64,000 nt of DNA from Candidatus Amunia macphersoniae. GTDB taxonomy: Bacteria; Chloroflexota; Dormibacteria; Aeolococcales; Aeolococcaceae. How positions within the stretch are numbered: the stretch's first letter is position 1; each line of letters begins with the position of its first letter. The stretch is from contig JAEKNN010000026.1 in assembly GCA_016464795.1 (NCBI GenBank), forward strand, positions 5,059 through 69,058. The letters are read 5' to 3'. Below are positions 1 through 64,000 of the stretch, piece after piece. A program made the position numbers and the translations under genes. Below the pieces are notes generated by a model that worked only from the letters and a program-made list of their open reading frames with translations, searched no databases and was not told the origin of the DNA.

Positions 1-466
1 AGCCGTCGAGCGCGACGATGACCACGAACCCCAGGGAGCGTGCGCTCTGCACGGCGTCGAGGAGACTTCGCCTGAACTGCGTTCCACCATCGCCGTAGGG
101 TGGGGTGAGGGCGCGCTGGCCGACCACGAATCGCACAGTGTCGGCGCCGAACCCCCGGGCGGCGGTCAATTCCGCCGGACCGAAGCCATCCCTGGCGTCG
201 AGGTAGGTCCCGCGCAGCGACTGGTAGGGTGCCTCGAACCCGACGATGGTGACGCCCCGCGGCACGAACGGCACACCGAGACGGATCAGGTGGGAGCCCT
301 GCACGCTCAGCGTCGTCCCGGCTGGGAGCGCGCTTCCCTCGCCGGGCGTGGGCGGCGGGGTCAGGGGAGCATTGACCTGGCCGGCGACGTTGCACCCGCA
401 GACCAGGGTGGTGAGGGCCGCCGCCATGCCCAACACCACCGCCTTCCGCCGGGTCGAGCGCGACAC
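1..466 (-). CDS. Partial (5' end only) secreted lipoprotein, possibly a glycoside hydrolase / TIM-barrel enzyme; gene continues beyond window start
   Basis: Reverse-strand translation gives GTG(466)/ATG(427) start MSRSTRRKAVVLGMAAALTTLVCGCNVAG... (lipobox LVCGC) followed by ...VQGSHLIRLGVPFVPRGVTIVGFE...; high GC3; no stop inside window. Confidence 0.4.
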   Translation of the reverse strand, partial: MSRSTRRKAVVLGMAAALTTLVCGCNVAGQVNAPLTPPPTPGEGSALPAGTTLSVQGSHLIRLGVPFVPRGVTIVGFEAPYQSLRGTYLDARDGFGPAELTAARGFGADTVRFVVGQRALTPPYGDGGTQFRRSLLDAVQSARSLGFVVIVALDG

Positions 467-489
467 TGCCCTGTCCGTTGCGCTGTCGC

Positions 490-786
490 TCAGATGTTGG
501 CCAGCAGCTTGGCGCGCAGTGTCTCCAGCTGTTCGAACCGCTCCATCGAGGGCCGCCCGCTCTGCTGGTGCGGGAACTTGAGGTGTTGCACTGCGTCGGC
601 CAGCAGCTCGATCTCCTCGTTGCTCAGGCGCACCGAGCGCTGGTCCGGAGCGGGCGCGGCGGGCACTGGTCGAACGTCCGAGGGCACATCGACCGCCATC
701 ACCTCCTGGTGCGGCGGAAGCTGGTCGGTGGGCCGAAAGAGCTCCTCAGACCCGCGCAGCTGGGCGCGGCGGAATCCCTTCATCAA
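490..786 (-). CDS. Small (98 aa) hypothetical protein with ribbon-helix-helix-like segment (RSVRLSNEEIELLADAV), translationally coupled to parA
   Basis: ORF overlaps parA stop by 4 nt; high GC3 codon usage; beta-strand/helix pattern typical of RHH DNA-binding proteins (ParG/CopG-like). Confidence 0.5.
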   Translation of the reverse strand: MMKGFRRAQLRGSEELFRPTDQLPPHQEVMAVDVPSDVRPVPAAPAPDQRSVRLSNEEIELLADAVQHLKFPHQQSGRPSMERFEQLETLRAKLLANI

Positions 787-1607
787 GCGTGACCCGCCTC
801 GACGCGCGCCGCGCTGCCTTGCAGGTGCACGGCGGCCGGCTGCTCCTGCGCCATCACAGCCGTGGCCAGGGCGCGGTATGCGCGAGCACCCGGCGACCCT
901 GTCGCGTACTGCAGGATCGACTGGCCGGCCAGCGGTGTCTCGGCGAATCGAATCGACGAGTCGACGGTGATGTTGAAGACCTCGTCACCGTATCGCTCGC
1001 GGACCAGCTCCAGCACCTCCTGGCTGTGCAACGTGCGGGACTTGTAGATGGTCGGCAGGATGCCGGCAATCCGCAGCCCGGGGTTCAGCTTGGCGCGGAC
1101 GCGGTCGATGGTGCGCTGCAGTTGCTGCATCCCCTTCATGCCGAAGTACTCGCATTGCAGGGGGATGATCACATCGGTCGAGGCCACCAACGCGTTGACG
1201 CAGAGAAGGCCCAACGACGGCGGGCAGTCGATGACTACGTAGTCGTACTCGTCGAGCACAGGTTCCAGCTTGTCGAGGAGCACCGACTCACGCCCGAACT
1301 CGGTGACCAGCTGCAGCTCGGCTCCGCTCAACTCGATGTTGGCCGGCAGGAAGTCGAGCTTCATGGACTCAGACCGCAGACGCACCTCGAGGACGCCGAC
1401 GCGGTGATCGGTGAGCACGTTGTACACCGAGAGCTCGAGGTCATCAGGGCGGCGGCAGCCCATGTTGATGGTGAGATGTCCCTGCGGATCGAGGTCGACG
1501 GCGAGAGTCCTGCGACCATTCTCGGCGAGAGCCGCGGCCAGATTCACCGCGGTGGTTGTCTTGCCGACGCCGCCTTTCTGGTTCGCGATCGAGATGACGC
1601 GAGTCAA
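783..1607 (-). CDS. parA: ParA/Soj-family partitioning ATPase (orphan; no parB nearby)
   Basis: N-terminal deviant Walker A ISIANQKGGVGKTTTAVNLAAALA; 274 aa; TTG start. Confidence 0.9.
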   Translation of the reverse strand: MTRVISIANQKGGVGKTTTAVNLAAALAENGRRTLAVDLDPQGHLTINMGCRRPDDLELSVYNVLTDHRVGVLEVRLRSESMKLDFLPANIELSGAELQLVTEFGRESVLLDKLEPVLDEYDYVVIDCPPSLGLLCVNALVASTDVIIPLQCEYFGMKGMQQLQRTIDRVRAKLNPGLRIAGILPTIYKSRTLHSQEVLELVRERYGDEVFNITVDSSIRFAETPLAGQSILQYATGSPGARAYRALATAVMAQEQPAAVHLQGSAARVEAGHA

Positions 1608-1617
1608 AGGGAGTGGA

Positions 1618-1665
1618 CCAGACGGGAGCGCCTCACTGAGCCGGTATCATAGCGAACCCGTCTGG
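1618..1665. promoter_or_regulatory. 9-bp perfect inverted repeat CCAGACGGG ... CCCGTCTGG (31-bp spacer) in divergent parA / TPR-gene intergenic region; candidate operator
   Basis: Seen directly: 1618-1626 and 1657-1665 are reverse complements. Confidence 0.3.
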
Positions 1666-1679
1666 GGAGCCTTTGGGGG

Positions 1680-2579
1680 ATGACTGTGGCGGAGACCGAG
1701 CATGTCAAGCCGCGCGGGCTGTACGTCGAAGAGGCGATCGCAGCAGCGCTGGAGAGTCGTTGGGCCGACGCGGTCGCGATCAACGAGGCAGTCATGGAAC
1801 GCCACGGAGCCGACGAGGAGACGTACAACCGCCTCGGCAAGGCGAAGAGCGAGCTCGGCAGCCTCGAGGATGCCCTGAGCGCCTACCGGTCGTCGCTGGA
1901 GCTCAACGCGCTCAACCTCATCGCGCAAAAACAGGTGCGCCGGATCACCGTGCTCCTCGAGGCGCGCGCCCGCCCCGCCGCGCCGGCAGGGGTCATCGAT
2001 GTGGAGCTGTTCACCGAGGAGCCCGGCAAGAGCGGCAGGACGGTGCTGAGCCCGCCCAGAGGCGGCGGCGCGGTCGGGGTCGGCGTGGCCCCCGGTGACA
2101 CGGCTGAGCTCATCCTCTCGGGTAGCCAGCTTGTGGCCGAGACGTCGCGAGGGGTCGCCCTGGGCGCCGTCGAGTCCAAGCTCAGCGGTCGCCTCCGTCC
2201 CCTGATGGAGGCGGGCAACCGCTACTCGGCCGCCGTCTCGCGGGTCGAGGACGACCGCATCGAGCTGATCGTCCGGGAGATCTTCCAGGCCCCCGAGAAC
2301 TCTCGCAAGTCGTCATTTCCGATCTCGCGAAATGCGCGACGCGACGAGTTTCGGCCCTACGCGAAGGAGTCGCTGCTGTCCGAGCGAGGCATCGATGATG
2401 AGGCCTTCGGCGATGGCGAGGACGAAGGGACCGTTCAGTCCAGTGCACCGTCGGACGGCGAGGACCTCGCCGGCATGCAGGAGCTCGACGACGAGTTCGA
2501 GCCCGCGGTCGCCGCCGGCGACAGCGAGGACGACAGCGACACGGATGATGAGGAGACCCGGCCCGAAGACCAGTACTGA
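1680..2579 (+). CDS. Hypothetical protein with N-terminal TPR-like helical repeat and strongly acidic C-terminal tail
   Basis: 299 aa; TPR-like YNRLGKAKSELGSLEDALSAYRSSLELN; C-terminus DDEFEPAVAAGDSEDDSDTDDEETRPEDQY. Confidence 0.55.
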   Translation: MTVAETEHVKPRGLYVEEAIAAALESRWADAVAINEAVMERHGADEETYNRLGKAKSELGSLEDALSAYRSSLELNALNLIAQKQVRRITVLLEARARPAAPAGVIDVELFTEEPGKSGRTVLSPPRGGGAVGVGVAPGDTAELILSGSQLVAETSRGVALGAVESKLSGRLRPLMEAGNRYSAAVSRVEDDRIELIVREIFQAPENSRKSSFPISRNARRDEFRPYAKESLLSERGIDDEAFGDGEDEGTVQSSAPSDGEDLAGMQELDDEFEPAVAAGDSEDDSDTDDEETRPEDQY

Positions 2580-2793
2580 CCGGGTCTTGGGGTCAACGCG
2601 TGCGCCGTGACGCCTGCTGCTGGACATCCCGGGAGATCCGTCAATCGACCGATAAAGCCGATTCCGTCAGGAACTCAGCCGCAAGTACACTCGGGCACAT
2701 GCCCGCTCCAGGTGTCTCGCAGGGACCCCCAGCCCCCTGGGACCTCGAGGCCAACTCTCCCGACGCACCGGCAGGCGCGCCCCGGCGGACCTG

Positions 2794-4719
2794 GTGAGCG
2801 TCGGATTCCAGCGCAGCGACGGGTACCTGCCGATCGCCGCGTACGGACTCATCGGCGACTGCCGCAGTGCCGCGCTGGTCAGCGCTGACGGCAGCGTCGA
2901 CTGGCTGTGCCTTCCCCGGTTCGATGATCCGTCGTTGTTTGGTCGCATCCTCGATGCGCGACGCGGTGGTCACTGGCAGATCTGTCCCGTCGAGGATTTT
3001 CGGGTGGTGCAGCGATACCGCGATCGCAGCAACATCCTGGAGACGATCTTCTCGACAGCCGGTGGCACCGCCGTGATCACAGACTTCATGCCCATCGATG
3101 ATGCCGGCGTGTCTGATCACGCCCGTCCGCACCCGGATCCGAGGGTGGTGCGGATCGTCGAGTGCCTCACCGGCACCGTGACTGTGCGTCATCAGTTCAA
3201 GCCCGCCCCCGACTACGCGATGGCCAAGTCTCGCATCGTGGCTGATGGCCGGCGACTGCATGGTGACACCGAGGTGCTCCACATCTGCCTGCAGTCGACA
3301 GTTGCTCTCACTGCCGCGACCAGCCGTTGGCGGATGAGGGCCGGGGACGCCATCGCACTCGGGCTGCGCAGCGATCACCCGGGTTCATGCCACAACACCA
3401 GCAAGCAGTGGACCGTCGACCGTTCCCGTGAGCTGGCCCGGTCCACCCAGGAGTACTGGTGGCAGTGGATCGACGGCTGCACGTACCAAGGGCCCTTTCA
3501 GGTACCCGTGGTTCGCTCGGCGCTCTGCCTCAAGCTGATGACCTACGCTCCCACCGGCGCCATCATCGCCGCGCCCACCACCAGCCTGCCTGAGCAGGTC
3601 GGCGGCCCTCGCAACTGGGACTATCGGTTCACCTGGCTTCGGGACGCTTCATTCACCCTGTACGCCTTCTTCCAGGTGGGCATGGTCGACGAGGCCAATG
3701 CCTTCTTCGCCTGGCTGATGCGCATCGGTCTCGGCCCCCGCGGTCACGACGTCGCCAACCTGTACACGCTCGACGGGGAGGCCCGGGCGGACGAGCACGA
3801 GCTCGACAGTCTCACCGGCTACAGGAATTCGTCGCCTGTACGCACCGGCAACGCGGCCATCCACCAACTTCAGCTCGACGTGTATGGGGAACTGCTCGAC
3901 AGCGCCTACCTGTACGCGCGGTTCGGCGGCTCGATCAGCCGCACGCTCTGGCGTGAGCTGCACGCCATCGTCGAGCTGGCCATCGATCGCTGGCAGCTGC
4001 CCGATGCCTCGATCTGGGAACCGCGCGGACAGAGCCAGCATTTCACCTACAGCAAGATGATGTGCTGGGTGGCTGTCGACCGGGGCCTGCGTCTCGCCGA
4101 GCAGTTCGAGCTGCCTCACGACGCCGCTCGCTGGACGGCGGCACGACGCGACATCCACACGGCGGTGACGTCGCGCGGATACTCCCAGCGTCTGCGGAGC
4201 TTCACGCAGGTCCTCGACGGTGACAGTGTCGACGCAGCCCTGCTGCGCATGACCCAGGTTCGCTTCCTGCGCGACAACGACCCACGCCTGCTCGGCACCA
4301 TCTCCGCGGTGGCCGACAACCTGGGCAGCGGAGTCCTCGTGCACCGCTACGACGTGGGCAGCGCCGACGATGGGCTCCCCGGCGACGAGGGTGCCTTCCT
4401 GCTCTGCTCGTTCTGGCTCGCGGACGCGCTCGCCCACGTGGGTCGCCTCGAGGAGGCACACCGCTGGTTCGAGAAGCTGATGGCCTTCGCATCCCCTCTG
4501 GGGCTGTACGCGGAGGAGGCCGACACCACCAGCGGCGAACTGCTCGGCAACTTCCCGCAGGCCTTCACCCATCTGTCGTTGATCGGGGCGGCGGTCAACA
4601 TCGAGCGAGCCCGCCACCGCAACCTGGGCGTCCATGGCCTGCACCGCGGGCCGCGCGGGCGAGCGCGTTCCCGACCGCGTGCGCGCCGCCCCGCCGGGGA
4701 GCAGCCTCCGACACCCTGA
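2794..4719 (+). CDS. Glycoside hydrolase family 15 protein (glucoamylase/trehalase-like)
   Basis: GTG start; N-terminal YLPIAAYGLIGDCRSAALVSADGSVDWLCLPRFDDPSLF typical of GH15-N domain, (alpha/alpha)6 catalytic region LWEPRGQSQHFTYSKMMCWVAVDRG. Confidence 0.85.
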   Translation: MSVGFQRSDGYLPIAAYGLIGDCRSAALVSADGSVDWLCLPRFDDPSLFGRILDARRGGHWQICPVEDFRVVQRYRDRSNILETIFSTAGGTAVITDFMPIDDAGVSDHARPHPDPRVVRIVECLTGTVTVRHQFKPAPDYAMAKSRIVADGRRLHGDTEVLHICLQSTVALTAATSRWRMRAGDAIALGLRSDHPGSCHNTSKQWTVDRSRELARSTQEYWWQWIDGCTYQGPFQVPVVRSALCLKLMTYAPTGAIIAAPTTSLPEQVGGPRNWDYRFTWLRDASFTLYAFFQVGMVDEANAFFAWLMRIGLGPRGHDVANLYTLDGEARADEHELDSLTGYRNSSPVRTGNAAIHQLQLDVYGELLDSAYLYARFGGSISRTLWRELHAIVELAIDRWQLPDASIWEPRGQSQHFTYSKMMCWVAVDRGLRLAEQFELPHDAARWTAARRDIHTAVTSRGYSQRLRSFTQVLDGDSVDAALLRMTQVRFLRDNDPRLLGTISAVADNLGSGVLVHRYDVGSADDGLPGDEGAFLLCSFWLADALAHVGRLEEAHRWFEKLMAFASPLGLYAEEADTTSGELLGNFPQAFTHLSLIGAAVNIERARHRNLGVHGLHRGPRGRARSRPRARRPAGEQPPTP

Positions 4720-4740
4720 TGGCGTGACCCGGCCGGCGTC

Positions 4741-4754
4741 TGCATAAATATGCA
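4741..4754. promoter_or_regulatory. Candidate ARG box (ArgR operator): 14-bp palindrome TGCATA-AA-TATGCA immediately upstream of argC
   Basis: Perfect inverted repeat in AT-rich island 18 bp upstream of argC start; argR is in the downstream operon. Confidence 0.5.
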
Positions 4755-4771
4755 AGGGCGGCTACACTGCG

Positions 4772-5803
4772 ATGGTGGCCTCCATCGATCAGCCTCGCCT
4801 TCGGGTCGTCGTCGCCGGCTGCACCGGGTACATCGGGATGCAGTGTGTGCGCCTGCTGGCCGCCCACCCGCACGTCGACCTGGTGTCGTTGCGGGGGCGC
4901 AGCCACGCGGGGCGCCGCTATTCCGAGGCGGTCCCGGGAAGTGGTGTCGAGCTCCCCGTCGCTGACGGCCTCGACATCGTTGGTGCCGATGTCGTGTTCG
5001 CCGCTCTGCCGCATACGGTCACGGCGGGCACGGCACAGCGCTGGCTGGACGCCGGAGCGGTTGTCATCGACATGAGCGCCGACTTTCGCACCCCGGACAC
5101 CGCAGCCTACGAACGCTGGTACGGCTTCCCGCATCCCGCACCAGATCTGTGCGCGTCAGCCGTGTACGGGCTGGTGGAGATGGAGCGCGATCGCCTGCGC
5201 GACGCGCAGTTGATCGCGGTGCCGGGGTGCTATCCCACCGCCGCACTGCTGGGAACGCTGCCCGCTCTGCGGTCGCGCACCATCGAGCCGCACCTGATCG
5301 TCGACGCCAAGAGCGGCCTCAGCGGCGCCGGACGTTCGCCCTCGCTGGCCGTGCACTTCGCTGAGGTCAACGAGTCGGTCCGCGCCTATGGCGTTCAAGG
5401 CCACCGCCACGGTGACGAGATGCTCAGCCGACTGCGCCGCGCGCATGGAGAGGCGTCACTGACCTTTGTTCCGCATCTGGTGCCGATGAGCCGCGGCATC
5501 CTCGCCACCATCTACCTGCGCCCGCGCGCCGGCGTCGACGCCAAGACCATCAGCGACCTGTACCGAGACTTTGCAGCTGCCGAGACCTTTGTGCGCTACG
5601 ACGAGGCGCCGCCGGCCACCAAGAGCGTCCTCGACAGCAACGTCGCAGCTCTGAACTGCACAGCTCAGGGCGACACCGTGGTGGTCACGGTGGCCATCGA
5701 CAACCTCATCAAGGGCGCCGCCGGCCAGGGTGTCCAGGCAATGAACGTCCGCTTCGGCCTGCCCGAGTCGGCGGGCCTGACGGTGAGCTCACCGTGGCCG
5801 TGA
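4772..5803 (+). CDS. argC: N-acetyl-gamma-glutamyl-phosphate reductase
   Basis: LRVVVAGCTGYIGMQCVRLL NAD-binding N-terminus; catalytic Cys region GCYPTAALL; 343 aa. Confidence 0.95.
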   Translation: MVASIDQPRLRVVVAGCTGYIGMQCVRLLAAHPHVDLVSLRGRSHAGRRYSEAVPGSGVELPVADGLDIVGADVVFAALPHTVTAGTAQRWLDAGAVVIDMSADFRTPDTAAYERWYGFPHPAPDLCASAVYGLVEMERDRLRDAQLIAVPGCYPTAALLGTLPALRSRTIEPHLIVDAKSGLSGAGRSPSLAVHFAEVNESVRAYGVQGHRHGDEMLSRLRRAHGEASLTFVPHLVPMSRGILATIYLRPRAGVDAKTISDLYRDFAAAETFVRYDEAPPATKSVLDSNVAALNCTAQGDTVVVTVAIDNLIKGAAGQGVQAMNVRFGLPESAGLTVSSPWP

Positions 5804-7026
5804 GCGCGCGAGTGACGACGGAGCGGGTCGGCGTGTGCGCGCCTGCCGGCTTTCGTGCGTCTGCGGCTGCTGCGGGGGTTCGCGGTGACGAGCATCGCGA
5901 CCGTCTCGATGTGGCCCTGATCCTCAGCGACCGGCCCTGTGTTGCGGCGGGGGTGTTCACCCGCAACCTCGTCAAGGCTGCGCCGGTGGTGATCAGCCAG
6001 CTGACGTTGCGCCGCCATGCCGACGTTCGTGCGGTGATCGTCAACAGCGGCAACGCCAACGCGTGTACGGGACCGCAGGGCTTTCGCGACGCCCTGAGGA
6101 TGGCGACGGCCACAGCTGACAGTTGTGAGGCCGATCCCGCCGAGGTCCTGGTCTGCAGCACCGGCGTCATCGGCCGACCTCTGCCCATGGAGCGCGTCCT
6201 CGATGGCGTGCGCGCGGCTGCGGCATCGCTCTCCGTAGCGGGGGGCGAAGCCGCGGCGCGCGCGATCATGACCACGGACACGGTCGTGAAGACCGCGGTC
6301 GCGTCGGTTCCCATCGGTCAGGTGCTCTGCACGGTCGGAGGGATGGCCAAAGGCGCGGGCATGATTCACCCCGACATGGCCACGCTGCTCGCGTTCGTCA
6401 CCACCGATGCGTGCGTCGAGCGCTCAGCCCTGCAGACGATGCTGACCGACGTGTGCTCGCGCACCTTCAACTGCCTGAGCATCGACGGCGACACGTCCAC
6501 CAACGACACGTTGCTGCTGCTCGCGAACGGCGCCGCGGGGGGCGCGCCGGTCACGGCCGGCACTCCCGAGTACGTGGCGCTGAGTGAGGCCGTCGAGGAG
6601 GTCTGCACCTCTCTGGTCGAGCAACTGGCCGCCGATGCCGAGGGCGCCACCAAGTCGATCCGCGTGCGCGTCGCCGGGTGCGCTGACATCGAGCAGGCGC
6701 GCGCCGCGGCACGAACGGTGGTGCTGAGCCCGCTGGTCAAGTCGGCAGTGCATGGGGCTGACCCCAACTGGGGACGGATCGTCGCCGCGCTCGGTCGGAG
6801 TGGCGCCAGCATGTCGCTGGATCGCTGCCGTGTGCTCATCGGTGGAGTCGAGGTCTTCGGCGGCGGTCGGCCCCTCCCCGTCGACCTCGACGCCATCCGA
6901 GCCGTGTTCTCAGAGCCGCGCGTCGACATCGACGTCGACCTCGGCGGCGGAGAGGCCAGTGGCCGGGCCTGGGGGTGCGACCTGTCTCCCGAGTATGTGC
7001 ACATCAACGCCGACTACACGACATGA
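5794..7026 (+). CDS. argJ: Bifunctional glutamate N-acetyltransferase / amino-acid acetyltransferase (ornithine acetyltransferase)
   Basis: GFRASAAAAGVR..., self-cleavage site region ATLLAFVTTDA; 410 aa; overlaps argC end. Confidence 0.95.
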   Translation: MAVSARVTTERVGVCAPAGFRASAAAAGVRGDEHRDRLDVALILSDRPCVAAGVFTRNLVKAAPVVISQLTLRRHADVRAVIVNSGNANACTGPQGFRDALRMATATADSCEADPAEVLVCSTGVIGRPLPMERVLDGVRAAAASLSVAGGEAAARAIMTTDTVVKTAVASVPIGQVLCTVGGMAKGAGMIHPDMATLLAFVTTDACVERSALQTMLTDVCSRTFNCLSIDGDTSTNDTLLLLANGAAGGAPVTAGTPEYVALSEAVEEVCTSLVEQLAADAEGATKSIRVRVAGCADIEQARAAARTVVLSPLVKSAVHGADPNWGRIVAALGRSGASMSLDRCRVLIGGVEVFGGGRPLPVDLDAIRAVFSEPRVDIDVDLGGGEASGRAWGCDLSPEYVHINADYTT

Positions 7027-7036
7027 GGACTGCACA

Positions 7037-7915
7037 GTGACCGTCGAGACCATCGACCTGCGGCTGCGCCGAGCCCAGACGCTCATCGAAGCGCTGCCCT
7101 ACATCCGCCGCTTCAGCGGGCACACGCTGGTCATCAAGCTGGGCGGCGCCGCCGCCGCCGCCGGCAACCTCGACGAGTTTCTCCAGGACGTGGTCCTGCT
7201 GCGCTTCGTGGGCATGCGTCCCGTTCTGGTCCACGGCGGAGGACCCGAGATCAGCAGCTGGCAGCGCCGGATGGGGATGACGCCACGCTTCGTCAACGGT
7301 CTGCGAGTGACCGACTCGGCGACCATGGAGGTGGTGAAGATGGTGCTCACCGGGAAGGTTGGGCCGGACCTCGTCGCTCGAATCCACCGGCTCGGTGGCA
7401 GCGCCATCGGTCTCTCCGGCGAGGACGGGCCCACCCTGCTGGTGCGACGTGCGCAGAACAATGGGGGTGAGGACCTCGGCCTCGTCGGCGAGGTGGACCA
7501 GGTCAACGTCGAGCCGGTGGTCTCCATCCTGGACCAGGGTCGAATCCCGGTGGTGGCATCGATCGGGCTTGGCTATGACGGCGAGGCGTACAACGTCAAC
7601 GCCGACGCGGTGGCGGCTGAGCTCGCGGTTGCGCTCCAGGCCACCAAGCTCATCTTGCTCACCGATGTCGATGGCGTCCACGACGTCACCGGAGCCCTGC
7701 TCAGCGAGCTGGATGCACAGCGGGCGGACCAGCTCATCGTCGATGGGGTCATCGCCGGAGGGATGGTCCCCAAGGTTCGCGCGGCCTTGCGTGCGCTCGG
7801 CAGCGTCGAGGCCGCGCACATCATCGATGGGCGGGTGGCGCATGCCCTGCTGCTGGAGCTGCTCACCGCCGAGGGCGTGGGCACCATGTTCGCCGGTGTG
7901 GCCCGTCATGACTGA
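7037..7915 (+). CDS. argB: Acetylglutamate kinase
   Basis: GTG start just after argJ stop; LVIKLGGAAAA, VLVHGGGPEIS, amino-acid-kinase fold motifs; ~292 aa. Confidence 0.9.
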   Translation: MTVETIDLRLRRAQTLIEALPYIRRFSGHTLVIKLGGAAAAAGNLDEFLQDVVLLRFVGMRPVLVHGGGPEISSWQRRMGMTPRFVNGLRVTDSATMEVVKMVLTGKVGPDLVARIHRLGGSAIGLSGEDGPTLLVRRAQNNGGEDLGLVGEVDQVNVEPVVSILDQGRIPVVASIGLGYDGEAYNVNADAVAAELAVALQATKLILLTDVDGVHDVTGALLSELDAQRADQLIVDGVIAGGMVPKVRAALRALGSVEAAHIIDGRVAHALLLELLTAEGVGTMFAGVARHD

Positions 7916-9125
7916 TTCACCGGCGTCGCTCGAGGTGCTGCGTGACCGCGCCGGCGCGGCATTGATGCACACCTACGCGCGGCAGCCCCTGGCGATCGAG
8001 TCGGGTCACGGGGTGTGGGTGCGCGATGACCGAGGCCGCGAGCTCATCGACCTGGTGGGAGGCCTGGCGGTCAACGTGCTCGGTCACGCCCACCCCGCTG
8101 TCACCGCTGCTCTGACCGCACAGGCAGGGCGGCTGATCCACTCCAGCAACCTCTATTTCACAGCCCCACAGGTGGAGCTCGCCGAACGCTTGATAGCCAG
8201 TGCGTTCCCTGGGCGCGTCTTCCTGTGCAACAGCGGTGCCGAGGCCAACGAGGGAGCCATCAAGCTGGCTCGCAAGTGGGGCCGCCGCCATCGCAGTGGG
8301 GCAACGGGAGTGGTCGCGCTCGAGGGTGGCTTCCATGGCCGCACCATGGGCGCGCTTGCGGCCACAGCGCAACCCCGGTACCGCGAACCGTTCGAGCCTC
8401 TTCTGGCCGGCTTTGAGCATGTGGCGGCAGACATCGAGGCCATCGATGCGGCGGTGACGGACGATGTGGCCGCCGTCCTGCTCGAGCCCATCCAGGGGGA
8501 GACAGGGGTCATCCCAGTCGCCGACTCGTTGCTGCGCGAGGTCCGTGCGCTGTGCGACCGGCGCGGCCTGCTGATGATCGTCGACGAGGTGCAGACGGGC
8601 ATGGGCCGCACCGGCCGCTGGTGGGCCCACCAGCACGCCGGCATCGTGCCCGACGTGATGACTGTCGCCAAGGGACTCGGTGGGGGCGTGCCGATCGGCG
8701 CGGTGATCGCCGCTCCGCGCGCAGATGTGCTCGAACCGGGTGACCACGGGAGCACCTTCGGGGGCGGACCGCTGGCCAGCGCCGTCGCGTGTGCGGTGAT
8801 GCGCACCATCGACGAGGACGGCCTGGTCGAGAGAGCCGGGCGGATCGGCGAGTACCTGCGTGAATCCCTGCTCTCGCTGGGCGCCGAGGGAGTGCCGGTG
8901 GCATCGATTCGCGGGCGGGGGCTGATGCTCGGCGTGGTTCTCGACGAACCGATCGCGGCCCGGACGGCACGTGCCGCCCTCGACTGCAGGGTCATGATCA
9001 ATGCGATTGGCGACAGCGTGCTCCGTCTGCTGCCGGCGCTGATCATCACCGAGGCCGAGATCGACGAGGGGATGCGCAGATTGGTCGAGGCCGTCGCAAT
9101 CGCACGGACGGAGGGCGGCGCGTGA
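7908..9125 (+). CDS. argD: Acetylornithine aminotransferase
   Basis: ATG overlaps argB stop (ATGACTGA); class-III PLP aminotransferase motifs LIDLVGGLAVNVLGHAHP, DEVQTGMGRTG; ~405 aa. Confidence 0.9.
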   Translation: MTDSPASLEVLRDRAGAALMHTYARQPLAIESGHGVWVRDDRGRELIDLVGGLAVNVLGHAHPAVTAALTAQAGRLIHSSNLYFTAPQVELAERLIASAFPGRVFLCNSGAEANEGAIKLARKWGRRHRSGATGVVALEGGFHGRTMGALAATAQPRYREPFEPLLAGFEHVAADIEAIDAAVTDDVAAVLLEPIQGETGVIPVADSLLREVRALCDRRGLLMIVDEVQTGMGRTGRWWAHQHAGIVPDVMTVAKGLGGGVPIGAVIAAPRADVLEPGDHGSTFGGGPLASAVACAVMRTIDEDGLVERAGRIGEYLRESLLSLGAEGVPVASIRGRGLMLGVVLDEPIAARTARAALDCRVMINAIGDSVLRLLPALIITEAEIDEGMRRLVEAVAIARTEGGA

Positions 9126-9622
9126 GCCCCACGGTTGAGCGTGCCGGCAACAGCGTGGCCACCAAGTCTGGCCGCCAGCGCGCCATCCTCGACCTGGTCA
9201 GATCGCGGACCATCCGCACTCAGGAGGAGCTCGTCGGGGCTTTGCGCAGCAGGCATCTGGACGTCACCCAGGCCACAGTCAGCCGCGACATTCGCGAGCT
9301 CGGACTGCTCCGCGTGCCCGCCGGCAGTGGCGTCCGCTACCTGCTGCCGGCCGCCGAGATCGATGCGGAAGCGGCGCGTTCGCGGCTGCACAACGCGCTC
9401 AGCCAGCACACCCAGGGCATCGAGTTCATCGACCTGCTGGGGATCATCCATGCCCAACCCGGCACCGCGTCCCTGGTGGCAGTGGCGCTCGACAACGCCC
9501 GCTTCGAAGAGCTGGCCGGCACTGTCGCCGGCGATGACACGGTGCTGCTGATCGCTCGCTCCCGTCCCGCAGGCCAACGCCTGTTGGCCAGGTTGCGCAC
9601 CATCCTCGAGGAGCCGGCATGA
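9122..9622 (+). CDS. argR: Arginine repressor
   Basis: Winged-helix N-terminus RQRAILDLVRSRTIRTQEELVGALRSRHLDVTQATVSRDIRELGL; C-terminal oligomerisation domain; 166 aa. Confidence 0.9.
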   Translation: MSPTVERAGNSVATKSGRQRAILDLVRSRTIRTQEELVGALRSRHLDVTQATVSRDIRELGLLRVPAGSGVRYLLPAAEIDAEAARSRLHNALSQHTQGIEFIDLLGIIHAQPGTASLVAVALDNARFEELAGTVAGDDTVLLIARSRPAGQRLLARLRTILEEPA

Positions 9623-10875
9623 GTGCTCGGCGGCGAGTCGTTCTCGCCTACAGCGGCGGCCTCGACACTTCGGTGGCGGTGCGGTGGCTGCAGGAGGAGA
9701 TGGACTTCGATGTGGTGACGCTCACCGCGGACCTGGGCGGCGAGGGTCGCGACGCAGCCACCATCAGCGACCGCGCGTTGCGCACGGGCGCGATCGCCGC
9801 ACACGTCGTGGACGCACGGCGCGTCTTTGTCGAGAACTTCGTCTTTCCGACGCTGGCGGCGGGTGCGCTGTACGAGGGGGCATACCCGCTCGCCACCGCG
9901 CTGGCTCGCCCGCTGATCGCCAAGCTGCTCGTCGACGTGGCCCGTGAGGAGGGCGCTGACGCTGTCGCCCACGGCTGCACGGGCAAGGGCAATGACCAGG
10001 TTCGCTTCGACGTGGCCACCGCGGCCCTGGCCCCTGAGCTCGAGGTGGTGGCGCCGGTGCGTGACTGGGACATGGGCAGGCCGCAGGAGATCGCCTACGC
10101 GAACGCCCACGGCATCGACGTTCCCGTCACCGCCGAGTCCCCGTACAGCGTCGACGCCAATCTGTGGGGCAGGAGCGTCGAGTGTGGGCCGCTCGAGGAT
10201 CCCTGGACGGAGCCTCCGGAGGAGGTGTACGAGTGGACCGCACACCCGGCCACGTCCGACCCCAAGGGTGAGGAGCTGATCATCAGGTTCGAGCACGGAG
10301 AACCTGTGAGCATCGACGGCCAAGCGGTGCTCGCGGAGGATCTGGTGCTCCGTCTCAACTCGATCGCCGGCCGCAACGGCGTGGGCCGCATCGACCACGT
10401 GGAGAACCGCCTCGTCGGCATCAAGTCGCGCGAGGTCTACGAGGCTCCCGCTGCCGTGGTCCTGCATGCGGCGCACGATGCGCTCGAGACGGTTGCCCTG
10501 CCACGCGATGTCGCCCACCTCAAACGCCAGCTGGCCAACGAATGGGCGCGACTGGTCTACGACGGTCTGTGGTTCGGTGCCCTGCGCACGGCTCTGGCTG
10601 CGTTCGTGTTGGCGACCCAGCAGCACGTGACGGGGGAGGTGCGGGTGCGCTGCCGGCGGGGGACGGTGACCATCGTCGGGCGCCGTGCCCAACAGTCGCT
10701 GTACAGCAACGCGCTGGCCACCTACGACCGCGCTGGCGACACCTTCGACCACGCCGCGGCCCGCGGGTTCATCGAGCTGTTCGGGCTCTCGCTGAGAACC
10801 CAGGCCCGCGTCCAGGGCGCCCTCGAGGATCTGCAACCGCTGTCACTGCCGCGCCAGGTCAGGCGCGCCTCCTGA
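9619..10875 (+). CDS. argG: Argininosuccinate synthase
   Basis: VVLAYSGGLDTSVAV PP-loop N-terminus; 418 aa. Confidence 0.95.
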   Translation: MSARRRVVLAYSGGLDTSVAVRWLQEEMDFDVVTLTADLGGEGRDAATISDRALRTGAIAAHVVDARRVFVENFVFPTLAAGALYEGAYPLATALARPLIAKLLVDVAREEGADAVAHGCTGKGNDQVRFDVATAALAPELEVVAPVRDWDMGRPQEIAYANAHGIDVPVTAESPYSVDANLWGRSVECGPLEDPWTEPPEEVYEWTAHPATSDPKGEELIIRFEHGEPVSIDGQAVLAEDLVLRLNSIAGRNGVGRIDHVENRLVGIKSREVYEAPAAVVLHAAHDALETVALPRDVAHLKRQLANEWARLVYDGLWFGALRTALAAFVLATQQHVTGEVRVRCRRGTVTIVGRRAQQSLYSNALATYDRAGDTFDHAAARGFIELFGLSLRTQARVQGALEDLQPLSLPRQVRRAS

Positions 10876-12479
10876 TGGCTCGCGGGATTCGCATCGTGGG
10901 AGCGGGGGCTGCCGGCGATGGGCCGCCGCCACGGGGCGGCCCATCGCCGGTGGAGAGCTCACCGGCACCGTCGCCGAAGATGTGGTCGGGCAGACTCGGC
11001 GCAGGCACCGCGCGGCGAGTCGAGGAGTACACCACCAGCATCGACGTCGACCGCCGCCTCTACGCGGACGACATCGACGGTTCGCTCGCCCACCTGCACA
11101 TGCTCCGCGCCGTCGGCCTGATCAGCGCTGACGAGGGACGCGCCGTCGAAGCAGCCCTGCGCGACATCCGTCGTGAGTTCGAGCGCAACACGTTTGTCGT
11201 CGATGACGGTGACGAGGACATCCACTCCGCCATCGAGCGCCGCCTCTTCGAGATCGCCGGCGAGGCCGCGGGCCGTTTGCACACCGGCCGCAGTCGCAAC
11301 GATCAGGTGGCCACCGACCTGCGCCTCTACAGCAAGCGGATCATCCGCGAGCTGATGCTTGCGATCGCCTTGCTGCAGGAGGCCCTGGCCAGGCGCGCCG
11401 AACAACACCGCAGCACGCCGATGCCCGGCTACACGCATGGACAGCGCGCCCAGGTGGTGTCGCTGGCTCATCATCTGCTCGCCTACGTGGAGATGCTGCA
11501 GCGTGACATCGGACGCCTCGAGGACGCCCACGATCGTTGCGACGTGCTCCCGCTCGGCAGCGGCGCCCTGGCCGGCTCGACCCTGCCACTCGACCGACGG
11601 GCGGTGGCGCGGGAGTTGAACTTCTCGAGCATCAGCGCCAACAGCCTCGACGCCGTCGCCGATCGCGACTTCGTGGTCGAGCTGACCGCCGCATGCTCGC
11701 TGACCATGGTCCATCTGTCCCGCATGGCGGAAGAGTTGGTGCTCTGGACGTCGGCGGAGTACGGCTTCGCTGAGCTGCCTGACACCCATGCCACAGGCTC
11801 GTCGCTGATGCCCCAGAAGAAGAACCCCGACGTGCTCGAGCTCGTCCGCGGACGCGCCGCCCGGACCATCGGCGATCTCACCGGCCTGCTTGCCCTCCTC
11901 AAGGGACTGCCGCTTGCCTACAACCGCGACCTTCAGGAAGACAAGGTGCTGCTCTTCGATGCTGTCGACACCAGCCTGGCCGCACTCGCCATGGTCACCG
12001 ATGTCGTCCGCGTGCTGCGGTTCAACCGGCGCGTCCTCCTGGAGGCGGCATCCGATCCCGCGCTGCTCGCCACCGACGTCGCCGAGTACCTGGTGACTCG
12101 CGGCATGCCGTTTCGGGCTGCCCACCATCTGGTGGGCAATGCGGTGCGACGCAGCCTCGACGAGGGGCGCACGCTGCGCGACCTCACCGCCGCCGAATGG
12201 CGCCAGATGACCGACCTCGCCGGCGACGACATCGGTGACCTGTTCGATGTCGACGGGGCGCTGCGCCGCCGCGAGATCCCCGGCGGCCCCGGCCCGCGCA
12301 CTGTGTCGCGACAGCTGGTGCGCGCGGCCACGCTGGTCGCCAAGACCCGGCGGATCGCCACCGTCCTCGCCCGCCAGCCGGGGGCGGCCAAGGAGGTTGG
12401 TGCTGCGGTGCGCGCATCCCGCCCAGTCGCAGGTGACGTCGCGGAGCCGCGCAGACGGTCCGGGAAGTCGAAGGGCTGA
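10875..12479 (+). CDS. argH: Argininosuccinate lyase (ATG at 10875 overlaps argG stop; alternative canonical start MWSGRLG at 10980)
   Basis: MWSGRLG..., fumarase/aspartase family signature GSSLMPQKKNPD. Confidence 0.9.
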   Translation: MARGIRIVGAGAAGDGPPPRGGPSPVESSPAPSPKMWSGRLGAGTARRVEEYTTSIDVDRRLYADDIDGSLAHLHMLRAVGLISADEGRAVEAALRDIRREFERNTFVVDDGDEDIHSAIERRLFEIAGEAAGRLHTGRSRNDQVATDLRLYSKRIIRELMLAIALLQEALARRAEQHRSTPMPGYTHGQRAQVVSLAHHLLAYVEMLQRDIGRLEDAHDRCDVLPLGSGALAGSTLPLDRRAVARELNFSSISANSLDAVADRDFVVELTAACSLTMVHLSRMAEELVLWTSAEYGFAELPDTHATGSSLMPQKKNPDVLELVRGRAARTIGDLTGLLALLKGLPLAYNRDLQEDKVLLFDAVDTSLAALAMVTDVVRVLRFNRRVLLEAASDPALLATDVAEYLVTRGMPFRAAHHLVGNAVRRSLDEGRTLRDLTAAEWRQMTDLAGDDIGDLFDVDGALRRREIPGGPGPRTVSRQLVRAATLVAKTRRIATVLARQPGAAKEVGAAVRASRPVAGDVAEPRRRSGKSKG

Positions 12480-12495
12480 GCGCTATCCTGGCTGG

Positions 12496-13266
12496 GTGAA
12501 GCGTCCTCTGCTCATCGTCGGCGATGTCCAGGGGGACGTCGAGCGGCTGGAGGAGGCGTTGGAACCGTTTTCCGAGGAGGAGGTCGACACCGTCTTCCTC
12601 GGCGACTTCTTCCAGGGCGGGCGGCTCGGCCGCGGCGGTGGTGCGGCGGCGGCACGCCTGGTTCGCTCTCGTGCCAACAGCCGCGCGGTGCTGGGCAACC
12701 ACGACCTCTTCCTGCTGGCGGTGCTGGAGCGACGGCGAGGCGTGGACCCGCCCGAGCCCTGGAAGGCACGCGCTCCTGCCGAGCTGGAAGCGCTCTGGCT
12801 GCATCGGCGGGGCGATTGGGCCGACCTCGCGGCCGTCGACCATGACCCGGCCCTCGAGCAGTGGCTGCGTCATCTGCCCTTCCTGATCCTGCTCCAGGAT
12901 GGGACTCTGGTGCAGCACACTGACGACGATCACTACGCGACGCTCGGCCACAGCGTGGAGGAGGTCAACGAGCAGGCGCGCCACTGGCTGGAGGCACCAG
13001 GCGGCGTCTTCTCGGCGGTCAGGGCGCTGTTCGGCCGGCGCGCTTTCGTCGAGCGCCGCCGGCTCGACGTGTACCTCGCCCACTTCGGGGCGCGACGGCT
13101 GGTGCACGGCCACACCCCCCACTGGGAGAACGCGCCCAGCGTCGGCCACGATGGCCTGATCTGGGGCTTCGACGGCAGGTTCTCGCGCTACTGGTCACGC
13201 GAGGCAGGGGAGTCGTCAGGACCGATCGGCGCCACCGTGGCGCTTCTCCCGGCCCTGGATCGCTAG
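12496..13266 (+). CDS. Metallophosphoesterase (calcineurin-like; ApaH/PP2B-type phosphatase)
   Basis: GTG start VKRPLLIVGDVQGDVERLEEAL, GDFFQGG, GNHDLFLL motifs of the metallophosphatase superfamily; ~256 aa. Confidence 0.7.
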   Translation: MKRPLLIVGDVQGDVERLEEALEPFSEEEVDTVFLGDFFQGGRLGRGGGAAAARLVRSRANSRAVLGNHDLFLLAVLERRRGVDPPEPWKARAPAELEALWLHRRGDWADLAAVDHDPALEQWLRHLPFLILLQDGTLVQHTDDDHYATLGHSVEEVNEQARHWLEAPGGVFSAVRALFGRRAFVERRRLDVYLAHFGARRLVHGHTPHWENAPSVGHDGLIWGFDGRFSRYWSREAGESSGPIGATVALLPALDR

Positions 13267-13269
13267 AGG

Positions 13270-14700
13270 GTGGTCCGCTCGTACGACGCGGTGATCGTCG
13301 GCTCGGGGCCGAATGGCCTGGCCGCTGCGGTGACCCTTGCCGAGCACGGCAAGACAGTCCATGTGGTCGAGGCCGCGGACGAGATCGGGGGTGGTTGCCG
13401 CACCGCGGAGCTGACCCTGCCCGGGTTTCACCACGACGTGTGCTCGACCGTGCTGCCCTTTGGCACAGTGTCACCCTTCTTCACAGCGTTCAACAACACC
13501 GCGGGTGCCGGAGTCGAGCTCGTGTTCTCCGACGCACCGCTGGCGCATCCGCTCGACGACGGCGAGGCGGTGCTCCTGGAGCGTTCAGTGGATGCAACGG
13601 CCGCCAACCTTGGCGTCGACGGTCGCCGGTACCGGCGCATCCTGGGTCCGATCGCCGGCCACGCGTCCCAGCTGACCGAGCAGATCCTTGGCCCTCTGCG
13701 AGCGCCACGCCACCCTGTCGTGATGGGCGCCTTCGGTGTTCCAGCGCTGATGCCGGCGACGGCCTTCGCTCGCGTGGCCTACAGAGGTGAGAGGGCGCGC
13801 GCGCTGTTCGCCGGCATGGCCGGCCACTCGATGATGTCGTTGAACAGGCCGGCCAGCGCCAGCATCGGGCTGGTGCTGAACATGGTGGCGCATTCCGCCG
13901 GCTGGCCGGTGGCGCGCGGTGGCACAGCCACGCTGGCCGCCGCCCTGGCGGCGCGGCTCGCGGAGCTGGGTGGAACAGTCGAGACCGGACGGCGCGTCAG
14001 CTCGCTCGCCGACCTGCCCTCCTCCCGCGTGCACGTCTTCGACGTCGTTCCTCGTGATCTCGAGCGCATCTGCGCGGACGCTCTGCCCGCCCGCTACCGG
14101 AGTCGCCTGCGCAGGTACAGGCATGGACCGGGCGTGTTCAAGCTCGACTGGGCCCTCGATGGCCCAGTCCCATGGCGGGACCCCCGTTGTGGGCGTGCGG
14201 CGACTGTGCACGTCGGTGGCAGCTTCGGGGACATCGTGGCCTCCGAGAGCGCCGTGGCAGCCGGCCGGCACCCGGACCGACCGCTGGTGATCCTCGCCCA
14301 GGCCTCACTGTTCGACGCCACCCGCGCCCCCTCCGGCCAGCACACGCTGTGGGGGTACTGTCACGTGCCCAACGGCTCCCGACGCGACATGACCGCCACC
14401 ATCGAGGCCCAGATCGAGCGATTCGCCCCCGGCTTCCGCGACAGGATCATTGGCCGGCATGCCATGGACAGCGCGGCGCTCGAGGCTCACAACGCCAACA
14501 TCGTCGGCGGCGACATCAACGGCGGCATGTTCAGCCTCGGCCGGCTCTTCGCCAGGCCGGCGCTGCGAATCTCGCCCTACACCACTCCCAACCCACGCAT
14601 CTTCATCTGCAGCGCGGCGACCCCCCCGGGTGGTGGTGTCCACGGCATGTGCGGCTGGTGGGCAGGGCAGGCTGCGCTGCGCTCGCTGGCACACCGGTGA
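13270..14700 (+). CDS. NAD(P)/FAD-dependent oxidoreductase, phytoene-desaturase (CrtI)-like family
   Basis: Rossmann N-terminus YDAVIVGSGPNGLAAAVTLAEHGKTVHVVEAADEIGGGCRT; 476 aa. Confidence 0.75.
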   Translation: MVRSYDAVIVGSGPNGLAAAVTLAEHGKTVHVVEAADEIGGGCRTAELTLPGFHHDVCSTVLPFGTVSPFFTAFNNTAGAGVELVFSDAPLAHPLDDGEAVLLERSVDATAANLGVDGRRYRRILGPIAGHASQLTEQILGPLRAPRHPVVMGAFGVPALMPATAFARVAYRGERARALFAGMAGHSMMSLNRPASASIGLVLNMVAHSAGWPVARGGTATLAAALAARLAELGGTVETGRRVSSLADLPSSRVHVFDVVPRDLERICADALPARYRSRLRRYRHGPGVFKLDWALDGPVPWRDPRCGRAATVHVGGSFGDIVASESAVAAGRHPDRPLVILAQASLFDATRAPSGQHTLWGYCHVPNGSRRDMTATIEAQIERFAPGFRDRIIGRHAMDSAALEAHNANIVGGDINGGMFSLGRLFARPALRISPYTTPNPRIFICSAATPPGGGVHGMCGWWAGQAALRSLAHR

Positions 14701-14717
14701 AGGTGCCCTCGCGGATG

Positions 14718-15089
14718 TCAGTGGGGCGCTGCGTCCTCGCCGCCGGGTTCGCCGTGGAGATGCGCGGTGCCCTCCTCGACACCGAACCTGGTCTCGCAGG
14801 CGGGACATTCGATGAGGCTGGCGAGAGGATCGTCCTCGGGTGGGAGCAGGCGCATGCCGCATGCCGGGCAGGTCAGCGTGACCACGCGCTCGTCACCGCG
14901 GCGTTGCATCTCGCGCGCCGCGGCGGCCACGTCGACCGCGACGCTCTGGCACACGGCGCAGACGTAGGTGGCCCGGCTGCTGTCGTGCCCCGAGTAGCGA
15001 CCCGAGCGGTCGACGAACATGGGGGCGTTCAGAGCCTCGAAGCGGCCCTCAGGGCAGTTGTTGGGACACGCGAGATGTCCAGGTCGCAT
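14718..15089 (-). CDS. Hypothetical zinc-ribbon protein (four CxxC motifs); start assigned to internal Met
   Basis: MRPGHLACPNNCPEG...YVCAVCQ...LTCPACGMRL...ECPACETRF; longer ORF N-terminus overlaps DegV gene so the internal ATG at 15089 is preferred. Confidence 0.45.
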   Translation of the reverse strand: MRPGHLACPNNCPEGRFEALNAPMFVDRSGRYSGHDSSRATYVCAVCQSVAVDVAAAAREMQRRGDERVVTLTCPACGMRLLPPEDDPLASLIECPACETRFGVEEGTAHLHGEPGGEDAAPH

Positions 15090-15246
15090 GGACACATGGT
15101 GGCACGAGGGGGCTGACCTGCCGACCGACCCCGCGCTGCCTGTGACCGTCACCGTGGCGCCGCCGTCACCTTGGCTCGGTTGAGCAGCGCTCGCATCCTC
15201 GCCACCGGTGGGACCCCGGAACTGCGGGACTGCGACCGGTCGGCGG

Positions 15247-16116
15247 TCAGGGCTTGTAGAAGGAGAGCCCGATGGCGCCCGGGCCGCCATGACAGCCGAT
15301 CACGGGGCCCACATCGATCAGGCGCACCGCCTCGCCGACGATCTCTCCGGCACGGCGTGCGATCTCGGTGGCAGCGTCGGCCATGTCGGCGTGGGTGACC
15401 AGCACCTCCGCCCGTCCCGCCCACTCGGCGGTGGACGCCTGCAGCTCCTCGAGCAGACGATCGAGGGCGCGGGGGAAGGTGCGAACCCGGTCGAGCGGCT
15501 GAACGGTGCCCTCACGCACCTCCAGGATCGGCTTGATGTTGAGCATCGAGCCGAGCAGCGCCCGGGCGCCGCCAATCCGGCCACCGCGACGCAGGTATTC
15601 GAGGCTCTCCACAGTGAACACCAGCCGCTGGGTGGACCGGATGCCGGCGGCGCGCTGCTCGAGCTCAGCGGTGCCGGCCCCGGCGGCTGCGGACGCCAGC
15701 AGCGCCTCCACCACCTGCTGGTGGCCCGGACCGACTGTCCGGGTGTCGATGAGCCGGATGTCCTGGAACGGGAGCGCGGCGCGGGCGGCCGCCGCCGAGC
15801 CGTGGGTGCCGCTCATCCCTGAGGAGATGGTCGTGCACACGATCGAGTTGCCCTCCACCCCGACCCTGCAGAAGGCAGCCTCGAACTCAGCGGGGGTGGG
15901 CTGAGACGTGCGTGGCACCACGTTCGAGGTGCGCATCCGCGAGTACAGGGTGGCGGGGTCGATGTCGACTCCGTCCGCGAAGACCTCCTCGCCGATGATC
16001 ACCTTGAGCGGCACGATGGCCAGGCCCAGCCTGGCCGCCTGGGCTTCGGGGATGTCGCAGGTGCTGTCGGCGACCAGGTGGACTGAGCTCACTGCCTCAA
16101 GCCTAGCCAGCGCCAC
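15247..16116 (-). CDS. DegV family protein (fatty-acid binding)
   Basis: VHLVADSTCDIPEAQAARLGLAIVPL N-terminus characteristic of DegV/DAK2-like fold; 289 aa. Confidence 0.85.
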   Translation of the reverse strand: MALARLEAVSSVHLVADSTCDIPEAQAARLGLAIVPLKVIIGEEVFADGVDIDPATLYSRMRTSNVVPRTSQPTPAEFEAAFCRVGVEGNSIVCTTISSGMSGTHGSAAAARAALPFQDIRLIDTRTVGPGHQQVVEALLASAAAGAGTAELEQRAAGIRSTQRLVFTVESLEYLRRGGRIGGARALLGSMLNIKPILEVREGTVQPLDRVRTFPRALDRLLEELQASTAEWAGRAEVLVTHADMADAATEIARRAGEIVGEAVRLIDVGPVIGCHGGPGAIGLSFYKP

Positions 16117-16146
16117 CGGCCCTTCGGGCGCGCGTGAGACTGTCCA

Positions 16147-16983
16147 TCACCGTCCGAGGAGAAGCAGCACGCCGGCGAGATTGCGGTCCTCGCCGAGCTC
16201 GGCCGGCCGGATCTCGGGCGCCGGCTGCAGCTTCAGGTGCGCTGCCACGGTGGCGTTGAGGGCCGGCTCGACCCGCGACCATCGGGGCACGGCCACACCG
16301 CCGCCGAAGACCACCCGGTCGCAATCGAGCAGGGCGACGGTGTTGACGACTGCTAGCCCCAACCACGTGCCCACCTCGTCCCAGACCGCCTGCTCCTCGA
16401 TGTCCTCGCCGGATCGGCCGAAGCGAGCGGCGATGGCGCGGCCGCTGGCGATCGCCTCCAGGCACCCGGCTCCGCCGCACTCGCACGGCGGCCCCCCGAG
16501 CCGCCGTGGCCAGAGGACCTGGTGGCCGCCCTCGTTGTCGTGCCGCTGCACGACCAGCTCACCGTCCAAGACCACGCCGGTGCCGATGCCCGTGGACACC
16601 GTGTAGTACACCAGAAGTCGAGAACCGCGGCCTGCTCCCAGGTGAGCCTCGGCGAGGGCAGCACAGTTGGCGTCGTTCTCTACCTGGACCGGGCAGCCGA
16701 AGCGCTTGCGGAGCGGTGTCGCGAGCTCCTGGCGATGCCAGTCCGACGACATCCCAGGAGGATTCATCAGCGTCCCGCCGGCTCTGTCGAACGGACCTGG
16801 TGCCGCCACTCCGATGGCTTCGAGCGACTGCCCGTGGCGGACATCGTCGAGCATCTCGATCAGAACCGCCACCATGTCACCGTGACGCGGGGTGGGCCTG
16901 CGCACCGTCGCAGCGACGCCGCGTCCGCGCTCTCCCACCGCCGCGAGCAGCTTGGTACCGCCGATGTCGATGAGACCGATCAT
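16147..16983 (-). CDS. ROK-family sugar kinase (glucokinase-like); start at internal Met MIGLIDIGGTKLL
   Basis: ATPase N-terminus GLIDIGGTK, ROK zinc motif CECGGAGCLE; ~279 aa. Confidence 0.8.
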   Translation of the reverse strand: MIGLIDIGGTKLLAAVGERGRGVAATVRRPTPRHGDMVAVLIEMLDDVRHGQSLEAIGVAAPGPFDRAGGTLMNPPGMSSDWHRQELATPLRKRFGCPVQVENDANCAALAEAHLGAGRGSRLLVYYTVSTGIGTGVVLDGELVVQRHDNEGGHQVLWPRRLGGPPCECGGAGCLEAIASGRAIAARFGRSGEDIEEQAVWDEVGTWLGLAVVNTVALLDCDRVVFGGGVAVPRWSRVEPALNATVAAHLKLQPAPEIRPAELGEDRNLAGVLLLLGR

Positions 16984-17049
16984 TGCGGCGCAGGCTAGCG
17001 ATCGCGCGGGGCACCGTGCGCCGGCGGCGTCGTCCCTACAATCCGCGCG

Positions 17050-17817
17050 ATGCTGCTCGCAGTTGACGTTGGCAACACCAACATCGTCGTGGGTGTGTTC
17101 GATGGCGAACGGCTGGTGGCGGACTTCCGGCTGCACACCAATGAGCTCTCGACAGGTGACGAGCTAGGCCTGGCCGCCACCGACCTCCTCCGCCGCCGGG
17201 GCATCGACGTCGCCGCCATCGACGCTGTGGCTGTCGCCAACGTGGTGCCGCCGCTGGCGCGCTCGGTCGACGAGATGTCCAGGGTGTACTTCGGGCGGTC
17301 GCCCCTGGTGGTGGGGCCGGGCATCCGCACTGGGGTCAGCATCCGCTACGAGGACCCGCGCCTGGTCGGGGCCGACCGGATCGCCAATGCCCTGGCAGGA
17401 CGTCACCTCTACGGCGCCCCGGCCATCCTGCTCGACTTCGGCACCGCCACCACCTTCGACTGCGTCTCGGCGGCAGGTGAATACCTCGGGGGGGCCATGG
17501 CCCCGGGGATCCTCATCAGCCTGGACGCCCTGGTCAGCCGTGCCTCGAGGCTCAACCGGGTGGAGCTGGCCGCACCGCCATCGGTGATCGGCCGAAACCC
17601 TGCTGCGTCGATGCAATCGGGTTTCGTGTTCGGGTACGTCGGCCTTGTGCAGGGGATCGTGTCGCGGATGCGTGCCGAGATCGGCCAGAACGCTCGGGTG
17701 ATAGCCACCGGCGGTCTGGCCGAGCTCTTCGCGCCGCTCATCCCGGAGATCGAGGCGGTCGACCCGCACCTGACCCTGGTCGGACTGCGGCTGATCCACG
17801 AGCTCAACGTCGACTGA
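17050..17817 (+). CDS. coaX: Type III pantothenate kinase
   Basis: MLLAVDVGNTNIVVGVF, ...LLDFGTATTFDCV...; 255 aa. Confidence 0.9.
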   Translation: MLLAVDVGNTNIVVGVFDGERLVADFRLHTNELSTGDELGLAATDLLRRRGIDVAAIDAVAVANVVPPLARSVDEMSRVYFGRSPLVVGPGIRTGVSIRYEDPRLVGADRIANALAGRHLYGAPAILLDFGTATTFDCVSAAGEYLGGAMAPGILISLDALVSRASRLNRVELAAPPSVIGRNPAASMQSGFVFGYVGLVQGIVSRMRAEIGQNARVIATGGLAELFAPLIPEIEAVDPHLTLVGLRLIHELNVD

Positions 17818-17856
17818 GCTGTCGCTCCCAGGCGCTCCCCTTACCATCAGCCGACC

Positions 17857-18897
17857 ATGGCGCTCGCAGCACCTCCTCGCCCACGCCTGCGAATCGGCTC
17901 CCTCGAGCTGAGCTCCCAGGTGCTGATCGCGCCGATGGTCGGGATCACGGATGTTCCCTGCCGCCAGCTCGCGCTCGAGATGGGCGCCGGCCTGGTGTCG
18001 ACGGAGATGGTCGCCAGCGAGGCGGTTGTGCGCAGCCTCGAGGCCAGCCTGCACCTCCTGGATTTCCCCCCCGGGATTGGCCCCGCCGGGGCCCAGCTGG
18101 TGGGCTGCGACGCTGCGGTCATGGCAGCCGCGGCGCAGGTGTGCGTCCAGCGGGGCGCGGTTACCGTCGACGTCAACCTGGGCTGCCCGGTGAAGAAGGT
18201 GGTGGGTCGCGGCAGCGGGGCGGCCTTGGCACGCGACGTCGGCGCAACCGCAGCCGTTCTGCGCGCCATCGTGGGGTCGGTGGATGTCCCCGTCACCGCC
18301 AAGATGCGGCTCGGCTGGGACTCGCGGAGCATCAACGCTCCCGAGCTCGCCCGCGCGCTCGCCGATGTCGGGGTCGCGGCGGTCACCGTGCACGGCCGGA
18401 CGCGCTGCCAGGGATACGCCGGCAGCGCCGACTGGGCCGAGATCGCCCGCGTCAAGGAGGCCGTCGACATCCCTGTCATCGGCAGCGGCGATGTCGAGGA
18501 CCTCCACCTCGTCGAGCAGCGCATCAACGACGGCACCGTCGACGGCGTCGTCATCGCCCGGGGGATGCTGGGCAACTTCTGGTTGATCCGGCAGGCGACC
18601 CAACTGCTGGCCACCGGGGAACGGCTCGATGACCTCAGCTTCGCCGAGCGCCTGGCACTCTGCCGCCGGCACCTCGACCTGCTCATCTCCTATCACGGCG
18701 CCGAGCGGGCGCTGCGCATCGGCCGCAAGTACGTTGCCTGGTCAATCAAGGGGTGCAACGGTGCCGCCCGGCTGCGGGCCATGGTTCAGGACCTCGACAG
18801 TCTGGACGCCCTCGACACGATCTTCGACATGGCCACGTCGGCGGGGCCGGGCCCCCAGGGTTGGTTCCGTCCGGTCTTCACCAGCGGTGAGGGATGA
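17857..18897 (+). CDS. dus: tRNA-dihydrouridine synthase
   Basis: LIAPMVGITDVPCRQL, TIM-barrel flavoenzyme motifs, VNLGCP; 346 aa. Confidence 0.9.
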   Translation: MALAAPPRPRLRIGSLELSSQVLIAPMVGITDVPCRQLALEMGAGLVSTEMVASEAVVRSLEASLHLLDFPPGIGPAGAQLVGCDAAVMAAAAQVCVQRGAVTVDVNLGCPVKKVVGRGSGAALARDVGATAAVLRAIVGSVDVPVTAKMRLGWDSRSINAPELARALADVGVAAVTVHGRTRCQGYAGSADWAEIARVKEAVDIPVIGSGDVEDLHLVEQRINDGTVDGVVIARGMLGNFWLIRQATQLLATGERLDDLSFAERLALCRRHLDLLISYHGAERALRIGRKYVAWSIKGCNGAARLRAMVQDLDSLDALDTIFDMATSAGPGPQGWFRPVFTSGEG

Positions 18898-19190
18898 GCG
18901 ACTACCGCCTCGGCTCCCCGGTGGAGCTCCCCTGGTGGGTGATCCCGCTGTCGCTGCCCCCGCTGCTCGTCGTCATCGCCGGCATCGTGCTGGCATCGCC
19001 GCTGTGGGCGCATCTGCTGGCGGTGCTCACGTCGGTCGCCCTCATCCTGGCGCTGACCAGGATCGCCGGCCGGGTGGAGAGCCGGAGCATGCAGAGCGTG
19101 TGGATCAGCGTCCTGTACGCTGTCTGGGTCTTCATCGTGGTCACCTGGGCCGTCGTCGTCGCCATCGCCCCCGCCTGCCACTGCTCGTAG
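18894..19190 (+). CDS. Small hypothetical membrane protein (98 aa, 3 predicted TM helices), overlaps dus stop (ATGA)
   Basis: High GC3; hydrophobic segments WWVIPLSLPPLLVVIAGIVLA / LLAVLTSVALILAL / VWVFIVVTWAVVVAIA. Confidence 0.5.
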   Translation: MSDYRLGSPVELPWWVIPLSLPPLLVVIAGIVLASPLWAHLLAVLTSVALILALTRIAGRVESRSMQSVWISVLYAVWVFIVVTWAVVVAIAPACHCS

Positions 19191-19342
19191 AGCCGGCAGC
19201 GATCCCGGCGTACAGCCGAGCGGCGCACGAGGTGCGCCGAGGGGAAGGGTGCGGGAAAGAACGCCCGCCGCAGAGCCGCGCAGCGTCCCGGCGTACAGCC
19301 GAGCGGCGCACGAGGTGCGCCGAGGGGAAGGGTGAGCGTGGT
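19186..19342. repeat. Two ~62-bp near-identical direct repeats (19186-19251 and 19281-19342), each containing a perfect hairpin GGCGCAC-GAG-GTGCGCC, separated by ~29 bp
   Basis: Seen directly: ...AGAGCCG(C)GCAGCG[A/T]CCCGGCGTACAGCCGAGCGGCGCACGAGGTGCGCCGAGGGGAAGGGTG twice with 3 differences. Confidence 0.8.
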
Positions 19343-19348
19343 CGAATT

Positions 19349-19450
19349 CACTTCGACCATGCGGGGGAAGGGGATCTGCCCCTTCCCCATAAAAAGAGGG
19401 CGCCCCTGGCTTGCCAGAGACGCCCCGAGAGGGGGGGCTGAGTTGCGGTC
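19349..19450. other. Cluster of strong stem-loops: TGGTCGAA-TTCAC-TTCGACCA (8-bp stem), GGGGAAGGGG-ATCTG-CCCCTTCCCC (10-bp perfect stem), palindromic GGGCGCCC, and a G7 run; possible terminator/structured RNA between small membrane protein gene and greA
   Basis: Seen directly in sequence; not followed by a U-tract. Confidence 0.5.
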
Positions 19451-19605
19451 GAGACCGTGCGGTGATGATACCCCCGGTGTGACAGGCGGTCAACGAGCGT
19501 AGGCGATTCGTCACATCATTGACAGGAATGCCTCCCCTATACTCCGGCGTCTCATTGGGGACCGGGGCGTGTGCCCCGACGCTGCCGCCGAGGTCTTCAC
19601 CGACG

Positions 19606-20067
19606 ATGGACAAACCAGTTCTCCTGACGCCTGAGGGCCAGCAGAAGCTCGCCGCTGAGCTCGAAGAGCTGCGCACGGTTCGTCGCGCGGAGATTGCGGA
19701 GCGCATCAAGTACGCCAAGGACTTCGGCGACATCTCGGAGAACGCCGAGTACGAGGACGCCAAGAACGAGCAGGGAATGGTCGAGGGCCGCATCCTCACC
19801 CTGGAGAACATGCTCCGCAACGTGGTCACCATCGAGGAGTCGAAAGACAGCAGCGTGGTGCGCATCGGCGCCGAGGTGGAGCTCAAGGACGAGTTCGGCA
19901 AACAGGTCTTCACCATTGTCGGCCCGGCGGAGGTCGATGTCGCCAGCGGACGCATATCGATGGAGTCCCCCGTCGGCAAGGCCGTGCTCGGGCATCGCAC
20001 CGGGGAATCCGTCGACGTGCAGAGTCCGGGAGGACCACGCCGCGTCAAGATCGTCCGCGTCTCCTGA
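19606..20067 (+). CDS. greA: Transcription elongation factor GreA (start at internal Met MDKPVLLTPEG)
   Basis: Coiled-coil N-domain LTPEGQQKLAAELEELRTVRRAEIAERIKYAKDFGDISENAEYEDAK, FKBP-like C-domain; 153 aa. Confidence 0.9.
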   Translation: MDKPVLLTPEGQQKLAAELEELRTVRRAEIAERIKYAKDFGDISENAEYEDAKNEQGMVEGRILTLENMLRNVVTIEESKDSSVVRIGAEVELKDEFGKQVFTIVGPAEVDVASGRISMESPVGKAVLGHRTGESVDVQSPGGPRRVKIVRVS

Positions 20068-20088
20068 GCCGCGGCGCGAAAGGACGCC

Positions 20089-21696
20089 ATGCCCGCTGAT
20101 GACCTGATCGCTGAGCGCCGACGCAAGCTCGACCAGCTTGCCGTCCTCGGCGTGCCTTCCCACAACGTCGACTTCACTCCCACGGAGACCCTCGACGGCG
20201 CTCGACGGCTGCTCGCCAGGATGGAAGTTGACAGCTCCGGTGCGTCGGCGGCGGACGAGGCTCCGGACGGACCGGAGGTCCGCGTCGCGGGGCGCGTGAT
20301 GCAGTACCGGTTGCAGGGCAAGAGCTGTTTCGTGCACGTCGAGGATGAGGGAGAGCGCATGCAGGTGTGGCTGCGACTCGACCGCCTCGGCGACGATGAG
20401 TTCGCGGTGGTGCGCCTGCTCGACCTTGGCGACATCATCGGGGTGCGCGGCAACCTCATGCGCACCCGGCGCGGCGAGCCGACAGTGCTCGCCTCCGCGC
20501 TGACCCTTCTGGTGAAGTCGTTGCAACCGCCGCCGGAGAAGTTTCACGGCCTGCAGGATCAGGAGACACGATATCGCAAGCGCTACCTCCACCTTCTCAG
20601 CAGTGCAGCGCAGCGTCGTCACTTCGCCGCGCGCACCACGGTGGTGCGCTCGTTGCGAAGAACTCTGGACAACCGCGGCTTCATGGAGGCGGAGACACCA
20701 ATCCTGCAGCCCATCCCGGGCGGTGGCCATGCCCTTCCTTTCGTCACCCACTGGAACGCATTGCATGCTGACGTCTACCTGCGCATCGCCATCGAGCTGC
20801 ACCTCAAGCGGCTGCTGGTCGGCGGATACCGGCGCGTCTACGAGATCGGACGAGTGTTCCGCAACGAGGGCCTGTCGCCTCGGCACAATCCCGAGTTCAC
20901 CATGCTCGAGGCGTACGAGGCGTACACGGACTACCACGGCATGCGCGAGCTGACCGAGAGCCTCATTGTGGATGCGGCAAATGCCTTGGGACCCCAGCAG
21001 ATCCCTGAGCAGGACGGAGGCACGTTCCCCTGCGATGACCCGCTGCGTCGCAGCTTCGGAGGCCGCGAGCTGTCCTTGACACCGCCGTTCCGCTGCGAAC
21101 GGATGGTGGACCTCGTCGCCCAGGCGTGTGACTTCAACCCTGTCGAGGCCTGGGACGACCTGCCCGAGCGCGCGCATGCGCTCGGCGCACCGGTGCCGAT
21201 CGGGGCCGGCGCCGGTGCGGCCCTGCTGGCGATCTACGAGCATCGCGTCGAGCCTGAGCTGTGGGATCCCACCTTCGTGCTCGACTACCCGGCGGAGGTG
21301 TCCCCCTTGGCCCGCAAGCGCCGCGACGATCAGCGCTTCGTGGAGCGCTTCGAGCTGGTGGTGGCGGGACGCGAGGTCGCCAACGCCTTCAGCGAGCTCA
21401 ACGACCCTCTGGACCAGAGGCAACGCTTCGAGGAACAGGCCAGCCTCCGCGCCGCCGGCGACGACGAGGCCTTCCCGCTCGACGAGGATTTCCTCGAGGC
21501 GATCGAGGTTGGCATGCCACCGGCGGGCGGCCTGGGCATCGGCGTCGACCGGCTGGTGATGCTGCTCACCGACGCCGCCACGATCCGCGACGTGCTCCTC
21601 TTCCCGACCATGCGGCCCCGCCACCGCGAGGAGGCATCCGCCGAGGACGTGAACCAGTCGTCGCCACCGAGCGCAGAGGACAGCGAGAGGCCGTGA
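20089..21696 (+). CDS. lysS: Lysine--tRNA ligase (class II)
   Basis: OB-fold anticodon-binding N-terminus, class II motifs [36 protein letters not shown]; 535 aa. Confidence 0.95.
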
Positions 21697-22949
21697 TCCC
21701 GCTGCAGCGACTCCGAGACGACCCGCAAGCAATCAGTGACGGCGCGCGACTGAAGGGAGAGGACGCCCCCGTCGACGAGATTCTCGGGCTCGACACCAAC
21801 GCGCGGCGGTTGCGAACCGAGGTGGAATCCTTGCGCGCCGAGCAGAAGCGCGCATCCTCCGAGATACGTGGTGCACCGACGGACGACCAACGCAGCACTC
21901 TGGCCGCCGTCAAGCAGCGCATTCAGGCGGGTGAGGCGGAGCTTGTGGGGTTGGACACGCGCATCGAGGAGCTGCTGCTGCACGTCCCCAATCCACCGCA
22001 CCAGTCGGTGCCCCACGGTTCCGATGAACAGGGCAACGTGGTGGTGCGCACCTGGGGCACGCCGGCGACCCTCGACTTCGACCCGCGGGCCCACTTCGAC
22101 ATCGGCGAGTCGCTGGGACTGTTCGACTTCGAGCGAGCGGTGAAGATCAGCGGCTCGCGATTCGCCGTTCTGCGCGGCGATGGGGCGCGGCTGCAGCGTG
22201 CCTTGATCACGCTCTTCCTCGACATGGCAACGCTCGAGCATGGATACAGCGAGATCGCCCCACCCTACCTGGTGCGCAGGGAAGCGATGGTGGGCGCGGC
22301 TCAGCTGCCGAAGTTCGAGGACCAGGCCTACAAGACCGACGACGATCTCTTCCTCATCCCCACCGCCGAGGTGCCGGTGACCAACCTCTACCGCGACGAG
22401 ATCCTCGACGGCGCGCTGCTGCCGATCGCCCACGCTGCGTTCACCCCGTGCTGGCGCCGCGAGGCGGGGGCTGCGGGCAGGGACACGCGCGGCTACATCC
22501 GCATGCATCAGTTCGACAAGGTGGAGATGGTGCGCTTCACCACGCCCGAGCGGTCACTCGACGAGCTCGAGCTGATCACCGGTCACGCGGAGGCGATTCT
22601 TCAGCGCCTGCGCATCGCCTACCGGGTGCTGCTGATGTGCACCGGGGACATGGGCTTCGCGCAGTGGAAGAAGTACGACGTCGAAGCCTGGGCGCCGGGG
22701 ATGAAGCGCTGGCTCGAGGTGTCCTCGTGCAGCGTCTTCGGCGACTTCCAAGCACGCCGGGCAGGAATCCGCTTTCGCGCGGCGGCGGGAGAGCGACCGC
22801 GATTCGTCCACACCCTGAACGGCAGCGGCCTGGCGGTGCCCCGCACCCTCGACGCCGTGCTGGAGACGTACCAGCAGGCGGATGGCACGGTGGTGATCCC
22901 GGAGGCGCTGCGTGCCTACATGGGTGGACAGGAACGAATCGGCGGATGA
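21693..22949 (+). CDS. serS: Serine--tRNA ligase
   Basis: GTG start overlapping lysS stop (GTGA); coiled-coil N-arm, class II motifs FRREAGAAGRDTRGYIRMHQFDKVEM, TLNGSGLAVPR; ~418 aa. Confidence 0.95.
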   Translation: MIPLQRLRDDPQAISDGARLKGEDAPVDEILGLDTNARRLRTEVESLRAEQKRASSEIRGAPTDDQRSTLAAVKQRIQAGEAELVGLDTRIEELLLHVPNPPHQSVPHGSDEQGNVVVRTWGTPATLDFDPRAHFDIGESLGLFDFERAVKISGSRFAVLRGDGARLQRALITLFLDMATLEHGYSEIAPPYLVRREAMVGAAQLPKFEDQAYKTDDDLFLIPTAEVPVTNLYRDEILDGALLPIAHAAFTPCWRREAGAAGRDTRGYIRMHQFDKVEMVRFTTPERSLDELELITGHAEAILQRLRIAYRVLLMCTGDMGFAQWKKYDVEAWAPGMKRWLEVSSCSVFGDFQARRAGIRFRAAAGERPRFVHTLNGSGLAVPRTLDAVLETYQQADGTVVIPEALRAYMGGQERIGG

Positions 22950-23446
22950 CCGATGCGGGGGCGGAGGCGCTCGACGACGCCTGGTTGAACGACAGCACCG
23001 ACTACCAGCTCAACTTCGTGCACGGGCTGCGCAACCCGAGCGGCCTGCACCTCCAGTACCACCTCGAGGGCGATCACGTGGTGACGGCGTGGACGCCCGA
23101 TCACAACCATGCTGGCTTCCCCGGTTTCGTCCATGGCGGTCTGATCGCCGCGGTGCTCGACGACGTGATGGGGCGATGCTCGGTGCTGCAACGACGGTGG
23201 GTGGTGACGGGAAGGATGGAGACGCGATTCCGCGCAGGTGCGCCGATCGGCGCGCACCTGCGGGTCGAGGGGTGGATGACCAGGTTGACGCGGCGGGGGA
23301 TGCTGGCTGAGTCGGCGCTGAGATCCGAGAACGGCGTGGTGCTGGCGCAAGCCAGCGGGACGTACCTGTCGATTCCGCGGACCCTGATCGACCGCATGGT
23401 CAACTCATGGCCGGGATTCGCCGAGTTCGCCGCGGGCGACGCCTGA
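22946..23446 (+). CDS. PaaI/hotdog-fold thioesterase
   Basis: ATG overlaps serS stop; GFVHGGLIAAVLDDVMG motif of PaaI-family thioesterases; ~166 aa. Confidence 0.75.
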   Translation: MTDAGAEALDDAWLNDSTDYQLNFVHGLRNPSGLHLQYHLEGDHVVTAWTPDHNHAGFPGFVHGGLIAAVLDDVMGRCSVLQRRWVVTGRMETRFRAGAPIGAHLRVEGWMTRLTRRGMLAESALRSENGVVLAQASGTYLSIPRTLIDRMVNSWPGFAEFAAGDA

Positions 23447-24072
23447 TGGGCGCTCCACAGCATGGGCAGCATGCGGGCACCGACGAGCGCGAGGTGAAGC
23501 TGGCGGTCGCGGAGGGCTTCGTCCTGCCTCGCCTCGACCAGCTCGACGCCGTGACGGTTGTGGACAGAGGTGACCAGATGCTGGACGCCGCCTACTGGGA
23601 CACCACTGACCTGGCGCTGGCGAACGCGGGAGTCGGAGTGCGCCATCGCAACGGGGTGTGGACGTTCAAGGGGCGATCGCGTCGTGAACGGGATGCGGTG
23701 GTGCGCGAGGAGTTGGAGATCGAGGGCCATCCCGCAAGCTTCCCCCCCCAGCTGCGCGAGCGTCTCAGCGAGTGGGCGGCCGTCGGCGCCCTCCAGCAGG
23801 TGGCACGGTTGCGCACCAGGCGCCACCAGGTGGATGTCCAGTCCAGCACCGGTTCGGCCGAGCTGGTCCACGACCGCGTCAGCATTCTCGACGGCGAGCG
23901 CCAGATCGGTCGGTTCGAGGAGGTGGAGGTGGAGTATCCGCTCGGCAGCGAGACGCTTGCCGACAGGCTGGTGGCGCTGCTGGTCGACCACGGCGCCACC
24001 CGTGACAGCACGGCCAAGTACGTTCGGGCTCTCCGCGCCCTCGGCCATCATCCCCCGGAGGTGATGCTCTGA
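23446..24072 (+). CDS. CYTH-domain protein (triphosphate tunnel metalloenzyme family)
   Basis: N-terminal EREVKLAV motif (ExExK signature of CYTH), ~208 aa; ATG overlaps upstream stop (TGATG). Confidence 0.65.
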   Translation: MGAPQHGQHAGTDEREVKLAVAEGFVLPRLDQLDAVTVVDRGDQMLDAAYWDTTDLALANAGVGVRHRNGVWTFKGRSRRERDAVVREELEIEGHPASFPPQLRERLSEWAAVGALQQVARLRTRRHQVDVQSSTGSAELVHDRVSILDGERQIGRFEEVEVEYPLGSETLADRLVALLVDHGATRDSTAKYVRALRALGHHPPEVML

Positions 24073-24083
24073 GCAACGACGCT

Positions 24084-25226
24084 GTGTGGGGCATCGCCGC
24101 GCCCCTGGGCCAGTCGCCCCGCGCGCTGCCGCACCGTGCCGACGTGGTCATCGTCGGCGGAGGGATCACCGGCGTAACCCTGCTCGGACTGCTTGGTCAG
24201 CGCCACGTCGATGCGGTGCTGGTGGAACGTGATCAGATCGCAGCCGGCGCCAGCGGGCGCAACGCGGGCTTTCTGCTCGCCGGTGTCGCCGAGAACTACG
24301 CCCGAGCCGTCCACATCTACGGTCGCGATGTTGCAAGGGCCGTTTGGGAGTTCACGCTCGAGAACCATGCATTGACCGCCGCCGCGGTGGAGCGCATCGA
24401 CGCCGGCTACCAGCGCCGGGGCAGCCTCACCGCAGCTCTCGACGCCTCCGAGGCGGCCTGTCTGGAGGAGGCCGCCACGCTGCTCGTCGAGGACGGCTTC
24501 GCGGCGGAGCTGGGCGGCGGCCGCGGGCTGCGCGATGCTCGGCTGACGCTCTTCAACCCGGCCGACGGGGAGATCGATCCGGTGCGCCTGGTCCACGGGC
24601 TGGCGGTGGCCCACTCCGACCGCATTTTCCAGCACTGTCCGGTGGTTGCTGTCGAGGATGGCCACAACAGCGCGAACGTCGGGGTCGACGGTGGCGGCTC
24701 GATCGAGGCGGGGGCGGTGGTCGTCGCCACCAATGGATGGACAGCGCAGTTGCTGCCCGCCGTCCCGATCCGGCCGGTGCGCGCCCAGATGCTCGCCACC
24801 GCGCCCGCTGCCGGCGTGGTCAGCTGGCCGGTGTATGCGGAGTGGGGGCATAGGTACTGGCGGCAGCGCGACGACGGCGTCGTGCTCGTCGGCGGATTCC
24901 GCAACCGGGCGTTCGCCGACGAGGTGGGATATGACGGCACCCCGACCGCGCCCATCCAGAGATGTCTCGACAGCCAGCTGAGCCACTTGGGCGTGGAGGC
25001 GGCGGTGACCCATCGGTGGGCCGGGATCATGGGATTCAGTGACGACGGCCTGCCGCTGGTGGGCATCGTCCCGGGCTGTCGTCGGGTGCACGTGTGCGGG
25101 GGATACACGGGCCACGGCATGGGCTTTGCCATCAACGCCGCCAGGGCATCGGTGGGTCAGCTGCTCGATTCGCAGGCGCTCCCGCCCTGGCTCGACATCA
25201 CCCGGGTGGCGGCGCTCACGCAGTAG
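24084..25226 (+). CDS. FAD-dependent oxidoreductase (DAO/glycine-oxidase-like)
   Basis: ADVVIVGGGITGVTLLGLL dinucleotide-binding N-terminus, ...GYTGHGMG... C-terminus; 380 aa. Confidence 0.8.
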   Translation: MWGIAAPLGQSPRALPHRADVVIVGGGITGVTLLGLLGQRHVDAVLVERDQIAAGASGRNAGFLLAGVAENYARAVHIYGRDVARAVWEFTLENHALTAAAVERIDAGYQRRGSLTAALDASEAACLEEAATLLVEDGFAAELGGGRGLRDARLTLFNPADGEIDPVRLVHGLAVAHSDRIFQHCPVVAVEDGHNSANVGVDGGGSIEAGAVVVATNGWTAQLLPAVPIRPVRAQMLATAPAAGVVSWPVYAEWGHRYWRQRDDGVVLVGGFRNRAFADEVGYDGTPTAPIQRCLDSQLSHLGVEAAVTHRWAGIMGFSDDGLPLVGIVPGCRRVHVCGGYTGHGMGFAINAARASVGQLLDSQALPPWLDITRVAALTQ

Positions 25227-26277
25227 CGGAGCGGACCTCGATCCAGGCCGGCAGGGCGACCACGAACGTGGTCCCTCGCCCCACCTCGGACTCGACGCGG
25301 ATCGTTCCATGGTGAGCGGCAACCACATGCCGGGCGATCGCCAGCCCCAGCCCGGAGCCTTCGCCGTCGCGCCGCCGCGAGCTGTCGGCCTTCCAGAACC
25401 GCTCGAAGATGCGCGGCAGGTCGTCAGACCTGATGCCCACCCCGGTGTCGGTGCAGCGCAACTCCACGGTGCCGTCACAGGTGGCGGCCGCGACCGTGAT
25501 GGTGCCACGAGCTGAGGTGAATTTCACAGCGTTGTGGACCAGGTTGCGGAGCACGTGCTGGAGGTGGGCGACGTCGCCGCGGATCGGGGGGATGTCATCG
25601 GGGACGTCGAACACCAGGTTGATCTGCTTCTCGTCGATGAGCGGGCGCAGGCGGTCGATGGCGATCAGCAGGTCGACCACTGGCACGGCCTCATCGGGCA
25701 TGGGATGCTGCTCGCCCTCCAGCGCGCTCAGCTCCAGCAGTTCCTCGACCATCTGGGTCATCTGTTCGACCTCGAGGCCGATCCGGTTGACGAACTCCTG
25801 GGCCGCCGGGCCGTCCTCGAGCGCCCCCGCCAGAAGAGTCTCGGCCATCACCCGCATGGCGGCGAGCGGGGTGCGCAGCTCGTGGGAGACGTTGCTGATG
25901 AAGTCGCGGCGCATCTTCTCGAGATGCCGCACACGGGTCTCGTTGCGCACCCAGACGAGCACTCCACGTCCGGGCCGGCTGACACCTCGCGCGCGAACGG
26001 AGAGCTCCCGGTCAGCTGAGGTCCAGTGGCGTTCCACGACCTCGTCGGTGGAGCCGGCCGCCGCAAGCATGCGTACCAGTCGGAAGTCCGCATGGCACTC
26101 GGTGACGGCGCAGCCCACCGCGCCATCGCGCAGGTCGAGGTGTCGCAGGGCGGTCGCAGAGGCGAACCGGATGACGCCATCCTCGTCGACCAGCAGGAGC
26201 CCTTCCTCGGAGCCTTCCAGCACTTCGGCAAGTGCTTGCGCGAGCGGCATCGATGCTGTCCACTCCCCGTTCTCCAC
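25216..26277 (-). CDS. Sensor histidine kinase, cytoplasmic PAS-HisKA-HATPase architecture (no predicted TM segment); Pho-system-associated by position
   Basis: PAS-like N-terminus, H-box FISNVSHELRTPL, N/G boxes LRNLVHNAVKFT...DTGVGI...GSGLGLAI; divergent from pstS. Confidence 0.85.
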   Translation of the reverse strand: MENGEWTASMPLAQALAEVLEGSEEGLLLVDEDGVIRFASATALRHLDLRDGAVGCAVTECHADFRLVRMLAAAGSTDEVVERHWTSADRELSVRARGVSRPGRGVLVWVRNETRVRHLEKMRRDFISNVSHELRTPLAAMRVMAETLLAGALEDGPAAQEFVNRIGLEVEQMTQMVEELLELSALEGEQHPMPDEAVPVVDLLIAIDRLRPLIDEKQINLVFDVPDDIPPIRGDVAHLQHVLRNLVHNAVKFTSARGTITVAAATCDGTVELRCTDTGVGIRSDDLPRIFERFWKADSSRRRDGEGSGLGLAIARHVVAAHHGTIRVESEVGRGTTFVVALPAWIEVRSATA

Positions 26278-26327
26278 GGGGCGAGCATAGGACGGTCCGC
26301 GCAGCGACCGCGTTCTGCCACACCACA

Positions 26328-26349
26328 GGTTAATCGGTGCTTAACCAAC
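26328..26349 (+). promoter_or_regulatory. Candidate PHO box: tandem 11-bp units GGTTAATCGGT / GCTTAACCAAC ~100 bp upstream of pstS (and ~55 bp upstream of the divergent histidine kinase)
   Basis: Motif family G[GC]TTAA[GCT] / GTCAAG with 11-bp phasing recurs upstream of the phosphoesterase genes in this window (40062, 46593, 49040, 52362). Confidence 0.45.
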
Positions 26350-26444
26350 CCGAAAACAGTCGACAACGCTGGCTGCGCCAGCATGGCCGAAGTTCCACAG
26401 GGCCATGCAGGGTCCGCCGTAACCGCGTGCTGAGGAGAGGGAAG

Positions 26445-27362
26445 ATGGCTCGATCGCGAATCTATGGTGTCGGCGTCACCGTCGCCTCCATGCTGACACT
26501 CGCCGCGTGCGGCGACTCCACCAGCACGTCGAGCGGTGGTCCCGCCTCGCAGGCGGCTGTCGCCACCCCCACCCCGGTGGCCACCTGCGTGTCGGGCTCG
26601 GTCAGCGCGGACGGTTCGTCGGCCATCAAGGCGCTCATCCAGAAAGCCGCTGACAACTACCAGGCGAAGTGCTCGGGGGCGACGATCACGGTTGCGGCGA
26701 CCAACTCGTCCACCGGTGTCACCAAGGCATCCAGCGGGGCTGTCGACATCGGCGACAGTGACATCCCGGCGGGGCTGGTCCAGGGGGTCGACGCCAGCAC
26801 CATCGTCGATCATCCGGTGGCCATCGTTCTCTTCACGGTGGCGGTGAATCCCGCCGCCGGCGTCACCAACCTCTCCTCGCAGCAGCTCAAGGACATCTAC
26901 AGCGGCAAGGACACCAACTGGTCGCAGGTTGGTGGGGCGAGCCTGCCCATCTCCGTGTTCGAGCGCACCGCGGGATCAGGTACGCGATTCACATTCGACA
27001 AGGACATCATGCAGGGCGTCGACGAGACCGCCACCCCGGCGGCGGTCATCAACACCACCCAGTCTGTGGTGCAGAGCATGTCGACCACCCCAGGGGGTGT
27101 CGCCTACCTGTCCGCCTCGTCGGTGAGCAGCCCGTTGGTTGCGGTCAGCATCGACGGGACGCCGCCGAGCGGCGCCAACGTCGCCAGCGGCAAGTACCCA
27201 TTCTTCTCACATGAGCACTGCTTCACCAAGGCCCAGCCGAGCGTGCTCACACTGTCGTTCCTCCAGTACATCCAGAGCTCGACCTTCCAGACTGGCGACC
27301 TGACCACCCTGAAGTACCTCCCGCTGTCCACGACGACACGCAAGGCCGCCGTCGATCAGTAA
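26445..27362 (+). CDS. pstS: Phosphate ABC transporter substrate-binding lipoprotein
   Basis: RBS GGAGAGGGAAG + ATG; lipoprotein signal MLTLAACGDS; PBP-fold motifs ...SGSGTRF...; 305 aa. Confidence 0.9.
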   Translation: MARSRIYGVGVTVASMLTLAACGDSTSTSSGGPASQAAVATPTPVATCVSGSVSADGSSAIKALIQKAADNYQAKCSGATITVAATNSSTGVTKASSGAVDIGDSDIPAGLVQGVDASTIVDHPVAIVLFTVAVNPAAGVTNLSSQQLKDIYSGKDTNWSQVGGASLPISVFERTAGSGTRFTFDKDIMQGVDETATPAAVINTTQSVVQSMSTTPGGVAYLSASSVSSPLVAVSIDGTPPSGANVASGKYPFFSHEHCFTKAQPSVLTLSFLQYIQSSTFQTGDLTTLKYLPLSTTTRKAAVDQ

Positions 27363-27363
27363 C

Positions 27364-28341
27364 GTGCGCGCTGTGAGCACTGTTCCCAGCGCACTCGAGC
27401 CGGCGGCGCCACAATGGCGGCGCCGGCTTCGTGCGGAGCGAATCTCGCGCATCGGCTTCGCCGCAGCCGCCGGCCTCAGCCTGGTCGTGGTCGGATTGGT
27501 GATCCTCTTCCTGACCATCAATGCGTGGCCGGCATTCGTCCACATCGGGCTCGACCATTTCTTCGGATCGACGACCTGGGATCCGGAGGGGGCCAACCAC
27601 CACACCCAGAACCTTCAGCCTCTGCCCTTCTTCGGTTCGTTGACCCCGATCGCGGGCTCGGCGGTGGCGGTGATCCTGGCGCTTGTCATCGCCATCCCGG
27701 TGGGCCTGGCGCTGGCGATCATGATCGCCGAGACCAGCCGGCACGTCGGTGAGCGCGTGCTGCGGCCGGCGATCGAGCTGTTTGTCGGCGTGCCGTCGAT
27801 CGTCTACGGGTACGTGGGACTCGTCCTCCTGGTCCCGCAGCTGGAGAGATTTGCCCCGCCCGGGCAGAGCGGCCAGGGCTTCGGGGCGGCCGCTATCGTG
27901 CTCGGGGTCATGGTGGTGCCGACCATCGCCACCCTCAGCGCCGACGCTCTCCAGGCCGTGCCCAGCTCGCTGCGCGAGGGATCGATAGCGCTCGGTGCCA
28001 CGCCCTGGCAGACCCTGCGGCGGGTTCTCATCCCGGCGGCGCGCGCGGGGATCATCAGCGGCATCGTGCTCGGGCTGGCACGCGCCATGGGTGAGGCGCT
28101 CGCAGTGGCACTGGTGATCGGCGGGGTCGCCCGGCTGCCCGACCTCGCCGGAGGCCTGTCCTTCCTGCTCAAGCCGGGCATGACCATGACCACCACGATC
28201 ACTGACGGGATCAGCAACCTCGGAGCCAACCCCAAAGCGGAGGCGGCGAGGTACCTCCTGGCGCTGGTCCTGTTGGTGATCACGTTCGCGTGCGTCACGA
28301 CGGTGCGGGTGGTTCAGCGTCGCAGCGAGGTGATCACGTGA
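27364..28341 (+). CDS. pstC: Phosphate ABC transporter permease
   Basis: GTG start; multi-TM permease with EAA-like loop ...ALGATPWQTLRRVLIPAARAGIISG...; 325 aa. Confidence 0.9.
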   Translation: MRAVSTVPSALEPAAPQWRRRLRAERISRIGFAAAAGLSLVVVGLVILFLTINAWPAFVHIGLDHFFGSTTWDPEGANHHTQNLQPLPFFGSLTPIAGSAVAVILALVIAIPVGLALAIMIAETSRHVGERVLRPAIELFVGVPSIVYGYVGLVLLVPQLERFAPPGQSGQGFGAAAIVLGVMVVPTIATLSADALQAVPSSLREGSIALGATPWQTLRRVLIPAARAGIISGIVLGLARAMGEALAVALVIGGVARLPDLAGGLSFLLKPGMTMTTTITDGISNLGANPKAEAARYLLALVLLVITFACVTTVRVVQRRSEVIT

Positions 28342-29219
28342 ACAGGCGGGCCAGGGTCAACAATGCTCTCGCCTTCGGGCTGATCCGAGCCATCGCCATC
28401 GTCTTCCTGTTGCTGGTCGTCTATGTGCTCCTCTACACCGTGGTCCAGGGCTGGTCGGAGCTGACCCGCGGCGCCTTCTACACCAGCCCCCCGAGCACCG
28501 ATCACGCAGGCAGTGGCGCCGGTCCGCAGATCTTCAACACCTTCTATCTGCTCATCCTCACGGTGATCCTGACAGTGCCGTCAGGCCTCGCCGCGGGCAT
28601 CTACTTCGCGGAGTACGCCGGCACCGGGCGGTTGGTCAACGCGATCCGGCGTGCCACCGAGACTCTCGCGACGCTGCCATCGATCGTGGTGGGACTCTTT
28701 GGCTACGCCCTGTTCGTCCAGGCGACCGGCAGTCATCCCTCGCGGCTGGCTGCCTCCCTGGCACTCACAGTCATCGCGCTCCCGTATGCGGTCCGCATCA
28801 CCGAGGACGCACTGCGATCGTTGCCGACGACCTTGCGCGAATCCAGCCTGGCTCTCGGCGCCACCCGCTGGCAGACGATCACCCGGGTGTTGCTCCCGGC
28901 CGCGCTTCCCCAGCTGGTGACCGGTGTCATCCTGATCTCCGGCCGAGCCTTCGGCGAGGCCGCCGCGGTTCTCTTCACCGGCACCGTGGGCACGCCGACC
29001 GCGTACGCCAACTACAGTCTCAGCCCGTTCCTGCCCGGCGACAGCCTCGCTGTCAACCTCTACGTCTTCCGCAGCCAGGTCGAGCCAGGGACGGTTCCGG
29101 ACGCCGCAGCCTATGCTGACGGTGTGGCCGCCCTGCTGATCCTTCTGGTCTTGGTGTTCAACATCGCGGCCCGCTACGCTGCGCGGCATGCGGTGCGCCG
29201 TCTACAAGGAGCCATCTAG
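28338..29219 (+). CDS. pstA: Phosphate ABC transporter permease
   Basis: GTG overlapping pstC stop (GTGA); ...ALGATRWQTITRVLLPAALPQLVTG...; ~293 aa. Confidence 0.9.
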   Translation: MNRRARVNNALAFGLIRAIAIVFLLLVVYVLLYTVVQGWSELTRGAFYTSPPSTDHAGSGAGPQIFNTFYLLILTVILTVPSGLAAGIYFAEYAGTGRLVNAIRRATETLATLPSIVVGLFGYALFVQATGSHPSRLAASLALTVIALPYAVRITEDALRSLPTTLRESSLALGATRWQTITRVLLPAALPQLVTGVILISGRAFGEAAAVLFTGTVGTPTAYANYSLSPFLPGDSLAVNLYVFRSQVEPGTVPDAAAYADGVAALLILLVLVFNIAARYAARHAVRRLQGAI

Positions 29220-30056
29220 ATGAGCGCTGAGTTCCGTATCCAGGTGGCCCCCGAGGTGGTGGCGGCTGTGAACGGGGAGAAGCTGCCCGCCCCCGCCGTT
29301 GAGACACGCGGGCTCGACGCCTGGTACGGCGACTTCCAATCGCTTCGCAAGGTCGACTTCTCGGCGGCGAAAGGTCGCGTCACCGCGATCATCGGTCCGA
29401 GCGGCTGCGGCAAGAGCACCCTGCTGCGCGCGCTCAATCGCATGAACGACCTGGTCCCGGGATACCGCACCAGCGGCGAGATGATCCTCGAGGGGTCGCC
29501 GGCGCCAACCGATCCAGCTGGCGTGATCGCGCTGCGACGCCGGATGGGCATGCTCTTTCAGCGACCCAATCCGTTCCCGATGTCCGTCTTCGACAACGTC
29601 GCCTACGGGCTGCGCCTCGAGCGTCGCTGGAAGAAGCATGATCTGGACGAGCCGGTGGAGCGGGCGCTGACCCGAGCCGGCCTCTGGGAGGAGGTCAAGG
29701 ACCGCCTCAGCAGATCCGCCCTGGGCCTCTCAGGTGGCCAGCAGCAACGCCTGTGCCTGGCTCGCAGCCTGGCGGTCGACCCGCAGGTGATCCTCATGGA
29801 CGAACCCACCTCAGCGCTCGATCCCATTGCCACCCTCAGGGTGGAGGAGCTGATGCGTGAGTTCCGTGACGAGGTCACGATCATCATCGTCACTCACAAC
29901 ATGCAGCAGGCAGCCCGGGTCAGCGACGTGACCGCCTTCATGATGATGGGCGCCGGCAGGGCTGGCGAGCTGGTCGAGATCAACAGCACCATCGATCTCT
30001 TCAACAGGCCGAGTGATCGGCGCACCGAGGACTACATCACGGGCCGATTCGGTTGA
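29220..30056 (+). CDS. pstB: Phosphate ABC transporter ATP-binding protein
   Basis: Walker A GPSGCGKST, signature LSGGQQQRL, Walker B ILMDEPTSALD; 278 aa. Confidence 0.95.
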   Translation: MSAEFRIQVAPEVVAAVNGEKLPAPAVETRGLDAWYGDFQSLRKVDFSAAKGRVTAIIGPSGCGKSTLLRALNRMNDLVPGYRTSGEMILEGSPAPTDPAGVIALRRRMGMLFQRPNPFPMSVFDNVAYGLRLERRWKKHDLDEPVERALTRAGLWEEVKDRLSRSALGLSGGQQQRLCLARSLAVDPQVILMDEPTSALDPIATLRVEELMREFRDEVTIIIVTHNMQQAARVSDVTAFMMMGAGRAGELVEINSTIDLFNRPSDRRTEDYITGRFG

Positions 30057-30727
30057 TGGAGCCACTGGCGCACCCGCATCGTCCATCGTTCGAGAGCGAG
30101 CAGCGGCGGGTGCGGGACCTGGTTCTGGAGATGGGTGAGATGGTCGACGTGGCCATCGCCCGAGCCACCCGCGCGCTGGTCGACCGCGACGTGGCGCTGG
30201 CGAGCAGGGTGATCCGCGGTGACGACCTGGTCAACGCCAGGCAGGCCGACGTGCATGGCCACTGCCTGTCGGTGATCCTCACCCAGGCGCCGGTGGCCCG
30301 TGATCTCCGAGAGATCCTCGGCTTCCTGCACATGTCCGATGAGCTGGAGCGCATGGCCGACCATTGCGTCAACATCGCGCGCATCGCGCGCAACCTCGCC
30401 GACCTCCCGCCGCTGGGTGCTCCTGTGGATCTGCACATCCTCTCGCGCACCGTGGCCGAGCAGGTGCGCGACATGCTCAACGCGCTGGTGGCTCGCGACA
30501 TCGATCGTGCCCGCGAGATCGCCGCTCGAGACGACCGGGTCGACCGCATCTACCACCGTATTGTCGACGACATCCTGCAACTGATGGTGGGCGACAGCCG
30601 CAACGTCTACCCGGGAACCCAGCTGATCCTGGTGTCGATGAACCTCGAGCGCATCGCCGACAGGGTCACCAACCTGGCGGAGGACCTCGTCTTCCTCGAG
30701 ACCGGGGCGGTGGAGGAGCTGGGTTGA
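30053..30727 (+). CDS. phoU: Phosphate signalling complex protein PhoU
   Basis: Two PhoU repeats with conserved D/E...RIAD...N motifs (ELERMADHCVNIAR, LERIADRVTNLAED); 224 aa. Confidence 0.9.
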   Translation: MMEPLAHPHRPSFESEQRRVRDLVLEMGEMVDVAIARATRALVDRDVALASRVIRGDDLVNARQADVHGHCLSVILTQAPVARDLREILGFLHMSDELERMADHCVNIARIARNLADLPPLGAPVDLHILSRTVAEQVRDMLNALVARDIDRAREIAARDDRVDRIYHRIVDDILQLMVGDSRNVYPGTQLILVSMNLERIADRVTNLAEDLVFLETGAVEELG

Positions 30728-31485
30728 TGAGCAGCGCCCGCGGGCCCAAGCGGATCCTGGTCGTCGAGGATGAGGAGAACATCAGTCAGACCCTGCGCTA
30801 CAACCTCACTCGAGAGGGATACGAGGTGAGCCAGGCGGCCACGGGGACCCAGGCCCTCGAGCTGGCCCGGCAGCGTCATCCCGATCTGATCCTGCTCGAC
30901 CTGATGCTGCCCGAGATGAGCGGCCTCGAGGTGTGCAGGGTGCTCCGCGCCGAGATGAGCACCCCGATCCTCATGCTCACCGCCAAGGCCAGCGAGCTGG
31001 ACAAGGTGGTGGGACTGCAGGTCGGTGCCGATGACTACGTCACCAAGCCGTTCTCGCTCAACGAGCTGCTGGCTCGCGTCGCGGCCATGTTGCGCCGCGC
31101 GGAGCTCACCGGAGGCCAGCAGCACCGCCCCGGTGAGGTCGAGGACTTCGGCGGTTTCCGGCTGGATCGTGCGGCGCGCACAGTTCGCGTCGGAACCGAC
31201 GATGTGCATCTGTCCCCCAAGGAATTCGATCTGCTCTCGTTGCTGATGGCCAACGCCGGACGCGTTCTGTCACGGTCGACGATCATCCACCGCGTCTGGG
31301 GCAGCAAGTTCTTTGGCGATCACAAGACTGTCGACGTGCACATACGTTGGTTGCGCGAGAAGTTCGAGCACTTCGACACCCTGCCCTTCCGCATCACCAC
31401 CGTGTTCGGGGTTGGCTACCGGTTCGACAAGCTCGACGCCGAGATCCCGGTCTCGATCCTGAACGAGACCTCAACATCGGCTTAA
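30727..31485 (+). CDS. phoP: OmpR-family response regulator (PhoP/PhoB/RegX3-like)
   Basis: ATG overlaps phoU stop (TGATG); receiver RILVVEDEENI...DLILLDLMLP...LMLTAK, winged-helix C-terminus LSPKEFDLLSLLMANAGRVLSRSTI...VDVHIRWLR; ~252 aa. Confidence 0.9.
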   Translation: MSSARGPKRILVVEDEENISQTLRYNLTREGYEVSQAATGTQALELARQRHPDLILLDLMLPEMSGLEVCRVLRAEMSTPILMLTAKASELDKVVGLQVGADDYVTKPFSLNELLARVAAMLRRAELTGGQQHRPGEVEDFGGFRLDRAARTVRVGTDDVHLSPKEFDLLSLLMANAGRVLSRSTIIHRVWGSKFFGDHKTVDVHIRWLREKFEHFDTLPFRITTVFGVGYRFDKLDAEIPVSILNETSTSA

Positions 31486-31509
31486 CCAGGTCGCGTCTAG
31501 GCTGACCTC

Positions 31510-32508
31510 GTGGTCAGGTCCCCCGCCAACACCAGGCACCGGCCGGCTGTGGCCCGGGACCCTGCGGAGTCAGTCCGCGGCCACGCTCATGCGCCCCCGC
31601 AGGTGATCGGCCACGCCGGCCTCGCCATCCAGCGTCCGGGGGGCGTCCCCACGCGACGCCACCTCGATGAGCTGCTGGCCCTGGGAGTCGACCGCGTCGA
31701 GCTCGACGTGTGCACGAGCGCCGACGGCCACCTCGTTGTTCGCCACGACGCCTGCCTCGCCGACGGGCGCTTCGTGGCCGATCTCGACCTCGCCGACCTG
31801 CGCAGCGACGACCAATTCCAGCTGACGCTCGACGAGGTGTGTGAGCACCTCGAGGGTCGCATACCGATGCTGCTCGACCTCAAGATGGCGCACGCTGCCC
31901 AGGACCTGGGCGGTTGGTTCAACCGGCGCCGCGACCTCGAGATGTTCACTGTGTGCACCGAGAACCTGCCGTGGTTGCTGCAGCTGCGGTTTGCCGCGCC
32001 ACGGGTGGCCAGGTGGCCGTCCTTCCCCAACATCGGCGAGCGATCCAGCCACCACGTGCAGCAGGTCGTCGCCGGCCTGTGGCGGAGTCACGCGAGCATC
32101 AACGGTCTTCGCCGTGGCGTGTCGGACCTGCACGGCGCCGCCAGCCAGCTGCGCCATCATCCCCATGACAGCCTGGCCAGGCTGGGCGGCCTCCCGTGGC
32201 GGGAACGCCTGCCGCTCGAGCTCGCCCAGCCCTGCGAAGATCTCGCGGCCGAGGGCATCTGCGTCCAGAAGTGGCTCATCTCCGAACGCCTGGTGGAGGA
32301 GGCACACGGAGCCGGGCTGCATGTCAACGCCTGGACCATCAACAACACCGAGGTGGCCCATACTGTCGCCGCCGCCGGCGTCGACTCGATCACCACCGAT
32401 CGCGTCGCGGCCATCCAGCTGGCCCTGGGCATCGGCAAGCCGCCGCGATTGCCGGCCAGCGCTCGCGGCGGGCGGCTCAGGGTGGCGGCGCGTAGCGCGC
32501 CGAGCTGA
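31510..32508 (+). CDS. Glycerophosphodiester phosphodiesterase family protein (start may be GTG at 31603)
   Basis: GDPD motifs VIGHAGL, VDRVELDVCTSADGHLVVRHD, ...NAWTINN...; directly downstream of phoP. Confidence 0.75.
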   Translation: MVRSPANTRHRPAVARDPAESVRGHAHAPPQVIGHAGLAIQRPGGVPTRRHLDELLALGVDRVELDVCTSADGHLVVRHDACLADGRFVADLDLADLRSDDQFQLTLDEVCEHLEGRIPMLLDLKMAHAAQDLGGWFNRRRDLEMFTVCTENLPWLLQLRFAAPRVARWPSFPNIGERSSHHVQQVVAGLWRSHASINGLRRGVSDLHGAASQLRHHPHDSLARLGGLPWRERLPLELAQPCEDLAAEGICVQKWLISERLVEEAHGAGLHVNAWTINNTEVAHTVAAAGVDSITTDRVAAIQLALGIGKPPRLPASARGGRLRVAARSAPS

Positions 32509-32938
32509 CCACACCGGCGCTGAGCTCCAGGGTCCACGTGGATCCCTTCTCGGCATGTGGGGAAGACAGGCTGAGCCCCGACGCGATCAGCAGGCCCAGC
32601 AGGTCGGCGAGGATGTCGCCGTGGGTGCAGGCCACCACCGGAAAGAGCTGCTCTGCTCGCAGTCGGTCGAGCATTGGGGTGGCGCCGCCTCCCTCGTAGA
32701 GCTCGCTCAGGGTTGTGATCGCCAGCTGGTGAGCTCTCGCCAGCGGCAACACCGTGGCCACGCAGCGCAGCGATGGGCTGGAGTAGATGGCCGCAGGGGT
32801 CACCGTCAGCTGGGAGGGCAGCCGCTCCGCCTGCCCGCAGCCGCGGCCCGAGAGCGGACGGAGATCGTCGTCATGCGACCATCTGCCGGGGTCGCCGGCA
32901 TGAGCGTGGCGGACCACGTGGATCAGCTGCGCAGCCAT
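32477..32938 (-). CDS. Histidine phosphatase family protein (SixA-like phosphohistidine phosphatase); internal Met start
   Basis: RHG motif LIHVVRHAHAG at N-terminus; ~153 aa; overlaps CHAD gene end by 16 nt. Confidence 0.7.
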   Translation of the reverse strand: MAAQLIHVVRHAHAGDPGRWSHDDDLRPLSGRGCGQAERLPSQLTVTPAAIYSSPSLRCVATVLPLARAHQLAITTLSELYEGGGATPMLDRLRAEQLFPVVACTHGDILADLLGLLIASGLSLSSPHAEKGSTWTLELSAGVVSSARYAPPP

Positions 32939-34350
32939 CGCCACTGCCGGGGACGCGACGCCGCCCTCCATGCGTCAGGCCACCGCTCCGATGCGTGGCG
33001 CAGCCGGGCCAGCTCGAGCGCGGCCAGCTGGCCCGCCGCGAAGGCAACACCCGTGGTGGCCTCGGCCTGGCGCTGCAGCCACTCGCGTGTGACCACCGCG
33101 TCGTGCTGCTCGCCGAGAACTGTCTGGAGCTCGGCGACACGTGCCGCGGAGCTCGCCGCTGCCTCGCCGGCCTCCGGCACGCTGGCATCGGCGGCGTACC
33201 TCACCCGCTTGGCGAGGATCCTGATGCGGTGAAGCTGCTCGTCGGTGGGCGTCTCGTCCAGCGCTGCCACATACTGCCGCAGTCTCCGCCACCGTCTGGC
33301 TGCCAGCGGTGTCACCGAGGTGAGACCGTCGGCGCCGTCCGACCACCTCGGCTGCGTCACCGCGGCGATGGTGTCGTCGATCACGCCCAGGTACTCGGCG
33401 CGCGACAGCTCATCGAGGAGCTCGGTCCGCGCAGTGGCCAGGTGCGCGGCTGCGGTGTCGAGCAGTGGCATCGCCGACTCGCGATCACCGTCGGACAGGA
33501 GCGAGGTGAGATCGCTCAACCGGCCGCTCAGCACCTCCGCGTCGCGGACGGTGCCCAGACGGGCAGCGAACCCTCCGAGCCGTTCGCGCAGCGCGGCCGC
33601 CCAGTCACCATCGAGCAGGGGCGCGAACGTCTGCAGGTCGGAGCGGAGCCTGCGCAGGGCGACGCGCACCTTGCGCAGCGCGTCGGGCGAGCCGGCCCCA
33701 GCCAGCTCGCCGTCGAAGTGCAGCCACTGGATCATCGACAGCGTCGTGCTTCGGCTGAAGAGATCGCGAGGGCCTGTCGCCTTCCTGTCAGGCAGGCGAA
33801 GCCGCGGCGCGCGTACAAGGCCTGGGCGGAGGACCGCAAGCGTGGCGGCGTCACCCACGGCGACGCGAGCGAACAGCCTCGTGATCGGCGCCGCCTCATC
33901 GGAGGAATCAGCATCGGCGACGAGGATGCGACGAAGCCGCGGCGTCCAGGAGCTGGGACTGCCGTCGTCGACGCGCTCCTCGATGATCGTCACGGGGCGG
34001 GGGAGGCCGGAGCCGGAGACGGTGTGGGTGCGGCGCTGGACGGACACCTTCGCACGGGACGCCAGGGGGCGTCCACGCCTGTATCCCCGCGACCAGTCAG
34101 CCACCAGCTGCGCGTCCACGCTGCCGGGTGCGCTCCACTCGCGAACCGGCAGCTTGTGGTTGCCGAGGTTGTCGCGCCTCCAGCGCCAGCCGTCGCGGCG
34201 GCTGAAGGATAGCTCGGCGCCGGCGGCCGCCAGGCGACGGTCACCGGTGTCGAACAGCTCGAGCGTCCGGCGCGTCGGTGCGCTGATCTCGACGGTGAAC
34301 CCGTTGTCGGTCAGGTGCCGGGGGATGGACAGCGCCAGTGGGACGCGCAC
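32923..34350 (-). CDS. CHAD-domain protein (polyphosphate-granule-associated family), start placed at GTG just downstream of ppk stop
   Basis: C-terminal CHAD helices LRKVRVALRRLRSDLQTFAPLLDGDW...LHRIRILAKRVRYAAD; N-terminal ~230 aa may be a degenerate CYTH-like domain; upstream alternative starts would overlap ppk. Confidence 0.7.
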   Translation of the reverse strand: MRVPLALSIPRHLTDNGFTVEISAPTRRTLELFDTGDRRLAAAGAELSFSRRDGWRWRRDNLGNHKLPVREWSAPGSVDAQLVADWSRGYRRGRPLASRAKVSVQRRTHTVSGSGLPRPVTIIEERVDDGSPSSWTPRLRRILVADADSSDEAAPITRLFARVAVGDAATLAVLRPGLVRAPRLRLPDRKATGPRDLFSRSTTLSMIQWLHFDGELAGAGSPDALRKVRVALRRLRSDLQTFAPLLDGDWAAALRERLGGFAARLGTVRDAEVLSGRLSDLTSLLSDGDRESAMPLLDTAAAHLATARTELLDELSRAEYLGVIDDTIAAVTQPRWSDGADGLTSVTPLAARRWRRLRQYVAALDETPTDEQLHRIRILAKRVRYAADASVPEAGEAAASSAARVAELQTVLGEQHDAVVTREWLQRQAEATTGVAFAAGQLAALELARLRHASERWPDAWRAASRPRQWRWLRS

Positions 34351-34369
34351 CCGCTGGGTGGGGTCAGGC

Positions 34370-36469
34370 TCAGGCAACTCCTCGGTTGCGCCGCAGGGCA
34401 CCCTCCGCCAGCGCCTCCTGCGCGTTGACGCCCGTCGTGACCGGAACACGCGTCCAGCCGTGGCCGTCGAACTGCCATGCCAGGGCATCGTCGGTGAGCG
34501 AGAGCTCGATGATCTCATCGAGCCGGCCGCGCAACCCGGAGTCGGTGACCGGCACGGCAACCTCGACACGCCTGTCCAGATTGCGCGGCATCAGGTCGGC
34601 CGAGCTGATCAGGTAGTCAGCATCGGCTCCGATCCCGAAACGGTAGATCCGCGAATGCTCGAGGTAGCGTCCCACCAGTGAGCGGATGCGCAGGCGCTCG
34701 GGCGCGGCCGATGCGGCCGGGTTGAGCGCGCACATGCCACGCACGATCAGGTCGATCTCGGCTCCCGTCTCAGCAGCCTCGTAGAGCGCGTCGATGATCT
34801 CCGGATCGATCAGGCCGTTGAGCTTGAGGGCAATCCTGCCGCCGGGGCGTGCCTCGCGGTGGATCAGTTCGGTGAGCGCGCCCCGCAGACGTTGCGGTGC
34901 CACGATGATGCGTGAGTACTGGACGTCCCGGCTGTAGCCGGACAGTGCGTTGAAGAGCTCGCTCATGTCGGCACAGGTCTCAGCGTCGGACGTCAGCAGC
35001 GCGACATCCTCGTAGATGCGCGCTGTGTCAGGGTTGTAGTTCCCTGTCGAGACGTGGCAGTAGCGCGTGATCTGTCCGGCCTCGGTGCGCACCACCAGGG
35101 AAACCTTGGCGTGGGTCTTGAGGCCGACGATGCCGTAGATGACGTGCACTCCTGCCTGCTCGAGCGCTTGCGCCCAACTGATGTTCGCCTGCTCGTCGAA
35201 ACGCGCGGTCAGCTCCACCAGCGCCACCACCTGCTTGCCGGTTTCGGCGGCGCGGATCAGCGAGCGGATTATCGGACTGTTGGTGCCCGATGTTCGGTAG
35301 AGCGTCTGCTTGATCGCGAGCACTGAAGGATCGGATGCCGCCTGTTCGACAAACGCCACCGCCGACGCGTCGAAGTCCTCGTAGGGATGGTGGACGAGCA
35401 CGTCGGCGGCGCGCACCGCGGCGAAGATGTCGTACCCGCCGTCGTGCGGCAACAGCGCCGCCGGCACACTGGGAACCCATTGCTGATACTTCAGCTCGGG
35501 ACGGTCCAGGCCGGCCAGTTGGAAGAGCGCTGAGAGGTCGAGCGGGGCGTGCACCACATGGACATCCAGCTGATCCATCTCCAGCTCGCGGATGAGCAGG
35601 TCACGCACCTCGTCCGGCATGCGCTCATCGATCTCGAGGCGTACCACGAGCGGTGAGAGCCGGCGGCGCTTGAGGACATCACGAACCGCCTCGAGCAGGT
35701 CGTCCTCGTCACTGTCCAGCTGGAAGTCGGCACCCCGGGTGAGCCGAAACGGATGGTGGGTGATGATGTCCATCCCGGGGAACAGGGCATCGAGGTGGGC
35801 GCTGATCACCTGCTCGAGGGGGACGAAGCTGTTGCCCGCCGGCAGCGCCGCGAACCTCGGCAGCGCCGGCGGCACCTTGACCCTGGCCACCCGGTGCTCA
35901 CGGGTCAGCGGGTCGGCGACGACAACGGCCAGGTTGAGCGACATCGACGAGATGTATGGGAAGGGGTAGGCCGGGTCGACCGCCAGCGGTGTCAGCACCG
36001 GGAACAGTTGCAGCGCGAAGTAGGTGTCGAGGTGAGAGCGCGCCGCGTGGTCGAGCTCGTGGTAGTCGCAGACGCAGATGCCGGCGCCCTGGAGGGCGGG
36101 CGCCACGGAGCTGGCGTAGATGGCGTCCTGGTCTCGCGCGAACTGGGCTGTCCGCTCGCGAAACAGCTCGCGCTGTTCGAGTGGGGTCAGCCCGTCAGGA
36201 GAGCGGTCGCTGAGGCCGGTCTCAACGTTCTGGGCCAGCACCGCACCCCGAACCTGGAAGAATTCGTCGAGGTTGTGGGCGGAGATCGCCAGGAACCTCG
36301 CGCGCTCGAGGACGGGCACATCGCTGCTGCCGGCGCGTGCCAGGACGCGGCGATTGAAGTCCAGCCAGGATGCATCGCGGTTGAGGTAGCGGGGCTCAGA
36401 ATCCTCGCGCCGCGTCGACCTCTCCAGCTCCTCTTCGAACACGCGCGGGGCCTGCTGTCGAATAGCCAT
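34370..36469 (-). CDS. ppk: Polyphosphate kinase 1
   Basis: 699 aa; N-domain RYLNRDASWLDFNRRVL, PLD-like C-domains, ...THAKVSLVVR... (HxK); classic PPK1 length. Confidence 0.95.
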   Translation of the reverse strand: MAIRQQAPRVFEEELERSTRREDSEPRYLNRDASWLDFNRRVLARAGSSDVPVLERARFLAISAHNLDEFFQVRGAVLAQNVETGLSDRSPDGLTPLEQRELFRERTAQFARDQDAIYASSVAPALQGAGICVCDYHELDHAARSHLDTYFALQLFPVLTPLAVDPAYPFPYISSMSLNLAVVVADPLTREHRVARVKVPPALPRFAALPAGNSFVPLEQVISAHLDALFPGMDIITHHPFRLTRGADFQLDSDEDDLLEAVRDVLKRRRLSPLVVRLEIDERMPDEVRDLLIRELEMDQLDVHVVHAPLDLSALFQLAGLDRPELKYQQWVPSVPAALLPHDGGYDIFAAVRAADVLVHHPYEDFDASAVAFVEQAASDPSVLAIKQTLYRTSGTNSPIIRSLIRAAETGKQVVALVELTARFDEQANISWAQALEQAGVHVIYGIVGLKTHAKVSLVVRTEAGQITRYCHVSTGNYNPDTARIYEDVALLTSDAETCADMSELFNALSGYSRDVQYSRIIVAPQRLRGALTELIHREARPGGRIALKLNGLIDPEIIDALYEAAETGAEIDLIVRGMCALNPAASAAPERLRIRSLVGRYLEHSRIYRFGIGADADYLISSADLMPRNLDRRVEVAVPVTDSGLRGRLDEIIELSLTDDALAWQFDGHGWTRVPVTTGVNAQEALAEGALRRNRGVA

Positions 36470-36537
36470 GGCCGCCTATTGTGCCTCCCTGGCGTGAGGG
36501 TCGTCGCCCGTTGTGCGCTGCCTATACTCGCGTCGAT

Positions 36538-38073
36538 GTGAGCCCAGCACCGCGCGCCGTCGCCGACATCGGCTCGAACTCGGCGCGGCTGCTGCTGGTG
36601 CGCCCCACCGACCAGGGGCATCTCGATGTGCTGGTCGATGCGCGCGTGGCGTTGCGACTGGTGCGCGACCTCGACGCCAGCGGCCGTCTCACCCGAGTTG
36701 CTGTGCAGAGGACCGTTGAGACGCTGCACGCCTTCACAGTCATCGCCCGTCGCCACGGCGCGCGGAGCGTCAGTGCCGTGGCCACCTCGGCGATTCGCGA
36801 CGCCTCCAACCGGGAGAGCTTCGTGAGCGAGGTCCAGCGTCGCACCGGCATGACCATCACCGTGCTGAGCGGAGAGGAGGAGGCAAGGCTGGCGCTGGTG
36901 GGCGCGGTTTCGGCGCTTCCGGTCGAGAGCGGCGCGGTCATCGACCTCGGTGGCGGCAGCATGGAGGTGGCCACCTTCAGCCGCCGGCGCTTTCGTGCCG
37001 GCTTCACGCTCCCGTTGGGAGCGCTGCGGCTTGGTGATGCGTTTCTCAAGCATGACCCACCGCGATCTGACGAGCTTGCGGCCATGCGCGATCACGTGCG
37101 CACCGCTCTCGCCACCGTCGATGTCGCCGACCTCAGCGCCGCTGAGAGCCTGGTCGGAACCGGCGGGACGATTCGTGCGCTTGCCAAGGCAGCGCGGGGG
37201 CGCCGGCCGCCGGCTCTCAACCGGCTCCACGGGTACGAGCTGCGCCGGTCCGATGTGGACACGCTGGTGGATCGGCTGGCGAGGTTGCCGGCTGCGCGAC
37301 GCTCCTCGGTGGCCGGCATCAGTGGCACCCGCGCCGAATCCGTGCTCGGTGGGGCCCTGGTGGTGCAGGTGCTGATGGAGCTCGCGCAAGCGCCGACGAT
37401 CCTGGTGTCCGGATACGGCGTGCGCCAGGGCGTGATCCTCGATCAGCTCGACCTGTCGGTTCCACGTCCGCGCCAGGTGCGCGATGCCAGCGTGAGCGCC
37501 GTGCTCGGGCGTCTCCGCGGAGGCACCCCCGGTTCGCAGCGTCGTCGGCTGCTCCTCAGCGCGCTCGCTCCAGTCCTCAGCCCCACCTTGGACGTCGCCC
37601 TCCTCGACATGGCCGGTCACGCGGCCCGCCTGGTTGACGCCGGCGCTCATCTCGATCACTACGGCCGGTGGTCGGAGACGGCCAACCTGGTCACAACCGC
37701 CGACCTCGATGGCTTCACGCACTCCGAGCTCTCCTCCATCGCAGCCGTGCTCCTCTGCGCCGGCGAAGCGTCGATCCCGGCCCCATTGCGCCGCGAGAGC
37801 CGCACCGCCAGGGGTGCCCTGGAGCGCGCGGGTGTGCTTCTGGCCCTCGCGGACGACATCGACCGTCGACTCCCTCCCGGACGCGGCGCGGCCATCGGAG
37901 GGCTGGGGCGGGACGGTCGGCTCGACGTGGGCGGAATGCCGCCCATGCTGTTGCCCGCGTCGCTGTCTGAGCGCTGCCAGACCATCCTGCACAAGAACGT
38001 GCGCGAGCTGGTGGATGTCAGCCACCCCCGACCCCGCGCGCGGCGGCCGGAAGTGGCGGTCGAGTTCAAGTAG
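36538..38073 (+). CDS. ppx: Exopolyphosphatase / guanosine pentaphosphate phosphohydrolase (Ppx/GppA family)
   Basis: GTG start; AVADIGSNSARLLLV, ...IDLGGGSMEVA... ASKHA-fold motifs; -10-like TATACT only 9 bp upstream (possibly leaderless). Confidence 0.85.
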   Translation: MSPAPRAVADIGSNSARLLLVRPTDQGHLDVLVDARVALRLVRDLDASGRLTRVAVQRTVETLHAFTVIARRHGARSVSAVATSAIRDASNRESFVSEVQRRTGMTITVLSGEEEARLALVGAVSALPVESGAVIDLGGGSMEVATFSRRRFRAGFTLPLGALRLGDAFLKHDPPRSDELAAMRDHVRTALATVDVADLSAAESLVGTGGTIRALAKAARGRRPPALNRLHGYELRRSDVDTLVDRLARLPAARRSSVAGISGTRAESVLGGALVVQVLMELAQAPTILVSGYGVRQGVILDQLDLSVPRPRQVRDASVSAVLGRLRGGTPGSQRRRLLLSALAPVLSPTLDVALLDMAGHAARLVDAGAHLDHYGRWSETANLVTTADLDGFTHSELSSIAAVLLCAGEASIPAPLRRESRTARGALERAGVLLALADDIDRRLPPGRGAAIGGLGRDGRLDVGGMPPMLLPASLSERCQTILHKNVRELVDVSHPRPRARRPEVAVEFK

Positions 38074-38122
38074 CATGGCGCTCGCGCAGCCGGGTTGGTG
38101 ATCCACGATGAGGAGGTAGGTG

Positions 38123-38548
38123 ATGCCGAGCAAGTCTCCCAAAGGGCTGCAGAAGCGCCTGCAGAAGGTCGAGCAGGCGCAGGCCAGGCTCGGCGAGATC
38201 GCCAAGCGCATCAGCGTGCAGGCGTCAATCGTCGCGGACCTCGTGGCGCTGGTCAGCAGCGCGGCCGGCGAGAGCGCTGCACCTGCACGATCGTCGACCT
38301 CCAAGCGCACCAGCAAGCCGGTCGCCCGCACCACGGTCCGAGCCCAGACGGCTGCCGCGACGTCGCCCAAGGCCGCGGCCACACGACGCACGGCTGCTCC
38401 CGCGGCACGCAAGCGCGCGCCCAGCACGCGCAAGCCCGCGACGGCAGCAGCCGCTGCCGCACCGCGCACGTCGGCGCCCGCGGCACGCAAGCGTGCGCCC
38501 AGCACGCGCAAGGTGGCCACGGCACCACCCCCAGCCGACGCGATCTAA
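38123..38548 (+). CDS. Small basic protein: N-terminal coiled-coil, C-terminal Ala/Pro/Arg/Lys-rich low-complexity tail with 26-aa tandem repeat (PAARKRAPSTRK...)
   Basis: Strong SD AGGAGG 7 nt upstream of ATG; very high GC3; 78-bp-period DNA direct repeat (38399-38434 / 38477-38512); the alternative-frame 259-aa His/Arg-rich ORF 38095-38874 is rejected. Confidence 0.55.
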   Translation: MPSKSPKGLQKRLQKVEQAQARLGEIAKRISVQASIVADLVALVSSAAGESAAPARSSTSKRTSKPVARTTVRAQTAAATSPKAAATRRTAAPAARKRAPSTRKPATAAAAAAPRTSAPAARKRAPSTRKVATAPPPADAI

Positions 38549-39546
38549 GCGGACGCCCGCTCCGCGGCCAGAACGGCTCCACCGAGAGCACCGGAGAGGT
38601 CGCCGAGCCCCGCGGCCAGCACCGGCACGCTCTCGCGTCCATCGTGCAGGAGGTGTGGCTGCATCGAGCGGTGGACCCGGCGTGCAAACGGCTGACCGAG
38701 CCGGCTGCCCAGGCCTCCGCCGATGAGCACAGCGTCCACGTCCAGGATGTTGACCGCCGACGCCAGCACCGGACCGGCGGCACGCACGGCCTCGTTGATC
38801 AATTCGTTGGCGAGGCGATCGCCTTCGTCGAGCGCCTTGGCGATCACACCGGAGGTCAAGCGGGTGCGCCCTGACCTCTTCATCAGGGTGAAGAGGCTGC
38901 TCTTCTCGCCCTTCTCCACCCGTTCGCGCGCCCGACGCTCCATCGAGCCTCGGCCCGCGTATGCCTCGAGACACCCGCGGCGTCCGCACGAACACCGCCG
39001 CCCACCCGGAGCCGCACAAGCATGCCCGATCTCGCCGCAGGCGCTGAGACGGCCGCGTCGAATGACCCCATCGAGGAGCAGCGCCCCGCCGACACCGGTG
39101 CCGAACCACACGGCCAGCACGTCCCGGAAGGGCTGCGCAGCGCCGAGCCTGTGCTCACCCAGCAGCGCCACCCGGACGTCGTTGTCAACCGCCGCCGGGA
39201 CTCCGAGGTCCTTCTGGAGCTGTTCGCGCAGTGGGAAGCTCGCCGTCCAGCCGCGGATGTTCGGGCTCTTGGAGACGGCACCGGTTGCCTCGTCGACCTG
39301 ACCTGGGACACCGATGCCCAGCGCGGCGATCCGGCGGTGGGGTGACGCCTCGATGGCCTCGTCCACGACCGCCTTGATGGCCACAACGACCGCGGCAGGC
39401 CCGCCACGGCTCGGGGTTGCAGTCCGCGCTTGCGCTACCGGAGCGAAATCCGAACCGGTGATCACCACCTCGATCTTGGTGGCTCCGAGGTCGACGCCCG
39501 CGTAGGCAACTGCAGCTGCAGGACGGCGAGCTGGCACGGCCGTCAT
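38545..39546 (-). CDS. ROK-family glucokinase (candidate polyphosphate/ATP glucokinase given ppx/ppk neighbourhood)
   Basis: ATPase N-terminus AGVDLGATKIEVV, ROK zinc motif GHACAAPGGRRCSCGRRGCLEAYAG; 333 aa. Confidence 0.8.
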   Translation of the reverse strand: MTAVPARRPAAAVAYAGVDLGATKIEVVITGSDFAPVAQARTATPSRGGPAAVVVAIKAVVDEAIEASPHRRIAALGIGVPGQVDEATGAVSKSPNIRGWTASFPLREQLQKDLGVPAAVDNDVRVALLGEHRLGAAQPFRDVLAVWFGTGVGGALLLDGVIRRGRLSACGEIGHACAAPGGRRCSCGRRGCLEAYAGRGSMERRARERVEKGEKSSLFTLMKRSGRTRLTSGVIAKALDEGDRLANELINEAVRAAGPVLASAVNILDVDAVLIGGGLGSRLGQPFARRVHRSMQPHLLHDGRESVPVLAAGLGDLSGALGGAVLAAERASA

Positions 39547-39556
39547 TGTGACGCGG

Positions 39557-40042
39557 TCACCCCAGCGACAGCGTCTCCACGTGGTCGCGCTGGTCGAGCA
39601 CCGCCTCGAGCCGAGGTGTGACCCCGCTAATCAGCTCTCTGTCGTGGTCGTGGCTGAGCCTGAGCACCGCCTCGGACGGACGCACCCACGCGATCGCGTC
39701 GACCTCCTCGTTGGGCTCGAAGGTGCCGGTGACCCGGTTCATCACCCAGTACCTGACCAGCTTGGGCCGGTCACGGCGATCCACGTACTCGGTCACGCCA
39801 ACGGTGTCCTCGGCGATGCAGAAGAACCCGGTCTCCTCGCGCACCTCGCGCAGCGCTGCCGCCAGCAGCGTTTCGCTGCGCCGTTGCTTGCCTTTCGGGA
39901 AGGACCAGTCGGCATAGAGGGGTCGGTGGACGAGCACCACGCGGACGGCGTCGTCGGCTCCGCGACGGATGATCAGGCCGCCCGCCGCGCGGACAGCGAT
40001 CCGTAGGGCAACGTCGCATCTGGTGGCGTTGTCAGCGGTCAT
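39557..40042 (-). CDS. NUDIX hydrolase
   Basis: Nudix box ...GKQRRSETLLAAALREVREETGF...; 161 aa. Confidence 0.85.
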   Translation of the reverse strand: MTADNATRCDVALRIAVRAAGGLIIRRGADDAVRVVLVHRPLYADWSFPKGKQRRSETLLAAALREVREETGFFCIAEDTVGVTEYVDRRDRPKLVRYWVMNRVTGTFEPNEEVDAIAWVRPSEAVLRLSHDHDRELISGVTPRLEAVLDQRDHVETLSLG

Positions 40043-40061
40043 GACCGTGTCCGAGAACCTA

Positions 40062-40079
40062 GCCGCCGTCGGCTTAACC
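40062..40079. promoter_or_regulatory. Candidate PHO box: GCTTAAC-N4-GGTTAAG (11-bp phased, also a palindrome) between divergent NUDIX and propeller-phosphoesterase genes
   Basis: Same half-site family as upstream of pstS. Confidence 0.35.
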
Positions 40080-40412
40080 CGCGGTTAAGCGACAGCTATT
40101 GGCGGGGAGACATTCACGCCGAGGATAAGCGGATGTGTGGAAGGACACGGAGTGCGCGGGTTGCGACCTTCATCCAGGGCTACCTGATCGGCCGTCCTGA
40201 ACCGCCGGCCGTGATAGCGGAGACCTGGTTGTCAGGTCTGATCGGGGACCCACTTCGGCTGCCGTGGTCCCACACCTCGGGGCACCCGAGCAATAACGCA
40301 GGCATAACTCGACGGCAACCTGGCAGCGCGTAGCGTGGCCGTCGGTCGCCGGTGAGCGCGACCGCGGGCCGCAGCTGCGGCGGTCACAACCGAACGGTCG
40401 GGAGGGGAGGGG

Positions 40413-43400
40413 ATGCGGACACGGACGACTCTGGTTGCGGTGATCGCCGCCCTGCTCGGGGTCGCCTCGTCAAACGTCCTCGTCTCCGGCAGTCAGACCG
40501 CCCTGACGGGGGCTCCGGTTCCGACGGGAGCGACCGTGCTCCCCAGCGGTCGCCTGGTCACCCCGGCCGGCAGGTCGTTCAACCTCGGGGACTTCCCGGT
40601 CGGGCTCGCCATCTCCCCGGACGGGAGCCTGGCGGTGGCGCCTGGCAATGGGCAGGGCAAAGGCTACAACGACGGTTTCGGTTCCCTCTGCCAGGACGCC
40701 GGCAGGCCGAACCAATGCGGCTATGTCCCCGCGACCAAGCAGGGCAATCCCAACACCCCCTCTCCCGACGAGGCACTCTTCGTCACGGATCTCCTCAACG
40801 GTGGGCAGACGCGCGTGGTGGCCACGCCGACGTCTCACGACCCGGCCCACCCCAACTTCAACTTCTTCGCCATGGGTGTGGCGTTCTCACCCGGTGGCGG
40901 CCACCTGTATGCGACGGGCGGTGGCAACGACGCGCTCTACGACTTCACGGTTGCCCACCAGACGCTGGTCTCGCCGCCCCGCACGACCTACCTGCAGGAG
41001 ACCAATAACCTGCCCACGTCCTCCCCTACTCACCAGCCTCCAAGCAACGGCGTCGCAGGCGAGACAAAGGGCCTGGCGATCACTCCCGACGGGGGCACGC
41101 TGCTGGTTCTCAAGGAGCAGGCTGACGCGCTCGACCTGGTCCGCACCAGCGATCTCTCCCTGATCCAGGAGCTGCCACTGGGCCCGAAGAGCGCCGACAC
41201 CGGCGTTGGCATCGGGCTGGGCTTCGGATACCCGTATGCGGTGACCGTCGCGCCGGACGGAGCCAGGGCGTACATCACCATGCAGGGGATCGGCGCGGTC
41301 CAGGTCGTGACCCTGCCGGTTGCCGGAGCGCCCGCATTCCTCGCCGCGCCAGTGCCTGCCGGCGACCACCCCACCGGCATCGCCATCGCGTCCGACGGGT
41401 CGACGCTGATGGTTGCCAACGCCAACGATGACACCGTCTCGATCATCTCCCCCTCGCCGGCGCCCGCGCTCGCGCAGACGCTGGCGGTGCACGCGGTGAG
41501 CAGCCAACCGGTTGGCTCAGTCCCCAACGCCGTCGCCTTCGCCGGGCCCACCCGAGCGTATGTGGCCCTGGCCGGTGACGATGCCGTCGCGATCCTCGAC
41601 CGCGCCGGCGGCGTATGGTCGGTGACCGGCTACATGCCGACGGGGTGGTACCCGGTGGCGGTCGGGGTGCGCGCTCAAACAGGCGAGGTGCTCGCCGTGT
41701 CGGCCAAGGGGCTGGGCAGTCGCTACATCAGCAATGGCGAGTACCCCGCGCCGGCCTTTGGTGGCCCCGCTGCCTTGCCCGCTCCGTACTACTACGACGG
41801 CAGCAACATGCCAGGCGTGCTCAGCGTGATCGCGCCGCCGAGCAACACATCTGACGTCGCCTCGATGTCGCAGCAGGTGCGCGACGACATTGCCTTCGCA
41901 AGTCCGCCGAGGGCGGGGCAGGCTCAAACCGCCGTTCCACCACCTCCCGGCGGTCAATCGCCAATCACTCACGTGCTCTACGTGGTCCGCGAGAACCGCA
42001 CCTTCGATCAGGTGTTCGGTGACCTGGGCACGACCCGATCTGATGTCGACGCAAATCCGAACCTCGAGACGCTGGCCGCGGCCACCCCCAACGCTCATGC
42101 GATGGCGCGACAGTTCGGGATCGGCGACGCCTTCTTCTCAGACGGCGAGGCGAGCATCCAGGGCCACTACTGGACCAGCTCCGCCAACGTCGACGATTAC
42201 GTGGAGAAGTCATGGCGTCAGTACTACTCCCCGCGCAACCACCCCGGTGACTCGGTGAGCACCGTGTCGGAACCGCGCGGGTGCAGCATCTTCCAGGCGG
42301 CCCAGCTCAAGGCCGCCTCCAGCAACGGGAGCTTCACCTACAAGGATTACGGTGAGCCAACCGGGGTCGACAACCCAACCATCGATCCAACCTCAGCGAT
42401 CGGCTCGATCCTGCCGCCCGGCACGCCGGTGACCCCGCGCGCGGGGCAACCGGCCAGCCAGTGCGCACCCGTCCCACCCACCAGCCTCGACCCAACCTTC
42501 AAGAACTTCCTCACCGGCTTCTCCAGTGACAACCGTCCGCTGGCAACCGACTTCCTCACCGACGTCGGTCTCAATCCCGATGGCACCCAGACCACCCAGG
42601 GTCAGTCTGGCGCAAGCTTCCTGCGCAACTTCTCCTACCTGGTGCTGCCCGGCGACCACACCACCGGGTACGGCGGCGCCAACACCCCGCGCGCCGAGGT
42701 GGCGCGCAACGACGCGGCCCTGGGAACCGTTCTCTCCAGCCTCTCCAAGTCGAAGTACTGGGCGACGACAGCTGTGTTCGTGGTCGAGGATGACAGCCAG
42801 GACGGGCCCGACCACATCGACGGCCACCGCAACGTCCTGCTGGCGGCGAGCCCCTACATCAAGCACCTCGCTGCCGATGGCTGCACCGCTGGGTACGTTG
42901 GCCACGACCACTACGATCAGGCCGGAGTGTTGCGCACCATGGAGCTGATCCTCGGTCTTCCGGCGCTCTCCGCCACCGACAGCAGCGCCGCCCCTCTCTA
43001 CGACATGTTCCAGCCCAAGAACCAGGCCTCTCAGTTGACCGCGGACGATCTCCGACCGTATGAGGTGACTCCGGCCCCGCCATTCATCGACGAGACCGTC
43101 GCATCGCTTCCCCACACTGCAACGAACACGGCTCTGTCGTCGGAGTCGGCGTCGCTCGATCTGCGCGGGATCGACCTGGGCGGCCCGAAGCTCGAGGAGG
43201 TGCTCTGGCGCAGCGTGAGGACGGATCCCATTCCCGAGCAGCTTGCCGCCGAGCTCGTCGTGGTCAGGGCAGTCGGAGCCGAGCAGTACCGCAGCATCAG
43301 CCAGTCAACCCGCACGAGCTCGGCGCTCGGGGTCGGGACGCTGCGCGGCCGGTTCCTGGCAGCAAGCTCGCCCAAGTGTCCAGGGCACGCAATCCCGGAG

Positions 43401-43517
43401 TCACCATGGGTCGCCCTGATCGGAGTGGCGGGCTCCATCGTCGTGGCCACCGCCGTGGCGCTACGTACCCAGGTCGGCCGCCGCCGGCGCCGGTCCATCG
43501 AGCCCGGAAGAATCTGA
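40413..43517 (+). CDS. Large secreted protein: N-terminal YVTN/lactonase-type beta-propeller fused to C-terminal PF04185-type phosphoesterase (phospholipase C/acid phosphatase family) with C-terminal anchor
   Basis: Signal peptide; repeats LAISPDGS / LAITPDGGTLLV / VTVAPDGARAYI / IAIASDGSTLMVANANDDTVSII; phosphoesterase signature HVLYVVRENRTFDQVFG; C-terminus IPESPWVALIGVAGSIVVATAVALRTQVGRRRRR; 1034 aa. Confidence 0.8.
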   Translation: MRTRTTLVAVIAALLGVASSNVLVSGSQTALTGAPVPTGATVLPSGRLVTPAGRSFNLGDFPVGLAISPDGSLAVAPGNGQGKGYNDGFGSLCQDAGRPNQCGYVPATKQGNPNTPSPDEALFVTDLLNGGQTRVVATPTSHDPAHPNFNFFAMGVAFSPGGGHLYATGGGNDALYDFTVAHQTLVSPPRTTYLQETNNLPTSSPTHQPPSNGVAGETKGLAITPDGGTLLVLKEQADALDLVRTSDLSLIQELPLGPKSADTGVGIGLGFGYPYAVTVAPDGARAYITMQGIGAVQVVTLPVAGAPAFLAAPVPAGDHPTGIAIASDGSTLMVANANDDTVSIISPSPAPALAQTLAVHAVSSQPVGSVPNAVAFAGPTRAYVALAGDDAVAILDRAGGVWSVTGYMPTGWYPVAVGVRAQTGEVLAVSAKGLGSRYISNGEYPAPAFGGPAALPAPYYYDGSNMPGVLSVIAPPSNTSDVASMSQQVRDDIAFASPPRAGQAQTAVPPPPGGQSPITHVLYVVRENRTFDQVFGDLGTTRSDVDANPNLETLAAATPNAHAMARQFGIGDAFFSDGEASIQGHYWTSSANVDDYVEKSWRQYYSPRNHPGDSVSTVSEPRGCSIFQAAQLKAASSNGSFTYKDYGEPTGVDNPTIDPTSAIGSILPPGTPVTPRAGQPASQCAPVPPTSLDPTFKNFLTGFSSDNRPLATDFLTDVGLNPDGTQTTQGQSGASFLRNFSYLVLPGDHTTGYGGANTPRAEVARNDAALGTVLSSLSKSKYWATTAVFVVEDDSQDGPDHIDGHRNVLLAASPYIKHLAADGCTAGYVGHDHYDQAGVLRTMELILGLPALSATDSSAAPLYDMFQPKNQASQLTADDLRPYEVTPAPPFIDETVASLPHTATNTALSSESASLDLRGIDLGGPKLEEVLWRSVRTDPIPEQLAAELVVVRAVGAEQYRSISQSTRTSSALGVGTLRGRFLAASSPKCPGHAIPESPWVALIGVAGSIVVATAVALRTQVGRRRRRSIEPGRI

Positions 43518-43531
43518 CCCCGCGCTGCCCC

Positions 43532-44515
43532 TCACCGCAGCATCAGATGCGCGATCACGTATCCGACTCCCAAGCCAACCAGCACCCCACCTTCGACGCG
43601 TCCGAGCCGGCCACGGGCCAGGAACGTCGCGGCAACAGCGCATGCCACCACCAGTGCCGGCCAGTCCAGGAGGCGCGTCAGCCGGGGAACGGGAACCGGC
43701 GTCAGCAGGGCAATCAAGCCGAGGTTGAACAGCAAAAAGTAGACGACAGTCCCGACCGCGTTGCCAGCGGCCACGTCCGGATGCCCGCGGCGGGTTGGGA
43801 TGACCTGTCGGATGACCTCCTCGGCTTCGATGGCCGCGGGGGTCACGACCATGCCCATGAGAAGGGCTGGGACCCCGAAGGTCGCAATTACGCCCGCGGC
43901 TCCGCTCGCCACCAACTCCCCGCCAATCGTGACGACGGTGATGCCGCCCACAGTGAAGAGGACGATCATCCAGGTGGGCCGGGTGGCATCGTCGACGCCC
44001 TCCGTCTCGAGAAACCGGTGGCCTCGAGCGGCCCGGACCAGGTACGTCATCGCAAGCGCAAACCCAACCAACAGGGCCAGCCCGGCGAGGCGGGAGGTGG
44101 AGCCGCCGATCAGGCTGACACCGGCGAGGAGTGGCATCGCAGCCAGCAGGCGCGGTATCCCCTGTGGCAATGACACCCGCAGGGGGGCGATGAGCGCTCC
44201 GATTCCGAGAGCGAAGCACACCAGGAAGATTGCACCGCCGAAGGCGGTCCCCAGCGCTATCTCCGCATCGCCGCGGCTGCCCGCGGCAAGACCAACCGCG
44301 ACGTTCTCCGCCTCCAAGCCCGAGAGCAGCGCGCTGGCCACGAACGGGGCGACCCGGAGAAGCCGGGCCGCACCGACCAATCCGTCGAGAAGCCGCTCGG
44401 TCGCGATCACCACCAGGATCACGCCGACCAGGAAGGCCGCGACAGAGGCAACGGCAGACATGGCGGCGATGGTATCGGCGCTGGCGGTCCAACAGCTCTC
44501 GAGGGGTCTCGCCAT
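43532..44515 (-). CDS. Ca2+:cation antiporter (CaCA / YrbG-type sodium-calcium exchanger)
   Basis: Two alpha-repeat motifs GLEAENVAVGLAAG...GDAEIALGTAFGGAIF and GVPALLMGMVVTPAAIEAEE; 327 aa, ~10 TM. Confidence 0.85.
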   Translation of the reverse strand: MARPLESCWTASADTIAAMSAVASVAAFLVGVILVVIATERLLDGLVGAARLLRVAPFVASALLSGLEAENVAVGLAAGSRGDAEIALGTAFGGAIFLVCFALGIGALIAPLRVSLPQGIPRLLAAMPLLAGVSLIGGSTSRLAGLALLVGFALAMTYLVRAARGHRFLETEGVDDATRPTWMIVLFTVGGITVVTIGGELVASGAAGVIATFGVPALLMGMVVTPAAIEAEEVIRQVIPTRRGHPDVAAGNAVGTVVYFLLFNLGLIALLTPVPVPRLTRLLDWPALVVACAVAATFLARGRLGRVEGGVLVGLGVGYVIAHLMLR

Positions 44516-44560
44516 GGCGTGGCCAGGAGGGCCCCAAGAACCGTCAGTCGATCTCTTGGA

Positions 44561-46527
44561 TCAGACGGCGGAGATCAGAGCCCGTCGGCGCCGGCGGCCC
44601 ACCACGAGCGCACCCCCGAGAGCTGCTGCGGAGAGAGGCAGCAGCGCGGTCCAGGGCGCCTCCGGAAGCACCGGCGTGGGAGTGGTCGTCACCTCGCCGG
44701 TGGCGGGGTCGATGAAGGTGACGGGGTTGCTCCCTCCGTTGGTGAAGTCGAACATGGAATTGATCGGCCCGGCGATGGCGTCGAACGACCCGGCGATGCG
44801 ACCGAGGGTCCAGTTGTCCTCGACGAACTTCAGGATGGACGACTGATCGGTGAGGGTGTGGTCGACGTAGTTCGCCTTCGCGTAGGGCGAGATCACCAGC
44901 AGAGGCTGCCGGGGGCCGTAGCCGCAGCGACCGTTCTCGACGGCCAGCGGCGGTTTGGCCGTGGTGTCGCCGCACAGCCCGGTCCCGGTCAAGAAGTCCT
45001 GAGGTCCGGGAGGGTTGGCCACGCCTGAAGTGTTCGAGGTGTTGTGGATCCCGCTGTAGGCATGGTCGTACCAGCCGTCGGAGTCGTCGTAGCCGATCAC
45101 CACCGCGGTGCTCGACCACGCTGGGGTCTGCTCCAGGGCGTTGATCTCCCGAGCGATGAACTGCTGCTCGTCGATCGGATTCGAGTAGGCGGCGTGGCCG
45201 TCTCGGATTCCGGGTGCCTTGAGGAAGCTGACGGCCGGCAGGGCGCTGGCCGGGAGGCTGCCATGAGCGATGGCCGCCACCAGCTGGTCGAAGTCGCTCA
45301 TGTCGTACTGGTGGTTCGGGGTGTTCCACTGCGGCGAACCCGAGACGTAGCTCTGGGTGTCGGTCCCGATCTGCTGCAAGCCCGCCATCGTGTCGTTGCC
45401 GCTCCCGTCCGTGGGCAGGGTCAGGTGATGCGGGTTGGCCGTCGAGGCGTAGTAGTTGAAAGGCTCGTGGTGGGGGATGTAATCGTCCTTGTAGCCGTAC
45501 TGCCCGGTGCCGCCGAGAGCGGGCCCGACCGGGTGCACCGTGTTGCAGATGCCCTGGTTCGAGGCATGCGCGACCGGGAACTTGCCGCTGAACTCGTCTG
45601 GGGTGAAGGTGTGGGATGGTTGGTGCCGCCGTTGGTGCTGTTCGCCGTGGCGAATGGCGTGCTGGGGCGGTTCCCACCCTGGAACCAGCCCCAGCTGACT
45701 CCCCGGGTGTTGAGCAGGTCGCCGACGTTCTGACCGGTCATCGCGACCGCGTTGCGGGTGGAGCAATCGTCGTAGTACGGCTGCGGGTCCGCGATGAGCG
45801 AGTAGCCGCCCTTGCCGTCGGGGACGGTGTCACCGTTGGTCAGCGGGTTGTTGCTCCCTGACGTCGGGATGGCGTGGGCCGTGTCAACTCCGCCGGTGTT
45901 GCCCGAGGCCAGGTTGAGGGCGCCGGGCGACGAGGGACCGAAGGTGCTGCTGTAGGAGTTGTCGCTCATGGCGTAGTGCTGCGCGTAGTTCCACAGGCCG
46001 GTGACGGCGTTGCCGTCGTAGTAGTTCATGACCTGGCTCGGGTTGCACAGGTTGCCTTCGGGATCCTTGCGGGGAGGCCCCGTTCCGACAGTTGTCACGA
46101 ACTTGTCCATGGCGCCGCCGTTGAAGGCCTTCTGCTCGTCGCTGTAGTTGTGGCCCTGGTCGCAGGTCAGCACGTCGCTGACGTTGGCGGGGTCCAGGCG
46201 CCGCGGGTTGGCCTGGTTGTTGCTGGCGTCCTTGTTGGGGTTGTTGGTCAGCAGCGTTCCGCCGCCCGGCGCGGCGGTGTTGAGCCCGTTCACCGCGGGG
46301 GTTCCCGGGGCAGCTGCGAAGGGGTTGCCCGAGGCGTTCGTGGCCTTGGGATAGGTCCCGAAGTAGTGATCGAAAGAGACATTCTCCTGATAGATCACAA
46401 CCAGGTGCTGGATCGGCGTGGTGGTCAATGCCGCCGCCGCCGCCGGCTTGGCGAGCAGCGGCAGCGAGACCGTCGTAGCTGAAGCGACAGCCGCGGCCCC
46501 GGCCGCGAATTTCCGCAGTCTGGACAC
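44561..46527 (-). pseudogene. Frameshifted phospholipase C / AcpA-like acid phosphatase (PF04185), split into ORFs 45421-46527 (N-half, signal peptide + IQHLVVIYQENVSFDHYFG) and 44561-45766 (C-half + anchor); frame switch near 45600-45640
   Basis: Two overlapping ORFs in different frames each carrying one half of a family member; N-frame ...WGWFQGGNRPSTPFATANSTNGG... then nonsense, C-frame nonsense then ...FTPDEFSGKFPVAHASNQG...; C-terminus LPEAPWTALLPLSAAALGGALVVGRRRRR. Confidence 0.7.
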
Positions 46528-46592
46528 GAATAGACCCCCTCTCTTCCTGTTTGTGGCGAGCGTCGACGTTGAACCGACCCTAGGCAGCGACG

Positions 46593-46610
46593 GGTAAAGA
46601 GCGCGTAAAG
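46593..46610. promoter_or_regulatory. Candidate PHO box variant: GGTAAAG-N4-CGTAAAG (11-bp phased) ~65-85 bp upstream of the frameshifted phospholipase C gene start (46527, minus strand)
   Basis: Direct repeat with same phasing and similar core as other sites. Confidence 0.3.
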
Positions 46611-46758
46611 GATCAGTGCGCAGTTGAAGGCGAACAGGCCAAAGGCCCGGCGATCGCCGGCGAACTGCTCGGCGGCGGCGTCGTCCTCGCGCTGCGATGC
46701 ACCGCAGCGATCAGCGGGCGACCGAACCCCGCGCCAAGACAGCTCGAGCCGCCGGAGC

Positions 46759-54743: not shown

Positions 54744-56108
54744 TCAGCCGGTGCCGCCCAGGAAGCGCGGCAGCGGAAGGCTGACGGTCACCCGGCGGCG
54801 CATCGCCTCGCCCACGCCGATGACCGCGACGCACCAGGTCACCCCGATGATCGCCAGCGTCGTGTAGGCAAGCACCGCAGGCAGTGCGCTGCCCCCATGG
54901 GTCTCACGGGTCAGGTATGCCGTGGATGGTGCGAACTGGGCAGTTCGTGCCGAGCCTGTCGACATCTGGATGGCGGCGAGCCCGTACGTGGGATCTGCGG
55001 GGAGGGAGACCGGCGCTGCTGCCACCGTGTCACCCTTCTCCAGTAACACGATGGTCTTCCAGGAGCCGCCTGTGGGGATGGAGCCGTCGATGATGTAGTG
55101 GCCGGCACCGGTGCTGTGCAGGGGGCTGACGATCAGGCTGCCACCCTGCCAGGTGAAGACCCTGAAGACATCGGCATCGTCGGCGGCCGACGCCGGGGAG
55201 ACCGTCACCGACAGGGTCATGTCCTGCTCAAACGTGGCCAGTCCCTCACGCATGATCGTGGGAACCGTGGGACCGGCGGCCGCTGCGGCTATCGAGGCGC
55301 TGGCGTCGAGCCCGTGACGAGGAAACGGCACGGCAAGCATGGCCACCATCACCGCAAATGCCCCCGCCACCGCCGAGAAGTGCACCACCTGTGGAGCGTG
55401 GGTCACGGCGCGCCCCAGAGCCGACCCCAGGAAGGCAGCGGCAATCGCGATGCCGACCACCACCCACCACGATGCCAGCAGGCGCGGTTGCCACGGTTGC
55501 GGGCTCCACAGCTGCGTCCACCCCCACTCGACAGCCATGCCGACGGTGGCCAGCAGAAGTGCGGTGATCAGCACGCGCAGCGCCGGCACCATCCGCGGGG
55601 TGGCCAGGAACACGGCTTCGACGATCAGTGCGCCACCGACGTACAGCGGGAAGCGTTCCAGGGAGAGGCCGAAGACCGGCCCCACCAACAGCGCGATCGC
55701 CCCGCGCAGCACCAGGAAGGCGGCCACGGCGCGCAACGCGCCACCCCTGCCCAGCGCCTCCCGCGCCGCCACCAGCCCCACACCCATGGCCAGCGCGATC
55801 AGCACCGGGTGGTAGAGGGCCTGCCACTGCGGGATGCCGAGATCGAGCTCGAGCTGGAAGGTCGACAGGCCGATCACCGTCGCTACGGCCAGGGCTTCGG
55901 ACAGGATCCGTCCCCGGTGCTGTCCCGGTGGCGGCGCGCCCGATTCAGCGAGCATCAGCCACGCGGCGATGGGAGTCAGCGCGGCGCCTCCGATCATCAG
56001 CAGGTGGGTGGGGCTCCACATGGTGACGTCGATCCCGTACATCGAATGCCAGTAGTCGTCGAGTGGAAAACCGACAACGGCCCCCAGGCCCATGAGACCC
56101 ATCGGCAA
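54744..56108 (-). CDS. Integral membrane protein (C-terminal part of an internally duplicated membrane protein; possibly continuous with 55945-56535 via frameshift)
   Basis: N-terminus VVGFPLDDYWHSMYGIDVTMWSPTHLLMIGGAALTP is a repeat of VVGFTWDVAWHADLGRDRDLFTPPHVMILVGLAGIG in the upstream ORF; multiple TM helices; 454 aa. Confidence 0.5.
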   Translation of the reverse strand: MPMGLMGLGAVVGFPLDDYWHSMYGIDVTMWSPTHLLMIGGAALTPIAAWLMLAESGAPPPGQHRGRILSEALAVATVIGLSTFQLELDLGIPQWQALYHPVLIALAMGVGLVAAREALGRGGALRAVAAFLVLRGAIALLVGPVFGLSLERFPLYVGGALIVEAVFLATPRMVPALRVLITALLLATVGMAVEWGWTQLWSPQPWQPRLLASWWVVVGIAIAAAFLGSALGRAVTHAPQVVHFSAVAGAFAVMVAMLAVPFPRHGLDASASIAAAAAGPTVPTIMREGLATFEQDMTLSVTVSPASAADDADVFRVFTWQGGSLIVSPLHSTGAGHYIIDGSIPTGGSWKTIVLLEKGDTVAAAPVSLPADPTYGLAAIQMSTGSARTAQFAPSTAYLTRETHGGSALPAVLAYTTLAIIGVTWCVAVIGVGEAMRRRVTVSLPLPRFLGGTG

Positions 56109-56535
56109 CGACCGACCAGGGCACCCGAAGCCGGCCTGCCGCCAGCCCCACTGGGACGCGGTCGGCGCTCGCCAGCGCGATCGACGCCAGGGAGGCGATG
56201 CCGATGCCGGCGAGGCCGACGAGGATCATCACGTGGGGCGGGGTGAAGAGGTCCCGGTCGCGGCCCAGGTCGGCATGCCAGGCAACGTCCCAGGTGAAAC
56301 CCACCACGGCGATCACCAGCGACCACAGGGTGATGCCAATCCCGGCTGCGCACCACGATGGCAGGCCGGTCAGGCGTCCGAGGGTGTCGAAGGGGCGGCG
56401 GCTGACGTGCCTGTCGCGCGGGCCGGCGAGGCTCAGCGCGGCCAGGCCGCCAACCAACGCAAGGAGGCCAAGGCCCAGCGGGATCCACCAGACCGGGCCG
56501 GTCTGGGACAGGCTGTCGATGACCACTGCCAGCAC
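55945..56535 (-). CDS. Membrane protein N-terminal module; reading frame degenerates into Arg/His-rich nonsense after ~aa 135, overlapping next ORF by ~160 nt in another frame (probable frameshift or sequencing error near 56090-56110)
   Basis: First ~130 aa hydrophobic and coding-like, tail RCRFSTRRLLAFDVRDRRHHVEPHPPADDRRRR non-protein-like. Confidence 0.4.
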   Translation of the reverse strand: MLAVVIDSLSQTGPVWWIPLGLGLLALVGGLAALSLAGPRDRHVSRRPFDTLGRLTGLPSWCAAGIGITLWSLVIAVVGFTWDVAWHADLGRDRDLFTPPHVMILVGLAGIGIASLASIALASADRVPVGLAAGRLRVPWSVVADGSHGPGGRCRFSTRRLLAFDVRDRRHHVEPHPPADDRRRRADSHRRVADAR

Positions 56536-56617
56536 GGAAGCTCCTCCTTCCTCCTACGGGATCCTAACCTACCGACAGTACCCTACTCTAAGTAACCCCA
56601 CCCTGTAGAGTCAAGCG

Positions 56618-57226
56618 ATGGTCGAGCTGGCGGTGCGGCGGAGGCTTCCCAAGGCTGAGCGCGAGCAGCAGCTGGTGGAGGTGGCCCAGGCCGTCTTCGC
56701 CGAGCTCGGATTTCGTGCCGCGTCCATGGACGACATCGCCCAGCGGGCCGGGGTCACCAAGCCAATCCTCTATGACCACTTCGGGTCCAAGGACGGCCTG
56801 ATCGCGGCCTGCATCCGTCGGGCCGGGGCCCAGCTGGGCGCGGAGATAGCAGCCGCCGTCGACCGGGCGCCCGGGCCCGCCGACGTCCTCGCCGCCGGCT
56901 TCGGAGGCTTCTTCACGTTCATCGAGTCCCACGGTCAGGGCTGGTTCATGCTCATCGGCGACAGCGCGCTGATCGGCGAGGCGGCGGAGGCGCTGGAGGG
57001 AATCCGCCGCCAGCAGGCCGCCTATGTTGCCGAGCGACTGGCCGCGGAGTTCCCCGCCCTCGACACCGATGAGCTCGAGGCGTTCTCGGAGGCAATCATC
57101 GGGGCCTGTGAGCGGCTGGCCCTGTGGCGTCGCAATCGCCCTGGGGTCAGCGTCGCCGCGGCCACCGCCAACATGATGTCTCTGGTGTGGGGCGGCTTGG
57201 CCTCGCTGAAGGAGACGCCGTCGTGA
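56618..57226 (+). CDS. TetR/AcrR-family transcriptional regulator
   Basis: HTH FAELGFRAASMDDIAQRAGVTKPILYDHFGSKDGL; 202 aa. Confidence 0.85.
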   Translation: MVELAVRRRLPKAEREQQLVEVAQAVFAELGFRAASMDDIAQRAGVTKPILYDHFGSKDGLIAACIRRAGAQLGAEIAAAVDRAPGPADVLAAGFGGFFTFIESHGQGWFMLIGDSALIGEAAEALEGIRRQQAAYVAERLAAEFPALDTDELEAFSEAIIGACERLALWRRNRPGVSVAAATANMMSLVWGGLASLKETPS

Positions 57227-58374
57227 GCTTCACCCTGACCCCTGACCAGGAGCTGCTGCGCAGCACCGTCGCCCAGTTCGTCGATCGCGAGGTGATACCC
57301 CACCGGGCGGAATGGGACCGCGCTGAGCAGGTGGATCGGTCGATCGTCGGCAAGCTCGCCGCCCTCGGCTTGCTCGGGGTCACCATCCCCGAGGAGTACG
57401 GGGGCACTCCGGCCGACCACCGCGCCTACTGCGTGGTCATGGAGGAGCTGGGTCGCGGTGACTCCTCGGTGCGCGGGATCGTCAGCGTCAGCCTCGGCCT
57501 GTTCGGCAAGACGATCCACGCCGAGGGAACCGCGGAACAGAAGGCGCGCTGGCTGCCCCGAATCTGCGCCGGCCAGAGCATCGGCTGCTATGCGCTCACC
57601 GAGCCCGATGTCGGCAGCGATGCGGGACATCTGGCCATGCGTGCTGAGCGCGACGGCGGCGACTGGCTGCTCACCGGGGAGAAGGTGTTCATCACCAACG
57701 GCACGTGGGCCGACCTGGCCCTGGTCTTCGCGCGCACCGGTGGCGACGGACCTCGCGGGATCACCGCCTTCGTGGTCTCCACCGACGCCACCGGGTTCAG
57801 CAGCACAGAGATCACGGGCAAGCTCGGCCTGCGCGGCCAGGCGACCGCCAGCCTGCGTCTGGACGGCGTGCGCGTCCCCGACGCCAACCGTCTGGGCGAC
57901 GAGGGCCGCGGCTTCAAGATCGCCATGGGCGCCCTCAACCGCGGCCGTATGAGCCTGGCAGCAGGCTGCGTGGGGGTGTGCCGAGGCTGCCTGGAGTCAG
58001 CTGTGTCGTATGCAACCGAGCGCATCCAGTTCGGCAAGCCGCTGGCCGGTCATCAGCTGGTGCAGGAGATGATCGCGGACATCGCCGTCGAGACTGATGC
58101 CGCACGAGCGCTCACGTGGGTGGTCGCCGACCTCGCCGACGCCGGCGAGCGGTTCGAGCTCGCGGCCAGCAAGGCGAAATACTTTGCCAGCGAGGCCGCG
58201 GTGCGCTGCGCCAACCGGGCGCTGCAGGTCTTCGGTGGCTACGGGTACATCGACGAGTACCCAGTCGGGAAATACCTCCGCGACGCGCGGGTCACCACCC
58301 TGTACGAGGGCACCAGCCAGGTGCAGAAGCTGATCATCGGCCAGGCCCTCACCGGGATCAGCGCCTTCTCCTGA
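57223..58374 (+). CDS. Acyl-CoA dehydrogenase
   Basis: GTG overlapping TetR stop (GTGA), RBS GAAGGAG; ACAD motifs CYALTEPDVGSDAG, ...QVFGGYGYIDEYPVGKYLRDARVTTLYEGTSQVQ; ~383 aa. Confidence 0.9.
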   Translation: MSFTLTPDQELLRSTVAQFVDREVIPHRAEWDRAEQVDRSIVGKLAALGLLGVTIPEEYGGTPADHRAYCVVMEELGRGDSSVRGIVSVSLGLFGKTIHAEGTAEQKARWLPRICAGQSIGCYALTEPDVGSDAGHLAMRAERDGGDWLLTGEKVFITNGTWADLALVFARTGGDGPRGITAFVVSTDATGFSSTEITGKLGLRGQATASLRLDGVRVPDANRLGDEGRGFKIAMGALNRGRMSLAAGCVGVCRGCLESAVSYATERIQFGKPLAGHQLVQEMIADIAVETDAARALTWVVADLADAGERFELAASKAKYFASEAAVRCANRALQVFGGYGYIDEYPVGKYLRDARVTTLYEGTSQVQKLIIGQALTGISAFS

Positions 58375-58398
58375 GCCTGGTTGCAGCGAACCTCGCGG

Positions 58399-58869
58399 TC
58401 AGCTGAGGAATCGCGTCACCAGCTCGGCGACGCAGCAGGGCTTGGGTCGGTCAGCGATCTCGACCTCGACATGGGTGATCACCTGGAGACCTCCGGGCAC
58501 CTCATCCGCGCTGTCCAGGCGCCCCCGCGCGCGGACCCTGCTGCCGCTGCGCAGGGGTTCCGGGAAGCGCACCCGGTTGGTTCCGTAGTTGATGGCCATG
58601 CGCACACCATGGACCTCATAGATCTCGTGCGTCAGCCGGGGCGTGAGTGCGAGCGTCAGGAACCCGTGTGCGATGGTGGTTCCGAACGGGCCCTCAGCGG
58701 CGCGGGCAGCATCGGTGTGGATCCACTGGTGGTCACCGGTGGAATGCGCGAAGGCATCGATCTGTGCCTGATCGATGATGTGCCAGTCGCTGACGCCAAG
58801 ATCCTCGCCAACCGCGGAGCGAAGCTCATCGAGCGAGTCGAAGGATCGCACCTCAGCGCGCTCCGCCAT
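58399..58869 (-). CDS. MaoC-like (R)-specific enoyl-CoA hydratase / hotdog dehydratase
   Basis: DWHIIDQAQIDAFAHSTGDHQWIHTD...TIAHGFLTLAL hotdog motif; ~156 aa. Confidence 0.8.
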   Translation of the reverse strand: MAERAEVRSFDSLDELRSAVGEDLGVSDWHIIDQAQIDAFAHSTGDHQWIHTDAARAAEGPFGTTIAHGFLTLALTPRLTHEIYEVHGVRMAINYGTNRVRFPEPLRSGSRVRARGRLDSADEVPGGLQVITHVEVEIADRPKPCCVAELVTRFLS

Positions 58870-59671
58870 TGACATACAGCGTCTGCCCGCTGACGTACGA
58901 CGCATCATCGCTGGCCAGGAACGCGATCACCGAGGCAACCTCGTCGGGCTGGCCGACGCGCCTCAGCGGAGTGCGCTCCGCGACCTGTTCCTGGTGCTCC
59001 TCTGGGGAAACCCCGACGCGATCGGCGGTGGCCGCGGTCATCGGTGTGGCGATGTACCCCGGGGCCACCGCGTTGACAGTTATGTTGAATTGGCCAAGCT
59101 CCATCGCCAGAGTCGCGGTCAGCCCTTGGACGCCGGCTTTGGCGGCGGCGTAGTTCGCCTGACCACGGTTGCCCAATGCAGAACGGCTGCTCAGGTTGAC
59201 GATCCGGCCGTATCGCCGCGCCACCATGTGTTGCTGGGCGGCCCGGCACATCAGGAAGACGCTGGTGAGGTTGACGTCGAGCACTGTCGTCCAATCGTCA
59301 TCGGACAGCTTGAACAGGAGATTGTCCCGGGTGATGCCGGCATTGTTGACGAGGACGTCCAGCCGACCGGACTCGGCGAGCACCGCCGCCACCGCGGCAT
59401 CGACGCTGGTGCGAGACGATACGTCGCATTGCACAGCCAGGGCGCGACCGCCACCTGCAGTGATGGCATCGGCGGTGAGGGCGCCGGTCTTCGCGTTCTT
59501 CTCGAAGAGAAAGACCGTCGCCCCTTCGGCGGCGAGGCGGCGAGACGTGGCGGCACCAATTCCCTGACCAGCGCCGGTGACGATCGCCACCCGGTCATGG
59601 AAGCGGTGAGGTGATGACGGCGAGTGTTCAATCAGAGCCGGTTCCCTCGAAGACGATGAGACTGCGCGCAC
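58853..59671 (-). CDS. SDR-family oxidoreductase (3-oxoacyl-ACP reductase-like); exact start uncertain
   Basis: VAIVTGAGQGIGAA, NNAG, catalytic YAAAKAG; 272 aa as drawn. Confidence 0.85.
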   Translation of the reverse strand: MRAVSSSSREPALIEHSPSSPHRFHDRVAIVTGAGQGIGAATSRRLAAEGATVFLFEKNAKTGALTADAITAGGGRALAVQCDVSSRTSVDAAVAAVLAESGRLDVLVNNAGITRDNLLFKLSDDDWTTVLDVNLTSVFLMCRAAQQHMVARRYGRIVNLSSRSALGNRGQANYAAAKAGVQGLTATLAMELGQFNITVNAVAPGYIATPMTAATADRVGVSPEEHQEQVAERTPLRRVGQPDEVASVIAFLASDDASYVSGQTLYVNGGAR

Positions 59672-60734
59672 CCTGCCCGGCGCTCATGGTGGCAAATGCA
59701 TCCTCGACGCCGGCCAGGCTTATGCGGCTGGTGACAAGTGCTGCGAGGTCGAGGCGTCCCGAGCGGACGTGCTCCAGAAGCACAGGGACGTCGGCCACCG
59801 GGTCGCAGTTGCCGTACATCGAGCCTCGCAAGGTGCGCGCGAAGTGGGCGATCTCAAGCGCGTTGAAGGTGAGCGTGTCGGTCTTGGCACCGAGGCCGAC
59901 GATGGTTGCGTGTCCGCCCCGCCGGGTCAGGCCCCACGCGGTTCGGATGGTCTCGGCCCGGCCCACGCACTCGATGGCGTGGTCGGCGCCACGGCCGCCG
60001 GTGAGGGCGCGCACCTGTTTGCCCAGGTCTGGCCCCGGTTCCAGGCTGTGAGTGGCGCCCAGAGAGCGTGCCAGGCCGGCCTTTTCCGGCGCGCTGTCCA
60101 CAGCGACGATGGGGTCGGCGCCCGCGATGCGCGCGCCCTGCACTGCGCACAGACCGACACCTCCCAGACCGATGACCACGACAGACTCTCCTGCTCTGAC
60201 GGCCGCAGCGTGGACCACGGCCCCAACCCCGGTGAGCACGGCACAGCCCAGCAGCGCGGCCTCCTCGAGGTCGACGTCGTCGGGGATGCGGATGCAGGCT
60301 CGTTCGGCGACCACCGTCTGGCTCGCGAATGCCGCCACTCCGAGGCCAGGAAACACAGCCGTGCCATCGTCGAGATGCGCATAGGCGGTGGCCCCACCGT
60401 CGGCTCCGTGGGCACAGAGGAAGGGCTCTCCGTTGAGGCACCACCAGCACGAGTGGCAGGCCGGCGACCAGTTGAGCACCACCACGTCACCCACGTGCAG
60501 CGCGGTGACCCCGGGGCCGGTCTCGCGAACCCGGCCGCAGCCTTCGTGACCGAGAACCGCCGGAGTCTTCTGGGCCAGGGTCCCTCGCGCCAGGGAGAGA
60601 TCCGAATGGCAGACGCCGGTGGCGATCAGCCCGACCCTGACCTGCCCAGGTCCCGGATCGGCGAGCGTGATGCTCTCGATGCGCACTGGCGACCCCGGCT
60701 CCCGCAGGACCGCGGCGGCGACCTGGGTGGTCAT
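59628..60734 (-). CDS. Zinc-dependent alcohol dehydrogenase (class III / formaldehyde-dehydrogenase-like)
   Basis: GVCHSDL, GHEGCG, structural-Zn Cys cluster CHSCWWCLNGEPFLC, GLGGVGL Rossmann; 368 aa. Confidence 0.85.
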   Translation of the reverse strand: MTTQVAAAVLREPGSPVRIESITLADPGPGQVRVGLIATGVCHSDLSLARGTLAQKTPAVLGHEGCGRVRETGPGVTALHVGDVVVLNWSPACHSCWWCLNGEPFLCAHGADGGATAYAHLDDGTAVFPGLGVAAFASQTVVAERACIRIPDDVDLEEAALLGCAVLTGVGAVVHAAAVRAGESVVVIGLGGVGLCAVQGARIAGADPIVAVDSAPEKAGLARSLGATHSLEPGPDLGKQVRALTGGRGADHAIECVGRAETIRTAWGLTRRGGHATIVGLGAKTDTLTFNALEIAHFARTLRGSMYGNCDPVADVPVLLEHVRSGRLDLAALVTSRISLAGVEDAFATMSAGQGARSLIVFEGTGSD

Positions 60735-62230
60735 GGAAGCTGCAGAGACTTGACCAGGAGGAACTCCTCAAGCCCGTGGCGGCCCAGCTCGCGGCCGTTG
60801 CCCGATTGCTTGTAGCCGCCAAAGGGTGCGCTCGGGTTGAACCGCGCACCATTGATGTCGACCTGTCCGGTGCGCAGGCGACGTGCGACGCCGATGGCGC
60901 GCTCGCGATCCGCCGACCAGACAGCGCCGGCGAGTCCGTACCTGCTGTTGTTGGCGATGCGGACCGCCTCGTCCTCATCCTGGTAGCGGATGATCGAGAG
61001 GACGGGTCCGAAGATCTCCTCCTGGGCGATGGTCGCGTCGGGATCCACGTCCACGAAGACAGTGGGTGCAACGTAGTAGCCGCGGTCGGGGAGGCCGTCC
61101 GCATGCGGCCCTCCTGACACGATCCGTGCACCCTCGTCGACGCCGCGCCCGAGATAGGTCTCCACTCGCTCACGCTGAGCCCGGCTGGCGAGCGGACCGA
61201 GACGGGTGCGCGGGTCGCTGGGGTCACCGACGGTGTACCCCGCAGCAGTGGCGGTCACGGTGTCGACGATCTCGTCGTGGCGGGAAGCCGGCACCAGCAT
61301 GCGCGTCCACGCGGTGCAGGTCTGTCCGGAGTTCATGAAGCAGTTGGCAAGGCCCACCTTGACGGCACCGTCCAGGTCGGCATCGTCGAGGATGACGTTG
61401 GCGGACTTCCCGCCCAACTCGAGGGCGACGCGCTTGACGGTGTCCGACGCCAGCGTGCTGACCCTCCGCCCGGCCCGGGTCGAGCCGGTGAATGACACCA
61501 TGTCGACGTCGGGATGGACAGCGAGCGCCTCGCCGACGACCTCTCCCGACCCGGACACGAGGTTGTACACCCCCGCCGGCAGGCCAATGCCCTCGATGAC
61601 CTCGGCGAGGATGCAGGCGCTCAGCGGCGCGATCTCGCTCGGCTTGTGGACGACAGTGCAGCCCGCCAGCAGGGCGGGCGCGATCTTGGCGATGCTCTGG
61701 TGCAGCGGGTAGTTCCACGGTGTGATCGCCGCCACCACCCCCACCGGCTCATGGAGCACCAGGGAGTTGCCCACCGACTCCGTCTGGTCAATCGAGCCTG
61801 CCAGATCGACGAAGGAGGACAGCACCTGCAGTGGCAGGCCGCTCTGCACGGTCATCGCCAGCTTGGTGGGCGCCCCCATCTCCGCGGTGATGGTGCGCGC
61901 CACCTCCTCCTGCCGGGACGCGAGGCCGTGCCGGAGCGCGGCCACGAACCGGGCTCGCTCGGCGACCGGCGTCGCGGCCCAGCCGGGAAAGGCGCGCCGG
62001 GCGGCATCGACGGCGCGGTCCACATCGTCGGCGCTGCCATGGGGCACCCGTGCGATCACCTCTTCGGTCGCAGGGTTCTCCACGGGAATGAAGCGATCGT
62101 CAGCGGAGGTGAGCCACCTGCCGTCCACGAAGAGTCTGTCTGAGCGCGGCACCGAGATCCTCCATGTTGTCGCGGAGGGACAGTACCGGACGCTGCCCGA
62201 GGAGCGCGGATCGCCGCAGCCGATGGCCAT
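60731..62230 (-). CDS. Aldehyde dehydrogenase (NAD(P)+); start at ATG 62230 or GTG 62152 (the latter leaves a plausible divergent promoter region)
   Basis: LFVDGRW..., ITPWNYPL, ELGGKSA, catalytic Cys FMNSGQTCTA, EEIFGPV; overlaps ADH start (ATGA). Confidence 0.9.
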   Translation of the reverse strand: MAIGCGDPRSSGSVRYCPSATTWRISVPRSDRLFVDGRWLTSADDRFIPVENPATEEVIARVPHGSADDVDRAVDAARRAFPGWAATPVAERARFVAALRHGLASRQEEVARTITAEMGAPTKLAMTVQSGLPLQVLSSFVDLAGSIDQTESVGNSLVLHEPVGVVAAITPWNYPLHQSIAKIAPALLAGCTVVHKPSEIAPLSACILAEVIEGIGLPAGVYNLVSGSGEVVGEALAVHPDVDMVSFTGSTRAGRRVSTLASDTVKRVALELGGKSANVILDDADLDGAVKVGLANCFMNSGQTCTAWTRMLVPASRHDEIVDTVTATAAGYTVGDPSDPRTRLGPLASRAQRERVETYLGRGVDEGARIVSGGPHADGLPDRGYYVAPTVFVDVDPDATIAQEEIFGPVLSIIRYQDEDEAVRIANNSRYGLAGAVWSADRERAIGVARRLRTGQVDINGARFNPSAPFGGYKQSGNGRELGRHGLEEFLLVKSLQLP

Positions 62231-62239
62231 ACTCCCTGG

Positions 62240-63172
62240 GTGACGGCAACGCTTGGTACCGCCGAGCGCCAGCGCGTCCGCGATCGGCCGGTCCTGCTGG
62301 CCGCGCTGGGAGCCGGGTGCATCTCCTGCTCGGGGATCCTGGTCGTGCTCGCTGCCGCCGGTGCCGCGACCACCGCGTTCTACCGGTGCGCATTCGCTCT
62401 GCCTGGCCTGGTGGCGCTCGCCATCCTGGAGCAGCGACGGCACGGCAGCCGGACCTCATCGGCACGCGCGGCGAGCTGGTTCGCAGGGTTGTTCTTCGCC
62501 GTCGACCTGGTGCTGTGGACGCACGCGATCGTGGAGGTGGGTGCCGGGGTCGCCACCGTGCTCGGCAACCTGCAGGTGGTGTTCGTGGCACTGGCGGCAT
62601 GGATGCTGCTCAAGGAGCGCCCCACAGCTCAGTTCCTGCTCGCGTTGCCGGTCGTCCTCGGCGGGGTGGTGCTGGTGTCAGGGCTGGTCGGCCATCGGGG
62701 CGTTGGCCGTGACCCGCTCGCGGGCATCCTCTATGGAGCCGCGACATCCCTCGCGTACGCCGCGTTCCTGCTCATCCTGCGACGCTCGACGCGCACCGCC
62801 CACGTGGCGGGTCCGCTTGCCGACGCCACCGCGGGCGCTGCGGTCGGCTCTCTGCTGCTCGGGGCGATGTTCGGAGGCCTCGACCTGGCGCCCGCCTGGC
62901 CGGCGCTGGGCTGGCTTCTGCTGCTTGCCGTCACCAGTCAGACGCTCGGCTGGTTGCTGATCACCTCGTCGCTGCCTCGACTGCCGTCAGCTGTCTCCTC
63001 TCTGCTGCTGCTGTTGCAGCCTGTCGCCGCCCTGGCCCTCGCCTTCCTGGTGCTGGGGGAGCGACCGTCCTGGCTCCAGCTGCTCGGAGCCTTGCTTATC
63101 TGTGCTGGGGTGATGACCGTGGCGCGCAGCGCAGCGGCGTCAGCACCGGTCGGGGAACCCGCAGGGACGTGA
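62240..63172 (+). CDS. DMT-superfamily (EamA-like) transporter; start uncertain
   Basis: 10 predicted TM helices, two EamA-like halves; 310 aa. Confidence 0.7.
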   Translation: MTATLGTAERQRVRDRPVLLAALGAGCISCSGILVVLAAAGAATTAFYRCAFALPGLVALAILEQRRHGSRTSSARAASWFAGLFFAVDLVLWTHAIVEVGAGVATVLGNLQVVFVALAAWMLLKERPTAQFLLALPVVLGGVVLVSGLVGHRGVGRDPLAGILYGAATSLAYAAFLLILRRSTRTAHVAGPLADATAGAAVGSLLLGAMFGGLDLAPAWPALGWLLLLAVTSQTLGWLLITSSLPRLPSAVSSLLLLLQPVAALALAFLVLGERPSWLQLLGALLICAGVMTVARSAAASAPVGEPAGT

Positions 63173-63223
63173 CCCTGCCAGGACGCGAGGGCGCGAGCGT
63201 GGCCAGGGATCACACTACGTGCG

Positions 63224-64000
63224 GTGGGCATTCAGCCGATCGTGGTCCTCGCGGGTGGTGTTGGCGCTGCTCGATTCCTGCAGGGTGTGACCGCTGCGAT
63301 GCCCGTGAGAGACCTGACTGTCATCGGCAACGTCGGAGACGACACCGACGTGGCCGGGCTCCATGTCTCTCCGGACCTCGACACGGTGCTGTACACGCTC
63401 ACCGGGGAGATCGACAGCGAGCGCGGTTGGGGACTTCGCGACGACAGCTCAGTGGCGCTGGAACGGGCGCGATCCCTCGGCGCAGACGCCTGGTTCTGGC
63501 TGGGCGACCGTGACATCGGCCTGCACATGGCGCGCACCCAATGGATGGGAGCTGGGATCCCGCTGAGCACGGTCACCCAGCGACTCACCGCGGCGTTGGG
63601 CTTCCCCGACCGGCTGCTGCCCTGCACCGACGACAGGCTTCGGACCCTGATCGACACGCCCAGCGGGGAGATCGACTTTCAGACCTACTACGTCCGCCAT
63701 CAGCACCGTGACCGCGTCATCGGGCTTCGCTTCGATGGCGCCGAGCAGTCGATCCCCGCCCCGGGCGTCATCGACGCCGTCGCTCGGGCGGCGGCGATCC
63801 TGATTGCGCCGTCGAATCCCTTGATATCCATCGGGCCGATCCTGGCGGTGCCTGGGGTTCGCGAGGCGCTTCGAGATCGCTCAGCGCCGTGCGTGGCGGT
63901 CAGTCCCATCGTCGGTGGAGCGGCAGTGCGCGGACCGGCCGCAGAGATGATGCGCAGCCTCGGCCACGAGGCATCACCCATCGGACTCGCCGAGCTCTAC
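63224..64000 (+). CDS. cofD: 2-phospho-L-lactate transferase (F420 biosynthesis), 3'-truncated by window end
   Basis: GTG start; IVVLAGGVGAARFLQGV...LTVIGNVGDDTDVAGLHVSPDLDTVLYTL...; no stop before position 64000. Confidence 0.8.
   Translation, partial: MGIQPIVVLAGGVGAARFLQGVTAAMPVRDLTVIGNVGDDTDVAGLHVSPDLDTVLYTLTGEIDSERGWGLRDDSSVALERARSLGADAWFWLGDRDIGLHMARTQWMGAGIPLSTVTQRLTAALGFPDRLLPCTDDRLRTLIDTPSGEIDFQTYYVRHQHRDRVIGLRFDGAEQSIPAPGVIDAVARAAAILIAPSNPLISIGPILAVPGVREALRDRSAPCVAVSPIVGGAAVRGPAAEMMRSLGHEASPIGLAELY

Follow-up and report, generated by a model that had tools for sequence, protein, structure and literature searches.

Among the closest described systems is the ppk-pptA-nudix operon of Streptomyces, which lies beside pstSCAB, depends on PhoP, and shows no obvious phenotype when its nudix gene is deleted; genes for PPX/GppA, NUDIX, MutT and histidine phosphatase proteins commonly come after ppk (PMC8003754). 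Another is mycobacterial MutT1, which hydrolyses diadenosine polyphosphates as well as 8-oxo-(d)GTP, the latter to the diphosphate. Its N-terminal domain dephosphorylates NDK~P (PMC11784022), and its C-terminal domain dephosphorylates sensor kinases, SenX3 included (PMC12407098). Two further points of comparison concern polyphosphate (polyP) itself: CHAD binds polyP (10.1101/567040), and AlgP is located on polyP granules (PMC9239181).

We analysed a 64-kb stretch of DNA, called here the window, and find in it a conserved polyphosphate and phosphate-uptake cluster of an uncultured soil Candidatus Dormibacterota bacterium, whose core island adjoins the genes of a PhoR-like kinase, of pstSCAB-phoU with a PhoB-like regulator, and of a GDPD protein. 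The best overall explanation, which we hold to be probable, is that this is the core of a phosphate-homeostasis island in three transcription units, with accessory genes in polyP-linked roles. The first unit would comprise ppk1, a TTM*-CHAD gene and a SixA-like gene; the second, divergent from ppk1, ppx and a basic-protein gene; the third, convergent, the NUDIX and ROK genes. A sequence-only reading had listed these seven genes, from SixA-like to NUDIX: all are present at or near the positions it gave them, with profile matches and a GC3 of 0.79-0.86 that backs each as coding. Its CHAD, histidine phosphatase and NUDIX assignments hold up in Pfam, NCBIfam and PDB searches, and the synteny comparison that it proposed finds the gene order kept across the accessible Dormibacterota genomes.

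The genes are in the order NUDIX-ROK-basic-ppx<>ppk1-CHAD-SixA|GDPD-RR-phoU-pstBACS|HK, which is found again in Dormibacterota loci at about 80% ppk1 identity; the arrangement is thus non-random. Counting only loci whose contig extends far enough, ppx is divergent from ppk1, and the CHAD gene follows ppk1, in 10/10; the SixA-like gene comes after the CHAD gene in 8/8, ROK lies beyond ppx in 9/9, NUDIX precedes ROK in 5/7 (it is missing in L003 and L006), and the pst-side genes adjoin the SixA-like gene in 7/8. A lineage with only 58% SixA-like identity keeps the core ROK-ppx<>ppk1-CHAD-SixA amid different flanking genes. In L036, a more distant lineage, the pst cluster lies apart from the ppk1 locus, and the interval from ppx to ROK, the site of the basic-protein gene here, has no gene call.

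The gene ppk1 (34370..36469, minus strand) encodes polyphosphate kinase 1, with PP_kinase_N, PP_kinase, PP_kinase_C_1 and PP_kinase_C domains and a TIGR03705 score of 733 bits for a cut-off of 465.85; ppx (36538..38073, plus strand) encodes an exopolyphosphatase of the PPX/GppA family (Ppx-GppA 198 bits; TIGR03706 263.9 bits, under its cut-off of 307). PPK1 would make polyP from ATP and PPX would trim it. The two genes are neighbours in the E. coli-type ppk-ppx operon as well, in tandem there and divergent here, as they also are in Chloroflexi (L033). The control region that they share (36470..36537) contains two conserved hexamers: CACAAT (36478-36483, minus strand), 8 nt ahead of the ppk1 ATG, and TATACT (36523-36528), 9 nt ahead of the ppx GTG. 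Nine Dormibacterota loci keep both hexamers at the same distances from the start codons, with a variable spacer between them. The two conserved promoters look leaderless.

The gene that follows ppk1 (32923..34401, minus strand) had been read as a CHAD protein. The CHAD domain stands (144 bits, about residues 206-492); what had been missed is a degenerate N-terminal CYTH/TTM domain at about residues 13-205, which Pfam CYTH does not detect. The AF2 model (pLDDT 94.2) has as top Foldseek match the full-length E. coli YgiF (5a60), a tripolyphosphatase with the same two-domain TTM/CYTH and CHAD architecture, followed by PptA 6rn5, CtCHAD 6qv7 and thiamine triphosphatases. Contrary to YgiF, all 39 Dormibacterota-type members carry RxRxP in place of the catalytic ExExK and have also lost several further acidic CYTH positions, the replacements throughout the clade being mostly Arg, Thr or His. 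The loss of these acidic tunnel residues makes hydrolytic activity unlikely, and the tunnel domain, with a pI of 11.1 and 31 Arg, is probably no enzyme. By analogy with the CHAD phosins, this Arg-rich protein is a predicted polyP-granule protein, which would bind or organise polyP or the granule.

The start of this gene is most likely GTG 34401, where an identical 492-aa NCBI protein (P0121) begins; residues upstream of 34350 are conserved in homologs. P0121 belongs to a Dormibacteraeota MAG, which fits a source of the window in that phylum and not among actinobacteria. The ppk1-CHAD junction, earlier given as 20 bp, is consequently probably a 32-nt overlap; the -16-bp junction between the CHAD and SixA-like genes stands, given a Met12 start of the latter. 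These overlaps indicate co-transcription and coupled translation of the three genes.

The gene after ppx (38123..38548, plus strand; GC3 0.83) encodes a small basic protein (141 aa, pI 12). Its N-terminus is conserved and helical; its basic tail is rich in Ala, Arg, Lys, Pro and Thr and contains a 26-aa repeat twice (a 78-bp repeat, twice, at 38372-38524). Pfam and NCBIfam searches give no match. Its orthologs in L001, L003, L005 and L008 have the N-terminal pattern MPKS..LLKRLQKIE.A..RLGEI..RI.AQA and variable, AKR-rich tails. Small size, a long basic Ala/Lys/Pro/Arg-rich repeat tail and a polyP context recall the histone-H1-like AlgP of Pseudomonas aeruginosa; the tail is low-complexity, however, and the resemblance is compositional only, the N-terminal helical domain here having no family match. 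If the analogy holds, this protein too may bind or organise polyP or its granule.

With the genes beyond the SixA-like gene added, the sequence-only reading had seen a phosphate supercluster of about 15 kb: the adjacency of pst, phoU, regulator and GDPD genes is confirmed, and in this genome the island is larger, from about 25.2 to 52.4 kb, with five PF04185 phosphoesterase genes. The GDPD gene (31510-32508, plus strand, or 31460..32508 with its promoter) has a Pfam score of 61 bits. The pstS-pstC-pstA-pstB-phoU-response regulator operon (26445..31485, plus strand) matches, in Pfam, PBP_like_2, BPD_transp_1 twice, ABC_tran, PhoU, and Response_reg with Trans_reg_C. PhoU reaches 173.7 bits with TIGR02135 (cut-off 130); the response regulator, whose start codon (ATG, 30727) overlaps the stop of phoU, scores equally with the PhoB and YycF models, both under cut-off. 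Divergent from pstS, and syntenic in Dormibacterota loci, is the gene of a PhoR-like sensor histidine kinase (25216..26277, minus strand) with HisKA and HATPase_c domains. In NCBIfam the kinase scores highest with PnpS (274 bits) and phoR_proteo (264 bits), reaching neither cut-off. It shows no obvious membrane part at the N-terminus; a -10-like box, TATGCT, lies 6 nt ahead of the GTG start of its gene.

A conserved TTAAC direct-repeat motif with a period of 11 bp is found ahead of pstS, GDPD, NUDIX-ROK and several phosphoesterase genes. In the window, the two-unit pattern with at most one mismatch has 8 matches where 0.04 are expected, and a composite promoter scan has 4 where 0.09 are expected, the GDPD and NUDIX-ROK promoters among them. 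The putative PHO boxes of pstS (26330..26384, plus strand) consist of four phased units, TTAAT, TTAAC, GAAAA and ACAAC, then 11 nt, then CAGCAT, and are conserved in L001, L002, L004 and L006. At GDPD the phased units are TGAAC, TCAAC and TTAAC, followed by 11 nt, TAGGCT, 6 nt and the GTG start (conserved in L001, L003, L004 and L011). The putative PHO-type promoter of NUDIX-ROK (40056..40099, minus strand) reads ATAGC, TTAAC, TTAAG, then 11 nt, TAGGTT, 13 nt and ATG; it is conserved ahead of NUDIX in L001, L002 and L028, is weaker in L005, and is kept in front of ROK in L003, which has no NUDIX gene. All these genes would share a common promoter type, with the PhoB-like regulator as their probable inducer when phosphate is limiting. 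The motif was looked for in the ppk1/ppx control region and is absent ahead of both genes; Pho control is thus not expected for the operon with the SixA-like gene, in contrast to the ppk operon of Streptomyces.

The SixA-like gene (32477..32938, minus strand; alternative start 32971), last of the ppk1 operon, encodes a stand-alone histidine phosphatase (His_Phos_1 37.9 bits); the start at Met12 (32938) fits most homologs, of 152-154 aa. Like E. coli SixA, the protein is about 150 aa long and has the catalytic core RH...H; no SixA model is among its NCBIfam matches, and E. coli SixA is absent from its PDB sequence search at E <= 0.01. Its best NCBIfam model is MutT1 (NF052459, positions 132-285), and in the PDB it matches MutT1 structures best, 9cxx and 5gg5 (residues 178-339). 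The stand-alone NUDIX hydrolase (39557..40042, minus strand; NUDIX 67 bits), whose Nudix box G-x5-E-x7-REVREETGF is intact, matches the other half: NF052459 at positions 1-123, and 5gg5, its best PDB match, at residues 63-173. Both miss the MutT1 equivalog cut-off of 475, with 63.6 bits for the SixA-like protein and 98.6 for NUDIX. Sequence, profile and structure comparisons show the SixA-like and NUDIX proteins to be homologs of the C-terminal and N-terminal domains of MutT1, respectively.

The NF052459 and PDB alignments, and the consecutive locus tags of PPK-1 (Rv2984) and MutT1 (Rv2985), bear out the earlier statement that MutT1 is a fusion of Nudix and histidine phosphatase modules beside ppk1. 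The domain matches likewise support the proposal that its two halves are encoded separately around the present cluster, here in two genes that belong to different operons and flank ppk1/ppx on either side. Stand-alone forms outnumber MutT1-type fusions among relatives, and MutT1 is thus better viewed as a fusion than the present locus as a split. The SixA-like family keeps R10, H11, R27, R58, H106, G107 and D108 in each of 29 sequences, which come from four phyla. The phosphatase motifs, RHAHAG and CTHGD here, are RHGTAG and CTQG in MutT1, which has Gln at the second catalytic His of this family: the activities may consequently differ.

Linkage of ppk1 to NUDIX and/or SixA-like genes extends over four phyla, in varied arrangements that include fusions. 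We find ppx<>ppk1-CHAD-SixA in Chloroflexi (L033), ppk1-SixA-ppx in Myxococcota (L010, L014, L015), and ppk1, NUDIX and SixA, all as separate genes, in Acidimicrobiia/Actinomycetota (L012, L037). In L017, ppk1 is followed by a NUDIX-His_Phos fusion, and in L018, L019 and L035 a PPK1-NUDIX fusion protein, found in some Acidimicrobiia, is followed by SixA.

As to function, the SixA-like enzyme could be a phosphohistidine phosphatase whose target is a His~P protein linked to phosphate status, which it would reset: either the neighbouring PhoR-like kinase, in the way that the MutT1 C-terminal domain acts on SenX3 and others, or the PPK1 His~P intermediate, or both; since that domain has several kinases as targets, this does not imply that the enzyme is specific for PhoR. 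The NUDIX enzyme may, in the manner of the MutT1 N-terminal domain, remove phosphoanhydride-linked nucleotides (8-oxo-(d)GTP, ApnA) or dephosphorylate NDK-type His~P enzymes. However, there is the somewhat unlikely possibility that both act only on small molecules, as a nucleotide-cleaning pair that strips off terminal phosphates and in which protein His~P plays no part, with 8-oxo-(d)GTP, diadenosine polyphosphates and nucleoside tetra- or oligophosphates from PPK1 side reactions as substrates. PPK1 makes nucleoside tetraphosphates, and a PPK1-NUDIX fusion would put a clean-up enzyme where by-products arise. Solved Ap4A hydrolases (Ndx1, 3i7u) are among the NUDIX PDB matches, annotation likens the ppk-linked nudix of Streptomyces to Ap6A hydrolases (PMC8003754), and MutT1 hydrolyses both of the first two substrates (PMC11784022). 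Yet the SixA-like protein is homologous to a domain with demonstrated phosphohistidine phosphatase activity on sensor kinases (PMC12407098), for which the cited literature names no small-molecule substrate, and the MutT1 Nudix domain dephosphorylates a protein too (PMC11784022).

The sequence-only reading had also proposed the ROK-family sugar kinase, second gene of the NUDIX-ROK operon (38545..39546, minus strand; ROK 196 bits), as a candidate polyP-glucokinase, in which polyP would replace ATP when phosphate or energy is scarce. Known PPGKs are indeed ROK family members, the gene adjoins ppx in all nine Dormibacterota loci counted above, and the putative PHO-type promoter of NUDIX-ROK, or of ROK alone in L003, also speaks for such a role. 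The profiles do not follow: the NCBIfam PPGK equivalog gives 36 bits for a cut-off of 250, over residues 17-162 only, and ROK_glcA_fam gives 180 bits, under its cut-off of 260. The PDB search ranks the ATP-glucokinases 2qm1, 3vgk and 3vov highest and returns no PPGK structure at E <= 1e-10. The translation contains CSCGRRGCLE, that is, the zinc-binding motif CxCGxxGC, typical of ATP-dependent ROK kinases and repressors. The protein thus resembles ATP-glucokinases in sequence, and dependence on polyP is improbable.

Least likely is that the SixA-like, NUDIX, ROK and basic proteins have no functional tie to the genes around them, with NUDIX serving as a general sanitiser of 8-oxo-GTP and ROK as an ordinary ATP-glucokinase, in an order inherited among close relatives: the Dormibacterota loci, given their ppk1 identity, are fairly close kin for which order alone is weak evidence, ROK looks standard, NUDIX is lost in two genomes and deletion of its Streptomyces counterpart left no obvious phenotype (PMC8003754), but the linkage in four phyla with differing arrangements and fusions, the repeat promoter that NUDIX-ROK shares with pstS, GDPD and phosphoesterase genes, and the persistence of the core in changed surroundings at 58% SixA-like identity all argue against it.

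We retain the island with polyP-linked accessory roles as the probable reading, and return to Streptomyces lividans/coelicolor. In both ppk-pptA-SLI_4382 and the present locus, ppk is followed by a CHAD-protein gene (about 460-490 aa) whose start overlaps the ppk end, a MutT-like NUDIX gene is nearby, pstSCAB is adjacent, and there is a PhoR/PhoP-type link. The third gene of the operon, nudix there, is a SixA-like histidine phosphatase here, NUDIX being 3 kb off in its own operon with the ROK kinase; ppx and the basic-tail gene are divergent from ppk1, GDPD, regulator and phoU sit between the ppk1 operon and pst, the ppk1 promoter is free of PHO-type repeats, and the phylum is different. With these differences, the cluster is a variant of the ppk-pptA-nudix operon beside pstSCAB already known in Streptomyces.

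The seven genes taken by the sequence-only reading for a polyphosphate cluster are supported as named by profile searches, except for a small basic protein that has no family match: the interpretation was essentially right, and the cluster is real. The window has a GC content of 66-71%, and all seven open reading frames have the codon-position GC expected of genuine genes (GC3 0.79-0.86). The product of ppk1 (34370-36469, minus strand) scores 733 bits against the NCBIfam profile TIGR03705, above the equivalog cut-off of 465.85, and contains the Pfam domains PP_kinase_N, PP_kinase, PP_kinase_C_1 and PP_kinase_C. On the opposite strand, the product of ppx (36538-38073) scores 198 bits against Ppx-GppA (PF02541, gathering score 27) and 263.9 bits against the exopolyphosphatase-specific TIGR03706, whose cut-off is 307; judged by these profiles it is certainly a member of the PPX/GppA family, and may be of the exopolyphosphatase or of the GppA type. 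On the other flank, profile searches identify a PhoR-like kinase (25216-26277, minus strand), pstSCAB, phoU above its equivalog cut-off and an OmpR/PhoB-type response regulator (together 26445-31485, plus strand), and GDPD (31510-32508, plus strand). The stop codon of phoU and the start codon of the regulator overlap (TGATG, 30725-30729), so the regulator is translationally coupled to pstSCAB-phoU; the gene of its partner kinase lies at the other end of the pst operon and points the opposite way. In the whole 64-kb window there is no Rfam match at gathering thresholds, and a tRNA scan found no tRNA gene.

The basic protein (38123-38548, plus strand) has a GC3 of 0.83 and a pI of 12, and a tandem duplication of 78 bp gives it a repeat of 26 amino acids; its sequence is of low complexity and has no match in Pfam or NCBIfam. 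The open reading frame is nevertheless a real gene: orthologs stand between ppx and the ROK kinase gene in other genomes, and they share the N-terminal helix while their AKR-rich tails vary. A histone-H1-like basic-repeat protein, AlgP, is found on the polyP granules of Pseudomonas (PMC9239181).

We compared the proteins of the window, by tblastn, with 35 ppk1 loci, and examined one more distant locus, L036. The nearest ppk1 loci, and homologs of the SixA-like, CHAD and NUDIX proteins, all come from metagenome-assembled genomes of Candidatus Dormibacterota. An actinobacterial origin, initially taken from the GC content of 67-71%, is rejected on this ground. Counting only the loci whose contig extends far enough, the proposed gene order is kept across this phylum: ppx is divergent from ppk1, with CHAD after ppk1, in 10 of 10 loci; SixA-like comes after CHAD in 8 of 8; and ROK is on the far side of ppx in 9 of 9. 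NUDIX precedes ROK in five of seven loci, being missing from L003 and L006, and the GDPD/regulator/phoU/pst side adjoins the cluster in seven of eight. Locus L006 also lacks GDPD, and its ROK gene (around 6900-6940) has a leaderless-type start with the hexamer CACAAT. In L036 the SixA-like protein is only 58% identical, yet the core, ROK and ppx divergent from ppk1, CHAD and SixA, is kept; Tad pilus genes come next, and no gene call falls between ppx and ROK, the slot of the basic protein in the window. Since this locus keeps the core without the pst neighbours, the linkage of the core to pst is less stable than the core itself.

One assignment is not supported. The ROK gene (38545-39546, minus strand) had been put forward as a candidate polyP-glucokinase, a proposal for which the sequence gives no support: the protein reaches 36.2 bits against the polyphosphate glucokinase model NF045942, over residues 17-162 only, where the cut-off is 250, and its nearest solved relatives in a PDB search are ATP-glucokinases. 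The proposal is rejected on these two results. The protein scores 196 bits against PF00480 (22.9 required) and 180.4 bits against the glucokinase model TIGR00744 (cut-off 260.35), and carries the zinc motif CxCGxxGC; it is a ROK sugar kinase. A role connected with phosphate is still suggested by the conserved position of the gene in the cluster.

The spacer between ppk1 and ppx measures about 68 bp and keeps just two hexamers in a comparison of nine Dormibacterota loci: TATACT (36523-36528), 9 nucleotides before the GTG of ppx, and CACAAT (36478-36483), 8 nucleotides before the ATG of ppk1. This arrangement fits transcripts that are leaderless or nearly so, in agreement with the short or absent leader noticed earlier for ppx. 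Counting these two, -10-like hexamers conserved across species stand only 6-9 nucleotides before the start codons of four genes: ppk1, ppx, that of the PhoR-like kinase, and GDPD (the last two within 26278-26292 and 31498-31509). These hexamers suggest that leaderless mRNAs are widespread in this lineage. The case of pstS is different, its ATG at 26445 being preceded by a clear Shine-Dalgarno sequence (GGAGAGGG).

The spacer between the kinase and pstS contains conserved direct repeats of TTAAC with a period of 11 bp. A two-unit pattern with at most one mismatch has 8 matches in the window, against 0.04 expected, and all eight lie upstream of phosphate-related genes: pstS, GDPD, NUDIX and two genes for PF04185 phosphoesterases. 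Upstream of two more phosphoesterase genes there are related sites with two mismatches. All sites share one layout: two to four phased TNAAC units (11-bp period), 11 nucleotides and a hexamer resembling TAnnnT. Scanned for strictly, the full layout has 4 matches against 0.09 expected. The repeat element is a candidate PHO box for Dormibacterota, with putative sites in the window at 26330-26384, 31460-31503, 40056-40099, 40293-40336, 46594-46609, 49030-49056 and 52363-52378, upstream of pstS, GDPD, NUDIX-ROK and four PF04185 genes. The NUDIX and GDPD sites are conserved in other species, and in L003, where NUDIX is lost, the repeat element stands directly before ROK (around 4100-4232). Because the layout is that of a classic PhoB/PhoP-activated promoter, NUDIX-ROK is predicted to belong to the Pho regulon. 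Pattern scans found no TTAAC repeats in the control region of ppk1 and ppx, where the spacer is variable.

Five PF04185 paralogs (40413-43517, 45421-46527, 46759-48948, 49537-51150 and 51134-52315) carry a phosphate-scavenging island on to about 52 kb of the window; the fourth resembles a phosphocholine-specific phospholipase C, and a gene of the Na+/Ca2+ exchanger family (43532-44515) lies among them, whose connection, if any, could lie in divalent cations and polyP. Queries with the first two gave no match beside NUDIX in other Dormibacterota loci.

The CHAD protein (32923-34401, minus strand) bears out its assignment, with 144 bits against PF05235 (25.6 required) and Foldseek matches to the CHAD fold, a pair of four-helix bundles, in PptA (6rn5) and CtCHAD (6qv7/6qva) at target-normalised TM scores of 0.77-0.82. 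A protein of 492 amino acids annotated at NCBI as Dormibacteraeota (P0121) is 100% identical to it, which places the start at 34401: the gene overlaps ppk1 by 32 nucleotides, and is not separated from it by the 20-bp gap initially read. CHAD domains serve as modules that bind polyP, and many are fused to a triphosphate tunnel (TTM) domain or encoded in polyP operons (10.1101/567040).

In the AlphaFold2 model, built on 76 sequences and with a pLDDT of 94, residues 17-162 are mostly beta-strand. The best Foldseek match of this model is the full-length YgiF of E. coli (5a60), then PptA, Chlorobium CHAD and thiamine triphosphatases; the matches to YgiF, to thiamine triphosphatases and to SaTTM have a probability of 1.0. 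Distant CHAD homologs, 33-35% identical over the full length, carry both CYTH (PF01928) and PF05235. The N-terminal part of the CHAD protein is accordingly modelled as a TTM beta-barrel; a Pfam search of the protein itself finds no CYTH match at E <= 0.01, so the fold is recognised only through distant homologs and structure prediction.

The domain, which we denote TTM*, is degenerate. Where CYTH enzymes have ExExK, all Dormibacterota-type proteins align with RxRxP, and the arginines of LRxR are replaced by serine. Acidic positions 138, 158, 160 and 162 are all glutamate in 32-35 of 37 CYTH-CHAD proteins; the 39 Dormibacterota-type proteins have threonine at 138, arginine or histidine at 158, a variable residue at 160, and valine, threonine or alanine at 162. 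TTM* contains 31 arginines and has a pI of 11.1. We infer a non-catalytic tunnel that would bind polyanions; a catalytically degenerate TTM of this kind would be a case in which the fold of an enzyme has come to serve for binding.

The remaining two proteins are linked to MutT1. The SixA-like protein scores 37.9 bits against His_Phos_1 (PF00300, 21.7 required), and residues R10, H11, R27, R58 and H106 do not vary among 29 sequences; the catalytic Arg-His...Arg...Arg...His-Gly-Asp is invariant across these 29 family members, from four phyla, which upholds the histidine-phosphatase assignment. Most homologs are 152-154 amino acids long, a length that favours a start at 32938 (gene 32477-32938, minus strand); with this start the -16-bp junction with CHAD stands as first described. 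In the databases some homologs bear the name 'SixA phosphatase family'; no SixA model is among the NCBIfam matches of the protein at E <= 0.01, and a PDB search with it does not find E. coli SixA at that threshold. The NUDIX protein (39557-40042, minus strand) was also correctly assigned, with 67 bits against PF00293 (21.1 required) and an intact Nudix box GX5EX7REUXEEXGU, which reads G-KQRRS-E-TLLAAAL-RE-V-R-EE-T-G-F in translation.

Both proteins have the MutT1 model NF052459 as their best NCBIfam match: NUDIX covers positions 1-123 with 98.6 bits, and SixA-like positions 132-285 with 63.6 bits, where the equivalog cut-off is 475. Likewise, the best solved structure is MutT1 for both, residues 63-173 for NUDIX and 178-339 for SixA-like. 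The two genes are about 6.6 kb apart and do not form one polypeptide, and neither product reaches the equivalog score; from these matches, they are homologs of the two MutT1 domains and not a MutT1. The suggestion that the two activities of MutT1 are encoded here by separate genes is therefore well founded, and its premise, that MutT1 lies beside ppk1 in M. tuberculosis, is accurate: PPK-1 is Rv2984 and MutT1 is Rv2985. The SixA-like family has CTHGD with an invariant second catalytic histidine, where mycobacterial MutT1 (9cxx/5gg5) has a glutamine (CTQG), and RHA where MutT1 reads RHG. The stand-alone family may differ from MutT1 in catalytic mechanism or substrate.

How common is the separate state? 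A search of 1.84 billion representative proteins yields 827 SixA-like relatives at E <= 1e-10. Most of the best 150 are stand-alone proteins of 146-170 amino acids; about 13 have 260-330 amino acids with the match in the C-terminal half, and five of the seven tested among these longer proteins combine NUDIX and His_Phos_1. Since stand-alone proteins prevail among the best 150, the separate state is the usual one and the fusion seen in MutT1 is rarer, in terms of the relative abundance of architectures; evolution may have gone by fission or by fusion. In other phyla the modules come after ppk1 in several forms: as separate NUDIX and SixA-like genes in loci L012 and L037, as a MutT1-like NUDIX-His-phosphatase fusion in L017, and as CHAD then SixA-like in a locus of Chloroflexi (L033). 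In three Acidimicrobiia-type contigs of metagenome-assembled genomes, PPK1 and NUDIX form a single open reading frame of about 830 amino acids (L035, 9995-12478; L019, 1944-4433; L018, 9731-12478; confirmed by Pfam in two of the three), and a separate SixA-like gene follows with a 4-nucleotide overlap. Three loci of Myxococcota (L010, L014 and L015) have ppk1, SixA-like, then ppx; these have two-component system genes on either side and no NUDIX, and in L013 and L014 pstCAB-phoU lies upstream of ppk1. We set aside a fusion of the C-terminal half of CHAD with a SixA-like His_Phos_1 domain (P0425, at 31-1017 of L038), whose CHAD is truncated and which comes from a single 2-kb metagenomic contig: it counts as an anecdote, and may be an artefact, a frameshift where CHAD and SixA overlap.

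What could these modules do? The C-terminal domain of MutT1 is reported to be a SixA-like phosphatase acting on sensor kinases, SenX3 included (PMC12407098), and its N-terminal Nudix domain to dephosphorylate NDK~P (PMC11784022); neither report speaks of ppk or of any genomic connection with polyP. That MutT1 domains occur as separate ppk1-linked genes in several phyla, sometimes fused to PPK1, suggests that these newly reported phosphohistidine-phosphatase activities belong to phosphate and polyP control. A control of phosphohistidine on PPK1 or on the Pho kinase by these modules is plausible, with PPK1~P and PhoR/SenX3~P as candidate substrates. A bolder proposal, which we consider unlikely, is that MutT1-type Nudix and SixA-like modules are ancestrally a control pair for polyP synthesis and not nucleotide sanitisers, acting on the phosphohistidine of PPK1, on the Pho sensor kinase or on both, and so coupling polyP synthesis to phosphate signalling, while TTM*-CHAD would be a pseudo-enzyme whose tunnel has become a polyP clamp. 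The control pair is suggested by the linkage to ppk1 in four phyla, by the PPK1-NUDIX and NUDIX-His-phosphatase fusions, and by the reported protein-phosphatase activities of both MutT1 domains.

For Dormibacterota, an uncultured lineage dominant in soil, the locus offers a compact and conserved parts list: a kinase and a phosphatase, two candidates for granule proteins, two modules of the MutT1 type and a candidate PHO box. Literature searches with the phylum name and polyphosphate gave passing mentions only, polyP metabolism being hardly described there, and found no description of this cluster in the phylum; for the co-mention of ppk1 and mutT1, or a PPK1-Nudix fusion, they returned nothing specific except a one-sentence remark in PMC8003754. 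The same paper lists PPX/GppA, NUDIX, MutT and histidine-phosphatase genes as the commonest downstream of ppk. The cluster is of a polyP/Pho kind already known, here in a variant from a little-studied phylum; what is added is the degenerate TTM, the predicted PHO box with its genes, the MutT1 domains widely separate and linked to ppk1, and the PPK1-NUDIX fusions of Acidimicrobiia.

The nearest described system is the ppk-pptA(CHAD)-nudix operon of Streptomyces, which lies directly upstream of pstSCAB and depends on PhoP (PMC8003754). The two differ in their third gene, here a SixA-like phosphatase, with NUDIX placed in a separate operon, and in their predicted regulation: ppk depends on PhoP in Streptomyces, whereas in silico the ppk1/ppx region lacks the TTAAC element and may be regulated otherwise. 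They are alike in that CHAD follows ppk1, its start at 34401 overlapping the end of ppk1 at 34370, and in that the pst operon lies within 3 kb.
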